A stretch of DNA of 64,000 bases. Source: a virus. The first letter of the stretch is position 1. Each line of letters opens with the position of its first letter. Positions 1-64,000 of the stretch are shown here, one piece after another. Position numbers and translations under genes: made by a program. The notes below the pieces were generated by a model. That model was given only the letters and a program-made list of their open reading frames with translations. It was not told where the DNA came from and did no database searches. Location of the stretch: IMG/VR virus record IMGVR_UViG_3300042894_003945, positions 72,879 through 136,878 of that record; one strand, given 5' to 3'.

Positions 1-3000
1 ATTATCAGAAAACGCTTCTATTATTGGAAGCCCTGCTGCTGTATTTACTGAAAATAGTGACCCAGAAAGAGAATCATCTATTTGGAAAAGTCTTCCAGAA
101 ATACCATCTACTGCAAATACATTCGACCCAGTGCCTCTTATTGCTACAGACCCTGTAAATTGATGGATATCTGCTGCACTATCTCCAAAAATATTACTTC
201 CACTACTATAAATTATAGAGGAAGATACGGTCTGAACTACTAAGGTATTCGCTGTAATATTTCCCGTTGCTATTAAGCCACCATTAAGACTTAATGTAGA
301 ACCATCAAATGTTAAATTTGCTTCTGCGTTAGCAGTATTTGTAGTTCCTAAAGAAGTTAATATCCTATTATCTACAGGATTAGTTATAGTATTGAACCCA
401 GTTCCTGAAGTGCCAGAAGATCCACTTGTACCACTTGAACCAGACGTTCCTGTACTACCTGATGAACCAGAAGTTCCCGTAGATCCACTACTTCCACTTG
501 TACCAGTGCTTCCAGAACTGCCAGATGTGCCTGTACTTCCGCTAGAACCACTAGTACCAGTAGAACCTGATGAACCGCTTGTACCTGTGCTACCACTAGA
601 CCCACTAGTACCAGTAGATCCTGATGAACCGCTTGTGCCAGTTGAACCGCTAGTACCTGTAGATCCACTAGAACCAGAAGATCCAGATGTTCCTGTGCTA
701 CCAGACGTACCAGTTGAACCACTAGATCCTGTGCTGCCTGAAGAGCCTGATGACCCGCTAGTACCTGTAGATCCGCTTGTACCAGTACTACCACTAGACC
801 CTGAAGAGCCTCTACTACCTGAGGAACCGCTTGATCCTGATGTTCCAGAAGAACCTGATGATCCGCTAGTCCCATTTGCTCCACTTGTACCACTAGACCC
901 TGAAGTTCCTGATGAACCTGATGAGCCAGATGTACCTGTGCTACCTGATGAGCCAGAAGAACCCGAACTACCACTAGTGCCAGTCGATCCGCTAGTACCA
1001 CTACTACCGCTTGATCCTGATGTGCCTGATGATCCAGATGTACCTGAAGAACCTGTTGAACCAGACGTACCAGTACTACCGCTAGTACCAGTAGATCCAG
1101 ATGATCCACTACTACCGCTTGTACCAGTTGAACCAGATGTGCCTGTTGATCCGCTTGATCCACTCGATCCTGTACTACCTGAAGAACCTGATGATCCTCT
1201 ACTACCAGAAGATCCTGAAGAACCACTTGTACCTGAAGAGCCTGATGTGCCTGTGGAACCACTAGATCCAGATGAACCAGATGAACCGTTTGCTCCAGAT
1301 GAACCAGAAGAACCACTTGTACCAGTAGAACCTGATGAACCAGTAGAACCTGATGATCCCGTGCTGCCGGAACTACCTGATGATCCCGTGCTGCCGGAAC
1401 TACCAGAAGATCCCGTTGAGCCAGAAGATCCAGATGTGCCAGTTGATCCAGATGAACCAGAAGTGCCTGTGGAACCACTAGATCCAGAAGTTCCAGTGCT
1501 TCCACTACTTCCAGAGCTTCCTGATGATCCAGAAGTACCAGAGGAACCGTCAGCTCCATTAGCCCTATAAAATACATTACCCGCCTGATCTACTACTAAA
1601 AACAGATTTGCGCTAGCACTTATTGGTATATTTCTTAAGCTTAAAGAGCCTGTAATTCTAACGCTACCTGTAAACGTGTGGGTATCTAGAATGCTATCTC
1701 CAAATATGTTACTGCCACTGCTATAAACTACTGATGAGCTTACAGTCTGGACAACTAAAGTTCTTGCAGTTATATCCCCAGTAGCTGTTAAATTACCAGT
1801 TAAATTTAATGTAGAGCCATCAAAAGTTAAATTTGCCTCTGCATTTGCAGTATTAGTTGTACCAAGAGAAGTTAATATTCTATTGTCTGCTGGATTCGTT
1901 ATTGTATTAAATCCGGTTCCTGAAGTTCCTGATGAGCCCGAACTACCTGACGATCCACTAGTACCGGTGCTTCCGCTAGATCCACTAGTACCAGTAGAAC
2001 CTGATGAGCCAGAGGATCCTGTAGAGCCTGAACTACCCGATGTTCCAGTACTTCCACTAGATCCACTAGTTCCAGTTGATCCTGATGATCCACTAGATCC
2101 AGAAGTTCCAGATGAACCAGAAGATCCAGAAGTTCCACCAGACCCACTACTTCCAGATGTGCCAGTACTACCAGATGTTCCTGTAGAACCTGATGAGCCA
2201 GATGTTCCTGAAGTGCCACTTGAACCTGAGGAACCTGAAGTTCCTGCGGATCCAGATGTACCTGAAGTTCCTGTACTTCCGCTAGACCCGCTTGTACCTG
2301 TTGATCCTGATGAGCCACTAGAACCGGATGTACCAGCAGATCCGGAAGATCCTGTTGATCCAGATGACCCGCTTGTACCTGTTGAGCCGGAAGATCCTGC
2401 TGTACCAGTAGAACCACTAGAACCAGACGTTCCTGTACTTCCACTAGAACCTGAAGTACCTGTTGAACCAGAGCTTCCCGATGTTCCTGTTGAACCACTA
2501 GACCCAGAACTGCCTGAAGAACCGCTGGTTCCGCTAGTTCCTGAAGTACTTCCTACAGCTACTCCAACTTGTTTAGCATTTATTATAAGTGACGGTGCTA
2601 AAGGAATTAGAGGGCTAGTTTGGGCCCCAAGGGTAGTAACTTGTACATGATCACTTGGTGCAGAAAATACAAATTCTACATACTCATTAGCAACGCTAGA
2701 GGTTACTATATAGGACACGTAAGGAAGCTGGTAAGAGCTATTGGCTACTAATGATATGGTAGAGTTGCTACCAGACACATTAATTCCATTTTGTCTCATC
2801 CATATGCTAACATCTACTTGAGAACCTCCCTGAGTTTTTTGTATTTGCCCAGAATAAGCTACTTCGTATATTCCTGGATAAGCAAATGTAATTCTTGAGC
2901 CTCCTTGTACAGTAATACCATAAGAATATACTGTATTATTGTATGTCCATACTGTAGGAGTGTTAGATGCGCTAACATTCTGAGTAGTAGTATCTATAAA

Positions 3001-5088
3001 ACTTCCTACCCAGTTTGCTATACCGGCCCCACTAGATCCAGGAGCTCCATTTATTCCAGAGGTACCTGATGATCCACTTGAACCAGATGACCCTGAACTG
3101 CCACTAGTACCAGAAGTACCTGTTGAGCCAGAAGAGCCGCTTGAGCCTGAAGATCCTGATGAACCTGTGCTACCGCTAGATCCACTTGTGCCTGTAGATC
3201 CAGAACTACCGCTTGTACCTGTACTGCCACTTGATCCACTTGTACCAGTTGATCCTGATGAACCAGTAGAACCACTAGATCCAGTTGAACCAGAGCTACC
3301 AGAGGTGCCTGTGGAACCGCTAGTCCCAGATGTACCTGAAGATCCAGAGCTGCCAGAAGATCCTGATGTGCCACTTGACCCTGTAGATCCACTGCTACCT
3401 GAAGAACCTGTTGAACCAGACGTACCAGTACTACCAGATGTGCCAGTAGACCCTGATGAACCACTAGATCCAGTTGAGCCACTAGATCCGCTTGTACCTG
3501 TGCTACCACTAGATCCACTTGTTCCAGTACTACCAGAGGAGCCAGAGCTACCGGAACTTCCGCTTGATCCTGAAGAACCTGTTGAACCGCTAGACCCTGT
3601 TGATCCTGATGATCCACTTGAACCAGATGAACCAGAGCTACCAGATGTACCACTAGTTCCAGAGGTAGCAGTTGTAAATGAAGTACCGTTTATTATTAAA
3701 GATCCAGATATATTTACACTACCTGTAAACTCGTGAGTATTCTCTACAACCGTACCAAAATGTGTTGATCCAGTTACAAACTCTACACTAGAAGTAATAG
3801 TCTGTACTACTATTGTTTGAGCAGTCAAAGTTCCTCTAACTATAAAGTTATCGGCAGATGATGCTGTTAATGCTAAAGATGCAGTTTGTATACTATCAAA
3901 CCCATAAGGACCATACACATTTGACGAACTTACAAAAGAAGCAGTAGCTACTACGGAAGGAACTAATGCTGAAGAAGCTGTGTAATATAGCTGTCCTGTT
4001 GAACTGTCAACTAATACTACATTATTCTGTGGAGATTGTGTCAGTCCTGGGAAAAAGACAGAAGTTGACGATCTTAAACTTCCAGAAATAGTTGCAGATC
4101 CTGATACATTTAACAGGCCAGACAAATAATTTGATACTCCGTAGTAATTTTTAACTTTAGCAGTTGGATCTCCAATATTATATAATGCATCTCCTATAGG
4201 TAAAAAATGTCCAGTTCCTAAAGCATTATATGTGCCCGAAATTAACCATCTATTAGCACTGCTTGTACCAAGATGTATCTGCCCTCCTGGGCCAAATGCA
4301 CTTAAAGTCAAATCTCTACTGCCACCACCATCGCCTGATGCTTGTATAACAGTTGAGTAAGGGCTTCCTCCAGCAAAAACTGATAATTTTTGATATCCAG
4401 CGTCCCCCGGATTATTTACAACAAATATATCTATGTTTCCATTTCCGCTTGCAGGGTTTTTTAAATTTTGAACATGTAGAGTTGTTAACCTTGATGAGCC
4501 AGTTGCATCTATAGTGTAATTTGAACTAGAGCCTGATATTACAAGGCTGCCTGTTATTTTAAATATACCACTTGATGTATCGTAAAAAAGATTTGCGGAA
4601 GCTATAGCTCTATTAGTACTTCCATCCGATAATAAAACTCTCCCTTGTAGTGGGTTTATTACTGTTTCAAATCCTGTGCCTGATGTACCACTAGTTCCAG
4701 AAGAACCTGCTGTGCCTGATGTACCGCTAGATCCGTTAGCTCCAGAAGATCCTACGCCTCCTGATAAAGTGTATTGAAATTGTCCTGTTGTCGGATTTAC
4801 TACGACAAAATAGGAAGCACTTGAAGTAAGAGGGAGGTAGTTATTATAAATAGCCCCTGATACGTTTAGAGATCCTGTAATAGTTTGATCTCCCCTAAAA
4901 ATATTAGATCCAGTAGTAGCTAAAGATGCAGATTTAGAAGAAAATATAGGATCATTTTCTGGGAAAGAACCTGAAAACGAACCAGTAAAAGATCCTGAAA
5001 TAGACCCTGCAATTATAGTATCGTATACCGTTATTGTATTAAATGTAGCATTCGAACCTTCCCTAGGTATCTGGATCCATGTCGCCAT
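1..5088 (-). CDS. Giant tail-fibre/virion protein with Gly-(Ser/Thr)-(Ser/Thr) collagen-like tracts; 3' end runs off the window (>1,690 aa)
   Basis: Absent from the ORF track because it has no stop in the window. Manual translation from ATG 5088 gives MATWIQIPREGSNATF. The same frame reads (GSS/GTS/GST)n in all repeat blocks and ...GRLFQIDDSLSGSLFSVNTAAGLPIIEAFSDN at base 1. ATATTTAT motif upstream at 5126-5133. Confidence 0.85.
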   Translation of the reverse strand, partial: MATWIQIPREGSNATFNTITVYDTIIAGSISGSFTGSFSGSFPENDPIFSSKSASLATTGSNIFRGDQTITGSLNVSGAIYNNYLPLTSSASYFVVVNPTTGQFQYTLSGGVGSSGANGSSGTSGTAGSSGTSGTSGTGFETVINPLQGRVLLSDGSTNRAIASANLFYDTSSGIFKITGSLVISGSSSNYTIDATGSSRLTTLHVQNLKNPASGNGNIDIFVVNNPGDAGYQKLSVFAGGSPYSTVIQASGDGGGSRDLTLSAFGPGGQIHLGTSSANRWLISGTYNALGTGHFLPIGDALYNIGDPTAKVKNYYGVSNYLSGLLNVSGSATISGSLRSSTSVFFPGLTQSPQNNVVLVDSSTGQLYYTASSALVPSVVATASFVSSSNVYGPYGFDSIQTASLALTASSADNFIVRGTLTAQTIVVQTITSSVEFVTGSTHFGTVVENTHEFTGSVNISGSLIINGTSFTTATSGTSGTSGSSGSSGSSGSSGSTGSSGSTGSSGSSGSSGSSGSSGSTGTSGSSGSTGTSGSSGSTGSSGSSGSTGTSGSTGTSGSTGSSGSSGSTGSSGTSGSSGSSGSSGTSGTSGSTGTSGSSGSTGSSGSTGSSGSTGTSGSSGSTGTSGSSGSTGTSGSSGSTGSSGSSGSSGSSGSTGTSGTSGSSGSSGSSGSSGTSGINGAPGSSGAGIANWVGSFIDTTTQNVSASNTPTVWTYNNTVYSYGITVQGGSRITFAYPGIYEVAYSGQIQKTQGGSQVDVSIWMRQNGINVSGSNSTISLVANSSYQLPYVSYIVTSSVANEYVEFVFSAPSDHVQVTTLGAQTSPLIPLAPSLIINAKQVGVAVGSTSGTSGTSGSSGSSGSSGSTGTSGSSGSTGTSGSSGSTGTSGSSGSTGTAGSSGSTGTSGSSGSTGSSGSAGTSGSSGSSGSTGTSGSSGSTGTSGTSGSAGTSGSSGSSGTSGTSGSSGSTGTSGSTGTSGSSGSGGTSGSSGSSGTSGSSGSSGSTGTSGSSGSTGTSGSSGSTGSSGSSGSTGTSGSSGSTGTSGSSGSSGSSGTSGTGFNTITNPADNRILTSLGTTNTANAEANLTFDGSTLNLTGNLTATGDITARTLVVQTVSSSVVYSSGSNIFGDSILDTHTFTGSVRITGSLSLRNIPISASANLFLVVDQAGNVFYRANGADGSSGTSGSSGSSGSSGSTGTSGSSGSTGTSGSSGSTGTSGSSGSTGSSGSSGSTGSSGSSGSTGSSGSTGSSGSTGTSGSSGSSGANGSSGSSGSSGSTGTSGSSGTSGSSGSSGSRGSSGSSGSTGSSGSSGSTGTSGSTGTSGSSGSSGSTGTSGSTGTSGSTGSSGTSGSSGTSGSSGSSGTSGSTGTSGSSGSSGSSGSTGTSGSSGSSGTSGSSGTSGANGTSGSSGSSGTSGSSGSSGSRGSSGSSGSTGTSGSTGTSGSSGSSGSTGSSGSTGTSGSTGTSGSSGSSGSTGTSGSTGTSGSSGSTGTSGSSGSTGTSGSSGSTGTSGSSGSTGTSGSSGSTGTSGSSGSTGTSGSSGSTGTSGSSGTSGSSGTSGTGFNTITNPVDNRILTSLGTTNTANAEANLTFDGSTLSLNGGLIATGNITANTLVVQTVSSSIIYSSGSNIFGDSAADIHQFTGSVAIRGTGSNVFAVDGISGRLFQIDDSLSGSLFSVNTAAGLPIIEAFSDN
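403..1557 (-). repeat. Gly-X-Y (GSS/GTS/GST) coding repeat, roughly 128 triplets
   Basis: 9-bp periodicity with degenerate synonymous codons; includes a 27-bp exact tandem duplication at about 1349-1404. Confidence 0.9.
1918..2547 (-). repeat. Gly-X-Y (GSS/GTS/GST) coding repeat, roughly 70 triplets
   Basis: Same frame and periodicity as 403-1557. Confidence 0.9.
3057..3665 (-). repeat. Gly-X-Y (GSS/GTS/GST) coding repeat, roughly 68 triplets
   Basis: Same frame and periodicity; a short fourth block lies at about 4678-4760. Confidence 0.9.
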
Positions 5089-5142
5089 CTAAGCTTTTGA
5101 TTTTTATTATAAACTACCGTTAAATATAAATATCAACAAGCC

Positions 5143-5394
5143 TTAAAAAGACTCATCTCCCAGATCTACTGTTGCATTACTTCCTGTGTCTGCGAAAGTT
5201 CCTAGACCCTGTATAAATACAGATCCGCTGTATCCTGCTGTAGACGCAACCACATGTTGAGAGCCGCTTACTACTATGGCAGGTATAGAAGAGGTCTGGA
5301 CAAATGTTGTTTGTCCAAAAACTGTCAATGATCCTGTCAATACAAAATTTCCTGATAGTTCTTTACTTATTTGCTTAGATCTAATTAATGCCAT
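5143..5394 (-). CDS. Small putative virion protein (SGS/TGS-rich)
   Basis: Start moved to ATG 5394 (MALIRSKQI), just after the upstream stop; LTGSL, VSGSQ and YSGSV motifs resemble the fibre protein. Confidence 0.6.
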   Translation of the reverse strand: MALIRSKQISKELSGNFVLTGSLTVFGQTTFVQTSSIPAIVVSGSQHVVASTAGYSGSVFIQGLGTFADTGSNATVDLGDESF

Positions 5395-5395
5395 T

Positions 5396-6649
5396 TTATA
5401 CAAATTTACCTACAGCTATTATCTCATCTTGAGTATCTAAAACATACCCTAAAGTACCTGTATCTATAGTCAAAACGGTATTAAGTCCTGACTCTACAAA
5501 AGAAATTATATGAGTTGAATCAACATATACTCCATTTACAAAAAACTTAAAATCAGAAACAGATGTAGCCGGTAAACCTGATCCTATTGGAGGCTGTTTA
5601 AAGGCTGTGTTTAAGAATGTAGCTGTGCTAGTTGTTGTAGAAGCTGCATCTGCTTTCTTTGTTTCTGATGTATTTAAATACAATAATATATCGGTAGTTG
5701 TTGTTGTGTTTGTTATATTAGTCACGTTTACTCCTTCAGGTATATAAGATGTCAATGCTTTCTTAGGCTTATTAGGCGCTTTAAACGTAACATTTTCTAC
5801 ATCTTGACTAGATGCTTCCATAGTGAATAAAACTTGCGCTTTAGACCTATATTTAAGCGCATTTGCAGCCAAGTGCTTTCCAATATTACTAGGAGTTAAG
5901 TATCCATTCATTGTTAGAGTGAACGTACTTACAAATCTTCTGTCAGACCCATCTGTAATTTCGTTAGTTATAGGAAAACTATCTACTCTAGCTTTAAAAA
6001 GAAATTTACCAGGCTCTCCCCAATAAGAATCAGCTCTAAAACTTATATCTTCAATTACTTTATTTATATCTTCGTAAAAAGAAGTGTAGATAGTACACGT
6101 GTAGGTCAAGGTATAGTAGTCAGGAACCACTACATTATAAAATTCTTTTACAGGAACTCTATTTGTAAGCACTGCAAAGTTATCATATTGGTTTTTTGTG
6201 GTATATTTTTTTTCATAAGTTTGAAATATATTTACAGTATTTCCGTCTAACTTATGACTTAAGTTTCTATTTCTCTCTAAATTATCTCTTCTTATAGTAA
6301 TAATAGGCAGCATTATTCTACCTTCCTTATCTCTATAAACCCCATCTTTTTGTGCTGTTTTCCATCTTTCGGCATCAGCAAATATTACAGGGATGTTTTG
6401 TTTTGTCCCTTCATTTATAACATACGGTCTAATAACTTCCTGATAATAATACAATATAGCACTATCTATGTCTTCTAAACCTACAGATACATCTTTAAAT
6501 TCTTCTCCCCTCATTGACACATCTTCCCCTCTTTTATACTCATGTATAGGAGGTTTTTGGACGTTGTCGTAGTTGGGAGTTATTAGACTGTTTAAAATCT
6601 CTGCCTCAGTCTTAGGTACATTTTTTATGACTCTTTTTTGTAAAGGCAT
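5396..6649 (-). CDS. Tail completion/terminator protein (T4 gp15-like) with C-terminal extension
   Basis: IPVIF...ERW, LPIITIRR and PDY.TLTY motifs; follows the gp13/gp14-like genes. Confidence 0.65.
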   Translation of the reverse strand: MPLQKRVIKNVPKTEAEILNSLITPNYDNVQKPPIHEYKRGEDVSMRGEEFKDVSVGLEDIDSAILYYYQEVIRPYVINEGTKQNIPVIFADAERWKTAQKDGVYRDKEGRIMLPIITIRRDNLERNRNLSHKLDGNTVNIFQTYEKKYTTKNQYDNFAVLTNRVPVKEFYNVVVPDYYTLTYTCTIYTSFYEDINKVIEDISFRADSYWGEPGKFLFKARVDSFPITNEITDGSDRRFVSTFTLTMNGYLTPSNIGKHLAANALKYRSKAQVLFTMEASSQDVENVTFKAPNKPKKALTSYIPEGVNVTNITNTTTTTDILLYLNTSETKKADAASTTTSTATFLNTAFKQPPIGSGLPATSVSDFKFFVNGVYVDSTHIISFVESGLNTVLTIDTGTLGYVLDTQDEIIAVGKFV

Positions 6650-6650
6650 A

Positions 6651-7139
6651 TTATGTAGATTTTATAATATTTAACTTATTTACACCAGTAAGATGCGTCT
6701 TACATTTTATAGACCAAGACTCACCATACTTTTCTAAATCAGATTCAAGAGAGTATTCAGGATTTTTACCCATTACAAATTGATTTTCTATTACTAGATC
6801 AACTTCATAATAAGCCTCTTTCAAATATATTATATCCCCTACTTCCATAATTAAATTTATATCTATAAGATCCTCTCTCAAAAATCTAAATTCTGCCATT
6901 TGTCCTATTGACTTTCCGAAAGATTGGTCCTCTGATACCTGATCATCTATTGCGTAAAAACAAGCTATTAATATAGGCTGATCATACATTTTATTTTTAG
7001 ACTCTCCGTATATGTTGTATTTAGTTTCTGATAAAGACAGTTTATAATACAGTATTTCCTCAGCGACTATTCTATTTACTACTTGTCTGCTGTGGTGTCT
7101 AAAAAATGATCTTGCTCTCGGTCCTCCGTAAAGTGCCAT
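6651..7139 (-). CDS. Head closure/neck protein (gp14-like)
   Basis: NIYGES...Y and EVGDII.....YYEV motifs; synteny with the neck gene. Confidence 0.65.
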   Translation of the reverse strand: MALYGGPRARSFFRHHSRQVVNRIVAEEILYYKLSLSETKYNIYGESKNKMYDQPILIACFYAIDDQVSEDQSFGKSIGQMAEFRFLREDLIDINLIMEVGDIIYLKEAYYEVDLVIENQFVMGKNPEYSLESDLEKYGESWSIKCKTHLTGVNKLNIIKST

Positions 7140-7534
7140 TAATCAGTTTTTACAAGGGTGTCTAATTTGGGAGATGCCGCAACTATGCCTGGAATATTAT
7201 TTAGACCTTTTTCTTTATCAGACCTTACCATAGCATGCTTTATAAAATTTACATGCTTTCTAGGATCTTTATTAGTTATAAATTTAACTTCTACAGTACT
7301 GTATTCGTAGTCCTTTAGAGTTCTGTTTATTTTATCCAGTCTTTCGTCTCCTCTCAAATCTACAATAGTTACTGTAGGAATGCCTCTAACTCTTTCAACC
7401 GCCTGTACTCTATTTATTTTTCTTTTAAATTTTACAAGAAAAACACAAGAGTAGCTATGAAATATTTTTTTTATAGACTCTTTTCTCTTAAATCTATAGT
7501 CACGATCTTCTAATATGATATCAATTAGTTTCAC
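7139..7534 (-). CDS. Hypothetical protein with capsid-targeting-like leader
   Basis: Starts MKLIDIILED; stop and start abut both neighbours. Confidence 0.6.
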   Translation of the reverse strand: MKLIDIILEDRDYRFKRKESIKKIFHSYSCVFLVKFKRKINRVQAVERVRGIPTVTIVDLRGDERLDKINRTLKDYEYSTVEVKFITNKDPRKHVNFIKHAMVRSDKEKGLNNIPGIVAASPKLDTLVKTD

Positions 7535-8700
7535 TATGCTATTATTATTGGCATTGGGAAATTTATAAAAGTCTCTCTCATCGTACTAGCTTCTTGAGAT
7601 TTTTTCTCAAGTTGTTTTTGACGAGATGTGTCATCTAGTGTCCCTCTTAATTGTTCTACCAAAGCAGTTTTTTCTGCGTTTGCTTGATCAATTAATGTTT
7701 GTCCATTAATAGTAACTTCTGCTCCTGGAACAGGTATCTGGCTGTATACGCCTCGTATATTACCTAATGTTTCTTTTGTTACAGCTAGAGCATAATCAAA
7801 TATCCATTTTTTAAATATGTCGTTTATTTGATTATAATTAATGTTATTATAAGGAACGTTACTTACGTTTGTTATCAATCCATTAGAAGGGTTTCTGTAT
7901 ACAGCACTCCTTTCTGATTTTTTAATGTATGTAAAAAACAATCTTTTATCAAAAGTAGGTATTGGGAATATTTTAAGCCTGTTATTTATAAGCTCAAAAC
8001 TATAACCAGACTTTCTTATCTGATCATTAAACTCAATTGCTTGTATCTTTAAAACATCAAAGTATACAGGCATCAACATAAAGTTAATTCCAGGAGAAAA
8101 TTGTCCAAATCCAAATGTCTCCATTAATGATTGAAGTCCTGTACCAGTTCCAGCATATGGATCAAAGTATCTTACTATCGCTGGAGGTGCTTCATAGAAT
8201 ATTCTTTTAATTTCTATGCTATCTCCAGGAGCTAATGATGCAGAAGCGCTAGCCCATGCGTTTAGATCGTAATGTTGTTTACCAGATATTAGGTCTATAG
8301 ACCCAGAGTAGTAGTTTATATTACCTCCACTAGCAACTTCGCTACCATAATCAGCAGCTATTCTAAACATGTTATCAAAATTCGGTTGAATTAGAGTCGT
8401 GTTTAGTGCGCTACCTGTTGTATTTCCTTCTAGAGATAGGTAGTTCTCCCTTATTTTATACTCATATAGCTCCTTTCCATAAACAGCTACAGCATCTTCT
8501 AAAGAAGCATAGAAATTGATGTCTTGAAGTTCAATTTCCATAATTGGATAGCCTAATCTTCTAGCAGCAAACTTTACAAATTTTTGACCATCTACCTGAA
8601 ATTCAGAATCGTTGTCAAAAAATCCAAAAGGTGTGTTTCCTGATACCGGAAGTAATGCTACATTAGCATCATAATATTGTATTTCTACTTGGCCAGCCAT
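7534..8700 (-). CDS. Neck/head-tail adaptor protein (gp13-like)
   Basis: RLGYPIMEIEL at the N-terminus; W..Y.LA..KE.LG..RG...IP.PG.EVT.NG..L at the C-terminus. Confidence 0.8.
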   Translation of the reverse strand: MAGQVEIQYYDANVALLPVSGNTPFGFFDNDSEFQVDGQKFVKFAARRLGYPIMEIELQDINFYASLEDAVAVYGKELYEYKIRENYLSLEGNTTGSALNTTLIQPNFDNMFRIAADYGSEVASGGNINYYSGSIDLISGKQHYDLNAWASASASLAPGDSIEIKRIFYEAPPAIVRYFDPYAGTGTGLQSLMETFGFGQFSPGINFMLMPVYFDVLKIQAIEFNDQIRKSGYSFELINNRLKIFPIPTFDKRLFFTYIKKSERSAVYRNPSNGLITNVSNVPYNNINYNQINDIFKKWIFDYALAVTKETLGNIRGVYSQIPVPGAEVTINGQTLIDQANAEKTALVEQLRGTLDDTSRQKQLEKKSQEASTMRETFINFPMPIIIA

Positions 8701-8727
8701 TATAATTCTTTATAAATATAAATATTA

Positions 8728-9417
8728 CTAACTCCTGTATTGTTCAAATACAGAAAGCATAGGATCAACTATAGGATGTCTATGATTAGTTTGTAAGGTT
8801 ATAATACTAAATCCCGGTATGTCTTTCATATGTTTACAAACAAAATCAAACCCTGAATCTTTTTTATTTCTTAAATCTATCTGGGCTGAGTCTCCACATA
8901 TGATTATTTTAGAACCTAAACACAGTCTTCCCATTATTAATTCTAACTGATTTTCAGAACAGTTTTGTGCTTCGTCTATTATAACTATGCAGTTAGTAAA
9001 ATTAAATCCTCTTAAAAATCCTACCGGGATTATTTCTATGAGTCCTTCTGTAACTATCTTTTCTATTTTTTCTTTACCGCATAATCTAAACATGTTGTCG
9101 TAAACAGGTGCAGTAAAGGGCGCCATTTTTTCTTCTTTGGTACCAGGTAGAAATCCTATCTGTTCTCCCGCTGTTATGGCTGGTCTTGCTATTATAATCT
9201 TCTCTACATCTTTTTTAAACAGCATATCTAAGGCTACTTGTGCAGCTAATAACGACTTACCGCTACCTGCTTTACCTCTTATTACTGCTATATCACTGTT
9301 TATTATTTTATCTTTGGCATTCTTTTGTTCCTCGTTTAAAGATATATTAAACTTTATAGGATTCTTTGGAACTCTCTTTGACTTAAAAACCTGATCGCTG
9401 TGATGATTAGATGACAT
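8728..9417 (-). CDS. phoH: PhoH family ATPase
   Basis: GKAGSGKS P-loop, IGFLPG, FLRG, IIDEAQN, GD..QIDL, RHPIV. Confidence 0.95.
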   Translation of the reverse strand: MSSNHHSDQVFKSKRVPKNPIKFNISLNEEQKNAKDKIINSDIAVIRGKAGSGKSLLAAQVALDMLFKKDVEKIIIARPAITAGEQIGFLPGTKEEKMAPFTAPVYDNMFRLCGKEKIEKIVTEGLIEIIPVGFLRGFNFTNCIVIIDEAQNCSENQLELIMGRLCLGSKIIICGDSAQIDLRNKKDSGFDFVCKHMKDIPGFSIITLQTNHRHPIVDPMLSVFEQYRS

Positions 9418-9449
9418 AAACGCTTTTATATAAATATTTTAAAGTAAAT

Positions 9450-9475
9450 AAAAAAGCCGGGACGAACCCGGCTTT
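9450..9475 (-). terminator. Rho-independent terminator after the major capsid gene
   Basis: Minus strand reads AAAGCCGGG-TTCGT-CCCGGCTTTTTT. Confidence 0.85.
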
Positions 9476-9494
9476 CTTAATATTTAGATTCTCA

Positions 9495-11135
9495 TTAGAA
9501 TCCGCTGTTGAGGTCAGCAACTTCAACTTTACCGAAGAATTCGGAACGCAACATTTTCTTAGCGTACCTGGTCATAAGACCTTTTCTTGGTGTGAAAGTT
9601 TCTGGATCATACAACAATGGAGTCATGATCAATGGAATGTAAGGGGCAAATACCGCACCTGTTTCCAAGAACTGGCTACCTTTGTAAGCCAATAGGATGG
9701 TGTTCTCATTCATGTATGGGTTAACATACACTTTGTAACGGCTATTCAATTGACCAGCTTTGTGTGAACCCATTGCAAATTCTTCTTTGCTACCATCGGT
9801 ATCAGCGGCATAGCCAGGGATAGATTCGATGATTGTAGCGATAGAAGGTCCGCACATAAGTACGTTAGCTTGACCACGCAAAGTCTTTTGGTGGATCTTA
9901 CGAGCTACACCTTGGATCTTAGTACCAAGAGTGGCGAACCACTGACCTTGAGTGTTATAGTAACCACCTGCACCAGCAGTTTGTTGAGACCAAGTACCTG
10001 CTACTCTGTTGTAGAAAGTGTTGGCAGCAGCTGACCAGTAATCAGTGGTGTTAGCGTTTTGGATCAACATGTCGATGATTTCGAGGTCGATCTCAAGAGA
10101 GATATATTCTGACAGAGTAGAAGTCAACTCAGCTTCAGCATCAAGAGACTGGTATGCATTCAGGTCTTGGCTGAATTCAGGAGTCCACTTTGCTTTTAAC
10201 TTTCTAGTTTTAGCAACTACAGCCTCAGAACGAAGTTCAACGTTGATCTCAGGGATAGCGTTAGAACCAGTCAAAGGAGATGATGCTGCATCTTCGAAGT
10301 CACCACGGCTGTTGTCAGCAGGTTGCTTCTGATAGAATACTACGCCAGAACCAGAACCCAAGTTCAATTGACCAGCAGAGCCAGATACAATGAAAGAAAG
10401 GGTATCGTTAGAAGCGTAAGAAGTAAATTCAGCAAACAAGTTGCTTTCGTTTACACCACTACCAGTTACGATGAAACCACGTACAGCGTTGATGTCGAGG
10501 TTAGTCAAAGAACCGCTAGCAGAAGTTACTGACAACTTACGAAGTCTACCAGCAGCAGCAGATGCACTGTAGATAGAGTTGAAGTTAACGTCAGCAGCAG
10601 ATGCTGTTGTGATAGTGTAGTTTACAGATGCAGAGTAGTTGTTGATTGAGTAACCAAAACGACCTGCGCCGTAAAGACCACCAGAAGGATCAACATCTTT
10701 TACATTTGTAGTACCGTACATGCTGTCACCAGATGTGAAACGGTTTTGTTGAGCTGTACCAGGACGGTTGTTACCATACTTGAATTCTAAGAAGAATACA
10801 AGACCAGCAGGTAAAGTCATTGGTTGTACGCTAACGAACTCTTTAGAAGAGATTTCAGCGAAGATTTTACGAACCAATGGAAGAGCTACACCAGCCCATT
10901 GCTCGCCAGCACCTACGGTGAATGTTCCACCAGTACCAGTTTGTGATTGTTCTACGAGAAGCTGCTTAGCTTGGTTCTCAAGGATGATAGACATCCTTTC
11001 TCTACCATAGGCCTGGTTCTTAAGGTCGTTACCTTCAAGAAGACCCGTAGCTTCCCACTTCTTTACTAACCTTTGCGCCTCAGTCATCTGAGATGCGTAC
11101 GGGTTAGAACTTTCGAGGAGAGATTGTACGTTCAT
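9495..11135 (-). CDS. gp23: Major capsid protein (T4 gp23 family)
   Basis: ILENQ, LPLVR, VQPM..P.GL.F.L, AKTRKLKA.WT.E..QDL.A, EIDLEI, PYIPL, TF.PR.G.MTRY. Confidence 0.97.
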   Translation of the reverse strand: MNVQSLLESSNPYASQMTEAQRLVKKWEATGLLEGNDLKNQAYGRERMSIILENQAKQLLVEQSQTGTGGTFTVGAGEQWAGVALPLVRKIFAEISSKEFVSVQPMTLPAGLVFFLEFKYGNNRPGTAQQNRFTSGDSMYGTTNVKDVDPSGGLYGAGRFGYSINNYSASVNYTITTASAADVNFNSIYSASAAAGRLRKLSVTSASGSLTNLDINAVRGFIVTGSGVNESNLFAEFTSYASNDTLSFIVSGSAGQLNLGSGSGVVFYQKQPADNSRGDFEDAASSPLTGSNAIPEINVELRSEAVVAKTRKLKAKWTPEFSQDLNAYQSLDAEAELTSTLSEYISLEIDLEIIDMLIQNANTTDYWSAAANTFYNRVAGTWSQQTAGAGGYYNTQGQWFATLGTKIQGVARKIHQKTLRGQANVLMCGPSIATIIESIPGYAADTDGSKEEFAMGSHKAGQLNSRYKVYVNPYMNENTILLAYKGSQFLETGAVFAPYIPLIMTPLLYDPETFTPRKGLMTRYAKKMLRSEFFGKVEVADLNSGF

Positions 11136-11160
11136 TTTTTGTTTTTTTTATTTTGTTTTT

Positions 11161-12348
11161 TTATTTGATAATACCAGCGAGTTTCTGCCACCTAGATACT
11201 TGCGCATCAGCATCAGTAATCACGCCTTCATTTATAACACGCTTAGTTGAGGTACCGGCTGCCTTAGAAGCAAATCCCATAGACTCTTTAAGACCTACTT
11301 TAGTATTGTCGTTCTTAACGCTGAAAGCTTGATCTAAAGATTCATGTACAATTTTAGCTTCTTTAGTTGTGCTAGCTTTGTCAAATGCGCTAATAACTTT
11401 TAATTTTTGTTGTTCAGAAAGATTGTACTTACGTAAAATCTTATTTAAGTAAAGAAGTTTAGCGTTGATCAAGTTAGTTTCGTTAACTTTTTGAGCTAAC
11501 TCAGCAGCTTGACGCTTAATTTCCTGTAGTTCTTCACTATCATTCTTTTTATCCATCATACCTTTTTCTTCCTTCTTTTCTTCAAGCCCCTTTGCTTTAG
11601 CTGCGCTTTGTGCAATTGATTGAAGCTTTTTGAAAATATCAGGATGTTTTTGTTCAAGGTAATCTGATAATTTAGCGATGCCAGCGCCTGCAGCTCCTAA
11701 TGCTGCGCCGCCTGCTAATCCCTGTAAAATATCCATCATTGTAGAAGCGTCTTCTTTTACTACTTCCTCATCATCAGCTTCTTCTTCCATATTGTAGCCT
11801 TCATCGTCACCACCATCTTCCATTTCAGCAAGAAGTGCAGCGATGTCGATTTCTTCGTCTACTGATTTTTCATTATCATCGTCTCCATTTTCTTCCTCAG
11901 AATCATCATCGTCAGAATGGCTTTTCTTACCTTCTTTTTGTGGCTCCATGTCATCATCACCCTCGTCTTCAACTTCCATTACTTCCTTCTTTTCATCATC
12001 GTCATCACTGTCATCACCTTTTTCACCTTTTTCAAGTTCAGCTATGATTTCATCAAGATCGAAAGCTTCGTCAGCGTCACCTTCTATGTCTCCTTCAGCT
12101 TCTTCTTCCATACCGTAGCCTTCGTCATCACCTTCTTTTTCATGCTTTTCCTCTTCCATTTTATTATCATCATCAGAATCTTCGTACTCTTCTTCAAGAT
12201 CGTCAGCTTCTTCTGATAAACGAGCGGCAAGCATTGCCTTAACTTTAGAATCAAAAGCTTCGTTTAAACTAGCTTTTGCATTCTCAATAGCCATTTTTTT
12301 GATAGCATCCGCTTCTGCGATTGCTTCTTTGAGCAAATTTGTGTTCAT
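11161..12348 (-). CDS. Prohead core scaffold protein (gp22-like)
   Basis: Highly acidic with many (L/I/V/M)-x-E sites; lies between the protease and the MCP; ends RWQKLAGI. Confidence 0.85.
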   Translation of the reverse strand: MNTNLLKEAIAEADAIKKMAIENAKASLNEAFDSKVKAMLAARLSEEADDLEEEYEDSDDDNKMEEEKHEKEGDDEGYGMEEEAEGDIEGDADEAFDLDEIIAELEKGEKGDDSDDDDEKKEVMEVEDEGDDDMEPQKEGKKSHSDDDDSEEENGDDDNEKSVDEEIDIAALLAEMEDGGDDEGYNMEEEADDEEVVKEDASTMMDILQGLAGGAALGAAGAGIAKLSDYLEQKHPDIFKKLQSIAQSAAKAKGLEEKKEEKGMMDKKNDSEELQEIKRQAAELAQKVNETNLINAKLLYLNKILRKYNLSEQQKLKVISAFDKASTTKEAKIVHESLDQAFSVKNDNTKVGLKESMGFASKAAGTSTKRVINEGVITDADAQVSRWQKLAGIIK

Positions 12349-12506
12349 TTTTCCTTAAATTTTTTTTTGGATTTACGCCTATTAAAGAGGTGTAATAGAT
12401 TTCTTTTTATTCAACTCTTTATAAGAAAAAGAGTATTAGGCGAATATGTCTACAATAAATATATAAAAAAAGTAAAAAAAATATATTTTATATAAATTTT
12501 TTACTC

Positions 12507-13115
12507 TTAGCAATGACAAACCCCTGTATTATTACAGATAAGGTCTTTTATAATAGTATCTATATTCTGAAAAGATTGTGTCATTTCGTATCCTTCTTTC
12601 AAGGTTAAATTAGCCCCTTGTGTAGATTCAAAAGATACTAAATCAAATGTCAACAATTTAAAATCGTCATTAACTACTACAGTTCCATCGTGAGATTCTT
12701 GAACACTTCCCATACCTCTAGAGCTAATCCCTACTGGAATTCCTCTACGAAGTAGCCCTGCAGCGATTCTACCTGCTGGGAACTCATCTCCATCTAAAAT
12801 CTCAATATCTCCCATAACATCATCTCCTTTCCAGTAAATGTTTACTATATTATGAGATACGTTTTTAAGGTTAACCACATTAGAATCGCTATGATCTAGC
12901 TCCCCTAAAGCACGGTTTTGCTTAACCATGTTGCTGTTATACTCTTCTATTTCTTTGCGCAGTACTCCTTCAGGATACACCCTACCATTCCTATTTTTAG
13001 CATTAGCCCTTTGTATGACTACATTCTTAATAATCATCTTCTCACCAGGCTTGTAAGCCTCAGTAAGCTTTATAGGACTTATATCTAACTTATAATATTC
13101 TGTAAGTACTTGCAT
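12507..13115 (-). CDS. gp21: Prohead core protease (gp21 family)
   Basis: NRNGRVY, ALGELDH, VSH, GISSRGMGS, DF.L.TFDLV. Confidence 0.95.
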   Translation of the reverse strand: MQVLTEYYKLDISPIKLTEAYKPGEKMIIKNVVIQRANAKNRNGRVYPEGVLRKEIEEYNSNMVKQNRALGELDHSDSNVVNLKNVSHNIVNIYWKGDDVMGDIEILDGDEFPAGRIAAGLLRRGIPVGISSRGMGSVQESHDGTVVVNDDFKLLTFDLVSFESTQGANLTLKEGYEMTQSFQNIDTIIKDLICNNTGVCHC

Positions 13116-13126
13116 GTTATATATAA

Positions 13127-16100
13127 TTATCTATATTTGTTCATTTGTCTATCGGATATTACCTGTAGTGCTTGTAGTATTTTACTTTTAGGATCTATAT
13201 CTTTTCTAGCTCCTTTTTCTGAGGCTTTTTGTATAAACTTTACTATTGTTTTTTCTACGTGACCTAAATTAGGATTTTTTTGTATTCCTTTAGACAATGT
13301 TCTATCTCTCATGTAATCACTAGCTAACTCTTCAGCATTTTTAAGCTGCTGGTCCATTGGGACATTGTCATCAAACATAGAGTCTATTTCTTTTTCGTCA
13401 GCCTCAGCCACTCTACCGCCTCTCATAGTCAATGTATTTGGTTCAAAAGGACGTGCCATTTGAGATCCTAATGGACTATCAGCCATATCATTTAAATCGT
13501 CAGGACGAGCTATTTCGTAGCCTTTAGGAGCATAAGAGTTAAATATGGCAACTCCTTCATCTCCTAACTCATGAACAAGCTTATTTACAATAGAATGTTT
13601 TTCTGTTCCGTTATACCTTACATAAGGATCTTTGTTATCTTGAAATCCCCATTCGTATTTTTTCATGTATTCTTCAAGACGCTTTTTTTTTACTTCAGGA
13701 CCTTGTGCGCCCATATATTGGTCTATACCTGCTTCTTGAAGAGCTTTTCTAATACGTGTACGGATATACGCCTCTAGTTTAGACTCTGTTGCTGGGCTTG
13801 GGAATACTCTATCTAAAACTCCTTTAAGAGGTTCTTTAATATCATTTATTTTTCTAGGAGATCCAAATTGATCACTATTATCTGGGTTATATACCCCTGT
13901 TACATTTCCACTCTTTGTACCAGTAAATGTAGCTTGAGAATTGTCATCTAGAGTAATAACTAATTCATTTTTTTCTTTATTAAAAGTAGCCTTTACAGCA
14001 TTTCCTGTAACCTGCGCCACTTTGTCCAAATCATTTGGGTCTGATTCTATGACAAAAGATATTTGTGTTTTTAACTTAGCTTCGTCTTCTTTGGAAAGTT
14101 CTTCTTTTACATTTTTTTCTGATACGTCACTTTTTCTAGTTAGATTTATTCCGTATTTAGGTAGATTTATTTTACTAACAGTAATATAATTAGTAGAACC
14201 CAAACTATTCTTAAGATCATCTGCTTCTTTTTCTGTAGGAAATCCTTTAATAACACGTTTATCAGCTTTATTTACTACAAAGTACAAAGCTGGTCCTCCT
14301 TTTTCTGATTTTACAGGTTCATTTAATGGAACGGGGCTGTTTACTTTTAAAACTCCTTTTACAGTATCGTATATTGTGTTTCCAGTGTCTTTAGATATGC
14401 CTCTTTTTTTCTCCATTTCAAAATCAAATGAAGGTTGTTTTTGAGCCCCGGCGTCTATTTTAAAATCAGGAACAAGTTTTTTAATCCTACTTAAAGGCAT
14501 GATTAAATCTTCGCTTTTTTTGTCTCCTATTTTAAAATTAACGCTATACACTTTATCCCCAGGTTGCACCTTTCCTACTAATGCCGCTACGTCTTTTGGA
14601 TTTGTAGGATCAAAATAAGAATCATCGGCTGTTCTAACTTTCTTTTCTCCTGAAAGGCTTCTATACCCTCTTAGTTTCTTTTCTGCATCTTGTGTTTTAG
14701 GTTCTTCCCCTTTAGTAGGTTTATTTTTTTTATACTCTTCTTCCGGTACTATAGACTCCACTCCACTTAATTTTGGAGTTCTTGAAAGTCTTTCAATATT
14801 CTCAGCTTGTCTTTTATCTAAAAACACTTTGTATATTCCAGGTGCATATTTAGACACTTTACCTGAATCATACCTTTTTGCTAGATCAAGTGCAGGTGCA
14901 GTAAAATTTCCTTCATCATCAGTAGCAAGAGTTACTGCGTAGTATTGTTTTTCCCTTTTTTGTATATCTTCAGATATTCTTTGGCTGCTTTTCATTTGTT
15001 TCATTTTATCGTACGCGTATTTAATTCTATTATATAAATCTGGATTTTCTGTAAAACCCTTTATATAATTTTTTATATCTTCTATTATCCTGTCTGTATC
15101 TTTTTCACTAACGCTGAGATCTAAAATAGATTTTAAAAAATCTATCATTTTATTATAATACTTTTTATGAGATAATTTTTTATCTTCTTCATCTCTGGTA
15201 TCGTCTACAGAATCAGAGTAGTTTTGTATTATATTCCTTAGTGTAGATACATTATTTCGATCAGTTATAAAACTATCAACTTTGCCTTTTGTCTTACTGT
15301 CAGTTTTTTTTGTAGGAACAGCAGGTTTTTCTTTTTTCACATCAGCACTTGCCGATTTTTTTGGATCTTCAGTCGCACTACCATCCTCACTTCCAGAATA
15401 ATAATATTTCTCAAAAGAGCTATAAAGTTTTGGCCTTTCTAATGTAGTTTCTAGACTGTTAAGTACTGAATCTTCAAAATCCTCATTACCCTCTGCTTCT
15501 ATTTTTACAAACTTTTTTATTTCGTCAGAAAGATTTTTTCTAACTTCTTCTTCTTTTTTAGAAGCTTTTACTCTTTCTTCTTGTGAGGCATTTAAATTAT
15601 ATTTAGTTGCAAAATTTACTATAAGACTCTTTATATACTTTTGTATTTCTGGTCTTAGGAAAAATTCAGCAATTTTTAATTTTTCTGGTTTTGCGGCCGT
15701 AGGGTCTTTTCTTTTAAGTTTTTTATTCCTTTCTATATCTTCTAAATAAGTTAGATAATCCATTAAAGATGTGTTTCTAACTCCTATCCCTTTTTCATAT
15801 ATATCTTTAAGAGGTACCAACTCCAGTTTATGTTCGTCTGATAAATTTTTATTGGTTTTCTCTAGTTGATCTTTTGATAAGTAAATAAAATTTTTAGTTG
15901 CAAACTTTTTAACAACATCAGAACCTTTTGCACCTCTATTATATTCTTTAGTTGACGTATAGTATATATCTTTGCTATGCTCTGGTTGATCACTTGGTAC
16001 TATAGAAGCTGCTATTTTATAATTATTTTTTAAACTGTCATATTCTGACTTTGTTAGTTTTCTATATATTACGTAGTAATGTCTTTTTTGACTATCAACT

Positions 16101-16270
16101 ATATTTTTAAAAGCTATTTCGTGTACGCTTCCTTCTGAAAAAGAAGACTTCGTAGATGGGTAAGTATCTCTAGTTCGTAGAGGAGTACTCCCAGCATCTG
16201 CTACTTTTAAAGATTTTATTTTATCTAAATCTTCTTTTAAGCTATAAAATATTATATCACTAAAAGTCAT
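13127..16270 (-). CDS. Large K/E-rich putative internal head protein
   Basis: 1047 aa within the head cluster; leader ending SLKED and internal ISED, VKEE, LQEA and VAEA sites. Confidence 0.55.
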   Translation of the reverse strand: MTFSDIIFYSLKEDLDKIKSLKVADAGSTPLRTRDTYPSTKSSFSEGSVHEIAFKNIVDSQKRHYYVIYRKLTKSEYDSLKNNYKIAASIVPSDQPEHSKDIYYTSTKEYNRGAKGSDVVKKFATKNFIYLSKDQLEKTNKNLSDEHKLELVPLKDIYEKGIGVRNTSLMDYLTYLEDIERNKKLKRKDPTAAKPEKLKIAEFFLRPEIQKYIKSLIVNFATKYNLNASQEERVKASKKEEEVRKNLSDEIKKFVKIEAEGNEDFEDSVLNSLETTLERPKLYSSFEKYYYSGSEDGSATEDPKKSASADVKKEKPAVPTKKTDSKTKGKVDSFITDRNNVSTLRNIIQNYSDSVDDTRDEEDKKLSHKKYYNKMIDFLKSILDLSVSEKDTDRIIEDIKNYIKGFTENPDLYNRIKYAYDKMKQMKSSQRISEDIQKREKQYYAVTLATDDEGNFTAPALDLAKRYDSGKVSKYAPGIYKVFLDKRQAENIERLSRTPKLSGVESIVPEEEYKKNKPTKGEEPKTQDAEKKLRGYRSLSGEKKVRTADDSYFDPTNPKDVAALVGKVQPGDKVYSVNFKIGDKKSEDLIMPLSRIKKLVPDFKIDAGAQKQPSFDFEMEKKRGISKDTGNTIYDTVKGVLKVNSPVPLNEPVKSEKGGPALYFVVNKADKRVIKGFPTEKEADDLKNSLGSTNYITVSKINLPKYGINLTRKSDVSEKNVKEELSKEDEAKLKTQISFVIESDPNDLDKVAQVTGNAVKATFNKEKNELVITLDDNSQATFTGTKSGNVTGVYNPDNSDQFGSPRKINDIKEPLKGVLDRVFPSPATESKLEAYIRTRIRKALQEAGIDQYMGAQGPEVKKKRLEEYMKKYEWGFQDNKDPYVRYNGTEKHSIVNKLVHELGDEGVAIFNSYAPKGYEIARPDDLNDMADSPLGSQMARPFEPNTLTMRGGRVAEADEKEIDSMFDDNVPMDQQLKNAEELASDYMRDRTLSKGIQKNPNLGHVEKTIVKFIQKASEKGARKDIDPKSKILQALQVISDRQMNKYR

Positions 16271-16275
16271 TGTTA

Positions 16276-16824
16276 TTATTTTTTAATAACTTTCTTTTTA
16301 GGTGCATTTTTCATCTGATTTTCCTTGTCCTTAAAGTTTTTCTTTTTGACTTCAATAGGAAGATCAGCACGATTTTTCTTTTTAGCTTTGTACTCAATCA
16401 TATCTAATCGAGTATAATAGTTTGGATCCTCAGCTAGATGATCTAAAGCAATTTCTTTAGCTTTATCTATATCATCAGTATGCTCAAGTTCGTGTTTCCA
16501 TCCTTTACTAAACTCGTAATAGTTAACTTGATCAGGAGTAAGTTTATCTCCTTTTCCACCTTTAAGCTTTTGTTTCTTACCTTCAGTAAGAGACTCTTGC
16601 AATGATTTAAAAGCACTGAAAAAGTTATATCCTTGCTTTACTTCTGACTTTGATTCTGCATCCCACAAGTGTCCTTTTCCTTTTAATTTAGACACTGTGT
16701 CATCATAAGACATTGTGTTGGTAATAGAATCCTGATATAGAGGATTTCTTCTTACATGCCATAAGAATTCAGACTTAGACATTTCCTCTTTTATCACTTT
16801 TTGATATAGTTGCTGTGTTGTCAT
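16276..16824 (-). CDS. DUF5661-like protein
   Basis: E.EHTDD...AKEIALDHL.EDP.YY motif after an LTE site. Confidence 0.7.
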   Translation of the reverse strand: MTTQQLYQKVIKEEMSKSEFLWHVRRNPLYQDSITNTMSYDDTVSKLKGKGHLWDAESKSEVKQGYNFFSAFKSLQESLTEGKKQKLKGGKGDKLTPDQVNYYEFSKGWKHELEHTDDIDKAKEIALDHLAEDPNYYTRLDMIEYKAKKKNRADLPIEVKKKNFKDKENQMKNAPKKKVIKK

Positions 16825-16825
16825 T

Positions 16826-17083
16826 TTATAATCCTTTTTTAAAAAGTCTTTTATATTCAGAAGCCAAGTCTATAGACTCAGCCCATTTTCCTATTTTTTT
16901 AGTTACAAGTATTCCTTTTTTTCTTTTAGCTTTTGTACCTCCAGCTCCACCAAAAGCATACTTCGTTGCTACTCCCTCACCGTCTCCAGGAGTAACATGT
17001 CCTTGATCTGCTGCAGGAGCTCCTCCCCCAGTAGTAGACATTTCTTTTACTTTATTTTTTGGTATTTTCGAGTTCTTTTTCAA
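16826..17083 (-). CDS. Small basic prohead-associated protein
   Basis: TTG start overlapping the upstream gene; VKE-MSTTGG...YAF. Confidence 0.55.
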   Translation of the reverse strand: MKKNSKIPKNKVKEMSTTGGGAPAADQGHVTPGDGEGVATKYAFGGAGGTKAKRKKGILVTKKIGKWAESIDLASEYKRLFKKGL

Positions 17084-17900
17084 GTTGATAAAAATATAAT
17101 AAATTTTCTAACTCTAAATCAGATACTAATCTTCCAGAAGGTACAGTCCTTATTATGTTTATTACTTCGTCTAATTTAATCTTTCTTACAGGATCCGATA
17201 TATTTTTAGACAAACTAGATAACTTTGTTTTTAGCCTGTCGTATTCTTCATTTACGTACTCCTTAAAAGATTCAGGAGTTGATATATCGCTTATGTACCT
17301 TTTTAAAAGTTTCTTTTGGCTTTCATTTAAATCAGCGTACTTCTCATTAAACTTCTGAATCATTAATTTGTACACAAGAGCCTTGGTACCTTTATCATAA
17401 CTAGCAAATTCTGCTAGTACAGGATCCACATCCTTAGTCTTATGGCTAACACAAATGTCTTCCATTATGGAAAACTTGTATTTAATCTCAGATTCTGGGT
17501 CTATTTTATCGCTTTGGTTTACTTCGAAAAGCATGTACACAGAAGCAAGAGTTTTATAATTTTCTATTTTAGTTTTAAAAAAATCTTCTAAATTATAATT
17601 TTCTTTTATCTGAGATATTAGCTCGTATTTTTGTCTTGCCAATACGTTTTTATTGATCTTTTTATGTGCTTGTAAAGCAGTATCAATTACTGTATTTGCC
17701 TTGGCTTCAGATAAGTTCTTGTTTGAAAGCAAAGCTTTGTATATACGGTACTCTTTGGCAATAAGAGTATCGTTGAAATTCTTTTTAAGAATATCCACAG
17801 CTTTAGACTCCTTATTATTGAGGGTATCAGTAGTTATCTGCCTGATTAACAGCTCAAAAAGCAGTCCCGTGTTTCGAAGTTTATTATGTTTAAGCTTCAT
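17052..17900 (-). CDS. Hypothetical helical protein downstream of the portal
   Basis: 282-aa ORF starting KH.K.RNTG.LFELL.RQ; late motif upstream. Confidence 0.7.
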   Translation of the reverse strand: MKLKHNKLRNTGLLFELLIRQITTDTLNNKESKAVDILKKNFNDTLIAKEYRIYKALLSNKNLSEAKANTVIDTALQAHKKINKNVLARQKYELISQIKENYNLEDFFKTKIENYKTLASVYMLFEVNQSDKIDPESEIKYKFSIMEDICVSHKTKDVDPVLAEFASYDKGTKALVYKLMIQKFNEKYADLNESQKKLLKRYISDISTPESFKEYVNEEYDRLKTKLSSLSKNISDPVRKIKLDEVINIIRTVPSGRLVSDLELENLLYFYQLEKELENTKK

Positions 17901-17926
17901 TGTATATTGATCTTCTATAAATATTA

Positions 17927-19780
17927 CTAAATATCTTCATTAAGTATGTTACTCTCGTCTAAAAGCTGAGATTCATCTCTTTTTTCTTCAAAAAGGACTA
18001 TTTTCTTCTTTCTTTTAGTTTCCAACCCCTTTAAAGAGGTTTCTAACTGGAATGTGCTTATTTTATCCTTCCTAGTCTTGTCAAACGGAGTTTCAGGTTT
18101 CATACCCTTCGATCCTAAAGGATCTCTTCCAAAAGCAGACTTGTCTGTTTTGAATATGGAAGCTTTCTCTTTAGGTCTTCCAACAGGGTTTTTTTCCATT
18201 TCATCATATCCATCAGGCACATCAGAACTAGGCTTCTCATCATTACTAGAATAAACAGAAGCAAGGTCATGAGGAGTTCCGTAAGATTCTCCAGAAAGTG
18301 CTGGATCATTACCTTCGTTTTCTATTTGATTGTAGCGGAATGTTCTCTTGACATCTTCTACTATTAGATCTCTTTCTTGGTTGAGTTGGTCTTCAGACAT
18401 TTGGAATATCTTATCCCCAATCCAATCACTAGAGAATATCTTTTTATCCATTATATCACCAGCAAGGGATACTTTTTCTTTCAGTAAAGCTATCTTCTCT
18501 TGTTCGTATATTATAGAAGGATTGTTTAATTCTAATGCAAAATTTAGTAAATCAGCATCTTCAAATCCTTGTACATATAAATGAATTATAGCTATTTTTT
18601 CTAGTTCACTGATTATAATTCTTTGTAATCTTTCTATCGTTCTACTAAACCTAACATCTAAAGCACTTATGGTAGACTTTCCATTGAGTTCATCAGAGTA
18701 GTTTAAGAATGATTTAGGAACCTTTAGGGAACCTAGCATGAGATCTCTAAGGAATTCCACGTCTTCTATACCAGCGTACTCTAATCCTTTAGTAGTATCT
18801 ATTTTAGTAGTGTTGTCTCCAGGACGTACAGGAATATAAAAATCTTCCAACATGTTCTGTACGTTGAACTTCAGGTTATAATCCCCTGTCTGATTATCTA
18901 CAAATGGAGTTTTTTTCATTCCATTAATAGTCTGTTGCACAAACGCATTAACTTCATTAGGAGGTATATTACCTACGTTGATGTAGAATACACGCTTCTC
19001 AGGAGCCCTCATAATCCTATGCAAAAGCATAGCATCCATCATGAGAGTATATTGCTTAAAATACTTCCTTGCAGGCTCTATGTAAGATCTACCAAATGGC
19101 AAATAATTAGTGTCTGTTAGTAATCTAAAATGCGCTATTTCAAAATTCTCAAAAGATTCTTTATTCCTTGTAGCTGTAGTTCCTCCAGCAACGGCTACAG
19201 GATCGTACACAAATTTAATGTATGATGGATTGTTTGGATCCTGTCCTTCTTCTCTTATCATATCATAAACAGACAGAGGACTAACATTATATACCCCGTA
19301 TTTTTCAGCGATATCCAACTTAAGAAAGAAATCTCCGTATTTACACATAGATCTAATCCACATAGGCAGATTAAATTCAATGTTTAACACTTGATAAAAA
19401 AGGTTGTATAAAATTTTTTGTATATTTTCATTACTACTTCTAATCTTAAGAACCTCATTAGTTTCTCCTTTTAGAGTAGCTTCTTCACATAGGATGTCTA
19501 AAACAGAAGATATAATACCATCTGTGTCCATAGCCTCATAATCTGCATACAACTGAAGTCTAAGTGTTTGATAGTTTAAGGTAGGGTTAAATTGCATCCT
19601 TTGGCCTGCCTTATGAAGCCTGGTAAATCTATCTACAAGAGAGTTGGTTTGTAATTGACCAAAAGACTGTATTCTTTCTACATCTGCCACCTTCAATTGC
19701 TTACCTCCAACATTGCGGATAACCACATCTGTTGAGAATAAACGTTTGAGCCTCGGAAATAAACTTTTGTCTACTGGCAT
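17927..19780 (-). CDS. gp20: Portal protein (gp20 family)
   Basis: RAPEKRVFYINVGN.P, NMLEDFYIP.R, TKIDT..G, LKVP..FL. Confidence 0.95.
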   Translation of the reverse strand: MPVDKSLFPRLKRLFSTDVVIRNVGGKQLKVADVERIQSFGQLQTNSLVDRFTRLHKAGQRMQFNPTLNYQTLRLQLYADYEAMDTDGIISSVLDILCEEATLKGETNEVLKIRSSNENIQKILYNLFYQVLNIEFNLPMWIRSMCKYGDFFLKLDIAEKYGVYNVSPLSVYDMIREEGQDPNNPSYIKFVYDPVAVAGGTTATRNKESFENFEIAHFRLLTDTNYLPFGRSYIEPARKYFKQYTLMMDAMLLHRIMRAPEKRVFYINVGNIPPNEVNAFVQQTINGMKKTPFVDNQTGDYNLKFNVQNMLEDFYIPVRPGDNTTKIDTTKGLEYAGIEDVEFLRDLMLGSLKVPKSFLNYSDELNGKSTISALDVRFSRTIERLQRIIISELEKIAIIHLYVQGFEDADLLNFALELNNPSIIYEQEKIALLKEKVSLAGDIMDKKIFSSDWIGDKIFQMSEDQLNQERDLIVEDVKRTFRYNQIENEGNDPALSGESYGTPHDLASVYSSNDEKPSSDVPDGYDEMEKNPVGRPKEKASIFKTDKSAFGRDPLGSKGMKPETPFDKTRKDKISTFQLETSLKGLETKRKKKIVLFEEKRDESQLLDESNILNEDI

Positions 19781-19822
19781 TTATTTTTGAATTTACAGTT
19801 TAATATATATAAATATTGATTT

Positions 19823-29104: not shown

Positions 29105-30042
29105 AACGATAGTTTATATTTTAACAATTTATCTTGTGTAAGAGGCTCTACTTTTTGAACTAAGGATAAAAAAGCTTGAAATCCCATCTCAGAAGGATCT
29201 TTGTCCTCCATTTCTACTAAAAAAACTTTCTTTCCCAAAGACGTCAAAGTCTCACAATGTTTTAATGCCATTTTTATAGCATCTCTATCCAAAGCTATGT
29301 AAACCTTTTTAATTCTCGATTCGACTAGTTTTTTCATTAGTTTGGGAGTTATTGATTTCCCTAATAGAGGTATGGCATTTCTTTTTATAGCTAACATATC
29401 AAACCCGCCTTCACACAGTACTACTGGTATATCCCAGTTTATATACATCTCAAAAGGTATTATATCTCTAGATGCTTGTGGATATTTGTACTTAAGTCTT
29501 GTTTCAGGATCGAAGGATCTGCCTACAAAGTAATTTATTTTACCAGATGCATCAAAAGAAGGTATTATAATCCTTTCTGCGTATTTACCCTCTTCGCAGT
29601 ATCCCATTTGGTATTTTATAATGTCTTCCTCTGTTATTCCTCTTTTTTTGAGGTATAACATAGCATGTTTTGCAAGTATATCGTAGGGTTTTGCATCTAA
29701 TAAGAACTTGTACTCTACAGGTAGGACTCCATCAAACTCTTCTGTATCTTCATCATCTCTATCACTTTTTACGACTATAGAAGAAAGTTTCTTCAGAATA
29801 TCAGAAGTAACTCCTGTCTTTCTAAATAAAGATCTAATAGTTCTTCCTTTATTACCGCATACCCAACAGGCCCATCTGTTATTACCTTCGGAGTCTGTTA
29901 CGATATCTACTTCTAATTTTTTCTTGTGAGTTCCATGAGATGGACAATCCGGAAATGGACAGTGATACTTCCTATTTGTTTTGGAAGCTTTTTCACCATA
30001 CCCTAAAACTTGGTCTATTAGACCAGAAAGAATTGTCTCCAT
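29101..30042 (-). CDS. DNA primase (Zn finger plus TOPRIM)
   Basis: CP..DC..H...W.CWVC, YL..RGI, RIIIP, EG.FD, LD.DA, KDP. Confidence 0.9.
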   Translation of the reverse strand: METILSGLIDQVLGYGEKASKTNRKYHCPFPDCPSHGTHKKKLEVDIVTDSEGNNRWACWVCGNKGRTIRSLFRKTGVTSDILKKLSSIVVKSDRDDEDTEEFDGVLPVEYKFLLDAKPYDILAKHAMLYLKKRGITEEDIIKYQMGYCEEGKYAERIIIPSFDASGKINYFVGRSFDPETRLKYKYPQASRDIIPFEMYINWDIPVVLCEGGFDMLAIKRNAIPLLGKSITPKLMKKLVESRIKKVYIALDRDAIKMALKHCETLTSLGKKVFLVEMEDKDPSEMGFQAFLSLVQKVEPLTQDKLLKYKLSL

Positions 30043-30046
30043 GAAT

Positions 30047-30078
30047 CAAAGTTAGGGACTAAATATCTTTTCTCCAAA
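30047..30078 (-). promoter_or_regulatory. Bacteroidota sigma-A type promoter (-33 TTTG, -7 TAnnTTTG) upstream of primase
   Basis: Minus strand TTTG (30078-30075), 20-nt spacer, TAACTTTG (30054-30047), 4 nt before the ATG. Confidence 0.65.
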
Positions 30079-30493
30079 ACTTACCTAACACGTTATCCAC
30101 ATAGCAGTTATCAGATTCTAAACATCCTTCTAAAATCTGATATCTAATTTCTTGGTAAGTCATTTGCTTTTTGTGTGTACACAAATGCAATATCTCTCTT
30201 TTAAACACATCTTTACCCTGTCCCTTCATATCGGCTTTAAGATTTGTATTAGACCCGTAATAAGTCTTCCAATCGCTCTCAGACACTACCTTCTTTTTGG
30301 TAGGCTTCTTACCCTTTCCAGTATGTTCGGATAACTCTTTTTTAGTGAGGGCTTTTGTTCTTTCTGAGTATAGATTCTTGCGCCCTACGTAAAATTTACC
30401 GTCTGAAGTTCTTGTTATCTTGTAAATAAAACCGTAAGTATTTTCTGGAAATTCTGATATATCATTTATAACTTGATCTTTGTATAACCACAT
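30059..30493 (-). CDS. GIY-YIG-family nuclease-like protein
   Basis: YGFIYKIT....KFYVGRK, W..YYGS, F.REIL. Confidence 0.75.
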   Translation of the reverse strand: MWLYKDQVINDISEFPENTYGFIYKITRTSDGKFYVGRKNLYSERTKALTKKELSEHTGKGKKPTKKKVVSESDWKTYYGSNTNLKADMKGQGKDVFKREILHLCTHKKQMTYQEIRYQILEGCLESDNCYVDNVLGKFWRKDI

Positions 30494-30494
30494 A

Positions 30495-30794
30495 TTATAT
30501 GTCCATTCTAATTAAAAAATTAGTATCTGTATCTGGGGATATGGGGATTGGCTGTGCAAACTTGGCTACCATCAAAAGATCGTTAGTATCATTGTAAAAC
30601 CCTACCATTGTTGCGTAAGGGGTGAAATCAGACCCGCTAGCAAACCCGAGCATCGTTTCTTTACTTCCAGAAACCATTATGCTAGGATTGTAACTATATC
30701 CCATTTCATGATCCTTAATAGTGCATTTTATGGACCTTTCCATTATTAAATGGCTATTCTTAAAAGTCAATGTAAAATCTTGATAAGCTGGCAT
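30495..30794 (-). CDS. Structural protein domain paralogous to the C-terminus of 41604-42635
   Basis: YNPS...PY.T.VG.YND.N.LL.VAK..QP aligns by eye with TTNPS...TTIGLYNDANELLAVAKLSKP. Confidence 0.7.
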   Translation of the reverse strand: MPAYQDFTLTFKNSHLIMERSIKCTIKDHEMGYSYNPSIMVSGSKETMLGFASGSDFTPYATMVGFYNDTNDLLMVAKFAQPIPISPDTDTNFLIRMDI

Positions 30795-30805
30795 ATTCTA
30801 CTTTT

Positions 30806-31564
30806 TTAACAAACTCCGGTATCAGAACATATATACCAAGTGTATATTAAACCTCCTCCAATTACAGGATTACCATCTACTGCTGTTATGGTAGCACTAA
30901 ATCTACCATTTGAGAAGTTAGATCCTACATTTTTAGTGGTATATACTAAAAGTACATCTTTATAACCTGCTGCAGGTATTGTTATATTGGCAGTATCTGA
31001 ATTAGTTAGATAATAAGGGAGACTTCCTACGCCTATTGTAGCGCTTACATCTGCTATTAATGTTCCAGTAGCTGGGGCTACTGCTGGTAATGTTGTTTCA
31101 TATAGGCCTCCGTATAAGCATACAGAAGTTCCACTAGTTGTGCTATTAACAAACTGGAGTCCGGTTAAGCTTAATTCAATAACAGATCCGACAGGACCAG
31201 TTAACCTTGCCCAAGCCTTTCCTCCTTGTCCACAAATATTACTATATCCTGTATAACTAGGATCAAATTCTACAGATATCGGAGTGGCCGTTGGCGTAGG
31301 CGTAGGCGTAAATGTAGGTCCAGGAGTTGGTGTAGGAGTAGGAGTAGAAACAGCTAATGCTATATTTAAACTATTGGTGCAGAGTCCTGTAGACTGTACA
31401 CTTATAACTGTAGAAGTTACATCAGTATTTACGTCATATCCAGCTAAAAGTTGAGCCCTACTAACCCCACTAGCAATAACTCCTAAGACATCGTCAGATA
31501 TCAAAAAAGGCCCGGCGTCTGTTCCTATACTAGATAAAGTAACTGTTGCTAGTCTTGTTGGCAT
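30806..31564 (-). CDS. Mucin-like (Thr-Pro repeat) putative virion protein
   Basis: AGPF...VSR..LL.GY N-terminal domain, (TP)n linker, beta-rich C-terminal domain. Confidence 0.7.
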   Translation of the reverse strand: MPTRLATVTLSSIGTDAGPFLISDDVLGVIASGVSRAQLLAGYDVNTDVTSTVISVQSTGLCTNSLNIALAVSTPTPTPTPGPTFTPTPTPTATPISVEFDPSYTGYSNICGQGGKAWARLTGPVGSVIELSLTGLQFVNSTTSGTSVCLYGGLYETTLPAVAPATGTLIADVSATIGVGSLPYYLTNSDTANITIPAAGYKDVLLVYTTKNVGSNFSNGRFSATITAVDGNPVIGGGLIYTWYICSDTGVC

Positions 31565-31565
31565 A

Positions 31566-32330
31566 TTATCCCTCCCATATTTGAATACTTACTAAATCAG
31601 TAGTAGTTATATCTACTGTAATATAGAAGTCTACTACGTCTCCTAAATTAAAATTATAAGACTGGTATGAACTTCCATTTAAATACAAGACAACACTTCC
31701 TGCATCTAAAGCAGTGTTGCTTGTGGCTGTTTTTCTGATTCTGTATATTACAGTGTTTGAAGCGCCTCCTGCTAAAATATAAGAATCATTTTTACCATAA
31801 GCAGTTGTTCCTGGTGAAGTTATGCTTATATTGTCTATAGTGCCTCCAGGGGTGCTATTTGAAACCTCAAACACACTAGAAGGCGATATTCCATCCATCA
31901 CAAGCTGCGCTCTGTGTCTAACTAAAGCTCCTGTTGGTGTAGGAGTAGGAGTCGCAGTCAATGTAGGCGTTGGAGTAGGTGTCAAAGTTATAGTCGGTGT
32001 AGGAGTAGGTGTAGAAGTTGCAAAAGTTACAGACCCTCCAAATAAAGTACAATTCAATACGAAAGTAGGAGTTGGTGTAGGAGTAACAGTTGGCACAGGA
32101 GTTGGTGTAGGAGTTGGAGTTGCTAAATAGTATACTTCAGAGTTCTGGCAATCAGAGTCTGTATTAACTACTATTATAGTAGTTGGACTGCCTGCTATAG
32201 TTACAGGATACCCTCCCAGCAAAGAAGATCTACTCACATTACTGTCAACTAAGGTTCCTACGGATACAGTATCGTAATAAATGTTAAAAGGACCTGCTGC
32301 GTCTCCTGATATAGTAACTATAAAATCCAT
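31566..32330 (-). CDS. Mucin-like (Thr-Pro repeat) putative virion protein
   Basis: N-terminal domain paralogous to 30806-31564; two (TP)n tracts; late motif at 32336-32343. Confidence 0.7.
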   Translation of the reverse strand: MDFIVTISGDAAGPFNIYYDTVSVGTLVDSNVSRSSLLGGYPVTIAGSPTTIIVVNTDSDCQNSEVYYLATPTPTPTPVPTVTPTPTPTFVLNCTLFGGSVTFATSTPTPTPTITLTPTPTPTLTATPTPTPTGALVRHRAQLVMDGISPSSVFEVSNSTPGGTIDNISITSPGTTAYGKNDSYILAGGASNTVIYRIRKTATSNTALDAGSVVLYLNGSSYQSYNFNLGDVVDFYITVDITTTDLVSIQIWEG

Positions 32331-32331
32331 A

Positions 32332-33417
32332 TTATATAAATATGATTTTGTTCACTTTTGACAAAGCCGATGCTATTACTTGGTGCATATCATAGTACTT
32401 ATAGTCTGCTAACCTTCCTCCAAAGATATACTTTTCTTCTTTTTCCATTAATTCTTTGTATTTGGAGTACTTTTTATTATTATCTGTGTCATTTATGGGA
32501 TAGTAAGGTTCTCCAAAATTTTCTGGATATTCCATGGAGATGATGGTATTTTTTTGTTTTCCAAACTCAAAATGCTTGTGTTCAGTTATTCTGGTAAAAT
32601 AAACCTCTTCATCTGTATAGTTCATTCCTGCTACCCCTTGATAATCAGGCATATTTAAATTGTAAGTTTCAAATCTTAAACTCCTATAATCTAATTTTCC
32701 AAACTTATATCCATAAAAAGCATCTACAGGTCCTGTATAAATAGTTTTACGGGCTATTGAATCAAAGTATTCTTTTTGTTCAAAATAATCACAATTTAGC
32801 TTTACTTCTACGCCATATAAGAGTTTTTCAAATATGCCAGTATACCCTCCAATTGGTATCCCTGAGTAAGTATCTTCATAATAATTATCCTCAAAAGACA
32901 GCCTTATAGGAAGCCTTTTTATTATACTTGTAGGGAGATCTTTAGGATCTTTGTTCCATTGTTTCTTTGTATACCCCTTTATAAAAATATTATAGATCTC
33001 AGGACCTACCTGAGATAGGATCCACTCTTCTAGGTTTTTGGGGCTGTTGTTAGGTATTTTAACATCCTCTAATTTTCTAAAGGCTTCGTCTGGCGTTGTT
33101 ACTCCATACAATTGGTACAGCGTCATTAAATTAATTGGAAAAGAGTATATCTTTCCTTTGTAGTTAACTTTAGGTCTGTATTTAAAATCATTAAACTCAG
33201 CGTAGTTATTTACGTAGTCCCATACTTTTTTATCCGATGTATGAAATATGTGTGGGCCATATTTGTGCACATTTATATCGTCTACGTTCTCAGTGTAGCA
33301 GTTTCCACCAATATGAGACCTTTTTTCTACCACTAAACACTTATACCCGTTATCGGACAATTCTCTGGCGCATACAGCTCCAAAAAGTCCTGAGCCTACA
33401 ATTAAGTAATCGTACAT
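32332..33417 (-). CDS. glf: UDP-galactopyranose mutase
   Basis: GSGLFG FAD-binding motif, HIGGNCY, H.YGPHIFHT, YT.KQW, EPYYP, GRLA.YKYYDM. Confidence 0.95.
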   Translation of the reverse strand: MYDYLIVGSGLFGAVCARELSDNGYKCLVVEKRSHIGGNCYTENVDDINVHKYGPHIFHTSDKKVWDYVNNYAEFNDFKYRPKVNYKGKIYSFPINLMTLYQLYGVTTPDEAFRKLEDVKIPNNSPKNLEEWILSQVGPEIYNIFIKGYTKKQWNKDPKDLPTSIIKRLPIRLSFEDNYYEDTYSGIPIGGYTGIFEKLLYGVEVKLNCDYFEQKEYFDSIARKTIYTGPVDAFYGYKFGKLDYRSLRFETYNLNMPDYQGVAGMNYTDEEVYFTRITEHKHFEFGKQKNTIISMEYPENFGEPYYPINDTDNNKKYSKYKELMEKEEKYIFGGRLADYKYYDMHQVIASALSKVNKIIFI

Positions 33418-33418
33418 A

Positions 33419-33970
33419 TTATTTTTTAAAAACCATTATTGTATTTTTGAACCACCACCATTGTGGGACTTGTCTTAAAACAGATTCTACTTCTTTTTCT
33501 CTATGAAACCCGTAATTTAAAAATAAAGATTCTATATACTCGTTTGGACGCTCATTGTAATGTCCATACCCTCCTTGTCCAATTGTAGCCCAAGAAAGTA
33601 TTACAAGATTTTTAGAATGCTTTACTATGTTTTCTATAAAAATAGATTCATACTCTTCGGGAATATGTTCTCCTACTTCCAAAGATAGTACACAATCGTA
33701 AGTTTTGCCTAGATCTACAGGAACTGATAAGTCCAAAATTCCACAAAGGTTATTGGATATTTCTGGTGTATTAGGGTTTCCATCATAACAATCACAAGTA
33801 AATCCGTCTTGTATAAACCTCTCTGCGTACTGTCCTGGTCCACATCCTAGATCTAATATAGAATCTACCCCATAAGATTTCAGATATTTAGATATCTCTT
33901 CATTTAAAGGCTGATCATACTTATGGTTATGAGTTCCGTTGTCTTCCCAAAATCCTCTTTCATTTATCAT
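33419..33970 (-). CDS. SAM-dependent methyltransferase
   Basis: ILDLGCGPG (motif I), SLEVGEHI, GQGG.GH.N. Confidence 0.85.
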   Translation of the reverse strand: MINERGFWEDNGTHNHKYDQPLNEEISKYLKSYGVDSILDLGCGPGQYAERFIQDGFTCDCYDGNPNTPEISNNLCGILDLSVPVDLGKTYDCVLSLEVGEHIPEEYESIFIENIVKHSKNLVILSWATIGQGGYGHYNERPNEYIESLFLNYGFHREKEVESVLRQVPQWWWFKNTIMVFKK

Positions 33971-34779
33971 ATTGGAAATATTTGTCCTTCTTTATATTTT
34001 GTTGGCAACGCCATCCAACTTTCACATATAACATCCTCTGTATCTTGAGGCCCCCCAGGTCCACACCAAGTTCTTGGAGCCACTACCACTTTAGAGTCTT
34101 CATTGCAAAGATAAGCTCCCCACCAAGAAAAAGAAGAATTAGATAAAATAAAATTATGGCACATTGAAATAGTCCAAAGAGCTTTCCAAGTAGAAACGTC
34201 TATAAATTTCATTTTTGGAAGTTTTATATTTTCTCTGCACCAATCCAAATCATCACTTATTATAAAGTAAACATCAGTGTTTTTTATCTGATTGGCTGCT
34301 TCATTTATAAAGTCTGTAGTAATTACAGGATGGGTATGTAAATTTAAAAGATAATCCCCTCTCCTAACATTTATACAAGTAACTACCTCATTTAATAATT
34401 CTGGGTGGTCCTTTTGGGTTTGTTCTATGAACTCTTCTGTTGGGGAAAATAAAAATTTTATAAAGCTGGAAATATTAATAAAATTTTTTTCGCTCTGATA
34501 ATACCCTTCGTATATTGTTACCCCTTCGTCATAAGGTTTAACTGGTTCATATTGGTATGGGGCGGATATTGTCCTTCCTTGGGGCAGCACATTTAGCTTA
34601 AAATCAAGTTTTCTATAGACATTATCCTTATAATGATTAAGATCGAATACTTGATCTTTAGAAAATAAAAAAGGTTTGTTGTATTGTATTGACTGGGCTA
34701 TGCAGTTGGATATCATAAACATTTGATTTCCTAATCTGCCTACCATTTTAGAAGTAAGAAAATTTCTATTCGAAATCAT
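33967..34779 (-). CDS. Alpha-1,2-fucosyltransferase-like (GT11)
   Basis: GRLGNQMF, GYYQSE, NVRRGDY, SDD..WC, NSSFSWWGA. Confidence 0.9.
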   Translation of the reverse strand: MISNRNFLTSKMVGRLGNQMFMISNCIAQSIQYNKPFLFSKDQVFDLNHYKDNVYRKLDFKLNVLPQGRTISAPYQYEPVKPYDEGVTIYEGYYQSEKNFINISSFIKFLFSPTEEFIEQTQKDHPELLNEVVTCINVRRGDYLLNLHTHPVITTDFINEAANQIKNTDVYFIISDDLDWCRENIKLPKMKFIDVSTWKALWTISMCHNFILSNSSFSWWGAYLCNEDSKVVVAPRTWCGPGGPQDTEDVICESWMALPTKYKEGQIFPI

Positions 34780-35437
34780 TTTCGTTGTGCTTTATTACTC
34801 TTTTATAACTCTCTAAAAATAAATCTACTCCTACACTTTTTCCCCAAGCATCCAAATCACTAACACCTTCTCTCTGTGCCACAGCTATAGGACTAACTAA
34901 GTATTTGTTTATATAATGCCTCTGTCCTAACCAACCATCTATTGCAGAATCTCTAAAAGGCGTGTAATCATCTATTATTGTTTTTATAACGCTTCTTTTG
35001 TATCCTATAGCGTGTGTTGTAAGTATAGTTGGAGCTTTATACAAGGTAGTTGACACTCTAAACATTTCATGTATAGGATGTCCTCCAAAATAAATCATAT
35101 CCCAGTCTGAGAAGTTAGATATTTCATCTAAGGCTTTTTCTGATAAGTCTACTCCTTTTGTTTTTCCTCCATCATAAAAATAAGCATCATCTTCAAATAT
35201 AACAACATTTTCATATCCTTCTTCATATATTTTAGTAAAAAGTTTGTGATATGTTAAAGAGCAATAACAATGTTTTTTTATAGGATCTGGCTCTTTTATT
35301 GAATCCTCGGCGGATACCCTCTCGAAAAAACCTCCTAATCCTACTCTACTCATCTCATTTTCAAAAAAGACTTTTCTATCTTCTCTTCTGTCTAAGTTTA
35401 TGTAGTATCCTTTTTGAAAAAAATCTTTTATTTTCAT
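34766..35437 (-). CDS. Glycosyltransferase family 25
   Basis: YINLDRR.DR, H, IFEDDA, WDMIYFG. Confidence 0.85.
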   Translation of the reverse strand: MKIKDFFQKGYYINLDRREDRKVFFENEMSRVGLGGFFERVSAEDSIKEPDPIKKHCYCSLTYHKLFTKIYEEGYENVVIFEDDAYFYDGGKTKGVDLSEKALDEISNFSDWDMIYFGGHPIHEMFRVSTTLYKAPTILTTHAIGYKRSVIKTIIDDYTPFRDSAIDGWLGQRHYINKYLVSPIAVAQREGVSDLDAWGKSVGVDLFLESYKRVIKHNENDFE

Positions 35438-36150
35438 CTCAATATATGGATATAATCTTCTATATTAAATGTTTCCCCTAATAATTCTTTACACTTTTTT
35501 ATAAAATATACTCTTTTATCTGGTATTCTTATTTGATAATTATGGAAAGTCCCGCTTTCAAACTCTGTTCCATTTCCAAGAGAGAATTTTGGATACCCAA
35601 AACTCCCATCATATTTCCAGGTTAGATCAGAGTAGCATTTGGTAGGGTATGCTAGTATTATTTTTTTACCTTGTTTTTCATTTTCCCTAGTAAACATTTC
35701 GGCTACGTCAACTTCTGTTAGGTATCCTTCAGGATTTGGATAGTGTGTAAATTTAAAATTTTTACACGTAGACTCTTCCCAAAATTTTTTAGTAAAATTT
35801 AAAAAGTTAGGAGCCGCAAATGGTGGAGTTTTGTGGGGATTTATATCAAAAACATTAGAAGCCTGTACGTTACCATACAAAGTGCCATTATCCTTAATAA
35901 TATCAATAGCTTTGATAATACAATCATTAGAAATTGGTATACAGTCTATATCAAATAAAGTTATAGAATCCCAATCGTTATTTGAGCTAAGATATTCTTC
36001 TATTGCACATGCATGTCTATCGGCATTTAAATCATCCTTAAAAGGGATTTGACATACGTCTATTTTGAAAAAATCAAAAACTCTTTTTTGAAGAGTTATA
36101 ATTTCTTTTGGCAGATCATTACCATAGAAACTAACTACTTTATGATTCAT
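35434..36150 (-). CDS. Putative GT-A fold glycosyltransferase
   Basis: LFDIDCIP (DxD motif); located inside the glycosylation cassette. Confidence 0.55.
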   Translation of the reverse strand: MNHKVVSFYGNDLPKEIITLQKRVFDFFKIDVCQIPFKDDLNADRHACAIEEYLSSNNDWDSITLFDIDCIPISNDCIIKAIDIIKDNGTLYGNVQASNVFDINPHKTPPFAAPNFLNFTKKFWEESTCKNFKFTHYPNPEGYLTEVDVAEMFTRENEKQGKKIILAYPTKCYSDLTWKYDGSFGYPKFSLGNGTEFESGTFHNYQIRIPDKRVYFIKKCKELLGETFNIEDYIHILR

Positions 36151-37333
36151 TTTTTACAAGGTTATTTATAAAACCAATCCACATATTTCCAACTTTGCTA
36201 ACGTTAAAATTAGAAACAATATAATCTTTACCTTTATTTCTTATTTCTTCCTTTATAGAAGGGTTTTCTTCTAGAAATTTTATTTTACTTACTATGTTAT
36301 CCGTTATGGTAAACTTTCCATCTAGATCTTTAGATAAGGCCTCTTTCTGCATATCATGAGGGATTACGCCTTCTGGGAAGTCTAGCCACACGCAATACCC
36401 GTCAAATAGCTCTGGTAAGGCCCCTAGAGGATACGTTACTACTATTGCTCCTAATGCTATCGCTTCTGCTACTACACAAGAGAAAGTATCTTTGTGAACA
36501 TCTTGATAAGGTGTATATAAGGGGTATATAAAATACTCGCTTTCTGCCACATTAGTGAAAAGTGTTTTTTTATCCACTCCGTTGTGCCTATTAAAAAAAG
36601 AATCATCGTGATTGTGAGTAGCCATAAGATAATCAAAAGCATGAAATTCTGAATCTTCAAAATTTAATTTTCTTACTGCTTCTACTGCTACGTTTCCTCC
36701 TCTTGCCCAAGCTGCATGAAAAATAAACTTATGGGGTTTCCTTATAGGATTAGAATCTGTGACTTCTTTTATCATCTCATCCATTACTGGATTAGGTATT
36801 AGCGTCTGTTCTATTTTGATTTCGGGAGCTATATTCTTTATGTGAGTTAGAATATTCCCAGTCATACTTTTTTCCCATTCTGATATATTAATAAACCCTA
36901 TGGAAAGATTGTTATTTTTAGCAAAATTAACAATTTCATCTACTCCGTACACCCATTGCATGTGGGACCAGTATATTATACTTTTTGTAACCTTTATGGG
37001 AAGGGAATCATATTGATTAAACCACAACATGCTTATCAATATGTCAAACTCTTTATTTTCAATTCCTTTAAAATCTATGTGCGTATATTTAACCCCATAA
37101 AACTCTTCTCCGTCCTTATATATAATTCCATTATTTTTATAGGAGTTGTGCAACTCAGGCTCAAGCTTATCCGTTGCAAAAACAACTTCATGTCCAGCCT
37201 TAGCCAGATGTTCAGCTATTAAAACAGAACTAGTGTCTGTTCCAGACCCTCCCCCATTTCCATATCTTAGGTTATAACCATTAAGGTAGTTACTTCTTCT
37301 GCTATTACCTATAACAATAAAGGCTATTCTCAT
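36140..37333 (-). CDS. GT-B fold glycosyltransferase (GT4-like)
   Basis: GG.GT, LA..GHEV, IPN, YP......DTFSCVVAEAIA.G and GALPE. Confidence 0.8.
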   Translation of the reverse strand: MRIAFIVIGNSRRSNYLNGYNLRYGNGGGSGTDTSSVLIAEHLAKAGHEVVFATDKLEPELHNSYKNNGIIYKDGEEFYGVKYTHIDFKGIENKEFDILISMLWFNQYDSLPIKVTKSIIYWSHMQWVYGVDEIVNFAKNNNLSIGFINISEWEKSMTGNILTHIKNIAPEIKIEQTLIPNPVMDEMIKEVTDSNPIRKPHKFIFHAAWARGGNVAVEAVRKLNFEDSEFHAFDYLMATHNHDDSFFNRHNGVDKKTLFTNVAESEYFIYPLYTPYQDVHKDTFSCVVAEAIALGAIVVTYPLGALPELFDGYCVWLDFPEGVIPHDMQKEALSKDLDGKFTITDNIVSKIKFLEENPSIKEEIRNKGKDYIVSNFNVSKVGNMWIGFINNLVKNES

Positions 37334-38586
37334 TATATATTTTTTTCGTATCTATCACTCCACTTTTTATCTTCATCAAACAAATACATTACTATTTTAT
37401 GAGGTTTATCTATCGACTCTAAAGAAAGAGATACTGAATTCTTTTTTAGTTTTACATAATCTGAATCATTTTCTATAGTAAAATCTCTTCTTATTATCTC
37501 TGATCCTGATTTATTTTGGACTCCTAAAGTTAAAAATTTAGGTTTTTTTGATTTGAATTTTTTAAAGAAAGCAACATCCCATTCTATATCAAGAGAAAAT
37601 TTATTTACTATGAATTGTTCTTCCCAATTTATAGGATTTGGCGGTTCATTTACTTTAAGAGTGTACTGTTGTATTCTACAGTTTTTAAAATCAAACCCTC
37701 CATAGACTTCATAATCATGTAAAGTTCTACTATCTCCTAAACCATAAATACCCATATCTATTCCATGATCTTCTTGCCCAAACAATTGCCTTGTTTTGTT
37801 TCTAGCATATATGTCTCTTTCTCCAGATGTTTTTTTAGTCTCGCTTTCTATTCCATGATCATCCCAGTGTTTTACACGATAGTTTCTTGTGTATTCGTGC
37901 CACATAACCATTCTGTGTGGACTAAAGAAGTCATACCCTTTAGTAAAAGCTCTTACACTTAATGTAGTTTCTTCTGTGTACCCTCCAAAGTATATGTCTG
38001 GGTCATAAGGAACTTCTTCTATGAATTTACCTGTTGTAAAATAGAAATGTCCACTAATAGTCCTAGCTCTTATTACTTTTGTTCTTTCTTTATAATCTTG
38101 AATGTACCAAGGCATGCTCATGAGTAACTTATCAGCGGAAAACTCATACTGAGACATTAGGCATGGAGTAGGATCGTATTTACAAGAACAGTCTTTTGGG
38201 TTGAATGGGGTACAGTATGTAGTTATAATAGGCTTTTCAGAAACCTCTAAAGCCTGTGCATAATCTTCCAAAACAATGGAGTCCCAGTCTTGTACAAATC
38301 TATGATGACTGTCTATCTGTAAAGTAAATTCCTCTCCATCATAAAGTCTATTAGTTATATTCCTTGCCCAACCTAATCCCTGACTTTCTGAATAGTGATG
38401 TTTGCTTATACTAAAATTGTGCATGCCATCAAACACTGTTATGTCTTCCGTTTCATCGTACTGCCAGCAAATTCCAAAAGTTAAATTTTCTGGGTTCTTT
38501 GCCTTGGTTATCATGTCGTCTATAGTGGGAATGAGCTCAGGATCTCTATAACTAGCTACCTGAACAAATATTTTGTTCTTTTTCAT
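37333..38586 (-). CDS. GT60-like polypeptide/hydroxyproline N-acetylglucosaminyltransferase
   Basis: IFVQ.ASYRD.EL, S.G..WAR, LQIDSH.RF..WD, EVPYDP..YF.GEE-like, H.Y. Start moved to ATG 38586. Confidence 0.85.
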   Translation of the reverse strand: MKKNKIFVQVASYRDPELIPTIDDMITKAKNPENLTFGICWQYDETEDITVFDGMHNFSISKHHYSESQGLGWARNITNRLYDGEEFTLQIDSHHRFVQDWDSIVLEDYAQALEVSEKPIITTYCTPFNPKDCSCKYDPTPCLMSQYEFSADKLLMSMPWYIQDYKERTKVIRARTISGHFYFTTGKFIEEVPYDPDIYFGGYTEETTLSVRAFTKGYDFFSPHRMVMWHEYTRNYRVKHWDDHGIESETKKTSGERDIYARNKTRQLFGQEDHGIDMGIYGLGDSRTLHDYEVYGGFDFKNCRIQQYTLKVNEPPNPINWEEQFIVNKFSLDIEWDVAFFKKFKSKKPKFLTLGVQNKSGSEIIRRDFTIENDSDYVKLKKNSVSLSLESIDKPHKIVMYLFDEDKKWSDRYEKNI

Positions 38587-38601
38587 AAACTGAATTTGTA
38601 C

Positions 38602-38609
38602 CAAAAATA
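38602..38609 (-). promoter_or_regulatory. Candidate Bacteroidota -7 element for the glycosylation operon
   Basis: TATTTTTG matches TAnnTTTG, 15 nt upstream of ATG 38586; no clear -33 TTTG at the canonical spacing. Confidence 0.4.
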
Positions 38610-38648
38610 AGAAAATTTTTTAAAAGAGAAAAAACAATAATTTAAACA

Positions 38649-41585
38649 TTAAAGGCAAACTGCTTCGGCACAAAATCCTCCAGAACAATTACTCTCACAC
38701 TCTGCTAATGAAGTGTAAATGATAAAATCTTGAGAACACTGGTAGCAGGTTATAGTAGGCTCAGGAGTAGGAGTGGGTGTCGGAGTATCAGGTACAGCTG
38801 TAGGGGTAGGTGTCGGAGTATCAGGTACAGCTGTAGGGGTAGGTGTCGGAGTTGGTGTTATAGTCGGTGTAGGAGTTGGAGTGTTAGGTACAGCTGTAGG
38901 AGTTGGAGTAGGTGTTACCGTAGGAGCTGGGGTTGGGGTAGGTGTTGTGCTACAAACGGCCCCTTGTACGATAGCTATACAATCTGAGCTTCCTCCGCTA
39001 CACTCTACTCCGTCAAAACTAAAACTTCCTTCTATTGCGCATATATTATAACTCTGTATGCCATTTCCAGTAGCAGTGAACGATTGTGGATTTCCTGAAC
39101 AGTCATTATAGAAAATAGTCTTAGAAACCGTATAATAGTTAGTTACCTCATAAGTATAACATCCAGCTACCGTTGCAGTTGGTGTCGGAGTTATAGTCGG
39201 AGTAGGAGTTGGGGTATTAGGTACAGATGTAGCTGTTGGTGTAGGTGTAGATGTTATGGTAGGGGTTGGTGTTGGAGTATTAGGTACAGGAGTTGGAGTA
39301 GGTGTTGTATTACAAGTAGCTCCTTGAACAACTGATATACAATCACTACTACTGTTATCACAGAAGATACCGTCAAAAGTTATAGTACCTTCTATAGCGC
39401 ATATATTATATGTTTGCAAACCATTAGCCGCTGTTGTTACTGATTGTGGATTTCCAGAACAGTCATTGTAGTATACAATCTTTTGAGTAGTATAATAGTT
39501 GGTTATTTCATAGGTATAACAGCCTGCTATAGTTGCAGTAGGTGTTGGAGTAATTGTTGGGGTAGTAGTAGGCGTAGGAGTTGGGGTATTAGGTACAGAT
39601 GTAGCTGTTGGTGTAGGTGTAGATGTTATGGTAGGGGTTGGTGTTGGAGTTGGAGTCGGAGTTCCTGTACAAGAAGATCCTTTTACTATAGCTAAGCAAT
39701 CTGTAGAACCTCCATTACAGTCTGTTTCAAAATGGGTAACAGTGCCTTCTATAGCGCAAATATAAGACTGCAGTCCGTTTCCGGGAGCCGATACGGTTTG
39801 TGGATCGTTATTGCAATCGTTGTAGTATACAGTTTTATTTGTTGTATAATAGTTAGTTATTTCAAAAGTAAAGCATCCAGCAGGGGTTGGTGTAGGAGTT
39901 ACAGTTGGAGTTCCAGTTGGTGTAGGAGTTACAGTTGGAGTGTTAGTTATAGTAGGAGTAGGAGTTGGTGTTAAAGTTATAGTAGGAGTAGGAGTTGGTG
40001 TTAAAGTTATAGTAGGAGTAGGAGTAGGGGTATCGGTTATAGTTGGAGTAGGAGTAGGGGTATCGGTTATAGTTGGAGTAGGAGTTGGTGTATTAGTTAT
40101 AGTTGGAGTAGGCGTTGGTGTATTAGTTATAGTTGGTGTTGGTGTTATAGTCGGAGTAGCTGTTGGTGTTGGTGTTATAGTCGGAGTAGCTGTTGGAGTG
40201 TTAGTTATAGTAGGAGTAGGAGTTATAGTAGGAGTAGGAGTTGGTGTAAAGGTTGGCGCTCCAGTATTAGTAGGAGTAGGGGTAGGCGTAGCCGTACCTG
40301 TAGGGGTAGGCGTTGGTGTTATAGTAGGAGTAGGGGTTATAGTAGGAGTAGGGGTTATAGTAGGCGTAGCTGTAGGCGTAGCTGTAGGAGTAGGAGTAGG
40401 GGTATCGGTTATAGTTGGAGTAGGAGTTGGTGTATTAGTTACAGTAGGTGTTGGTGTCGGTGTAACAGTAGGAGTGGACGTTGGAGTACCAGTAGGTGTA
40501 GGGGTAGGTGTAGCGGTTACTGTCGGTGTAGGAGTAGCCGTTGGCATTAAGAATGTTGGAGTAGGTGTAGGAGTAGGAGTTGCTGTAGGAGCAGGAGTAG
40601 GTGTAAATGTAGGTGTTGGAGTCGCTGTAGGGCCAGGAGTAGGTGTAGGAGTTGGTGTAGGAGTTGGTCCTGGTACGGTTACATCTTTAACATACAGAAT
40701 AAACCCACATAAAGCTTTTTCAACATTTACGGTTATTTTTGCAAAATTTGAGTTTAAAACACAAGAACTTCCTGTAGGAGTAGCAGACACTCTGTAATCG
40801 GTTGTATAAACTCCAGGAACCGCTCCTGTAAAAGTTACTGTTCCGTTTCCTACTACAGTAAACTTAGATGCATCAGACCCAGATAACAATATAGATCCTG
40901 TTCCAAAAGTACCTCCCCTAGCATTGTCGTTAGCTAAAGGATTAAAATTATATGGAGATTGAGAAGGTCTTATTGTGTATGTATCATCCTTTGCATAAGG
41001 AGGGAGTGGAAATATGCTTTGATAGCCTTGATTAGTCACCACTATCATTCCTTGCTCATAAAATATATTACCTACATGAGTATAGGGAGATGTAGCCAAA
41101 TCGTACACATTTCCTTTTCCATCGTCCTGTAGATTCATAAAGGACGTAGAAATATTAAAAGAAAGATCTTTTACAGCAAATCCGTAAACATCTTTTGAAA
41201 TAGATAGAACTTTTATTTGAGCTCCTGAACCTGATGGGAAATCTTTTATCATATACCCAACAGGAGTATAATCAAAATAGGAACCTGAGAGTCTGTATAT
41301 AGATGCGCTCTCGTAGTAATTAGACTCTAAAAGCAATGAGCTGTCTAAGAGAGATCCTGAAAAGGATTGATAATACAGATGGTTTACTGAATCATAAACC
41401 AATCTATCGTATTCGTTATTTGTTTTTACATCATTATTGTAATCAAATATACTAGAAGTTTTCACTCCATTATACACTCTTATACCATAAGACTCTAGAT
41501 CGCAAACACTTATACTCCACTCCTTATTAGCGACATAAGGAGTACTTACTACATCTGACTTATATAAACGTTTGTATGCCGACAT
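38649..41585 (-). CDS. Structural protein with Ig-like segment, long mucin-like (Thr-Pro) tract and three Cys-rich repeats
   Basis: N-terminal DDG.GN...VGNIFY.QG..V.T; A.DD.Y...NPL.ND Ig-like start; about 260-aa TP tract; three 6-Cys repeats. Confidence 0.8.
39880..40675 (-). repeat. (Thr-Pro)n coding repeat
   Basis: 6-bp periodicity with several 18- to 30-bp exact tandem duplications (e.g. about 39946-40130). Confidence 0.9.
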
Positions 41586-41603
41586 ATTTAGTCATAACGA
41601 ATT

Positions 41604-42635
41604 TTAAAATTCTAATTTGACTCTACATGTTATTTGCTTAGTGAAATCTTTTGGCAATGGTTTGCTGAGTTTTGCAACCGCTAAAAGCTCATTAGCATCA
41701 TTGTACAGTCCTATAGTAGTTGGAAACACCTGAGGGCTGTCTATCAATGTCGGATACAATATGTTACCGTTATTGTCAATAATTGATGGATTAGTTGTAT
41801 AATTTAACTGGGAGCTCTTTGCATTTACAAAGAAGTATCTAGATGCTAAGGTTTCTTCACTATTTGCTTTAAAAGACTGGCCATCAAGTATAGTCTTAAA
41901 CAATCTAAAATTATTTATACTGTACCCAGCGGTGTATGCAGTGGCTGCTGTTTGATCTATGGTTAAACCTAATCCTTTGTTTGCGCCGTAAGTAAGAGCC
42001 AAAGCTCTTGGATTCAAAATAAATACTCCCATATCAGGGAAGAAAAATCCATAGGAACCACTTACTGTTTGTACAGATGAATCATCGTAGCTACTTCCAT
42101 TAGATCCACTAACTATGTTATAATATCTGTTCCCAGCTATATAGTTAACAGTAGAAGAGTCTTTACTATCGTCAGTTAACGTGATTGCGTTACCTCCATT
42201 TGACAATACTAAATTCCAGGTTCCTGTGTTTATTTCTTCTTTGTACCTTGATCTGTTTATGGATATAGCAAAGATATCAATAGACACGCCATTGTTTCCT
42301 CCAAAATTAAAAGACGATCCCTCGTCACCGTAAACTATATTTCTAAACTGTCCGTAAATGTCTCTAGTAGGGGATTTTTCATTTACTAAGTTGTTAAACA
42401 AGGCAGATCCACTACCGTATATATTACCGTATGCTATTGCAAACTGTACTTCCGATCCTACAGATCCTACTGAAGAATTGTAGACATTCAAATAGAATTT
42501 TCCACTATCACTAGCTTCTTGTACGCTAGACGTAAAGAAGGTGGTCAAGTTGTATAAATTATTTGTCCACAAGCCTGCTGTAATAGCTTCCGTGCTTATT
42601 ACGCTATCGTCTTCTTGAAAAGGTATAAATGACAT
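41604..42635 (-). CDS. Virion/baseplate structural protein
   Basis: C-terminal T.IGLY.D..ELLAVAKLS.P, similar to tail-collar/baseplate domains; in the baseplate cluster. Confidence 0.7.
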   Translation of the reverse strand: MSFIPFQEDDSVISTEAITAGLWTNNLYNLTTFFTSSVQEASDSGKFYLNVYNSSVGSVGSEVQFAIAYGNIYGSGSALFNNLVNEKSPTRDIYGQFRNIVYGDEGSSFNFGGNNGVSIDIFAISINRSRYKEEINTGTWNLVLSNGGNAITLTDDSKDSSTVNYIAGNRYYNIVSGSNGSSYDDSSVQTVSGSYGFFFPDMGVFILNPRALALTYGANKGLGLTIDQTAATAYTAGYSINNFRLFKTILDGQSFKANSEETLASRYFFVNAKSSQLNYTTNPSIIDNNGNILYPTLIDSPQVFPTTIGLYNDANELLAVAKLSKPLPKDFTKQITCRVKLEF

Positions 42636-42643
42636 CTTATATG

Positions 42644-43312
42644 TTATTTGTTTTTAGTCACTGTTAATGGAACTGATATTCTTGCTCCGGAATCTCTACC
42701 TACTATTGTAATAGTAGTACTTAGTTGAGTAGCTGTTGATCCAAAAAGCGTGTCTATTCCTGTTCCTACTAGAGTGAATGAAGTTCCTATGGCTGTTTTA
42801 CTAATAGCTGTGCCAGTAGTGGTGCTAAGATCTGATATTCCTAAATTGTTTACGTCTATTCCTATACCGGTAAATGTAGATAGGAGTCTAGCATCTCCTA
42901 CTGTAACTACATATCCGCTAGGTTCAAACGTTGAAACGGCGCCTAAATAGTTAAGAGTTTGAGGATTTATAACATAAGACTCATTTTGTTTAATAGATAT
43001 GGCGTTAGACGAGCCCTTTCCAACAACAACTACCGGTAATTTGCTTGTACCTCTAGGGAGAGTCACAAGCTTGTATTTCATTATCTGAGTTTCGTCTGGG
43101 AAGGCTTCTAATAGCGGCATATTTTCTATAGCCTGTCCATAGAATGCAGAACCAGACGGATGGTCTGGGTTATACAAGGTGTAATCCACCTCGTCATCTG
43201 CCATGGCAAATTGTGTAATCTGGAAAGAGCCGTCATTTCTTGCCAAAAGCTCTCTTCCTTTTTTTGTTAAAATAGCGTCTACTGTGACTACTACATTATT
43301 TAAATATCCCAT
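42644..43312 (-). CDS. Virion/baseplate structural protein
   Basis: DAILT.KGRELLA....F.IT.FA..DDE.DY; late motif upstream. Confidence 0.7.
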   Translation of the reverse strand: MGYLNNVVVTVDAILTKKGRELLARNDGSFQITQFAMADDEVDYTLYNPDHPSGSAFYGQAIENMPLLEAFPDETQIMKYKLVTLPRGTSKLPVVVVGKGSSNAISIKQNESYVINPQTLNYLGAVSTFEPSGYVVTVGDARLLSTFTGIGIDVNNLGISDLSTTTGTAISKTAIGTSFTLVGTGIDTLFGSTATQLSTTITIVGRDSGARISVPLTVTKNK

Positions 43313-43357
43313 TTCTCAAATTTGTATATATAAATATGGTGCTTTAATGTTTTAAGG

Positions 43358-45538
43358 TTATGCTATAACTAATACTTTAGATAGAACTGTATCTTTCAAA
43401 GGTCCTATAATTTGTCCTATGTTCTTATTTATAGTTCCCTCCAAGTTATGAGGCAAAATTAAGGCATTTGAAGATAAACCAGCTCTTTTTTTGAAATCTA
43501 ACATTATAACGGTTTCGTCAGGCAGTTTCCTGAAGAAGGCAAAGGTTGCAGGGTCTATTAGGTTTGAATTGTAAGTTCTATCCAATCTTATAGACAAAGG
43601 CCTTGTAGCAGTCCTCTGCGTTCCTATGTTTTCAATAAGGGGGTCTACCACTTCTGTTATATAAAAGTACTCTGGTTTAACAGAGTAAAACCTAGTAAAC
43701 CTTACTATGTCATTTTTTTGAAACGTAAATGGAACGTCTACGGGGGAGTATAGGTTTGCTACAGAATTTGGATTACTTATATCTTGTGGCTCAAATATAG
43801 AACTTGAGTACAAAAGGGAAGCTTCCGAACTAAAAACCAAAGTTTGATTGTCGGGATCAGTTGTAAATAAGGCCGGGGACTGTGATATTGTTTTAGTGGA
43901 CAGTATGGTTACATCAGCTATCTTTTTGTCATATACCTCAAAATAGTTTTTAGAAGAGTCTCCGGTAGCCACTTCAAAGTATATATCTGAACTCCTTCTA
44001 AAAAAGCTTGTTACTTCTGCAAAGTAAAATCTTACTCTTATTTTATCATTTTGATTCAATTTTACATCTTTATCGAAAAGTTGACATCTTCCTTCATAAA
44101 AAGGAGTTATAGTCTTGCCGTTATAAGTTCCTCCCGTAGTGTCTCCGGAAAAGTATATAAAACTATTACTTTCATCTATTAATGCACGAGTAGTTCCTGT
44201 TCTCTCTCTACCTCCTAAAGGTATTGGAATATTAGTGGCAGAGAACCTCGTAAATCCGTAAGGAACTACATTAGCCGGATTTGAAGTGTCTAAATACTCC
44301 CACGTAGATGCGCCACTCTTTTGAACTTCAAGTATAGCTATAATTTTTACAACAGAAGGACCTTTTTCATTAGACCTTTCTCCCGCTGTTTCTGGATTTC
44401 TGGCTCTTACTTTTACAGGGATGTCTATATTTACTGTATAGGTAGAACTTCTGGGGGCTAGATAGTAAGAATAGTTTTCAGAGCCTGCTTTAACTTCGTT
44501 TATAGTACCAGCTTGATTCAAAGATATATAACCTCCACTATTAGTCGTTGTGTCTACGGGTAAGAACCAGTCTATAGCATAATAACTTGCAGGATCAGTA
44601 TTTGTTTTAAAATCTATAAATGCTAATTCTCCAAAAGTAAACGCTATTTTTCTTATGTTATTTTGGTAATCTTTATAATTACCACTTAACCAAGATCTTA
44701 AAGGCATATGATTATAAGGCCAAGCATCACTGCTTATCTTACTTAAAGACATAGCCCTATTATTAGGATCGGATAGCCCTTTTAACGTAAATGTATAACC
44801 TGTACCGCTATTGCTAGAAAACTCAGCATTTGTGTTTCCTACTGTCTGCCATACGGATGCGGTAGTGTTTACAGCTTTTAGACCAAATCTATTTTCTACT
44901 GATTCGTTAGGGATTATATATGAGAAAACTAAATTTTCATCAGTTTCTCTAAACATAATTGGGGCGTATCTAAACCCACCTTCAAATATAGTCTTAGGAC
45001 CGTCTAATGTAGCTTGGTTAGTTGGATTGTATCTATCAAACAAGGACACATATGCAATATCTCCTTTTTTGTATGTATTTTGTACTTCAAATAAGTTATT
45101 ATTATTAGCAGATAATTCAACTACAGATCCTGTATTGTCTATTAAATACTTTATGTTTACAGTGGTCTTGTCGTAGAAGTTCAGATTCGTACTGTTTATA
45201 CTATTTGCAAAAGCAAATTTACTAACTGTATAGTCTATAGCTGCTGTTTTTCCATAGGAGGTGTCTCCTTTCCAATCTATTTCTTCCAATCCTACATTAA
45301 AAAAAGATGCGCTAGTATAGACATTATACTTTGCACTAGTTACTTTGGACCCATCAAATCTTACCCTTGTGAATTTAGGATCTGTCTGCAAATCATCATG
45401 CATCTCAACAGGCTCTAAAACTCCGGTTTGATTCATGTTAATCTTTCTATATACATTAGAAACAAGTCCCCCAGACACATTATTAATTAATGTATTATAG
45501 TCACTACGTTCAAAAGCTGCTCTGTCTATGGTACTCAT
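43358..45538 (-). CDS. Putative structural protein
   Basis: 726 aa, beta-rich, coupled to the upstream gene by an ATGA overlap. Confidence 0.6.
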   Translation of the reverse strand: MSTIDRAAFERSDYNTLINNVSGGLVSNVYRKINMNQTGVLEPVEMHDDLQTDPKFTRVRFDGSKVTSAKYNVYTSASFFNVGLEEIDWKGDTSYGKTAAIDYTVSKFAFANSINSTNLNFYDKTTVNIKYLIDNTGSVVELSANNNNLFEVQNTYKKGDIAYVSLFDRYNPTNQATLDGPKTIFEGGFRYAPIMFRETDENLVFSYIIPNESVENRFGLKAVNTTASVWQTVGNTNAEFSSNSGTGYTFTLKGLSDPNNRAMSLSKISSDAWPYNHMPLRSWLSGNYKDYQNNIRKIAFTFGELAFIDFKTNTDPASYYAIDWFLPVDTTTNSGGYISLNQAGTINEVKAGSENYSYYLAPRSSTYTVNIDIPVKVRARNPETAGERSNEKGPSVVKIIAILEVQKSGASTWEYLDTSNPANVVPYGFTRFSATNIPIPLGGRERTGTTRALIDESNSFIYFSGDTTGGTYNGKTITPFYEGRCQLFDKDVKLNQNDKIRVRFYFAEVTSFFRRSSDIYFEVATGDSSKNYFEVYDKKIADVTILSTKTISQSPALFTTDPDNQTLVFSSEASLLYSSSIFEPQDISNPNSVANLYSPVDVPFTFQKNDIVRFTRFYSVKPEYFYITEVVDPLIENIGTQRTATRPLSIRLDRTYNSNLIDPATFAFFRKLPDETVIMLDFKKRAGLSSNALILPHNLEGTINKNIGQIIGPLKDTVLSKVLVIA

Positions 45539-47925
45539 AAATAAGGGTTCCTATTTTTTATTTCGAAATCAGCATACACATTTATTACAGACCCAGAAAG
45601 TTCTCCTAAATAAAAATCTCTACCATCTTCATATCCACTTACATAAATACTGTTTGCCTCAATTTCTCCGCTCTGTATTTCTCCTTCAACATAACTATAG
45701 TTTTCAGAAACATCGGAGTCCGCTCTTTTTGCCTTAGGTCTTTCTAGTATTGGGGACTTTATTATTAAACCTGTCTGTACATTAGATCTTGCTGGGATAA
45801 AATCCTTTATCATTTTAAAAAGAGAGTTGTCAAAGAACTGTATAAGTCTTACAAAATCTTTAATATTATATTCCCTGAAATATCCGGAAGCTGAGTAGTA
45901 GTTGCGATTAAACTCTACTAAACTTGGATAACTTGCCTTTTGATCATCCCTAGGATCTCCTATATATTTATCTATATTAAAAGAACTGCTATATAAAGAA
46001 ATTATCTGATCGTTTATTTCATTTTGAGGAGAAAATCCAGCCTCTATAAAATGAACGTCTCTAGTGAACTCATCAGTAGGATTCTCTTCTAATCTTAGAA
46101 AAGGAGATAAAACACTACCGGTTATTGTATTGTTTACTATCCTAACTTTATTGATTACGGGAGCGGAGTATACTGCATTTAATTCTGTTAACTTGTCTGA
46201 TCCTCCAAATTCATTTACTGTTAATATTGACCCGGTAATTCCAAAAGTTGTTATTAAAGCTTTAAGACCTCTACTAGTTCCTCTTGACTTTAGAAGGTAT
46301 GGTAGATTATGGTAAACCCTTTTTAAAATTTCTTTCTGTATATCCTGTCCTGCTACAGTGTATTGAGAAGCGCTTACCATAGTATTTAAAGAAGAACCTG
46401 TAGGCATAAAACTGCCTGATACGGAGCTTCCTATTAAATACTCAAATATATTCTCATTACTCTTTGAGTTATATAGCTTTATGCCTAAAGAAGATAGTGC
46501 ATAATAGACTAGATCTTTTGATATTCCTCTGTGTAAATTATTATAACTTTTCCACTGATCAGTTATAGCTTTCTCAAACAGCCATATGTTATCAAAATGC
46601 TGACCTACCATATTTAAAAACAAAGAATACCCATCATTAACAGGGTCTATTGTTATGTATTCTGGTATGGTATATATTAAATTATTTTGATTTTCTAAAT
46701 CATATGCGGATGATGTATATAATTGTCCTCCATACAGATTAGAAGATGCATCGTCACTTCCTAACCAGTTTACAACTTGAGAAGATATTGAGTTATATAA
46801 AGGATATGGCTTTACTGATCCTGACTTAGGCCAAGCAGTTGATTCTGATGCATAATATAGATAGTTCTCATAGCCGTCAAAATTTCTTACAATACTGTCT
46901 ACTTTTAATTGTAAAGATTGTATGCTTGCGCTAGAGTTAAAAGATGTATTAAAGTTAGTTGTGGATCTTATTGAAGCTATATCGGTTTGGTAAGACTCTA
47001 TTAACTGTATTTTATATCTAAAATTTAACAGTCTTTCTTTGGCCGATGAAAAATGTATAAAATTATTGTAGTCACTATAGTCTACATTTATATCAATTCC
47101 TTTCTTATTTAAAGCATTTAATAATTCTCTGTAAGCTGTTGTAGACTGGTTTGATAGTAACTCTTCGGTGTTTACATACTCAGAAGGTTTTACAGAGCTT
47201 TGATCTACATCTATATCAAAATTAGCCGATTTTAAAAAAGGAATCACTTCCTGTATTGGTGTGGGAGCTACCTCAACTTCGTAGGAAATAGCTTCTGATA
47301 GCTCTTCTACAAACCAAAAAGAAGATTTTAGATCAAACTCTATAGGAAGAGGTTGATACAATTTTATCAATATAGAATATGGATCAGTGTTTTTGTCTAG
47401 AGCTATATTTACTCCATTGACAAACTTATTATCTCCAAAATTTAATAAGAAATCTTTAAAGTACTGTGAGTTCTGTATTTCATAAAGAAAGTTTACAACT
47501 CCATCTTCTATAGTTAAATCTGAAAAATCATTCGTAGAAATTCTAAGTTCTTTTCTATCGTTAGATATTTCTTTTATGAAAAAAGACTTCTGATTTATGT
47601 TTACTATCTTCTTTCTGAATACGTTAAATTGTACTATGTAAGTACCAAAAGTAAATCCTAAATCTTCAATTACGGTCTCAGGGAAAAACTGTAGTTCTTG
47701 TGTATATGTTTCCGTACCTGCTTGTAAGTCAGTTGCAGGAATTCTATACCCAGTGTAATTATATTCAGAAAATAATAAAGAATTCCCCTTTGTATAAACA
47801 TGATATTCTACGTAATCTTCAGGAAGACCAAATTGTCTTATATAATCCCTAGATGATATTAGAGAACTATCTATAGTATCATATTTAGCTAAACTTTCAT
47901 TTATCTTTTGTACGGAAACTATCAT
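45535..47925 (-). CDS. Putative baseplate wedge protein
   Basis: F..MVGQHFD.IW, NLPYLLK.RGT.RG...L...FG, IK.F.PAR, GL.I...ILER.K. Confidence 0.65.
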   Translation of the reverse strand: MIVSVQKINESLAKYDTIDSSLISSRDYIRQFGLPEDYVEYHVYTKGNSLLFSEYNYTGYRIPATDLQAGTETYTQELQFFPETVIEDLGFTFGTYIVQFNVFRKKIVNINQKSFFIKEISNDRKELRISTNDFSDLTIEDGVVNFLYEIQNSQYFKDFLLNFGDNKFVNGVNIALDKNTDPYSILIKLYQPLPIEFDLKSSFWFVEELSEAISYEVEVAPTPIQEVIPFLKSANFDIDVDQSSVKPSEYVNTEELLSNQSTTAYRELLNALNKKGIDINVDYSDYNNFIHFSSAKERLLNFRYKIQLIESYQTDIASIRSTTNFNTSFNSSASIQSLQLKVDSIVRNFDGYENYLYYASESTAWPKSGSVKPYPLYNSISSQVVNWLGSDDASSNLYGGQLYTSSAYDLENQNNLIYTIPEYITIDPVNDGYSLFLNMVGQHFDNIWLFEKAITDQWKSYNNLHRGISKDLVYYALSSLGIKLYNSKSNENIFEYLIGSSVSGSFMPTGSSLNTMVSASQYTVAGQDIQKEILKRVYHNLPYLLKSRGTSRGLKALITTFGITGSILTVNEFGGSDKLTELNAVYSAPVINKVRIVNNTITGSVLSPFLRLEENPTDEFTRDVHFIEAGFSPQNEINDQIISLYSSSFNIDKYIGDPRDDQKASYPSLVEFNRNYYSASGYFREYNIKDFVRLIQFFDNSLFKMIKDFIPARSNVQTGLIIKSPILERPKAKRADSDVSENYSYVEGEIQSGEIEANSIYVSGYEDGRDFYLGELSGSVINVYADFEIKNRNPYL

Positions 47926-48266
47926 TATCTATTAGGGGTTGTTAAAGTCACTATTTGATTTTTTAGAGACACGTTCTCTTCTCTTAGGTTTCTTATCTCC
48001 TCTTCTAAATTTTCAAAATCTATACCTATATAATCACCGCTTCTTTTTACAATCTCTAAATGAGAATTTACCGATCCGCTAGGAGGTATATCATAAAAAA
48101 GAGTGTCGTAGTCATTAAACAACTGAGCAACGGTACTAGCCCCTGTTATGTCATCCTCTGCTGGGTTTCCATCCTGCGGTACTAGTTGTTTAAAAGAAAC
48201 ATCTACTACATTTGTAAATGTATTCTTACCGTATATTTTTCTTTTTATATCGACTGCTTCAGCCAT
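47925..48266 (-). CDS. Hypothetical protein with C-terminal coiled coil
   Basis: 113-aa ORF coupled to both neighbours. Confidence 0.65.
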   Translation of the reverse strand: MAEAVDIKRKIYGKNTFTNVVDVSFKQLVPQDGNPAEDDITGASTVAQLFNDYDTLFYDIPPSGSVNSHLEIVKRSGDYIGIDFENLEEEIRNLREENVSLKNQIVTLTTPNR

Positions 48267-49366
48267 TATTCAGTTACTTTAAAAAAGTATTGATCATCAA
48301 AAATTAATGTAGAACCGCTTATTATTGTTTTAATAAGAATTTTATAATACCTCTCAGGCTCTAATCCATACATGTATACATCAAAATAATTACCTTGTAA
48401 ATCTGCACTTATTTTAGTAAAATTATTATCAAAATCAACTACTGTAACGTCACCTTTTACATCTTTTATTGAATAATAAGAACTTGAAGGTATATATTTT
48501 TGTGTATTATATATTGAAGAGGTAGCATAAGTTCTAACTGGAAACTGATCTCTTACGTTCAATCGGAACCTATGTACTTCGTATTGATTAAACTCTCCCT
48601 TATTATTAGCTAAAGAAACTCTAATATCTTGAGAAGAAACTCCTGTTATATTAGATCCTGATATTAAGTATCTAGAATCATCCCATTTAAATTCTAATAC
48701 AGGGGGGTATATAGTGTTTGTATCTCTTCCAAAATAACAAAGCTTAAATACGTAATTAGGATCAAACTCTAAAGATCCTGATAATTTTAAAATGAATCCT
48801 TGATTACTTATAGAAGATGATAGCATAGCTCTAACAGCAGGAGATACGTCTACGTTTATATCTTTATTTACATACACTCCAAAAGACTGTAAAAACTCGT
48901 ACCCCGTGTACCAAGTACCTCCCCCCTTATTTGGTGGAGTGAATGAAGCAGTGACTCCTGGGGAAAAGCTTGAGGTTCGCCATGCAGAGGACCCGCTTGG
49001 TCCCATAAATTTCCAACTGGCCCCATCTGTTGGAATAGGAGAATCTCCAAACTTGCCAGTTCCCATATCCCAAGATCCGGAAATTGCAAAAACTTGAACT
49101 GTAAAATCAGAGGGAAGTCCAGTAGCATCTGCTAAATATATTTTTAAACTACTACTAAAGGACGCTGTTCTAATATAGTTAGTAATTACATCAGACATAT
49201 CTGTGTCTGAAAACTTTATCAAAGACCTTGCTGCACTGGATTGTGTTTCGTAGAGGAGGCTATTATTCTTAGTCATCTCTAATATTGGATCTAAACCAGT
49301 ATTGAGTGTCTGATAGTCAGAGTATAATGTTGTGTCTTTCTCAGCGAATATTTTATATACTGCCAT
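48266..49366 (-). CDS. Virion structural protein (DNRLRE-like N-terminal domain)
   Basis: KDTTLYS, RSLIKF, W..GTG, N.GFILK, YPP.LE.KWDD. Confidence 0.6.
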   Translation of the reverse strand: MAVYKIFAEKDTTLYSDYQTLNTGLDPILEMTKNNSLLYETQSSAARSLIKFSDTDMSDVITNYIRTASFSSSLKIYLADATGLPSDFTVQVFAISGSWDMGTGKFGDSPIPTDGASWKFMGPSGSSAWRTSSFSPGVTASFTPPNKGGGTWYTGYEFLQSFGVYVNKDINVDVSPAVRAMLSSSISNQGFILKLSGSLEFDPNYVFKLCYFGRDTNTIYPPVLEFKWDDSRYLISGSNITGVSSQDIRVSLANNKGEFNQYEVHRFRLNVRDQFPVRTYATSSIYNTQKYIPSSSYYSIKDVKGDVTVVDFDNNFTKISADLQGNYFDVYMYGLEPERYYKILIKTIISGSTLIFDDQYFFKVTE

Positions 49367-49376
49367 TTTTTATTTC

Positions 49377-51272
49377 TTAATAAGTTAATACTCTTCCGTA
49401 TATGTCTGAATTAGGGTATCTAACTTCGAATATAGATGGGTCTAAACTTGGGTATATTATATTATTTTTAGTTGCTCCTTTAATATCGTACCCGTATTGA
49501 GAATATCCATTAGCTACTCCATACTTATTTACCACTTCTATTTTTACAACACTCTGAACGCCTTTTATATTTCCACAACTTAGTACGTTATACAAGTCTG
49601 ATAAAAGTATAGGCTGATTTATTTGCCACTTATCTATGTTAAAATAGTCCCTTAAAGAACTTAAACAATCATTTAAAACTTCTCTGCTATTATAGGCAGG
49701 TAATACTATAATATCAAAATTTATACCTATGTTAATATAGTAAGCATTTTTAATATTTATAGCATCTGTTAATATCTTATATTGAGATATGTAAGTCTTT
49801 AGGTTTTCTTTTACTGCTGGAGATGCTTCTGTTAATCTTTTATTAGCATCGTAAGAAAGTACATACATACTCAACTCTAAAGGATTGTCTTCTATAAAAT
49901 CGGTTGCACTGTCTATTTCTTTTAAGGATAAGTCCTGTGTTACATAAGCTTTTGATATGCTACCATATTTAGGAGGCAGACTTAGAGCTCTTATTATATG
50001 ATCCTCTTTTGTTACGTTTCTTAACTGTGTAGGGAATGATGCTATAGTTCTCTGTCTTATATCTTCTACACTATCTCCTTCACCTCCTCCAGAAGAAGGC
50101 AACTCATTGTTAAAAGACAAAGTCCTTCGTATATAGGAAAGCAATCCTTGATTTAAACTTGTAGGATTTAAAGACACAGGAGTAGAGGTAACCTCATATA
50201 TCTGGGAAATATCATTAGACGGGACGTTTGTTTGTGCCCCTCCTCCTATCATATATCTTACTGTTAATGTTGTGTTACTCGGTGCTAATCCATATTCTTT
50301 AGTGTAGATAAAGTTAGATGGATCATAAGCTGTAAACATCCTATCTACAGAAGTTGGATTTCCTATACCCACATTATTAGGGTTTGGTATAATAGTAGAA
50401 TCATTAGAGCTTACTATTCCTGATCCAAATTCTAATACTAATTCATTTTTTTCATTATATCTAGATACAAATCTTCTATTTACTGTTATAAGTTTTAGTA
50501 AATAAGGTGCTGAATTATTATATTGAGATAGTGTTGGATCATTAGCTGCATTATTTAAAACATCTTGAAATATAGTATTTTGAGCTAAGTAGGGAACTTC
50601 ATACCATTTATTACCATCACTATCTATTACGTCAAGTATCTGAATTATATTTGTATCTGGTAAAGTTACTGTGTCAAATTTTACAGCTTGTCCAAAAGTA
50701 AAATCTTGAGATTTTATAGTACCTGCTATAGCTTTTACTTTCTTCTTTAATAGGTAATATTCAGGCTGATTAGTGGTATTGTTTATTTGAAAAACGCTTA
50801 CTTCTGTAGGATCTGCTGATGATGAGAAGCTAAAATCTACCGAATCTTGTGTTACAAAAACAGTATCAGAATTAGTAGAAGATTTTATTTTTGCTTCTTT
50901 ATCAACAACTAAACAATATGAGTAGTCTGGGTTAGCTATATTAGACGCTATTATAGCAGGCACTTGTTGAAATACACTGAGTTCGGCTATAGCGGTGCTT
51001 ACTACTTTAGGCCTGTAACCTAAAGAGTATGCCATGGATATTAAATTTTGTTTATCTTGGGCGTACAGGAGTAAATTTTCTTGGGTCTGTTTATCCACAT
51101 AAAAAGACAGAACATCTCCAACATAGGATGCCATTTCAATAAACATATTTCCAGGAGTAGCCTCTGTAAAGTCGTTATAAACCTCAGGAAAATAGTTTTT
51201 GGCATACTCTATGAGAGATTCTTTAAAACTGCTAAAGTCTTTGTTAATATATTTTATGTCTCTCTGTGCCAT
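49377..51272 (-). CDS. Baseplate wedge subunit (gp6-like)
   Basis: DF...K..L......YFP..Y.DF, SYVGDVLSFY.D, LEFG.G, GG...DS.E.IR, Q.R.VT.ED. Confidence 0.85.
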   Translation of the reverse strand: MAQRDIKYINKDFSSFKESLIEYAKNYFPEVYNDFTEATPGNMFIEMASYVGDVLSFYVDKQTQENLLLYAQDKQNLISMAYSLGYRPKVVSTAIAELSVFQQVPAIIASNIANPDYSYCLVVDKEAKIKSSTNSDTVFVTQDSVDFSFSSSADPTEVSVFQINNTTNQPEYYLLKKKVKAIAGTIKSQDFTFGQAVKFDTVTLPDTNIIQILDVIDSDGNKWYEVPYLAQNTIFQDVLNNAANDPTLSQYNNSAPYLLKLITVNRRFVSRYNEKNELVLEFGSGIVSSNDSTIIPNPNNVGIGNPTSVDRMFTAYDPSNFIYTKEYGLAPSNTTLTVRYMIGGGAQTNVPSNDISQIYEVTSTPVSLNPTSLNQGLLSYIRRTLSFNNELPSSGGGEGDSVEDIRQRTIASFPTQLRNVTKEDHIIRALSLPPKYGSISKAYVTQDLSLKEIDSATDFIEDNPLELSMYVLSYDANKRLTEASPAVKENLKTYISQYKILTDAINIKNAYYINIGINFDIIVLPAYNSREVLNDCLSSLRDYFNIDKWQINQPILLSDLYNVLSCGNIKGVQSVVKIEVVNKYGVANGYSQYGYDIKGATKNNIIYPSLDPSIFEVRYPNSDIYGRVLTY

Positions 51273-51670
51273 TAGGTTATTTGTATTAATATAGAGTCAG
51301 CATTATTATTTATCGAATAATTAAGCTTTATGTTTAAAAGATTTCTATCATAATCAGGAGAAAAGTCTAAAGCATTAACTGTTATCATAGGAAAATAAAT
51401 TCCAAGATTGCTTAGTAAAATGTCTCTTGCATCCGTAAAATCAGAAAGTTGATCGAAAAGAAGCTTTCTTAAATCAGCTCCAAACTCAGGATTAAACACC
51501 CTCTCTCCTTTATTGGTAAGCAGGTAGTTTGTCAAGTTACTTTTTATCTGATCTTTTGTTGTGTAGTTAGTAGTGAATACGTTAAAATCGTTGAATGGTA
51601 ATCTTATACCTATCCCCCTATTAGGGTTCCTATCGGAAGCAGTCGTTGTATATGTTACCCTTCTCCTCAT
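51272..51670 (-). CDS. gp25: Baseplate wedge subunit (gp25-like)
   Basis: IK.NL.N.LLT.KGER.FNP.FG..L..LLF. Confidence 0.9.
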   Translation of the reverse strand: MRRRVTYTTTASDRNPNRGIGIRLPFNDFNVFTTNYTTKDQIKSNLTNYLLTNKGERVFNPEFGADLRKLLFDQLSDFTDARDILLSNLGIYFPMITVNALDFSPDYDRNLLNIKLNYSINNNADSILIQIT

Positions 51671-51671
51671 G

Positions 51672-52052
51672 TTATCCTACTCTATTTTTAAGTTCTTTCC
51701 AAGCTATTGAGTCTTTTTTCATGAAAGGTATAGGTGCGTCTATGTTTGGCAAAGCCCCATTTGTAGACATTTGCATTGCCGCCTCTTCAGACATTCTAGG
51801 TATCTGCGCTGGTCTTTGGAAATCCGAACCTACTGCTTCTCTAAGCTTTGCCTTAAATTCATCAGGAGATTGTATTACTTGCTGGGTTGATACGCCCCTT
51901 CCTTCTTTTATAGACTTGGCTAAAAGCATTTTAACTTCTTTTAAGTCTTTTTTGAAAGAAGTCTCCATTTCTTCCTTAATTGCTTCTTTTACAGCAGATT
52001 TTACAGCCTCTTTCATAAGCTCCTTAAAGAGGATTAATTCATCTTGTGTCAT
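51672..52052 (-). CDS. Hypothetical protein
   Basis: KE.MKEAVK.AVKEAIKEE repeats; late motif upstream. Confidence 0.65.
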   Translation of the reverse strand: MTQDELILFKELMKEAVKSAVKEAIKEEMETSFKKDLKEVKMLLAKSIKEGRGVSTQQVIQSPDEFKAKLREAVGSDFQRPAQIPRMSEEAAMQMSTNGALPNIDAPIPFMKKDSIAWKELKNRVG

Positions 52053-52077
52053 ATTAATAAATATTTAAGTGGGGAAT

Positions 52078-53052
52078 TTATGTTTGGTTTAAAATAGCCT
52101 TTATCTCATCTAATAATTGTTCTGAGGTAGAAAAGTAACTGGGAGCCGTTTGTGCCTTTATCATTCCGGAACTTTTATCGTAAGCACGTCCTATTATTTG
52201 CTTACTATCGTATTTTTCTACCTTAAGTATATACTGGTTTAGGTTTTGGTCGGTAAAATCCTCGGAATCCGTTTTTTCTCCTGGGACTCCAAATAGTTCG
52301 TCAGCAAGCATTTCCTCTGCTGTATTTTCATCTATGAAGCTGCCTTTGTTGGCTTCGTCATCTATTTTTATGGAAACTTGTAAATTTCTGAATCTTTCTA
52401 TTAGCCTAGTTACAACTTCTTTATTTTGGGCTAATTCCCTACCTATTACCTTTAGATACTCTTTTACTATTTCTTTTAAAAATATAAGTTTTATCCCTTT
52501 TTTTAAAACCACAAAAATAGGTCCGCTAACAGGGTTGGCAGATAATATTAATTCTTGAACGTCTAATATTGTCTTAAAAGTTTCTATTGCGTCTCTTATT
52601 GTTGATAAAGAGCTTATAGTGGTTCTAAGAATGGTCAGAGTGTTTTGTATTGATGCTATTTTTGTTTCTACAGACGCCTTTATCTCTGTTGCTTTTTGAA
52701 GATCAGCTCTAGTTACAGTTATCACTAAGGTATTGCCTTGAAGGGTAACTCGGCCTTTAGAGTCTACTTTTTTAACAGAATCTTTTACTAGCTGATCTAC
52801 CTTCTTTTCTACATTTAGAATTAATGAATTTATTTTATTTAATGTCTTTGTTATGACAAAGCCAAAAGGATCTTGAACAGCTCCGCTTACATCATCTACT
52901 ATTCCCGTTACTCTATCTTGAGCTTCCTGTGCTTTTTGTCTAGCCGCATTGGCTTTTTCTCTAGCAACGTTTATAGTATCGTCTACTTTCTTAGTGGCCC
53001 CTTCTGTTATGGAGCTTACTTTAGAGTCTATATTTGAAGTGCTTAGAGCCAT
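52078..53052 (-). CDS. Hypothetical coiled-coil protein in the baseplate cluster
   Basis: 324-aa ORF coupled to the gp5-like genes. Confidence 0.6.
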   Translation of the reverse strand: MALSTSNIDSKVSSITEGATKKVDDTINVAREKANAARQKAQEAQDRVTGIVDDVSGAVQDPFGFVITKTLNKINSLILNVEKKVDQLVKDSVKKVDSKGRVTLQGNTLVITVTRADLQKATEIKASVETKIASIQNTLTILRTTISSLSTIRDAIETFKTILDVQELILSANPVSGPIFVVLKKGIKLIFLKEIVKEYLKVIGRELAQNKEVVTRLIERFRNLQVSIKIDDEANKGSFIDENTAEEMLADELFGVPGEKTDSEDFTDQNLNQYILKVEKYDSKQIIGRAYDKSSGMIKAQTAPSYFSTSEQLLDEIKAILNQT

Positions 53053-53519
53053 TATATTGTTTTAGATATTTTAGACCTTATTGGAGAGTCCTGCTGAGTA
53101 TATTTTGTTTTATAAAATCCTAGTTTACCTTTTAAAGTAGCAGCAGCAACATTTATATTTGGAATACCGGAAACCCCTACTCCTAGAGCATTAGATTTAG
53201 ATAAACTAGCAGAAAAAGCATCTAAAGCGCCTATGATATCTGTTATAAAAGCTATAACAGATTCTGCTTTTGCTATAGGCTCATTAAATCCATTTTCCGG
53301 CAGTCCTAGTTGTATGCTTGGGGCATTTATTACAAACTTATTATCTTGATTTGTAGAACCTCGTAATCCTATATCAAAGTGAACAGATTCCACAGCTGAT
53401 ATTCCAACTGTCTTTTTGGACAATACAAAAACAGAATCATCCTTACTGTTAAGAATTACTCTATCAGAATTAAGGATTACTGTGTCCTTCTCAAAGTTAT
53501 TAAAGTCTATGAATCCCAT
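53052..53519 (-). CDS. Baseplate spike C-terminal-like protein
   Basis: ILNSDRVILNSK beta-repeats, I.LG....EP, SK.SKT terminus. Confidence 0.55.
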   Translation of the reverse strand: MGFIDFNNFEKDTVILNSDRVILNSKDDSVFVLSKKTVGISAVESVHFDIGLRGSTNQDNKFVINAPSIQLGLPENGFNEPIAKAESVIAFITDIIGALDAFSASLSKSNALGVGVSGIPNINVAAATLKGKLGFYKTKYTQQDSPIRSKISKTI

Positions 53520-53522
53520 TAT

Positions 53523-55139
53523 TTAAAAAAGAGTGTCTACAAATCTTTTAAAAGATGCCACTGTTATTTTAAGTCCTTTATTTATTAAAGGATTTGATAA
53601 CCCTATTTCAACAGCTCTATCGTCACTAATCTCACTACCTAATACAAAACTATCAGGTTTTACTATCTTACCTTTACTAGCCAAAATAGGATAAAATATT
53701 CCTGCGTAAAGAGAATATCTATCTGCATTCATAAATTGACTCTTGTTACAAGCAAAATATTTTTTCATTAATCCAACTTGATACTCATAAGAAGTTCCTA
53801 ATATTTGATCTAAAGAGCTTAATCCAATACATTTTAGGGCAGGCTTAGTAAATTGTATCAACCCCACAGCAGCAAGTGAATATCCGGGAGTTGGTACGGT
53901 TCTGTATTTTTTTCCAGGACCTTTATTATCTTTATTTTTTCTGTATAAAACCGCTTTTTCGTAAAGACCAGTACTTTCCATTCTTATAAAAGTAAGTAAG
54001 TCTTTATAATTAATATTGTATTGAGTAGCTAAATCTTTTATTAGGTTTTTAAACTTTGCATTACCTCCGGTACTGACAGTATTATTTTTTGAAACTTCTT
54101 CGTCTTTTGATATAGCGGAGGCGGTATCAACTTCTCCTGATGTTCCTAGTGCTACTGGTACTTCTTCAAAATTTAATCCTATAACCAAAAGATCTTCTCT
54201 TTCTGGCAACTGTTCTTCATCTGTTTCTACTATTGATTGCATACTAGCGGATACTGGTGTAGAAACTACTTTTTGTTCCACAGGTGTGTCTTTCTCTATA
54301 GGCTTCTGATCTTCTTGTTTTAAGGATTCTTGAGGTTGCGCTTTAGGTTGTTGATCAGTTACTACCATGTTGTTTTTATCTGGTATGGTAACAGTTGTAT
54401 TGTATGAATCAAAGTTAGCAGATGCCGGCTGAAAACTAACATTGTGCCCTGACATCATCATTAGGGTAGATCCGTCATCGTTTATACTTTCGAATCTTGC
54501 TGATGCATCTGCTGTTTTAGCTTGGTTATTGGATATAACAAATATAGGATTATTTTTTTTAGCTACCCAAGGAGTTCTAAATCCTTCCATATTAGAGCCA
54601 AATCTAATAGAATTTCCTCTCCTACCTTCTATCGTTATATCTCCGGGAGCTTTTATTAATCTTTTTATTTCACCAGATGGGTTGTACTTACCAGTAACGT
54701 ACTTTTCATTTGGATTTAACTTTAAATATGACTCATCAGGAGCTGCGTTTTCTTCAGGAGCGTTAAATAATGATACAATATCAGTATAATACACTTCTGG
54801 CTTATAGTTGTCGAAGCTGTTTTGAGCTTGTTTGCTTACAAATACTTTTAAAACCACTATCTCGTTTACTAGTGGGTATCTAGTTATGTTACTGCTTATT
54901 GGTCTAGCTATTACGGGATCGGATTCAGGATTATTAAAATTTATAAATGGCCTACACTCAATGGTTCCTATTGCCTTCCATCCTCCTAAATTAGTAAACT
55001 TCTCTTTATTGCTATCATCAAGAAGGACATAGCTTACCCTAGCCATTACTAAATCGAAAGTAGACTTCTTACTAGCAAAATCTACTGCCGCATTCATTGA
55101 TGACCCTAAAGAAAACGATATTACGTTTGGACTTGACAT
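53523..55139 (-). CDS. Baseplate hub (gp5-like) with C-terminal lytic transglycosylase-like domain
   Basis: YPLVNE.V and GD..IEGR.GNSIRFGS; C-terminal I.MES...A.GLIQF. Confidence 0.7.
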   Translation of the reverse strand: MSSPNVISFSLGSSMNAAVDFASKKSTFDLVMARVSYVLLDDSNKEKFTNLGGWKAIGTIECRPFINFNNPESDPVIARPISSNITRYPLVNEIVVLKVFVSKQAQNSFDNYKPEVYYTDIVSLFNAPEENAAPDESYLKLNPNEKYVTGKYNPSGEIKRLIKAPGDITIEGRRGNSIRFGSNMEGFRTPWVAKKNNPIFVISNNQAKTADASARFESINDDGSTLMMMSGHNVSFQPASANFDSYNTTVTIPDKNNMVVTDQQPKAQPQESLKQEDQKPIEKDTPVEQKVVSTPVSASMQSIVETDEEQLPEREDLLVIGLNFEEVPVALGTSGEVDTASAISKDEEVSKNNTVSTGGNAKFKNLIKDLATQYNINYKDLLTFIRMESTGLYEKAVLYRKNKDNKGPGKKYRTVPTPGYSLAAVGLIQFTKPALKCIGLSSLDQILGTSYEYQVGLMKKYFACNKSQFMNADRYSLYAGIFYPILASKGKIVKPDSFVLGSEISDDRAVEIGLSNPLINKGLKITVASFKRFVDTLF

Positions 55140-55507
55140 TAAGCTGTTGGCATATTTTGATTTGTTATTGCCTTTTTCTCCGCAACAGTTTCTTGGGCTA
55201 ACCTTAACAATTCCTCTTTCTCACTATCAGGTAAAAGGTAATCTCCAGTTTCTTTTCCTCTTACCATAGCCTTTTGGACTATAGCAAGCATCTTTATAAG
55301 AACATCATCGTTCTTTAGATTCAAATCCATATAGCTGGCTATCAAAGGTACCATCATTACAGCATCCCCCGTATTCTGAATCAACTCCCTTAGCTGTTCT
55401 ATCATGTCAGTTATTTGTCGTTCCTTGTTGCTAGAACGATCGTAAACTTCTTTAAGTAGGTCGGAGAATTTTTTCTTACCAAACACTACTTGATCGAAAT
55501 CAGACAT
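55139..55507 (-). CDS. Hypothetical helical protein (possible small terminase)
   Basis: 122 aa, all-helical; late motif upstream; function inferred only. Confidence 0.5.
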   Translation of the reverse strand: MSDFDQVVFGKKKFSDLLKEVYDRSSNKERQITDMIEQLRELIQNTGDAVMMVPLIASYMDLNLKNDDVLIKMLAIVQKAMVRGKETGDYLLPDSEKEELLRLAQETVAEKKAITNQNMPTA

Positions 55508-55518
55508 ATTTATCCTTT

Positions 55519-56307
55519 TTAATAAATATAATTTTCGTCAGTTTCCAGTTCTCCTTCTAGGTACAAAACTGTAAGCTGCTTTTTATATTCAGATTTTAAA
55601 ATTTTTATGACTTTTGTGACATTAGCCGTATTCTGGCCAGTTATCTCCCTTACGTACAGGTAAAAGTGTTGTTTATTAAAGACTTCTAAATTTTCCCTTC
55701 TTCTAAATATTTGTAATACTGCGTATGCAATTGACTTGTCAATCTCCAAAGAAAAGAGATTATCTATGTTCTCGTCAATGTATTTAACGTAGGAATCTAT
55801 AAAGGTAGACAGGTCTACATTATCGTTTTCTCTTATCAACTCCGTGTAAACTTTCTTATCCTCATCTACCTCTTCCATATCCCCCCTTATCTTCATTTGC
55901 TTATAATTATTTTCATTATAAACAATTAAGTACCTTTTTGCTATAGTACCAAAATAAGAGAATGCCTTGCCTTTGTCTGGATTGTAATGATGTAGTTTGT
56001 CTAATAAAAAAGTCACAACCTCATGTTTTAGGTCTTCTACATTAGTCATTTCTGTGTAGTAAAACTTAAAGGTGTGAATTATAAACTCTGCGAGCTTGTG
56101 GAAGCTATAATCTATTTTCTGATTGAATAGCCTATTTCTTTCTTCTCGATCTTCTGATTTTAAGTAAGCTACTATAGCATCTTCGGTGTCTTTAGTAAAA
56201 TACTCTCTAGATTTCTTTTGTTTCCTTTTTCTTAACTTACCTGATTTCGTATAAATTTCTGGGTCTAAATAGACCGCTTCCTTCTGGACCTTTTTCCTCG
56301 GCATCAA
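55519..56307 (-). CDS. Late-transcription sigma factor (gp55-like)
   Basis: YF.......AI..Y, KLAE.II, DL..E, Y.P.KG.AFSYF..I resemble sigma region 2/gp55. Confidence 0.7.
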   Translation of the reverse strand: MMPRKKVQKEAVYLDPEIYTKSGKLRKRKQKKSREYFTKDTEDAIVAYLKSEDREERNRLFNQKIDYSFHKLAEFIIHTFKFYYTEMTNVEDLKHEVVTFLLDKLHHYNPDKGKAFSYFGTIAKRYLIVYNENNYKQMKIRGDMEEVDEDKKVYTELIRENDNVDLSTFIDSYVKYIDENIDNLFSLEIDKSIAYAVLQIFRRRENLEVFNKQHFYLYVREITGQNTANVTKVIKILKSEYKKQLTVLYLEGELETDENYIY

Positions 56308-56345
56308 AGAATGTTATTTCGTTATTGAATAACATAACCTTTATT

Positions 56346-56624
56346 TTATTTTGTATAGTTTTTGAAATAGGCATCTAAGGTAACGATTATATTTTTTAAA
56401 TTAGCAAAAAAATGTCCAGTTTCATCATCAGACTCAAAAGCTTCTAAAGAGTCAAGCTCTTTTAACTTTTTGTAAGACTGATCAGATAAGCTCTTTACGC
56501 TTTTTAAAAACTCATCTTTAGTCTGGATATCTTCTTCGTATTGTTCTACTTTCTTAAGTAAGTTATAAATCACATAACCAGATATTAACAAAAGTAAAAC
56601 AAGAAAGGATAGTATGTACCACAT
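56346..56624 (-). CDS. Membrane-anchored coiled-coil protein
   Basis: N-terminal TM segment; F.SDDE.G.FF. Confidence 0.65.
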   Translation of the reverse strand: MWYILSFLVLLLLISGYVIYNLLKKVEQYEEDIQTKDEFLKSVKSLSDQSYKKLKELDSLEAFESDDETGHFFANLKNIIVTLDAYFKNYTK

Positions 56625-56627
56625 AAG

Positions 56628-57254
56628 TTATTTTTTTTCTTCTGATTTTGCAGCTATCATATCAGCCTGATGTAGCACATGAGGTAGATATGTTTTTAAA
56701 GCATACTCCTCACTGTACGATATAAAGTAAGCTTTATTAGAATCTTCGTAAAGACCATCGTGAAGCTTAATGGACAAATATTCTTTTTCACTTATAACAA
56801 TACCTCTCCTTTGTAAATTCATTAAAGACCTTTCAGCAACTTTCATATACTGTAGTCTTGGGTTCATCACATACATCTGCCCTTTCTTCACCATCCAAGC
56901 CTCTCCACAAGGAACATAGTAATCCTCTTCTTCAGTTCCTATTTTTCCTAGATCATGGCAGATCGCAGAAAAATACATTTCTTCTTGAGTAAAATCTAAA
57001 TTAACTCCCATCTTCCTCCAAGAATCAGATACAAGCCCTATTGCCTTTACTACATTAAGAACATGTAGAACGTAGCCTCCGGCAAAAGCATTGTGATAAT
57101 TAACTTTCATTGAAGCAGGAGCTACTGCCATTCTAGCTGCCCAGTCTTCATGTAACTGAAGTAATTTATCTTTTCTTTCTCCTGTTATCTTTGCTTCGAT
57201 AACTTTAACAAGAACTTCATAATTTTCTTGTAACTGATCTGCTGTTAGTGTCAT
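56628..57254 (-). CDS. HD-domain phosphohydrolase
   Basis: APAS...H.A..GG...H, HDLGK, I..HDG, ..AD. Confidence 0.85.
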   Translation of the reverse strand: MTLTADQLQENYEVLVKVIEAKITGERKDKLLQLHEDWAARMAVAPASMKVNYHNAFAGGYVLHVLNVVKAIGLVSDSWRKMGVNLDFTQEEMYFSAICHDLGKIGTEEEDYYVPCGEAWMVKKGQMYVMNPRLQYMKVAERSLMNLQRRGIVISEKEYLSIKLHDGLYEDSNKAYFISYSEEYALKTYLPHVLHQADMIAAKSEEKK

Positions 57255-57271
57255 AACCTTTTATTTTTAAA

Positions 57272-57472
57272 TTAGAGGCCAGAATAAGGCCTATTTAAGA
57301 ACTCTTCTGCTTCACTTGATATAACATCCTCAAGTTTTTCTATCATGTCGTAAAGAGTCTCAAATTGATTTTCCATTTGATCGTGATCGCATCTATATGC
57401 ACTAGACTTTACGTTAGACAGATAATTTTTTATCTGATCTATTTTGTTAAGAGCATTTGCTTTATTTACCAT
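57272..57472 (-). CDS. Hypothetical protein
   Basis: 66-aa ORF with ATATTTAT motifs upstream. Confidence 0.55.
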   Translation of the reverse strand: MVNKANALNKIDQIKNYLSNVKSSAYRCDHDQMENQFETLYDMIEKLEDVISSEAEEFLNRPYSGL

Positions 57473-57660
57473 AATAATATTAATTTAGTTATTAGTATAC
57501 TATATAAATATATTATATTAGTATATAAGTATATAAATATATTTAGTTAGTTGTTAGTTAGATATTAGTTAGCGCGGGTACCGCGTTAGCTCTGCCCCGT
57601 AAACGGGGGTATATATATAATGGAAGCCATTACAAATTTAATTTGATTTATAATACAAAC
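57473..57660. other. AT-rich divergent intergenic region with TTAGT repeats and two GC hairpins (origin candidate)
   Basis: Strand switch; repeated TTAG(T); CGCGG-GTA-CCGCG at 57573-57585; CCCCG-TAAA-CGGGG at 57595-57608. Confidence 0.4.
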
Positions 57661-57687
57661 CAAATTATTTTTACAAAAAATATCAAC

Positions 57688-58260
57688 ATGTTAATAGATT
57701 TTTCCAAATTAGAAAACACAGGAATTAAAAAACCTTCTTATAAAAAGAAAAAATCAGCCAAAAATATAGCAAAATCTGATAATCAGATAACATCTAAGGA
57801 CATAGTTAGAGCCCTAAGATTGTTATTTCTTAATCATAAGTACTTGATTAACAATGCTTATATCTTTGATTGGGAGAGTGATTTCTTTTCTGTTACTGAA
57901 AGCGGATATGTATATGAGGTAGAAATTAAGATATCTAGAGGAGATTTCAAAGATGATTTTAATAAAACACAAAAACACATGCTTTTAGAGTCAGTAGAAG
58001 ATCAAAGTAATGTAAAAAAGCCTAATAAATTCTTCTATGCAGCTCCAAAAGGATTGCTAAATACTATAGAAATTCCTAAGTATGCAGGCCTAATTGAGTT
58101 ACCAAATGTAGGCGAAATGCCCGTTATTTCAAAAAATGCACCTTTTTTACATAGAGAAAATTCACTAAATTTGCTAAAAGATACACTTTTGGATAAATTC
58201 TACTACAGATATAGAGATTTTATAGTGAAAGAGGAGACAGAATATTTAAAAAATTCTTAA
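57688..58260 (+). CDS. PD-(D/E)XK nuclease, MmcB-like
   Basis: E.D......G...EVEIKISR.DF..D and PNKFFYA.P; start moved to ATG 57688. Confidence 0.7.
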   Translation: MLIDFSKLENTGIKKPSYKKKKSAKNIAKSDNQITSKDIVRALRLLFLNHKYLINNAYIFDWESDFFSVTESGYVYEVEIKISRGDFKDDFNKTQKHMLLESVEDQSNVKKPNKFFYAAPKGLLNTIEIPKYAGLIELPNVGEMPVISKNAPFLHRENSLNLLKDTLLDKFYYRYRDFIVKEETEYLKNS

Positions 58261-58264
58261 AAAT

Positions 58265-58543
58265 ATGGAATATACAGTAGAAAATTTTAAAGAAAATATC
58301 ACTAAAATAGTGGATAATTCAGATTTTTTAGAATTAAAATCATTCACATATGACCTATTAGACTGTGTTTATGTGGATATTTGCTGTGAAAAATCACATA
58401 AAATACACAAAATTCTAGTAGAAGGATATCAAAATGAGATAAAAAACTCAATAGAAATCTTCAATCCAGAGCATAAAGTGGACATAGAAATGTTAGAAAA
58501 TCTACTAAAAGAGATAGATTATTTCCTAGAGTTTACTTCCTGA
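58265..58543 (+). CDS. Hypothetical protein
   Basis: 92-aa ORF immediately after the nuclease. Confidence 0.55.
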   Translation: MEYTVENFKENITKIVDNSDFLELKSFTYDLLDCVYVDICCEKSHKIHKILVEGYQNEIKNSIEIFNPEHKVDIEMLENLLKEIDYFLEFTS

Positions 58544-58855
58544 TTTAGAACTTCCAGAGCCGTTTAGTTGAATATTTTTGATTACAGGCTCTAAAATCTC
58601 TACTTTTTCTACTACTACAGAAACAGGCTCTTCCTGTACTAAAACAATCTCTTCTTTTTGAGGTAAATCCTCAACAGGTATAGTTCTATTTATTTTACTT
58701 TTTGAACCGTTATCAAAAATAATAGAATTTCTTTCTATATCAGAAACATTAGAAGGTGCTTTAAAAAGAGTTCCCATTTTAGAAACATCTTTACCGCTTC
58801 TTAAATTGGGATTGTTTGGGTACCTTAAACCGCTTACTTTATTTTCTAAAGACAT
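58526..58855 (-). CDS. Hypothetical protein
   Basis: 109-aa ORF with late motif at 58869-58876. Confidence 0.5.
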   Translation of the reverse strand: MSLENKVSGLRYPNNPNLRSGKDVSKMGTLFKAPSNVSDIERNSIIFDNGSKSKINRTIPVEDLPQKEEIVLVQEEPVSVVVEKVEILEPVIKNIQLNGSGSSKSGSKL

Positions 58856-58906
58856 ACGTAAATTTTATATAAATATTTGAAAAATATAGTATTTATATAA
58901 AAAGTC

Positions 58907-59050
58907 ATGGCAGCAGCTAAAGGAAAATCAAAGGGTTCAGGAAAGGATTCAGTAAAAGTAACTTTCGGAAAAAGAAAGAAAGGGGCTCACGCAAAATCTC
59001 ATAACAAGCATGATAGATCAGAAAAGAACTATCGTGGACAAGGCAGATAA
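58907..59050 (+). CDS. Small basic protein ending YRGQGR (47 aa)
   Basis: Manual translation MAAAKGKSKG...KNYRGQGR; plus-strand TATTTAT at 58890-58896. Confidence 0.7.
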   Translation: MAAAKGKSKGSGKDSVKVTFGKRKKGAHAKSHNKHDRSEKNYRGQGR

Positions 59051-59059
59051 CTTTTTTAA

Positions 59060-59146
59060 ATGGATATACCAGGCATCATAATATTTTCTATTATGGGAAT
59101 AATAACCGTTGCCGCTATATTCATTCCTTCTAAAAAAAGGAAGTAG
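59060..59146 (+). CDS. 28-aa single-pass membrane peptide
   Basis: Manual translation MDIPGIIIFSIMGIITVAAIFIPSKKRK; fills the gap before heme oxygenase. Confidence 0.5.
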   Translation: MDIPGIIIFSIMGIITVAAIFIPSKKRK

Positions 59147-59163
59147 TATATTAAAATTAAAAT

Positions 59164-59682
59164 ATGATTTCATTAAGAGAGGCGACAGGCGAAAAGCATA
59201 AGATTGCTGAAAGCATGTTGTTTAATCAAAGGCTGGTTAAAGGAGATCTTTCAAAAGATGAATACATAGCGCATCTAACACAGCAATTAGCAATATTCGA
59301 TACTATTGAAGTTCGTGAATTACCTCACCCATCTTTGAAACGATCCAATAAAATAGTTGAGGATATTAAAGAATTATTTGGTAATGAAATAATCCAAATT
59401 ACAATATTATCGTCAACTAAAGAGTATACAAAATATCTAGATACTCTTACTCAAGAACAACTTTTACCGCACATATATCTAAATTATTTAGCAATTATTT
59501 ATGGTGGACAGTTGATAAAAAAGAATATACACGGTAGCGGTAAGATGTATGAATTTGATGGTGATGTAAAAGAAATTGCCGGAACGATTAGAGCAATTCA
59601 AAAAGACGAGTGGGCTGATGAAGTTAATACTGGCTTTGATTATATTATAAAAATTTACGATGAGTTACAAAAGTATCCTTGA
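59164..59682 (+). CDS. hemO: Heme oxygenase (biliverdin-producing)
   Basis: LREAT...H..AE with the proximal His, and H.Y..YL...YGGQ.I in the distal helix. Confidence 0.9.
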   Translation: MISLREATGEKHKIAESMLFNQRLVKGDLSKDEYIAHLTQQLAIFDTIEVRELPHPSLKRSNKIVEDIKELFGNEIIQITILSSTKEYTKYLDTLTQEQLLPHIYLNYLAIIYGGQLIKKNIHGSGKMYEFDGDVKEIAGTIRAIQKDEWADEVNTGFDYIIKIYDELQKYP

Positions 59683-60289
59683 TAATATAGCAAACACTGT
59701 TCAAGAGGTTATTATAAATAAAGGAGAGGGGTTACAAATAGAGATAGAGAACTTCGGATGGACTAATCTTATATACGAATCTAAACATTTTAGATTTGCA
59801 CATATAGAAAGGTACTCAGATAAAAACCTAGAAGTTTTACATGTGACTACGTTTCCTAAAGAAACTAGCCCTAATCCAATATTTGGATTTGATGTCATTA
59901 CGACAGATAAAAAACCCCTTGCGGCATTTTTAGATTATTCCCCAGTAGTAGATAAAATTACATACAGATCAAATAAAATATTTGAAAAGCCATACAACTT
60001 ACCTGATTGGGCTAAAAAAATATTTTCTAATCATGCAATAGCAATAGTTCCAAATGAAAAAGACATGGAGGATTTGTCTGAAGTAGTCAAGGACGCTTAT
60101 AGCAAATACATTGATTTGTGCATAGAAGAACAATCTGTAGTGGATACAGAAGTAATTAAAGAAAGACAAAATTACTACTGTGAACAACAACAAAAGAATG
60201 AACGTACTTTTAATGTATTAAAAGCTAAACTAGGAGAAGATAGAGCTAGATATTTTATGAATACAATTTTGTTCCCGAAAATAAAATAA
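59660..60289 (+). CDS. pcyA: Ferredoxin-dependent bilin reductase (PcyA/PcyX family)
   Basis: FRFAHIE, LEVLH...FP, PIFGFD, D.SP, LP.W..IFS, Q..YC.QQ.KN..T..VL and LFP; overlaps the HO gene. Confidence 0.85.
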   Translation: MSYKSILDNIANTVQEVIINKGEGLQIEIENFGWTNLIYESKHFRFAHIERYSDKNLEVLHVTTFPKETSPNPIFGFDVITTDKKPLAAFLDYSPVVDKITYRSNKIFEKPYNLPDWAKKIFSNHAIAIVPNEKDMEDLSEVVKDAYSKYIDLCIEEQSVVDTEVIKERQNYYCEQQQKNERTFNVLKAKLGEDRARYFMNTILFPKIK

Positions 60290-60322
60290 AAAGGCCTAGG
60301 GGTTTCCTAGGCTTCTTTTTTT
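60288..60322. terminator. Bidirectional terminator between convergent genes
   Basis: A-run, GCCTAGG-GGTTT-CCTAGGC (60294-60312), T-run. Confidence 0.7.
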
Positions 60323-60582
60323 ACTGCGTCTTTAAAGTCCGACAGTTGGTTTTGCATTTTTAGGACTTTGTTCATCAAGTCCGATATGATGTCGTAATCC
60401 TCATCGTTGTCTCCATACTTACTTTCTAAGCGTGAGATGGCCTTATAGGATTTTTCTAGATCTTGTTCAAGCTTCTCAACAACCTGTGGCTGATTTACCA
60501 AGTCGTCTATGGTAACAGATAGGTATCTGTTGTTTAATAGCTCCTGAAGCTTCTCAGCCTGTTGTACTTCTTGCGCAGCCAA
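60307..60582 (-). CDS. Hypothetical coiled-coil protein
   Basis: TTG start abutting the upstream stop. Confidence 0.5.
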   Translation of the reverse strand: MAAQEVQQAEKLQELLNNRYLSVTIDDLVNQPQVVEKLEQDLEKSYKAISRLESKYGDNDEDYDIISDLMNKVLKMQNQLSDFKDAVKKEA

Positions 60583-61995
60583 TTACTTTCTTTTAATTCT
60601 TTCGTAAGCCTCTTGTAAAGCAGGAACATCAGGGAGCTTCGATTTTTTCATATCATCAGCTGATACATCAGGGGTAGTGTTATCGCCACCTTGAGAGTTT
60701 TCACCAGATTTAACTTTTAAAGCCTTAAATATACCGGTCCAACCTGCTCTTTTTTCTAAATTAGCAAAAGCCTTTTCGTTAGGGATAATCTCCATTATCA
60801 TATCTAAAACAAACTGCGCCATATCCTTTTCATCTGCTATTGCAGAGTTTATTTGAGCTTTTATAGAATTAGGTAGATTTACTTTTCCGGATTCGTATTC
60901 TTTCAAATCTGCGCTATCCATTTTAGATTTTTTATTTGCCACTTTAGCTTTCTTTTTAATAGTGTCTAATGTTTTTTGTACAGAAGTACCAGGAACAGCA
61001 GATATAGAAAGAAGCTCCTTAGCGACATCCTGAAGGAAGACATTAATCATCTTCTTTGTCTTAGGAGATACTGAAGTGTTTGTCTCCAGGTCCTGCATAG
61101 ACCCTTTCTTTAAAAACCTACCAGCATCGTTAGTAACTGCCTGAGATGCAAAACCTGCCTTTACTATAGGCTCGTTACGAAGAACTTCACTAAGAAAGCT
61201 AAAAAAACTCTCTTTAATATCAATTTTGGCTGCACGGCTCTTACGTGGTTGTTGTAGAATATAGTTAGTTATGTCTTTTATGTTATACCTTCTTTCTTCT
61301 TCCTTGGTACTTCCTTTAGGAGTTTCTATTACAGTAAAAGTATCTCCTGATAATAGTACTGGGCGTACATCTACTAACCACCCTCTATCCTTATGATTTA
61401 GATGTATCTTTACTTTTGGTTCAATTCTTTTTGCATCAATCATTTTCTTGGCTGCCTCCTTATCAAAGGTCTTAGCCCCTGCCATGCCTTGACTAGGTAT
61501 ATCAAAAGTCATTTTTCCTTTTGCTAACGCAGCTGCTTTTTTACTAAGAGGCGCAGTCTTTTTTTCTGATTCAGGATCTTTTCTTTGGCCGGTAGCTAAA
61601 GGAGGTTCAAAACCAGTAACGCCTTTAGGTTCCGGTAGATCTTCAGGATCAGCCGATACAATGCCTACGAACGTAGGTAAGTTTTCAAATTCTATTTTGA
61701 AAATAATACTATTTTCATACCTGCCCTTAGAAGGGTAAATAGAAGCAGTCTTCACTTGATCCATAAGATCTTCCTCAAGGGCAGCTACAATCTGATCAGC
61801 CTTTCTTTTCATTAGACCTGATAAACCAGGAACATCTTTGTATTTAATACCTTGATATTTATCTGAAACAGATACGGCAGCGCCTTTATCCTTCCTTGCT
61901 TGATATGACCTTAATCTCCTAGTATCAGCAGGAGCTTCTGCTATCTTAGCGGCTATTTCAGAAATGTAAGTTTTAAAATCCTTTTCGTTTTTCAT
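60583..61995 (-). CDS. Putative internal head protein
   Basis: MKNEKDFKTYISE leader; internal IKE, LSE, LKE and LQE sites; late motif upstream. Confidence 0.6.
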   Translation of the reverse strand: MKNEKDFKTYISEIAAKIAEAPADTRRLRSYQARKDKGAAVSVSDKYQGIKYKDVPGLSGLMKRKADQIVAALEEDLMDQVKTASIYPSKGRYENSIIFKIEFENLPTFVGIVSADPEDLPEPKGVTGFEPPLATGQRKDPESEKKTAPLSKKAAALAKGKMTFDIPSQGMAGAKTFDKEAAKKMIDAKRIEPKVKIHLNHKDRGWLVDVRPVLLSGDTFTVIETPKGSTKEEERRYNIKDITNYILQQPRKSRAAKIDIKESFFSFLSEVLRNEPIVKAGFASQAVTNDAGRFLKKGSMQDLETNTSVSPKTKKMINVFLQDVAKELLSISAVPGTSVQKTLDTIKKKAKVANKKSKMDSADLKEYESGKVNLPNSIKAQINSAIADEKDMAQFVLDMIMEIIPNEKAFANLEKRAGWTGIFKALKVKSGENSQGGDNTTPDVSADDMKKSKLPDVPALQEAYERIKRK

Positions 61996-62020
61996 TATTA
62001 GAAATTATATACTATAAATA

Positions 62021-62536
62021 TCAGTATTTGTTATCTGGTTTAACAAAAGTTCTTGTAGGAGCTTGACCTCTCTCCACAGGCCTAGCGGCTGGTGGAGTAG
62101 AGAAACTTCTCGGCTGCGGGGTATAACTACCCCTTGGCCCCGGCGGCAAAGGCCTAGGCGGATTAGCACGAGGAGTAGAAGGTCTCACCGGAGTAGAAGG
62201 CCTAAATCCAGATCCGGGAGAATCCCATCCCCCACGAGGCCTAACAGGCCTATTACGGATTATCACCCTAGGCTGCACAGGAGCCACTATAGGCCCTAAA
62301 TACCTTGGGGAATACCAATATATCGGATCGTAAAAGAAAGGGTCGTAATAGGGATTAAACATCATTGTAGAATAGTCCTGTACATATACATCCCTGGTTA
62401 CATTAGAAGAGTCATAGAACTTCTGGATTACCCTAGTGGTCTTCCCAGTAGCCGAGTCGGTGACTAAGGTCTCCACTACCCTTATCGGGGTGGCGCAGCC
62501 AGCTACGCAAAGAAGTAGTAATAGTAGATATCTCAT
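62021..62536 (-). CDS. Lipoprotein with Tyr-rich and Pro/Arg-rich disordered tail
   Basis: MRYLLLLLLCVAG-C lipobox; higher GC than flanking genes. Confidence 0.7.
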   Translation of the reverse strand: MRYLLLLLLCVAGCATPIRVVETLVTDSATGKTTRVIQKFYDSSNVTRDVYVQDYSTMMFNPYYDPFFYDPIYWYSPRYLGPIVAPVQPRVIIRNRPVRPRGGWDSPGSGFRPSTPVRPSTPRANPPRPLPPGPRGSYTPQPRSFSTPPAARPVERGQAPTRTFVKPDNKY

Positions 62537-62541
62537 ATAGT

Positions 62542-63309
62542 TTATTTTACGACATTAGCGTATCTTTGTAAGAACCTTTTATATAGGGTGGGCTTAGAGG
62601 ACCAAGCTTTTATTCTTTTTATTTCTGTTTTAAAGTCATATAAAACATCAATCCAATTTTCCACCTCCCACTTTTTAGCGGAAAAAAACCAAGCGTTCTT
62701 ACGTAAATCATCATCTTCTATGATTTCATCAACACTCTTATCTTTAATTGCCGACAAAAGATTTTTCATTCCGTTGTCAAACTCAACTTTATCGGGAGCT
62801 CTTTCTCTAGACTTTTTTAATTTGTTTAAAAGATAAGAAGTAAAAGCATCAAATTCCCATGGAGATTTTGAGAATTTATCCATTTGATCAGGTTCAGCAC
62901 CCTTCTTTGCATACTCTCTACCCATTAATTCTATATTTCTAAGTTTTGGGTCCATTGCATGAACTAACTCGTGTTCCCCTAACTCTAAAAAGTCTTCTTT
63001 GTCACCAAAGAAAGCTAAGTTTATTAACATTATATCATCTATAGTGTTCATCCTACCGGCTCCTAGATCTTTGGGATCGTTATAATATCCTGCCGACACT
63101 TGTATTTCTTTTCCTGATAAGTCATTGAATTTAAAATATTTGTTATACCTAGAGATAATTAGAGGATTATTATAATCTTCAGGAGCAGTTTCTTTTAACT
63201 TATCAATATTACTTTTTGTATAGTTGTATAGATCCTCAAGTTGGTCGAGTACTTTTTCCGGTACTTTAATAATATTTGACTCTATTAGTATGTCCAATAG
63301 CTTGATCAT
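62542..63309 (-). CDS. Putative zinc metallopeptidase with capsid-targeting-like leader
   Basis: MIKLLDILIES leader; HELVH and a downstream P.EFDA. Confidence 0.65.
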   Translation of the reverse strand: MIKLLDILIESNIIKVPEKVLDQLEDLYNYTKSNIDKLKETAPEDYNNPLIISRYNKYFKFNDLSGKEIQVSAGYYNDPKDLGAGRMNTIDDIMLINLAFFGDKEDFLELGEHELVHAMDPKLRNIELMGREYAKKGAEPDQMDKFSKSPWEFDAFTSYLLNKLKKSRERAPDKVEFDNGMKNLLSAIKDKSVDEIIEDDDLRKNAWFFSAKKWEVENWIDVLYDFKTEIKRIKAWSSKPTLYKRFLQRYANVVK

Positions 63310-63318
63310 CGGTATAAG

Positions 63319-63447
63319 CTATTTTAAGCCCAATAGAGCCTTTTCAAGTTTCTTGATAACCTCACAGTTAGCTTGATACAATTTAGCCTTTTTTAGGCCA
63401 CTTCTGCGTGATCTCATAGCCTTTGGTTTGGGTGCTGCTTTTGCCAT
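63319..63447 (-). CDS. Small basic protein (42 aa)
   Basis: Manual translation MAKAAPKPKAMRSRRSGLKKAKLYQANCEVIKKLEKALLGLK; fills the gap between its neighbours. Confidence 0.6.
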   Translation of the reverse strand: MAKAAPKPKAMRSRRSGLKKAKLYQANCEVIKKLEKALLGLK

Positions 63448-63450
63448 TAT

Positions 63451-63915
63451 TTATTGTATGTGCATTTTTGAACTATTGTACATTATTGAACTGATTATTT
63501 GTTCAAGGGCTATATACATACCCTTTTTAAACATATCTGGGGAAAGTTGTTCTGGCCTAATATTTATGGAATTCCCTCTCACAACAGGTTTATTCTTATC
63601 TTCGGAGGAAGGAGACAAATATAATTCAATATTTTTAATTCTATTTCCCATAGTAGGATATTTTGGAAATTCAATACTTACTGTCGCAATTAATAATCGT
63701 TTATTAGGTTCCTTATTAAGATTATAAACCCCTTTTTCAAAATCAAAAGGCTCATTTGCTTTTTCTTTAAAATCTGGTAATGTGCTAACACACTTATCCA
63801 ATAATTCATTAAAAGCTTTTTTAAAAGAGTCATTGTCTTTAACATCAAAAGATACGATTCCAAGGTTTTTTTCCTCTAATAATAAAGACTGCTTTAATAG
63901 ATTGATGAGTTTCAT
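63451..63915 (-). CDS. Hypothetical protein with leader
   Basis: MKLINLLKQSLLLEE; late motif at 63947-63954. Confidence 0.6.
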   Translation of the reverse strand: MKLINLLKQSLLLEEKNLGIVSFDVKDNDSFKKAFNELLDKCVSTLPDFKEKANEPFDFEKGVYNLNKEPNKRLLIATVSIEFPKYPTMGNRIKNIELYLSPSSEDKNKPVVRGNSINIRPEQLSPDMFKKGMYIALEQIISSIMYNSSKMHIQ

Positions 63916-64000
63916 TTTTTTCCGAAAATTTTAATTGAGTATATACATAAATATTGGCAAAAAGGTGTATAGGCAAATTGACTTTTTTTAAGGGGGGGGG

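Follow-up and report, generated by a model that had tools for sequence, protein, structure and literature searches.

A putative mucin-type O-glycosylation module encoded between Thr-Pro proteins in the baseplate region of a T4-like phage

The minus strand of a 137-kb IMG/VR record (136,878 bases, ~80% complete) of an uncultured phage encodes a putative cytoplasmic module for mucin-type O-glycosylation, which probably acts on the phage's own Thr-Pro fibre proteins before assembly. Positions are those of the window, the whole stretch of 64,000 nucleotides of this record that was analysed. The module contains seven coupled enzyme genes, which encode a PF11397/GT60 protein, a GT-B (GT4-like) protein, a 238-aa FDxD protein, a GT25 protein, a GT11 protein, a SAM methyltransferase and UDP-galactopyranose mutase (Glf). 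This row is flanked by a 978-aa Thr-Pro protein on one side and by two smaller Thr-Pro proteins on the other, and every element of the seven-gene cassette described in the first-pass annotation is present. Adjacent genes share 1-14 nt or lie 1 nt apart, with the exception of a 62-nt gap before the GT60 gene. In the seven enzymes and three Thr-Pro proteins, no 19-aa window exceeds a Kyte-Doolittle mean of 1.85, the highest value among the enzymes, which is reached in a core segment of the GT-B protein, indicating that none of them has a membrane segment. None of these ten proteins has a signal-like N-terminus. Thus, the earlier claim that the Thr-Pro proteins lack a signal peptide holds, and all ten proteins are predicted to be soluble. 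Because soluble sugar genes, with a relative of mucin initiators as the first, lie between tail-region Thr-Pro proteins, the phage probably sugar-coats its own fibres. No published description of such a phage module was found in literature searches.

The gene at 37333..38586 (minus strand, as are all features below) encodes a soluble GT60-like glycosyltransferase, which is proposed to be the initiating polypeptide O-HexNAc transferase. This protein matches PF11397 ('GlcNAc', the GT60 family) with an E-value of 4.9e-60 and a score of 204.3 bits (cut-off 21) in two stretches, at profile positions 2-47 and 101-351, indicating that it is a true member of this family, as first annotated. The D-S-H of its LQxDSHHRF motif is invariant in 14 of 14 sequences, down to 35% identity. 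Its AF2 model (pLDDT 85.7) superposes on GT-A catalytic domains, so that the acidic motif is combined with a GT-A fold. The model is nearest to the polypeptide GalNAc-transferases, the initiators of mucin-type O-glycosylation, and has their catalytic architecture, which supports, at the level of a predicted structure, the kinship claimed earlier. The sequence identity to GT27, the family of animal and apicomplexan polypeptide GalNAc-transferases, is only 11-15%. The protein gives no GT2 or GT27 Pfam match and is not a GT27 member at the sequence level, and neither phmmer nor a 14-sequence profile gives a match to PDB chains at E-values up to 1. At the C-terminus, where GT27 enzymes carry a ricin-type lectin domain, the model has an additional beta domain (aa 328-417) that aligns poorly (rmsd 12.4 when included).

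The constant partner of GT60 is the GT-B (GT4-like) glycosyltransferase at 36140..37333, whose gene lies directly downstream of the GT60 gene in 54 of 79 related viral GT60 loci. The protein itself gives only a sub-threshold Glyco_trans_1_4 match (Pfam, E 0.0086), but 12 of its 18 aligned homologues match this family, nine match Glycos_transf_1 and six match Glyco_transf_4, so that its GT4-like label is moderately supported. The 238-aa protein (35434..36150, encoded in 12 of the 79 loci) has an FDxD motif that is invariant in nine of nine homologues, but no Pfam, NCBIfam or PDB match. It is plausibly the DxD GT-A transferase that was annotated, with the motif as the sole support. The labels of the other enzymes agree with profile matches. 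The GT25-family glycosyltransferase (34766..35437, in 39 loci) matches PF01755 partially but above the cut-off (E 3e-6; 27.7 bits vs a cut-off of 24), and the GT11-family protein (33967..34779, in 25 loci), which belongs to the alpha-1,2-fucosyltransferase family, matches PF01531 (E 1.9e-24). The SAM-dependent methyltransferase (33419..33970) matches Methyltransf_23 (E 3e-7) and is encoded in just two loci. Glf (32332..33417, in 44 loci), which supplies UDP-galactofuranose, matches PF03275 (E 7e-73), exceeds the TIGR00031 equivalog cut-off (376.9 vs 303.75 bits) and has an FAD-binding N-terminus (NAD_binding_8, E 4.8e-23), indicating that it is a genuine member of the Glf family. The uneven occurrence of the GT11, GT25 and methyltransferase genes suggests that the glycan is variable.

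The 978-aa protein is composed of 25% Thr and 16% Pro and contains 127 TP dipeptides, and its T/P tracts (aa 301-571, 637-687, 755-807 and 877-948) comprise 447 residues, in agreement with the several hundred Thr-Pro residues reported for it at first. Its N-terminal ~190 aa (41016..41585) form a conserved domain, which is derived from a ~320-aa structural gene and is probably the virion-attachment part. This domain aligns with aa 1-200 of a 323-aa protein of the GT60-negative relative G054 (29% identity, E 3e-16), is conserved among eight aligned relatives, and fits a role of the protein as a virion fibre, as judged from its sequence and its baseplate-region origin. The AF2 model of the N-terminus is of low confidence (pLDDT 49), so that virion attachment is proposed from gene position and from an uncharacterised homologous protein. 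Within aa 1-300, high model confidence is limited to a predicted Ig-like beta-sandwich domain at approximately aa 200-290 (40716..40988; pLDDT about 80-94, all beta), for which ESM Atlas gives weak leads to Big_9/cadherin-like families (score 0.78). It is followed by a 271-aa Thr-Pro stalk (aa 301-571, 39873..40685), the proposed main O-glycosylation acceptor. The DNA repeats of this stalk are imperfect, with periods of 6, 12, 18 and 30. Overall, the Thr-Pro repeats are only 60-70% matched in the DNA, suggesting that the repeat is maintained at the protein level. The remaining region (38652..39872) consists of three six-Cys modules of ~65-70 aa each (aa 572-636, 688-754 and 808-876), which are separated and followed by the three shorter Thr-Pro tracts as linkers, and a Cys-rich tip (aa 949-978). 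Pairwise identity among the modules is 58-69%; they match phrog_15511 (unknown function) in four stretches, and recur in a 277-aa Thr-Pro protein (G000 67588-68418).

The two smaller Thr-Pro proteins share homologous N-domains (42-43% identity). The 254-aa protein (31566..32330) consists of a 65-aa N-domain, tracts at aa 67-92 and 101-136, which include 62 T/P-tract residues, and a C-domain. The 252-aa protein (30806..31564) has one tract of 29 residues (aa 70-98) between its N-domain and a distinct C-domain. In the whole 136,878-base record, there are 11 coding-strand occurrences of the (TP)4 DNA pattern vs 0 for a reversed-pattern control, which exceeds chance, and nine of these 11 occurrences fall in the three Thr-Pro genes that flank the cassette. 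The same genome also encodes a 2865-aa collagen-like fibre with long G-S/T-S/T tracts.

Comparison with relatives indicates how the module is placed. Directly upstream of it, at the left border of the slot, lies the gene for a 343-aa conserved baseplate-region protein (41604..42635), downstream of the gp25-like (51272-51670, PF04965) and baseplate wedge (49377-51272, phrog_10646) genes. Homologues of the 343-aa protein with 44-50% identity are encoded in five of five GT60-negative relatives, and in all five a single ~320-aa gene lies between the 343-aa gene and the primase gene. In the present genome, the two ends of this ~320-aa gene flank the 10-kb block: the N-terminus heads the 978-aa protein, and the C-terminus is a 99-aa ORF at the right border (30495..30794), which shares 44% identity with residues 230-322 of the 323-aa protein of G054 (E 3e-25). 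The 99-aa ORF is retained after the Thr-Pro genes in the loci L003, L009, L011 and L042 (76-77% identity). As judged from these alignments, the enzymes and Thr-Pro proteins were gained as one block, which was inserted within a baseplate-region structural gene.

The association of GT60 with Thr-Pro tracts extends beyond this genome. Of 80 capsid-related records, the 38 that are at least 30 kb long were searched for PF11397 and (TP)4. The (TP)4 pattern is present in four of the five records with PF11397 vs two of the 33 that lack it (Fisher p 0.001). The latter two are fragments, 21-37% complete, of close relatives, and the pattern is absent from all nine GT60-negative records of at least 70% completeness. 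The wider phage sample comprises 43 records from the 47 of the 79 GT60 loci that lie on contigs of at least 44 kb. The (TP)4 pattern is present in 31 of these records, including four of four that are at least 90% complete, and was not found in 12. A TPTP-rich ORF lies within 10 kb of the GT60 gene in 43 of the 79 viral loci and ends no more than 700 nt upstream of it on the same strand in 31, while 36 loci have no TP ORF within 10 kb. When whole records are considered, 15 of 41 clusters lie within 10 kb of the cassette vs 8.0 expected, a modest excess among related genomes that are not independent; in some GT60 phages, among them that of the complete 335-kb record G004, over 100 kb separate the TP genes and the cassette. 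The bacterial sample consists of 78 genomic loci that encode a GT60 homologue and represent at least seven phyla. A TP-repeat ORF lies within 10 kb of the GT60 gene in 23 of them, and 18 of 28 bacterial TP-repeat ORFs lie within 600 nt of it vs 6% expected under uniform positions. In the reverse direction, PF11397 is present in ten of 44 phage records sampled by a (TP)6 pattern, whereas a homologue is encoded in only four of 50,697 cultured-phage records. The family is absent from the other 34 of the 44, including five of six that are at least 90% complete, suggesting that TP tracts can be plain linkers. Thus, the linkage of GT60 to (TP)n genes, as anticipated in the first-pass annotation, is found in both phages and bacteria, but in phages it is not obligate.

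In the proposed mechanism, GT60 would place the first HexNAc on Thr of the TP tracts. This sugar is probably alpha-GlcNAc from host UDP-GlcNAc, with both donor and acceptor deduced solely from the enzyme family. Extension would be carried out by the GT-B partner and the variable GT25, GT11 and 238-aa enzymes, galactofuranose from Glf being among the added sugars, and the methyltransferase may cap the glycan. That HexNAc is followed by Gal, Fuc and a methyl cap is inferred from the family names. The glycan coat would give a stiff, hydrated stalk that resists proteases and presents the Cys-rich modules. The overall interpretation first given to this locus is thus supported in part, by GT60 identity, the ppGalNAc-T-like model, solubility, co-occurrence and the baseplate-region N-terminal domain, but its DxD GT-A assignment is one of motif, and its Thr-Pro link is not a strict one.

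Alternatively, other virion proteins may be glycosylated, such as capsid or tail-tube termini or the 2865-aa fibre, with the Thr-Pro tracts serving as flexible linkers. Mycobacteriophage glycans are reported to be located on capsid and tail-tube C-termini (Freeman et al. 2023, cited in PMC12619734). The 2865-aa Gly-Ser/Thr fibre is encoded in the same genome, TP linkers are also frequent where GT60 is lacking (34 of 44 records), and 12 of the 43 GT60 records lack (TP)4. We nevertheless consider this alternative rather unlikely, because GT60 and TP tracts co-occur genome-wide and are immediate neighbours in 31 of the 79 viral loci, 18 of the 28 bacterial TP ORFs abut GT60, and the enzymes and TP proteins share one inserted block. 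It is unlikely that the target is instead a non-protein glycan (host LPS, capsule or another envelope polymer) that the enzymes would synthesise or alter in the infected cell, for instance to prevent superinfection. The seven enzymes are without membrane segments, no cassette ORF matches a flippase, polymerase or lipid-carrier-priming transferase family, and no PF00589 integrase was found in 137 kb. The lead enzyme most resembles polypeptide transferases, and the cassette interrupts a structural gene in a T4-like genome of lytic type. These observations stand against the facts that GT25, GT11, GT4 and Glf are typical members of LPS and O-antigen loci and that homologues are named 'glycosyltransferase involved in cell wall biosynthesis' in one source.

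A linkage to hydroxyproline instead of Thr, as in Skp1/Gnt1 or in plant arabinogalactan-type (TP)n, would be compatible with the alternation of Pro with Thr all along the tracts, and one characterised GT60 member acts on hydroxyproline. This linkage needs a prolyl hydroxylase, but searches of the 137 kb of this ~80% complete record gave no 2OG-Fe(II) oxygenase (PF13640, PF03171), and we regard it as highly improbable. Hypermodification of the phage DNA with glycans by the cassette transferases is hardly to be expected: phages that glycosylate their DNA with several transferases are known (Pyle et al. 2024, cited in PMC12619734), but the 136,878 bases of this ~80% complete record gave no match to a thymidylate-synthase-type hydroxymethylase (PF00303), the predicted fold of the lead enzyme is ppGalNAc-T-like, and the genes lie in a structural block, not in a replication block.

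The preferred reading, O-glycosylation of the phage's own Thr-Pro fibres, has parallels in known systems. Like the protist GT60 enzymes (T. cruzi TcOGNT-2 and Dictyostelium Gnt2), the phage enzyme matches PF11397 and is accompanied by Thr-rich mucin-like acceptor candidates. Gnt1, which acts on Skp1, is cytoplasmic, and the phage enzyme is likewise soluble. Unlike the protist enzymes, it is encoded by a tailed phage, is predicted to act in the bacterial cytoplasm and not in the Golgi, and has the extra C-terminal domain. In T. cruzi mucins, alpha-GlcNAc-O-Thr is formed by a pp-alpha-GlcNAcT homologous to Gnt2 and is extended with beta-Galf or beta-Galp (PMC3769586), and the pairing of GT60 with galactofuranose supply in the phage resembles these core-2 mucin glycans. 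As in mycobacteriophages (Freeman et al. 2023, as cited in PMC12619734), phage transferases are predicted here to act on the phage's own structural proteins, and they are encoded beside structural genes, the cassette lying inside the baseplate/fibre block. In contrast to mycobacteriophages, the proposed acceptors here are extended Thr-Pro stalks in proteins that resemble fibres, and the lead enzyme comes from another family. The cassette differs from serotype-converting or envelope-modifying phage transferases, which are membrane-bound enzymes of temperate phages, in that its enzymes have no membrane segment and no PF00589 integrase was found in the 137 kb. It differs from phage DNA glycosylation systems, in which a hydroxymethylated base is made as the acceptor, in that PF00303 is absent from this ~80% complete record.

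Among cultured phages, the Xanthomonas jumbo phage XacN1 encodes a full-length homologue, ORF334 (34% identity), about 9 kb from ORF325, a giant protein encoded beside baseplate wedge genes with a Ser/Thr-Pro linker that includes PTPTPTP. Unlike the present locus, XacN1 (ORF334/ORF328) has other accessory enzymes (carbamoyl transferase, GT9) and is without a long TP stalk. XacN1 virions contain 'at least two glycoproteins', for which its authors propose phage transferases as the source; in the accessible part of that paper (PMC5852040), these are not assigned to ORF334 or linked to GT60 or TP tracts. The same text describes self-encoded cytoplasmic glycosylation of their own structural proteins by chlorovirus (PBCV-1) and other giant viruses. 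These systems differ from the present one in their eukaryotic hosts, their atypical N-linked capsid-protein glycans and their unrelated enzymes.

The record is a linear genome of 136,878 bases with an estimated completeness of about 80%, and comes from a tailed phage of the T4-like type. In the window lie genes for the major head protein (9495-11135), the portal (17927-19780), the large terminase (19823-21415), a baseplate wedge subunit (49377-51272) and a gp25-type baseplate wedge protein (51272-51670); nearly all genes of the window are carried by the minus strand. No cultured phage close at the DNA level is matched when the 30000-45000 region is searched by megablast. The block under study is encoded entirely on the minus strand. 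In the 5' to 3' direction, a conserved 343-aa protein (41604-42635) is followed by a 978-aa Thr-Pro protein (38649-41585), seven enzyme genes from GT60 (37333-38586) to Glf (32332-33417), two smaller Thr-Pro proteins (31566-32330 and 30806-31564), a 99-aa ORF (30495-30794), a GIY-YIG-like 144-aa ORF (30059-30493), whose PHROG matches carry the labels homing endonuclease or 'NAD synthetase', and, at the downstream end, primase (29101-30042). The genes of the block overlap by 1-14 nt or are separated by 1 nt, except for a 62-nt AT-rich gap before the GT60 gene. All of the enzyme genes and Thr-Pro proteins named in the first-pass annotation are found at the places claimed for them, and its statement that the Thr-Pro proteins lack a signal peptide holds for every protein of the set, none of which has a signal-like N-terminus or a membrane segment.

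Searches of PHROGs and Pfam with the neighbouring 343-, 222-, 726-, 796- and 366-aa proteins give no match. Sigma-70 promoters (45, against a shuffled expectation of 55.3) and terminators (6, against 7.4) are not in excess in the scans, and no tRNA is detected in the window. A Bacteroidota-type host and promoter are unsupported, because the -33/-7 motif, with 4 occurrences against 2.1 expected, is not enriched (15 of 100 shuffles reached 4). The GC skew turns to between +0.23 and +0.28 at 38000-42000 only, because the ACN-CCN codons of this region lie on the minus strand.

The enzyme identities proposed earlier are retained to different degrees. GT60 (PF11397, E 4.9e-60), GT11 (33967-34779, E 1.9e-24), the methyltransferase (33419-33970, E 3e-7) and Glf (E 7e-73, and above the NCBIfam equivalog cut-off) are recognized by Pfam, and GT25 (34766-35437, E 3e-6) is recognized marginally. 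The 'GT4-like' GT-B enzyme (36140-37333), of which the own Pfam match is below the threshold, is assigned through its family, since 12 of 18 homologues match Glyco_trans_1_4. The 238-aa protein (35434-36150), previously described as a DxD GT-A enzyme, is a possible GT-A transferase by its motif: FDxD is invariant in all nine homologues, and the protein has no match in Pfam, NCBIfam or PDB. Glf is the only one of the seven enzymes with an NCBIfam match, and PDB sequence and profile searches with the GT60, GT4-like and 238-aa proteins give matches at chance level only. In an alignment of 14 phage GT60 homologues, down to 35% identity, the LQxDSHHRF and WHEYTR blocks are invariant. The AF2 model of GT60 is confident (pLDDT 85.7), and polypeptide GalNAc-transferases are its top Foldseek neighbours, the first other protein being TarS at rank 49. 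From the PF11397 match and these unambiguous neighbours, the lead enzyme is by sequence a member of PF11397/GT60 and, as modelled, is built like the initiators of mucin-type O-glycans. An extra beta domain at residues 328-417 (37333-37602) is confidently modelled at the position of the lectin domain of ppGalNAc-T; the 317-aa GT60 ORF of one extracted locus, L056, does not contain it.

The 978-aa protein consists of 25% Thr and 16% Pro, and four T/P tracts account for 447 of its residues. An N-terminal domain of about residues 1-190 (41016-41585) is followed by a confidently modelled Ig-like beta-sandwich (about residues 200-290), a Thr-Pro stalk of 271 aa, three six-Cys modules with 58-69% mutual identity, which are parted by Thr-Pro linkers of 50-70 aa, and a Cys-rich tip. 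The AF2 model of the first 300 residues as a whole is poor (pLDDT 49), with residues 1-190 unmodelled, and ESM Atlas gives weak Ig/cadherin-like leads (score 0.78). The two smaller Thr-Pro proteins share a 65-aa N-domain. The DNA repeats that underlie the Thr-Pro tracts are only 60-70% matched, and it is therefore at the protein level that the Thr-Pro repeat is conserved.

The origin of this arrangement is indicated by five relatives that lack both GT60 and Thr-Pro tracts, four of which are complete genomes. In all five, the 343-aa homologue is followed by a gene of about 320 codons (1583-2554 in locus L363), a small GIY-YIG-like ORF and primase, within a span of 1.5-4.7 kb. At 29% identity (E 3e-16), residues 1-200 of the 323-aa protein encoded at this position in G054, a GT60-negative phage record, align with the first 187 residues of the 978-aa protein, and its residues 230-322 align with the 99-aa ORF (44% identity, E 3e-25). 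One protein of G054 thus matches two separate parts of the window: a structural gene that is undivided in the relatives is here interrupted by the block. The inserted block comprises the Ig-like domain, the Thr-Pro stalk, the Cys modules, the seven enzymes and the two smaller Thr-Pro proteins, and the two ends of the gene are now 10 kb apart. Four other loci (L003, L009, L011 and L042) have retained this arrangement, with the 99-aa ORF likewise separate. The 99-aa ORF had also been considered as a paralogue of the C-terminus of the 343-aa protein (31% identity), but the G054 alignment identifies it as the C-terminal piece of the gene of about 320 codons. The 144-aa ORF has a 149-aa homologue at the same place in G054, so it is a resident gene outside the inserted block. 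The split gene is the best available argument, at the level of sequence comparison, that an inherited structural domain anchors the 978-aa protein in the virion, and that the acceptors and enzymes form one module.

The co-occurrence of GT60 with Thr-Pro genes, which the first-pass annotation proposed as a check, is positive across phages and bacteria, though not strict. GT60 homologues number at least 3000 in metagenomes, and a scan of IMG/VR locates 79 distinct loci whose homologue is 34-78% identical. In 43 of these viral loci, repeated TPTP is encoded by an ORF within 10 kb of GT60; in 31, such an ORF lies on the same strand as GT60 and ends at most 700 nt upstream of it. A DNA pattern encoding four Thr-Pro repeats is present in 31 of 43 GT60 records, including all four that are at least 90% complete, and the reversed-pattern control is present in none of the 43. 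Among 38 relatives found through the capsid, this pattern is present in 4 of 5 with PF11397 and in 2 of 33 without it (Fisher p 0.001, which overstates independence because the genomes are related). The two exceptions come from very close relatives and are short fragments, and the pattern is absent from all nine GT60-negative capsid relatives that are at least 70% complete. In the reverse direction, PF11397 is present in 10 of 44 records sampled only by a pattern encoding six Thr-Pro repeats. Among cultured phages, 4 of 50,697 records contain a GT60 homologue. XacN1, Xoo-sp13 and the Stenotrophomonas phages CM1 and RAS14 are cultured carriers.

In a bacterial sample of 78 genomic loci with homologues of 33-43% identity, some of which may be prophages or mis-binned phage contigs, a Thr-Pro-repeat ORF lies within 10 kb of GT60 in 23. 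The sample covers Verrucomicrobiota, Acidobacteriota, Actinomycetota, Planctomycetota, Bacteroidota, Gemmatimonadota and Pseudomonadota. Of the 28 bacterial Thr-Pro-repeat ORFs, 18 lie at most 600 nt from GT60, against about 6% for uniform placement. Several Pseudomonadota/Sphingomonas-type records, among the bacterial MAG and isolate contigs L303, L308, L314, L317 and L360, carry a 1220-1450-aa ORF with Pro-Thr linkers, which ends 0-15 nt before the GT60 homologue. Against a strict link, 34 of the 44 records sampled by Thr-Pro repeats are without GT60, including five of the six near-complete ones, the four-repeat pattern is missing in 12 of 43 GT60 records, and in the complete 335-kb phage record G004 the Thr-Pro genes lie more than 100 kb from the cassette. 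Over whole records the enrichment in proximity is modest: of 41 clusters, 15 lie within 10 kb, against 8.0 expected. This pattern is expected if the enzyme needs Thr-Pro acceptors while Thr-Pro tracts also serve otherwise.

The composition of the cassette varies around a constant core. In the 79 loci, GT60 is accompanied by a directly downstream GT-B enzyme in 54 and by Glf in 44, and GT25 (39), GT11 (25), the 238-aa protein (12) and the methyltransferase (2) are variable members. In L089/L061, loci of the same contig whose capsid protein is 79% identical, the GT60 in the same slot is just 39% identical and again lies between Thr-Pro proteins and before a homologue of the 99-aa ORF. Therefore, the enzyme set diversifies while the pairing of GT60 with Thr-Pro proteins stays, and the divergent GT60 in this slot suggests that the module has been replaced. 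GT60 (67%), its GT-B partner (58%) and Glf (55%) also occur in the phage order on the 6.6-kb contig L021. The label of this contig is that of a giant-virus MAG; it probably belongs to a phage that was binned with a giant virus.

The genes described earlier are confirmed, and the earlier proposal of mucin-type O-glycosylation is partly supported: GT60 is linked to Thr-Pro proteins, although not strictly, and LPS and DNA are unlikely targets. The most likely reading, which we consider fairly probable, is that the phage O-glycosylates its own Thr-Pro fibre proteins in the cytoplasm: a soluble GT60/ppGalNAc-T-like enzyme would initiate the glycan on them, and the variable set of downstream transferases would extend it, galactofuranose included. 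Modification of an envelope glycan is unlikely, because the set has no membrane segments, no family of lipid-carrier enzymes is matched by the cassette ORFs and the record (about 80% complete) has no integrase, which makes lysogenic conversion likewise unlikely. Glycosylation of the phage DNA is also unlikely: no hydroxymethylase is found in the same record, and the modelled fold of the lead enzyme resembles polypeptide transferases. Linkage to hydroxyproline is unlikely as well, since no hydroxylase is found there. Other virion proteins may be the true acceptors. Supply of GDP-fucose or of an epimerase by the phage itself is made unlikely by a search of the incomplete record.

A wider reading is held more tentatively, at slightly less than an even chance. 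Tailed phages and bacteria of many phyla would own a real mucin-type O-glycosylation: in their cytoplasm, dense glycans on (Thr-Pro)n stalks would be started by a soluble enzyme of the GT60/ppGalNAc-T-like kind. The phages would build glycan-coated 'mucin' fibres, exchange of downstream transferases would shuffle the glycan, substrate and enzymes would move as a unit into structural genes, and the GT60 mucin initiators of protists may derive from this prokaryotic and viral pool.

To our knowledge, experimental proof of phage-particle glycosylation comes almost only from mycobacteriophages. Self-glycosylation of their particles is described as established in a citing paper (PMC12619734). According to a paper on T. 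cruzi mucin O-glycans (PMC3769586), a pp-alpha-GlcNAcT that is a homologue of Dictyostelium Gnt2 first adds alpha-GlcNAc to Thr, and galactofuranose or galactopyranose then extends the glycans. The same pairing of the GT60 family with Galf supply is present in the window cassette. For XacN1, a cultured Xanthomonas jumbo phage, virion glycoproteins are reported and ORF334, its GT60 homologue, is named as their possible source, with no mention of GT60 or Thr-Pro tracts in the available part of the text (PMC5852040). In a literature search, no paper describes phage enzymes of GT60/PF11397 in combination with Thr-Pro proteins; in one preprint, GT60 is only listed among viral CAZy matches. The proposed system would belong to virus-encoded glycosylation of virion proteins, and it is widespread in environmental phages. 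If the proposed reading is correct, it would represent a second, widespread route of phage-particle glycosylation beside that of mycobacteriophages, with a protist mucin-initiating enzyme family and an acceptor motif that can be recognised. The Thr-Pro 'linkers' of phage fibres would need a different reading, a variable glycan layer would be added to host recognition, particle stability and antigenicity, and a simple bacterial or phage model for mucin-type initiation would be available. Cultured jumbo phages of Xanthomonas and Stenotrophomonas allow a direct test of the idea, because XacN1 has both the GT60 homologue and reported virion glycoproteins.

A fourth Thr-Pro protein, of 277 aa, is encoded at 67588-68418 of the whole record, about 4.5 kb left of the window. 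It contains one copy of the six-Cys module, flanked by Thr-Pro and 27-31% identical to the modules of the 978-aa protein, and adjoins a 2865-aa ORF (69372-77966 of the record; window 1-5088, extending past the left edge) with long Gly-Ser/Thr-Ser/Thr tracts. The composition of this ORF suggests a collagen-like fibre, which may be a second acceptor of glycosylation.
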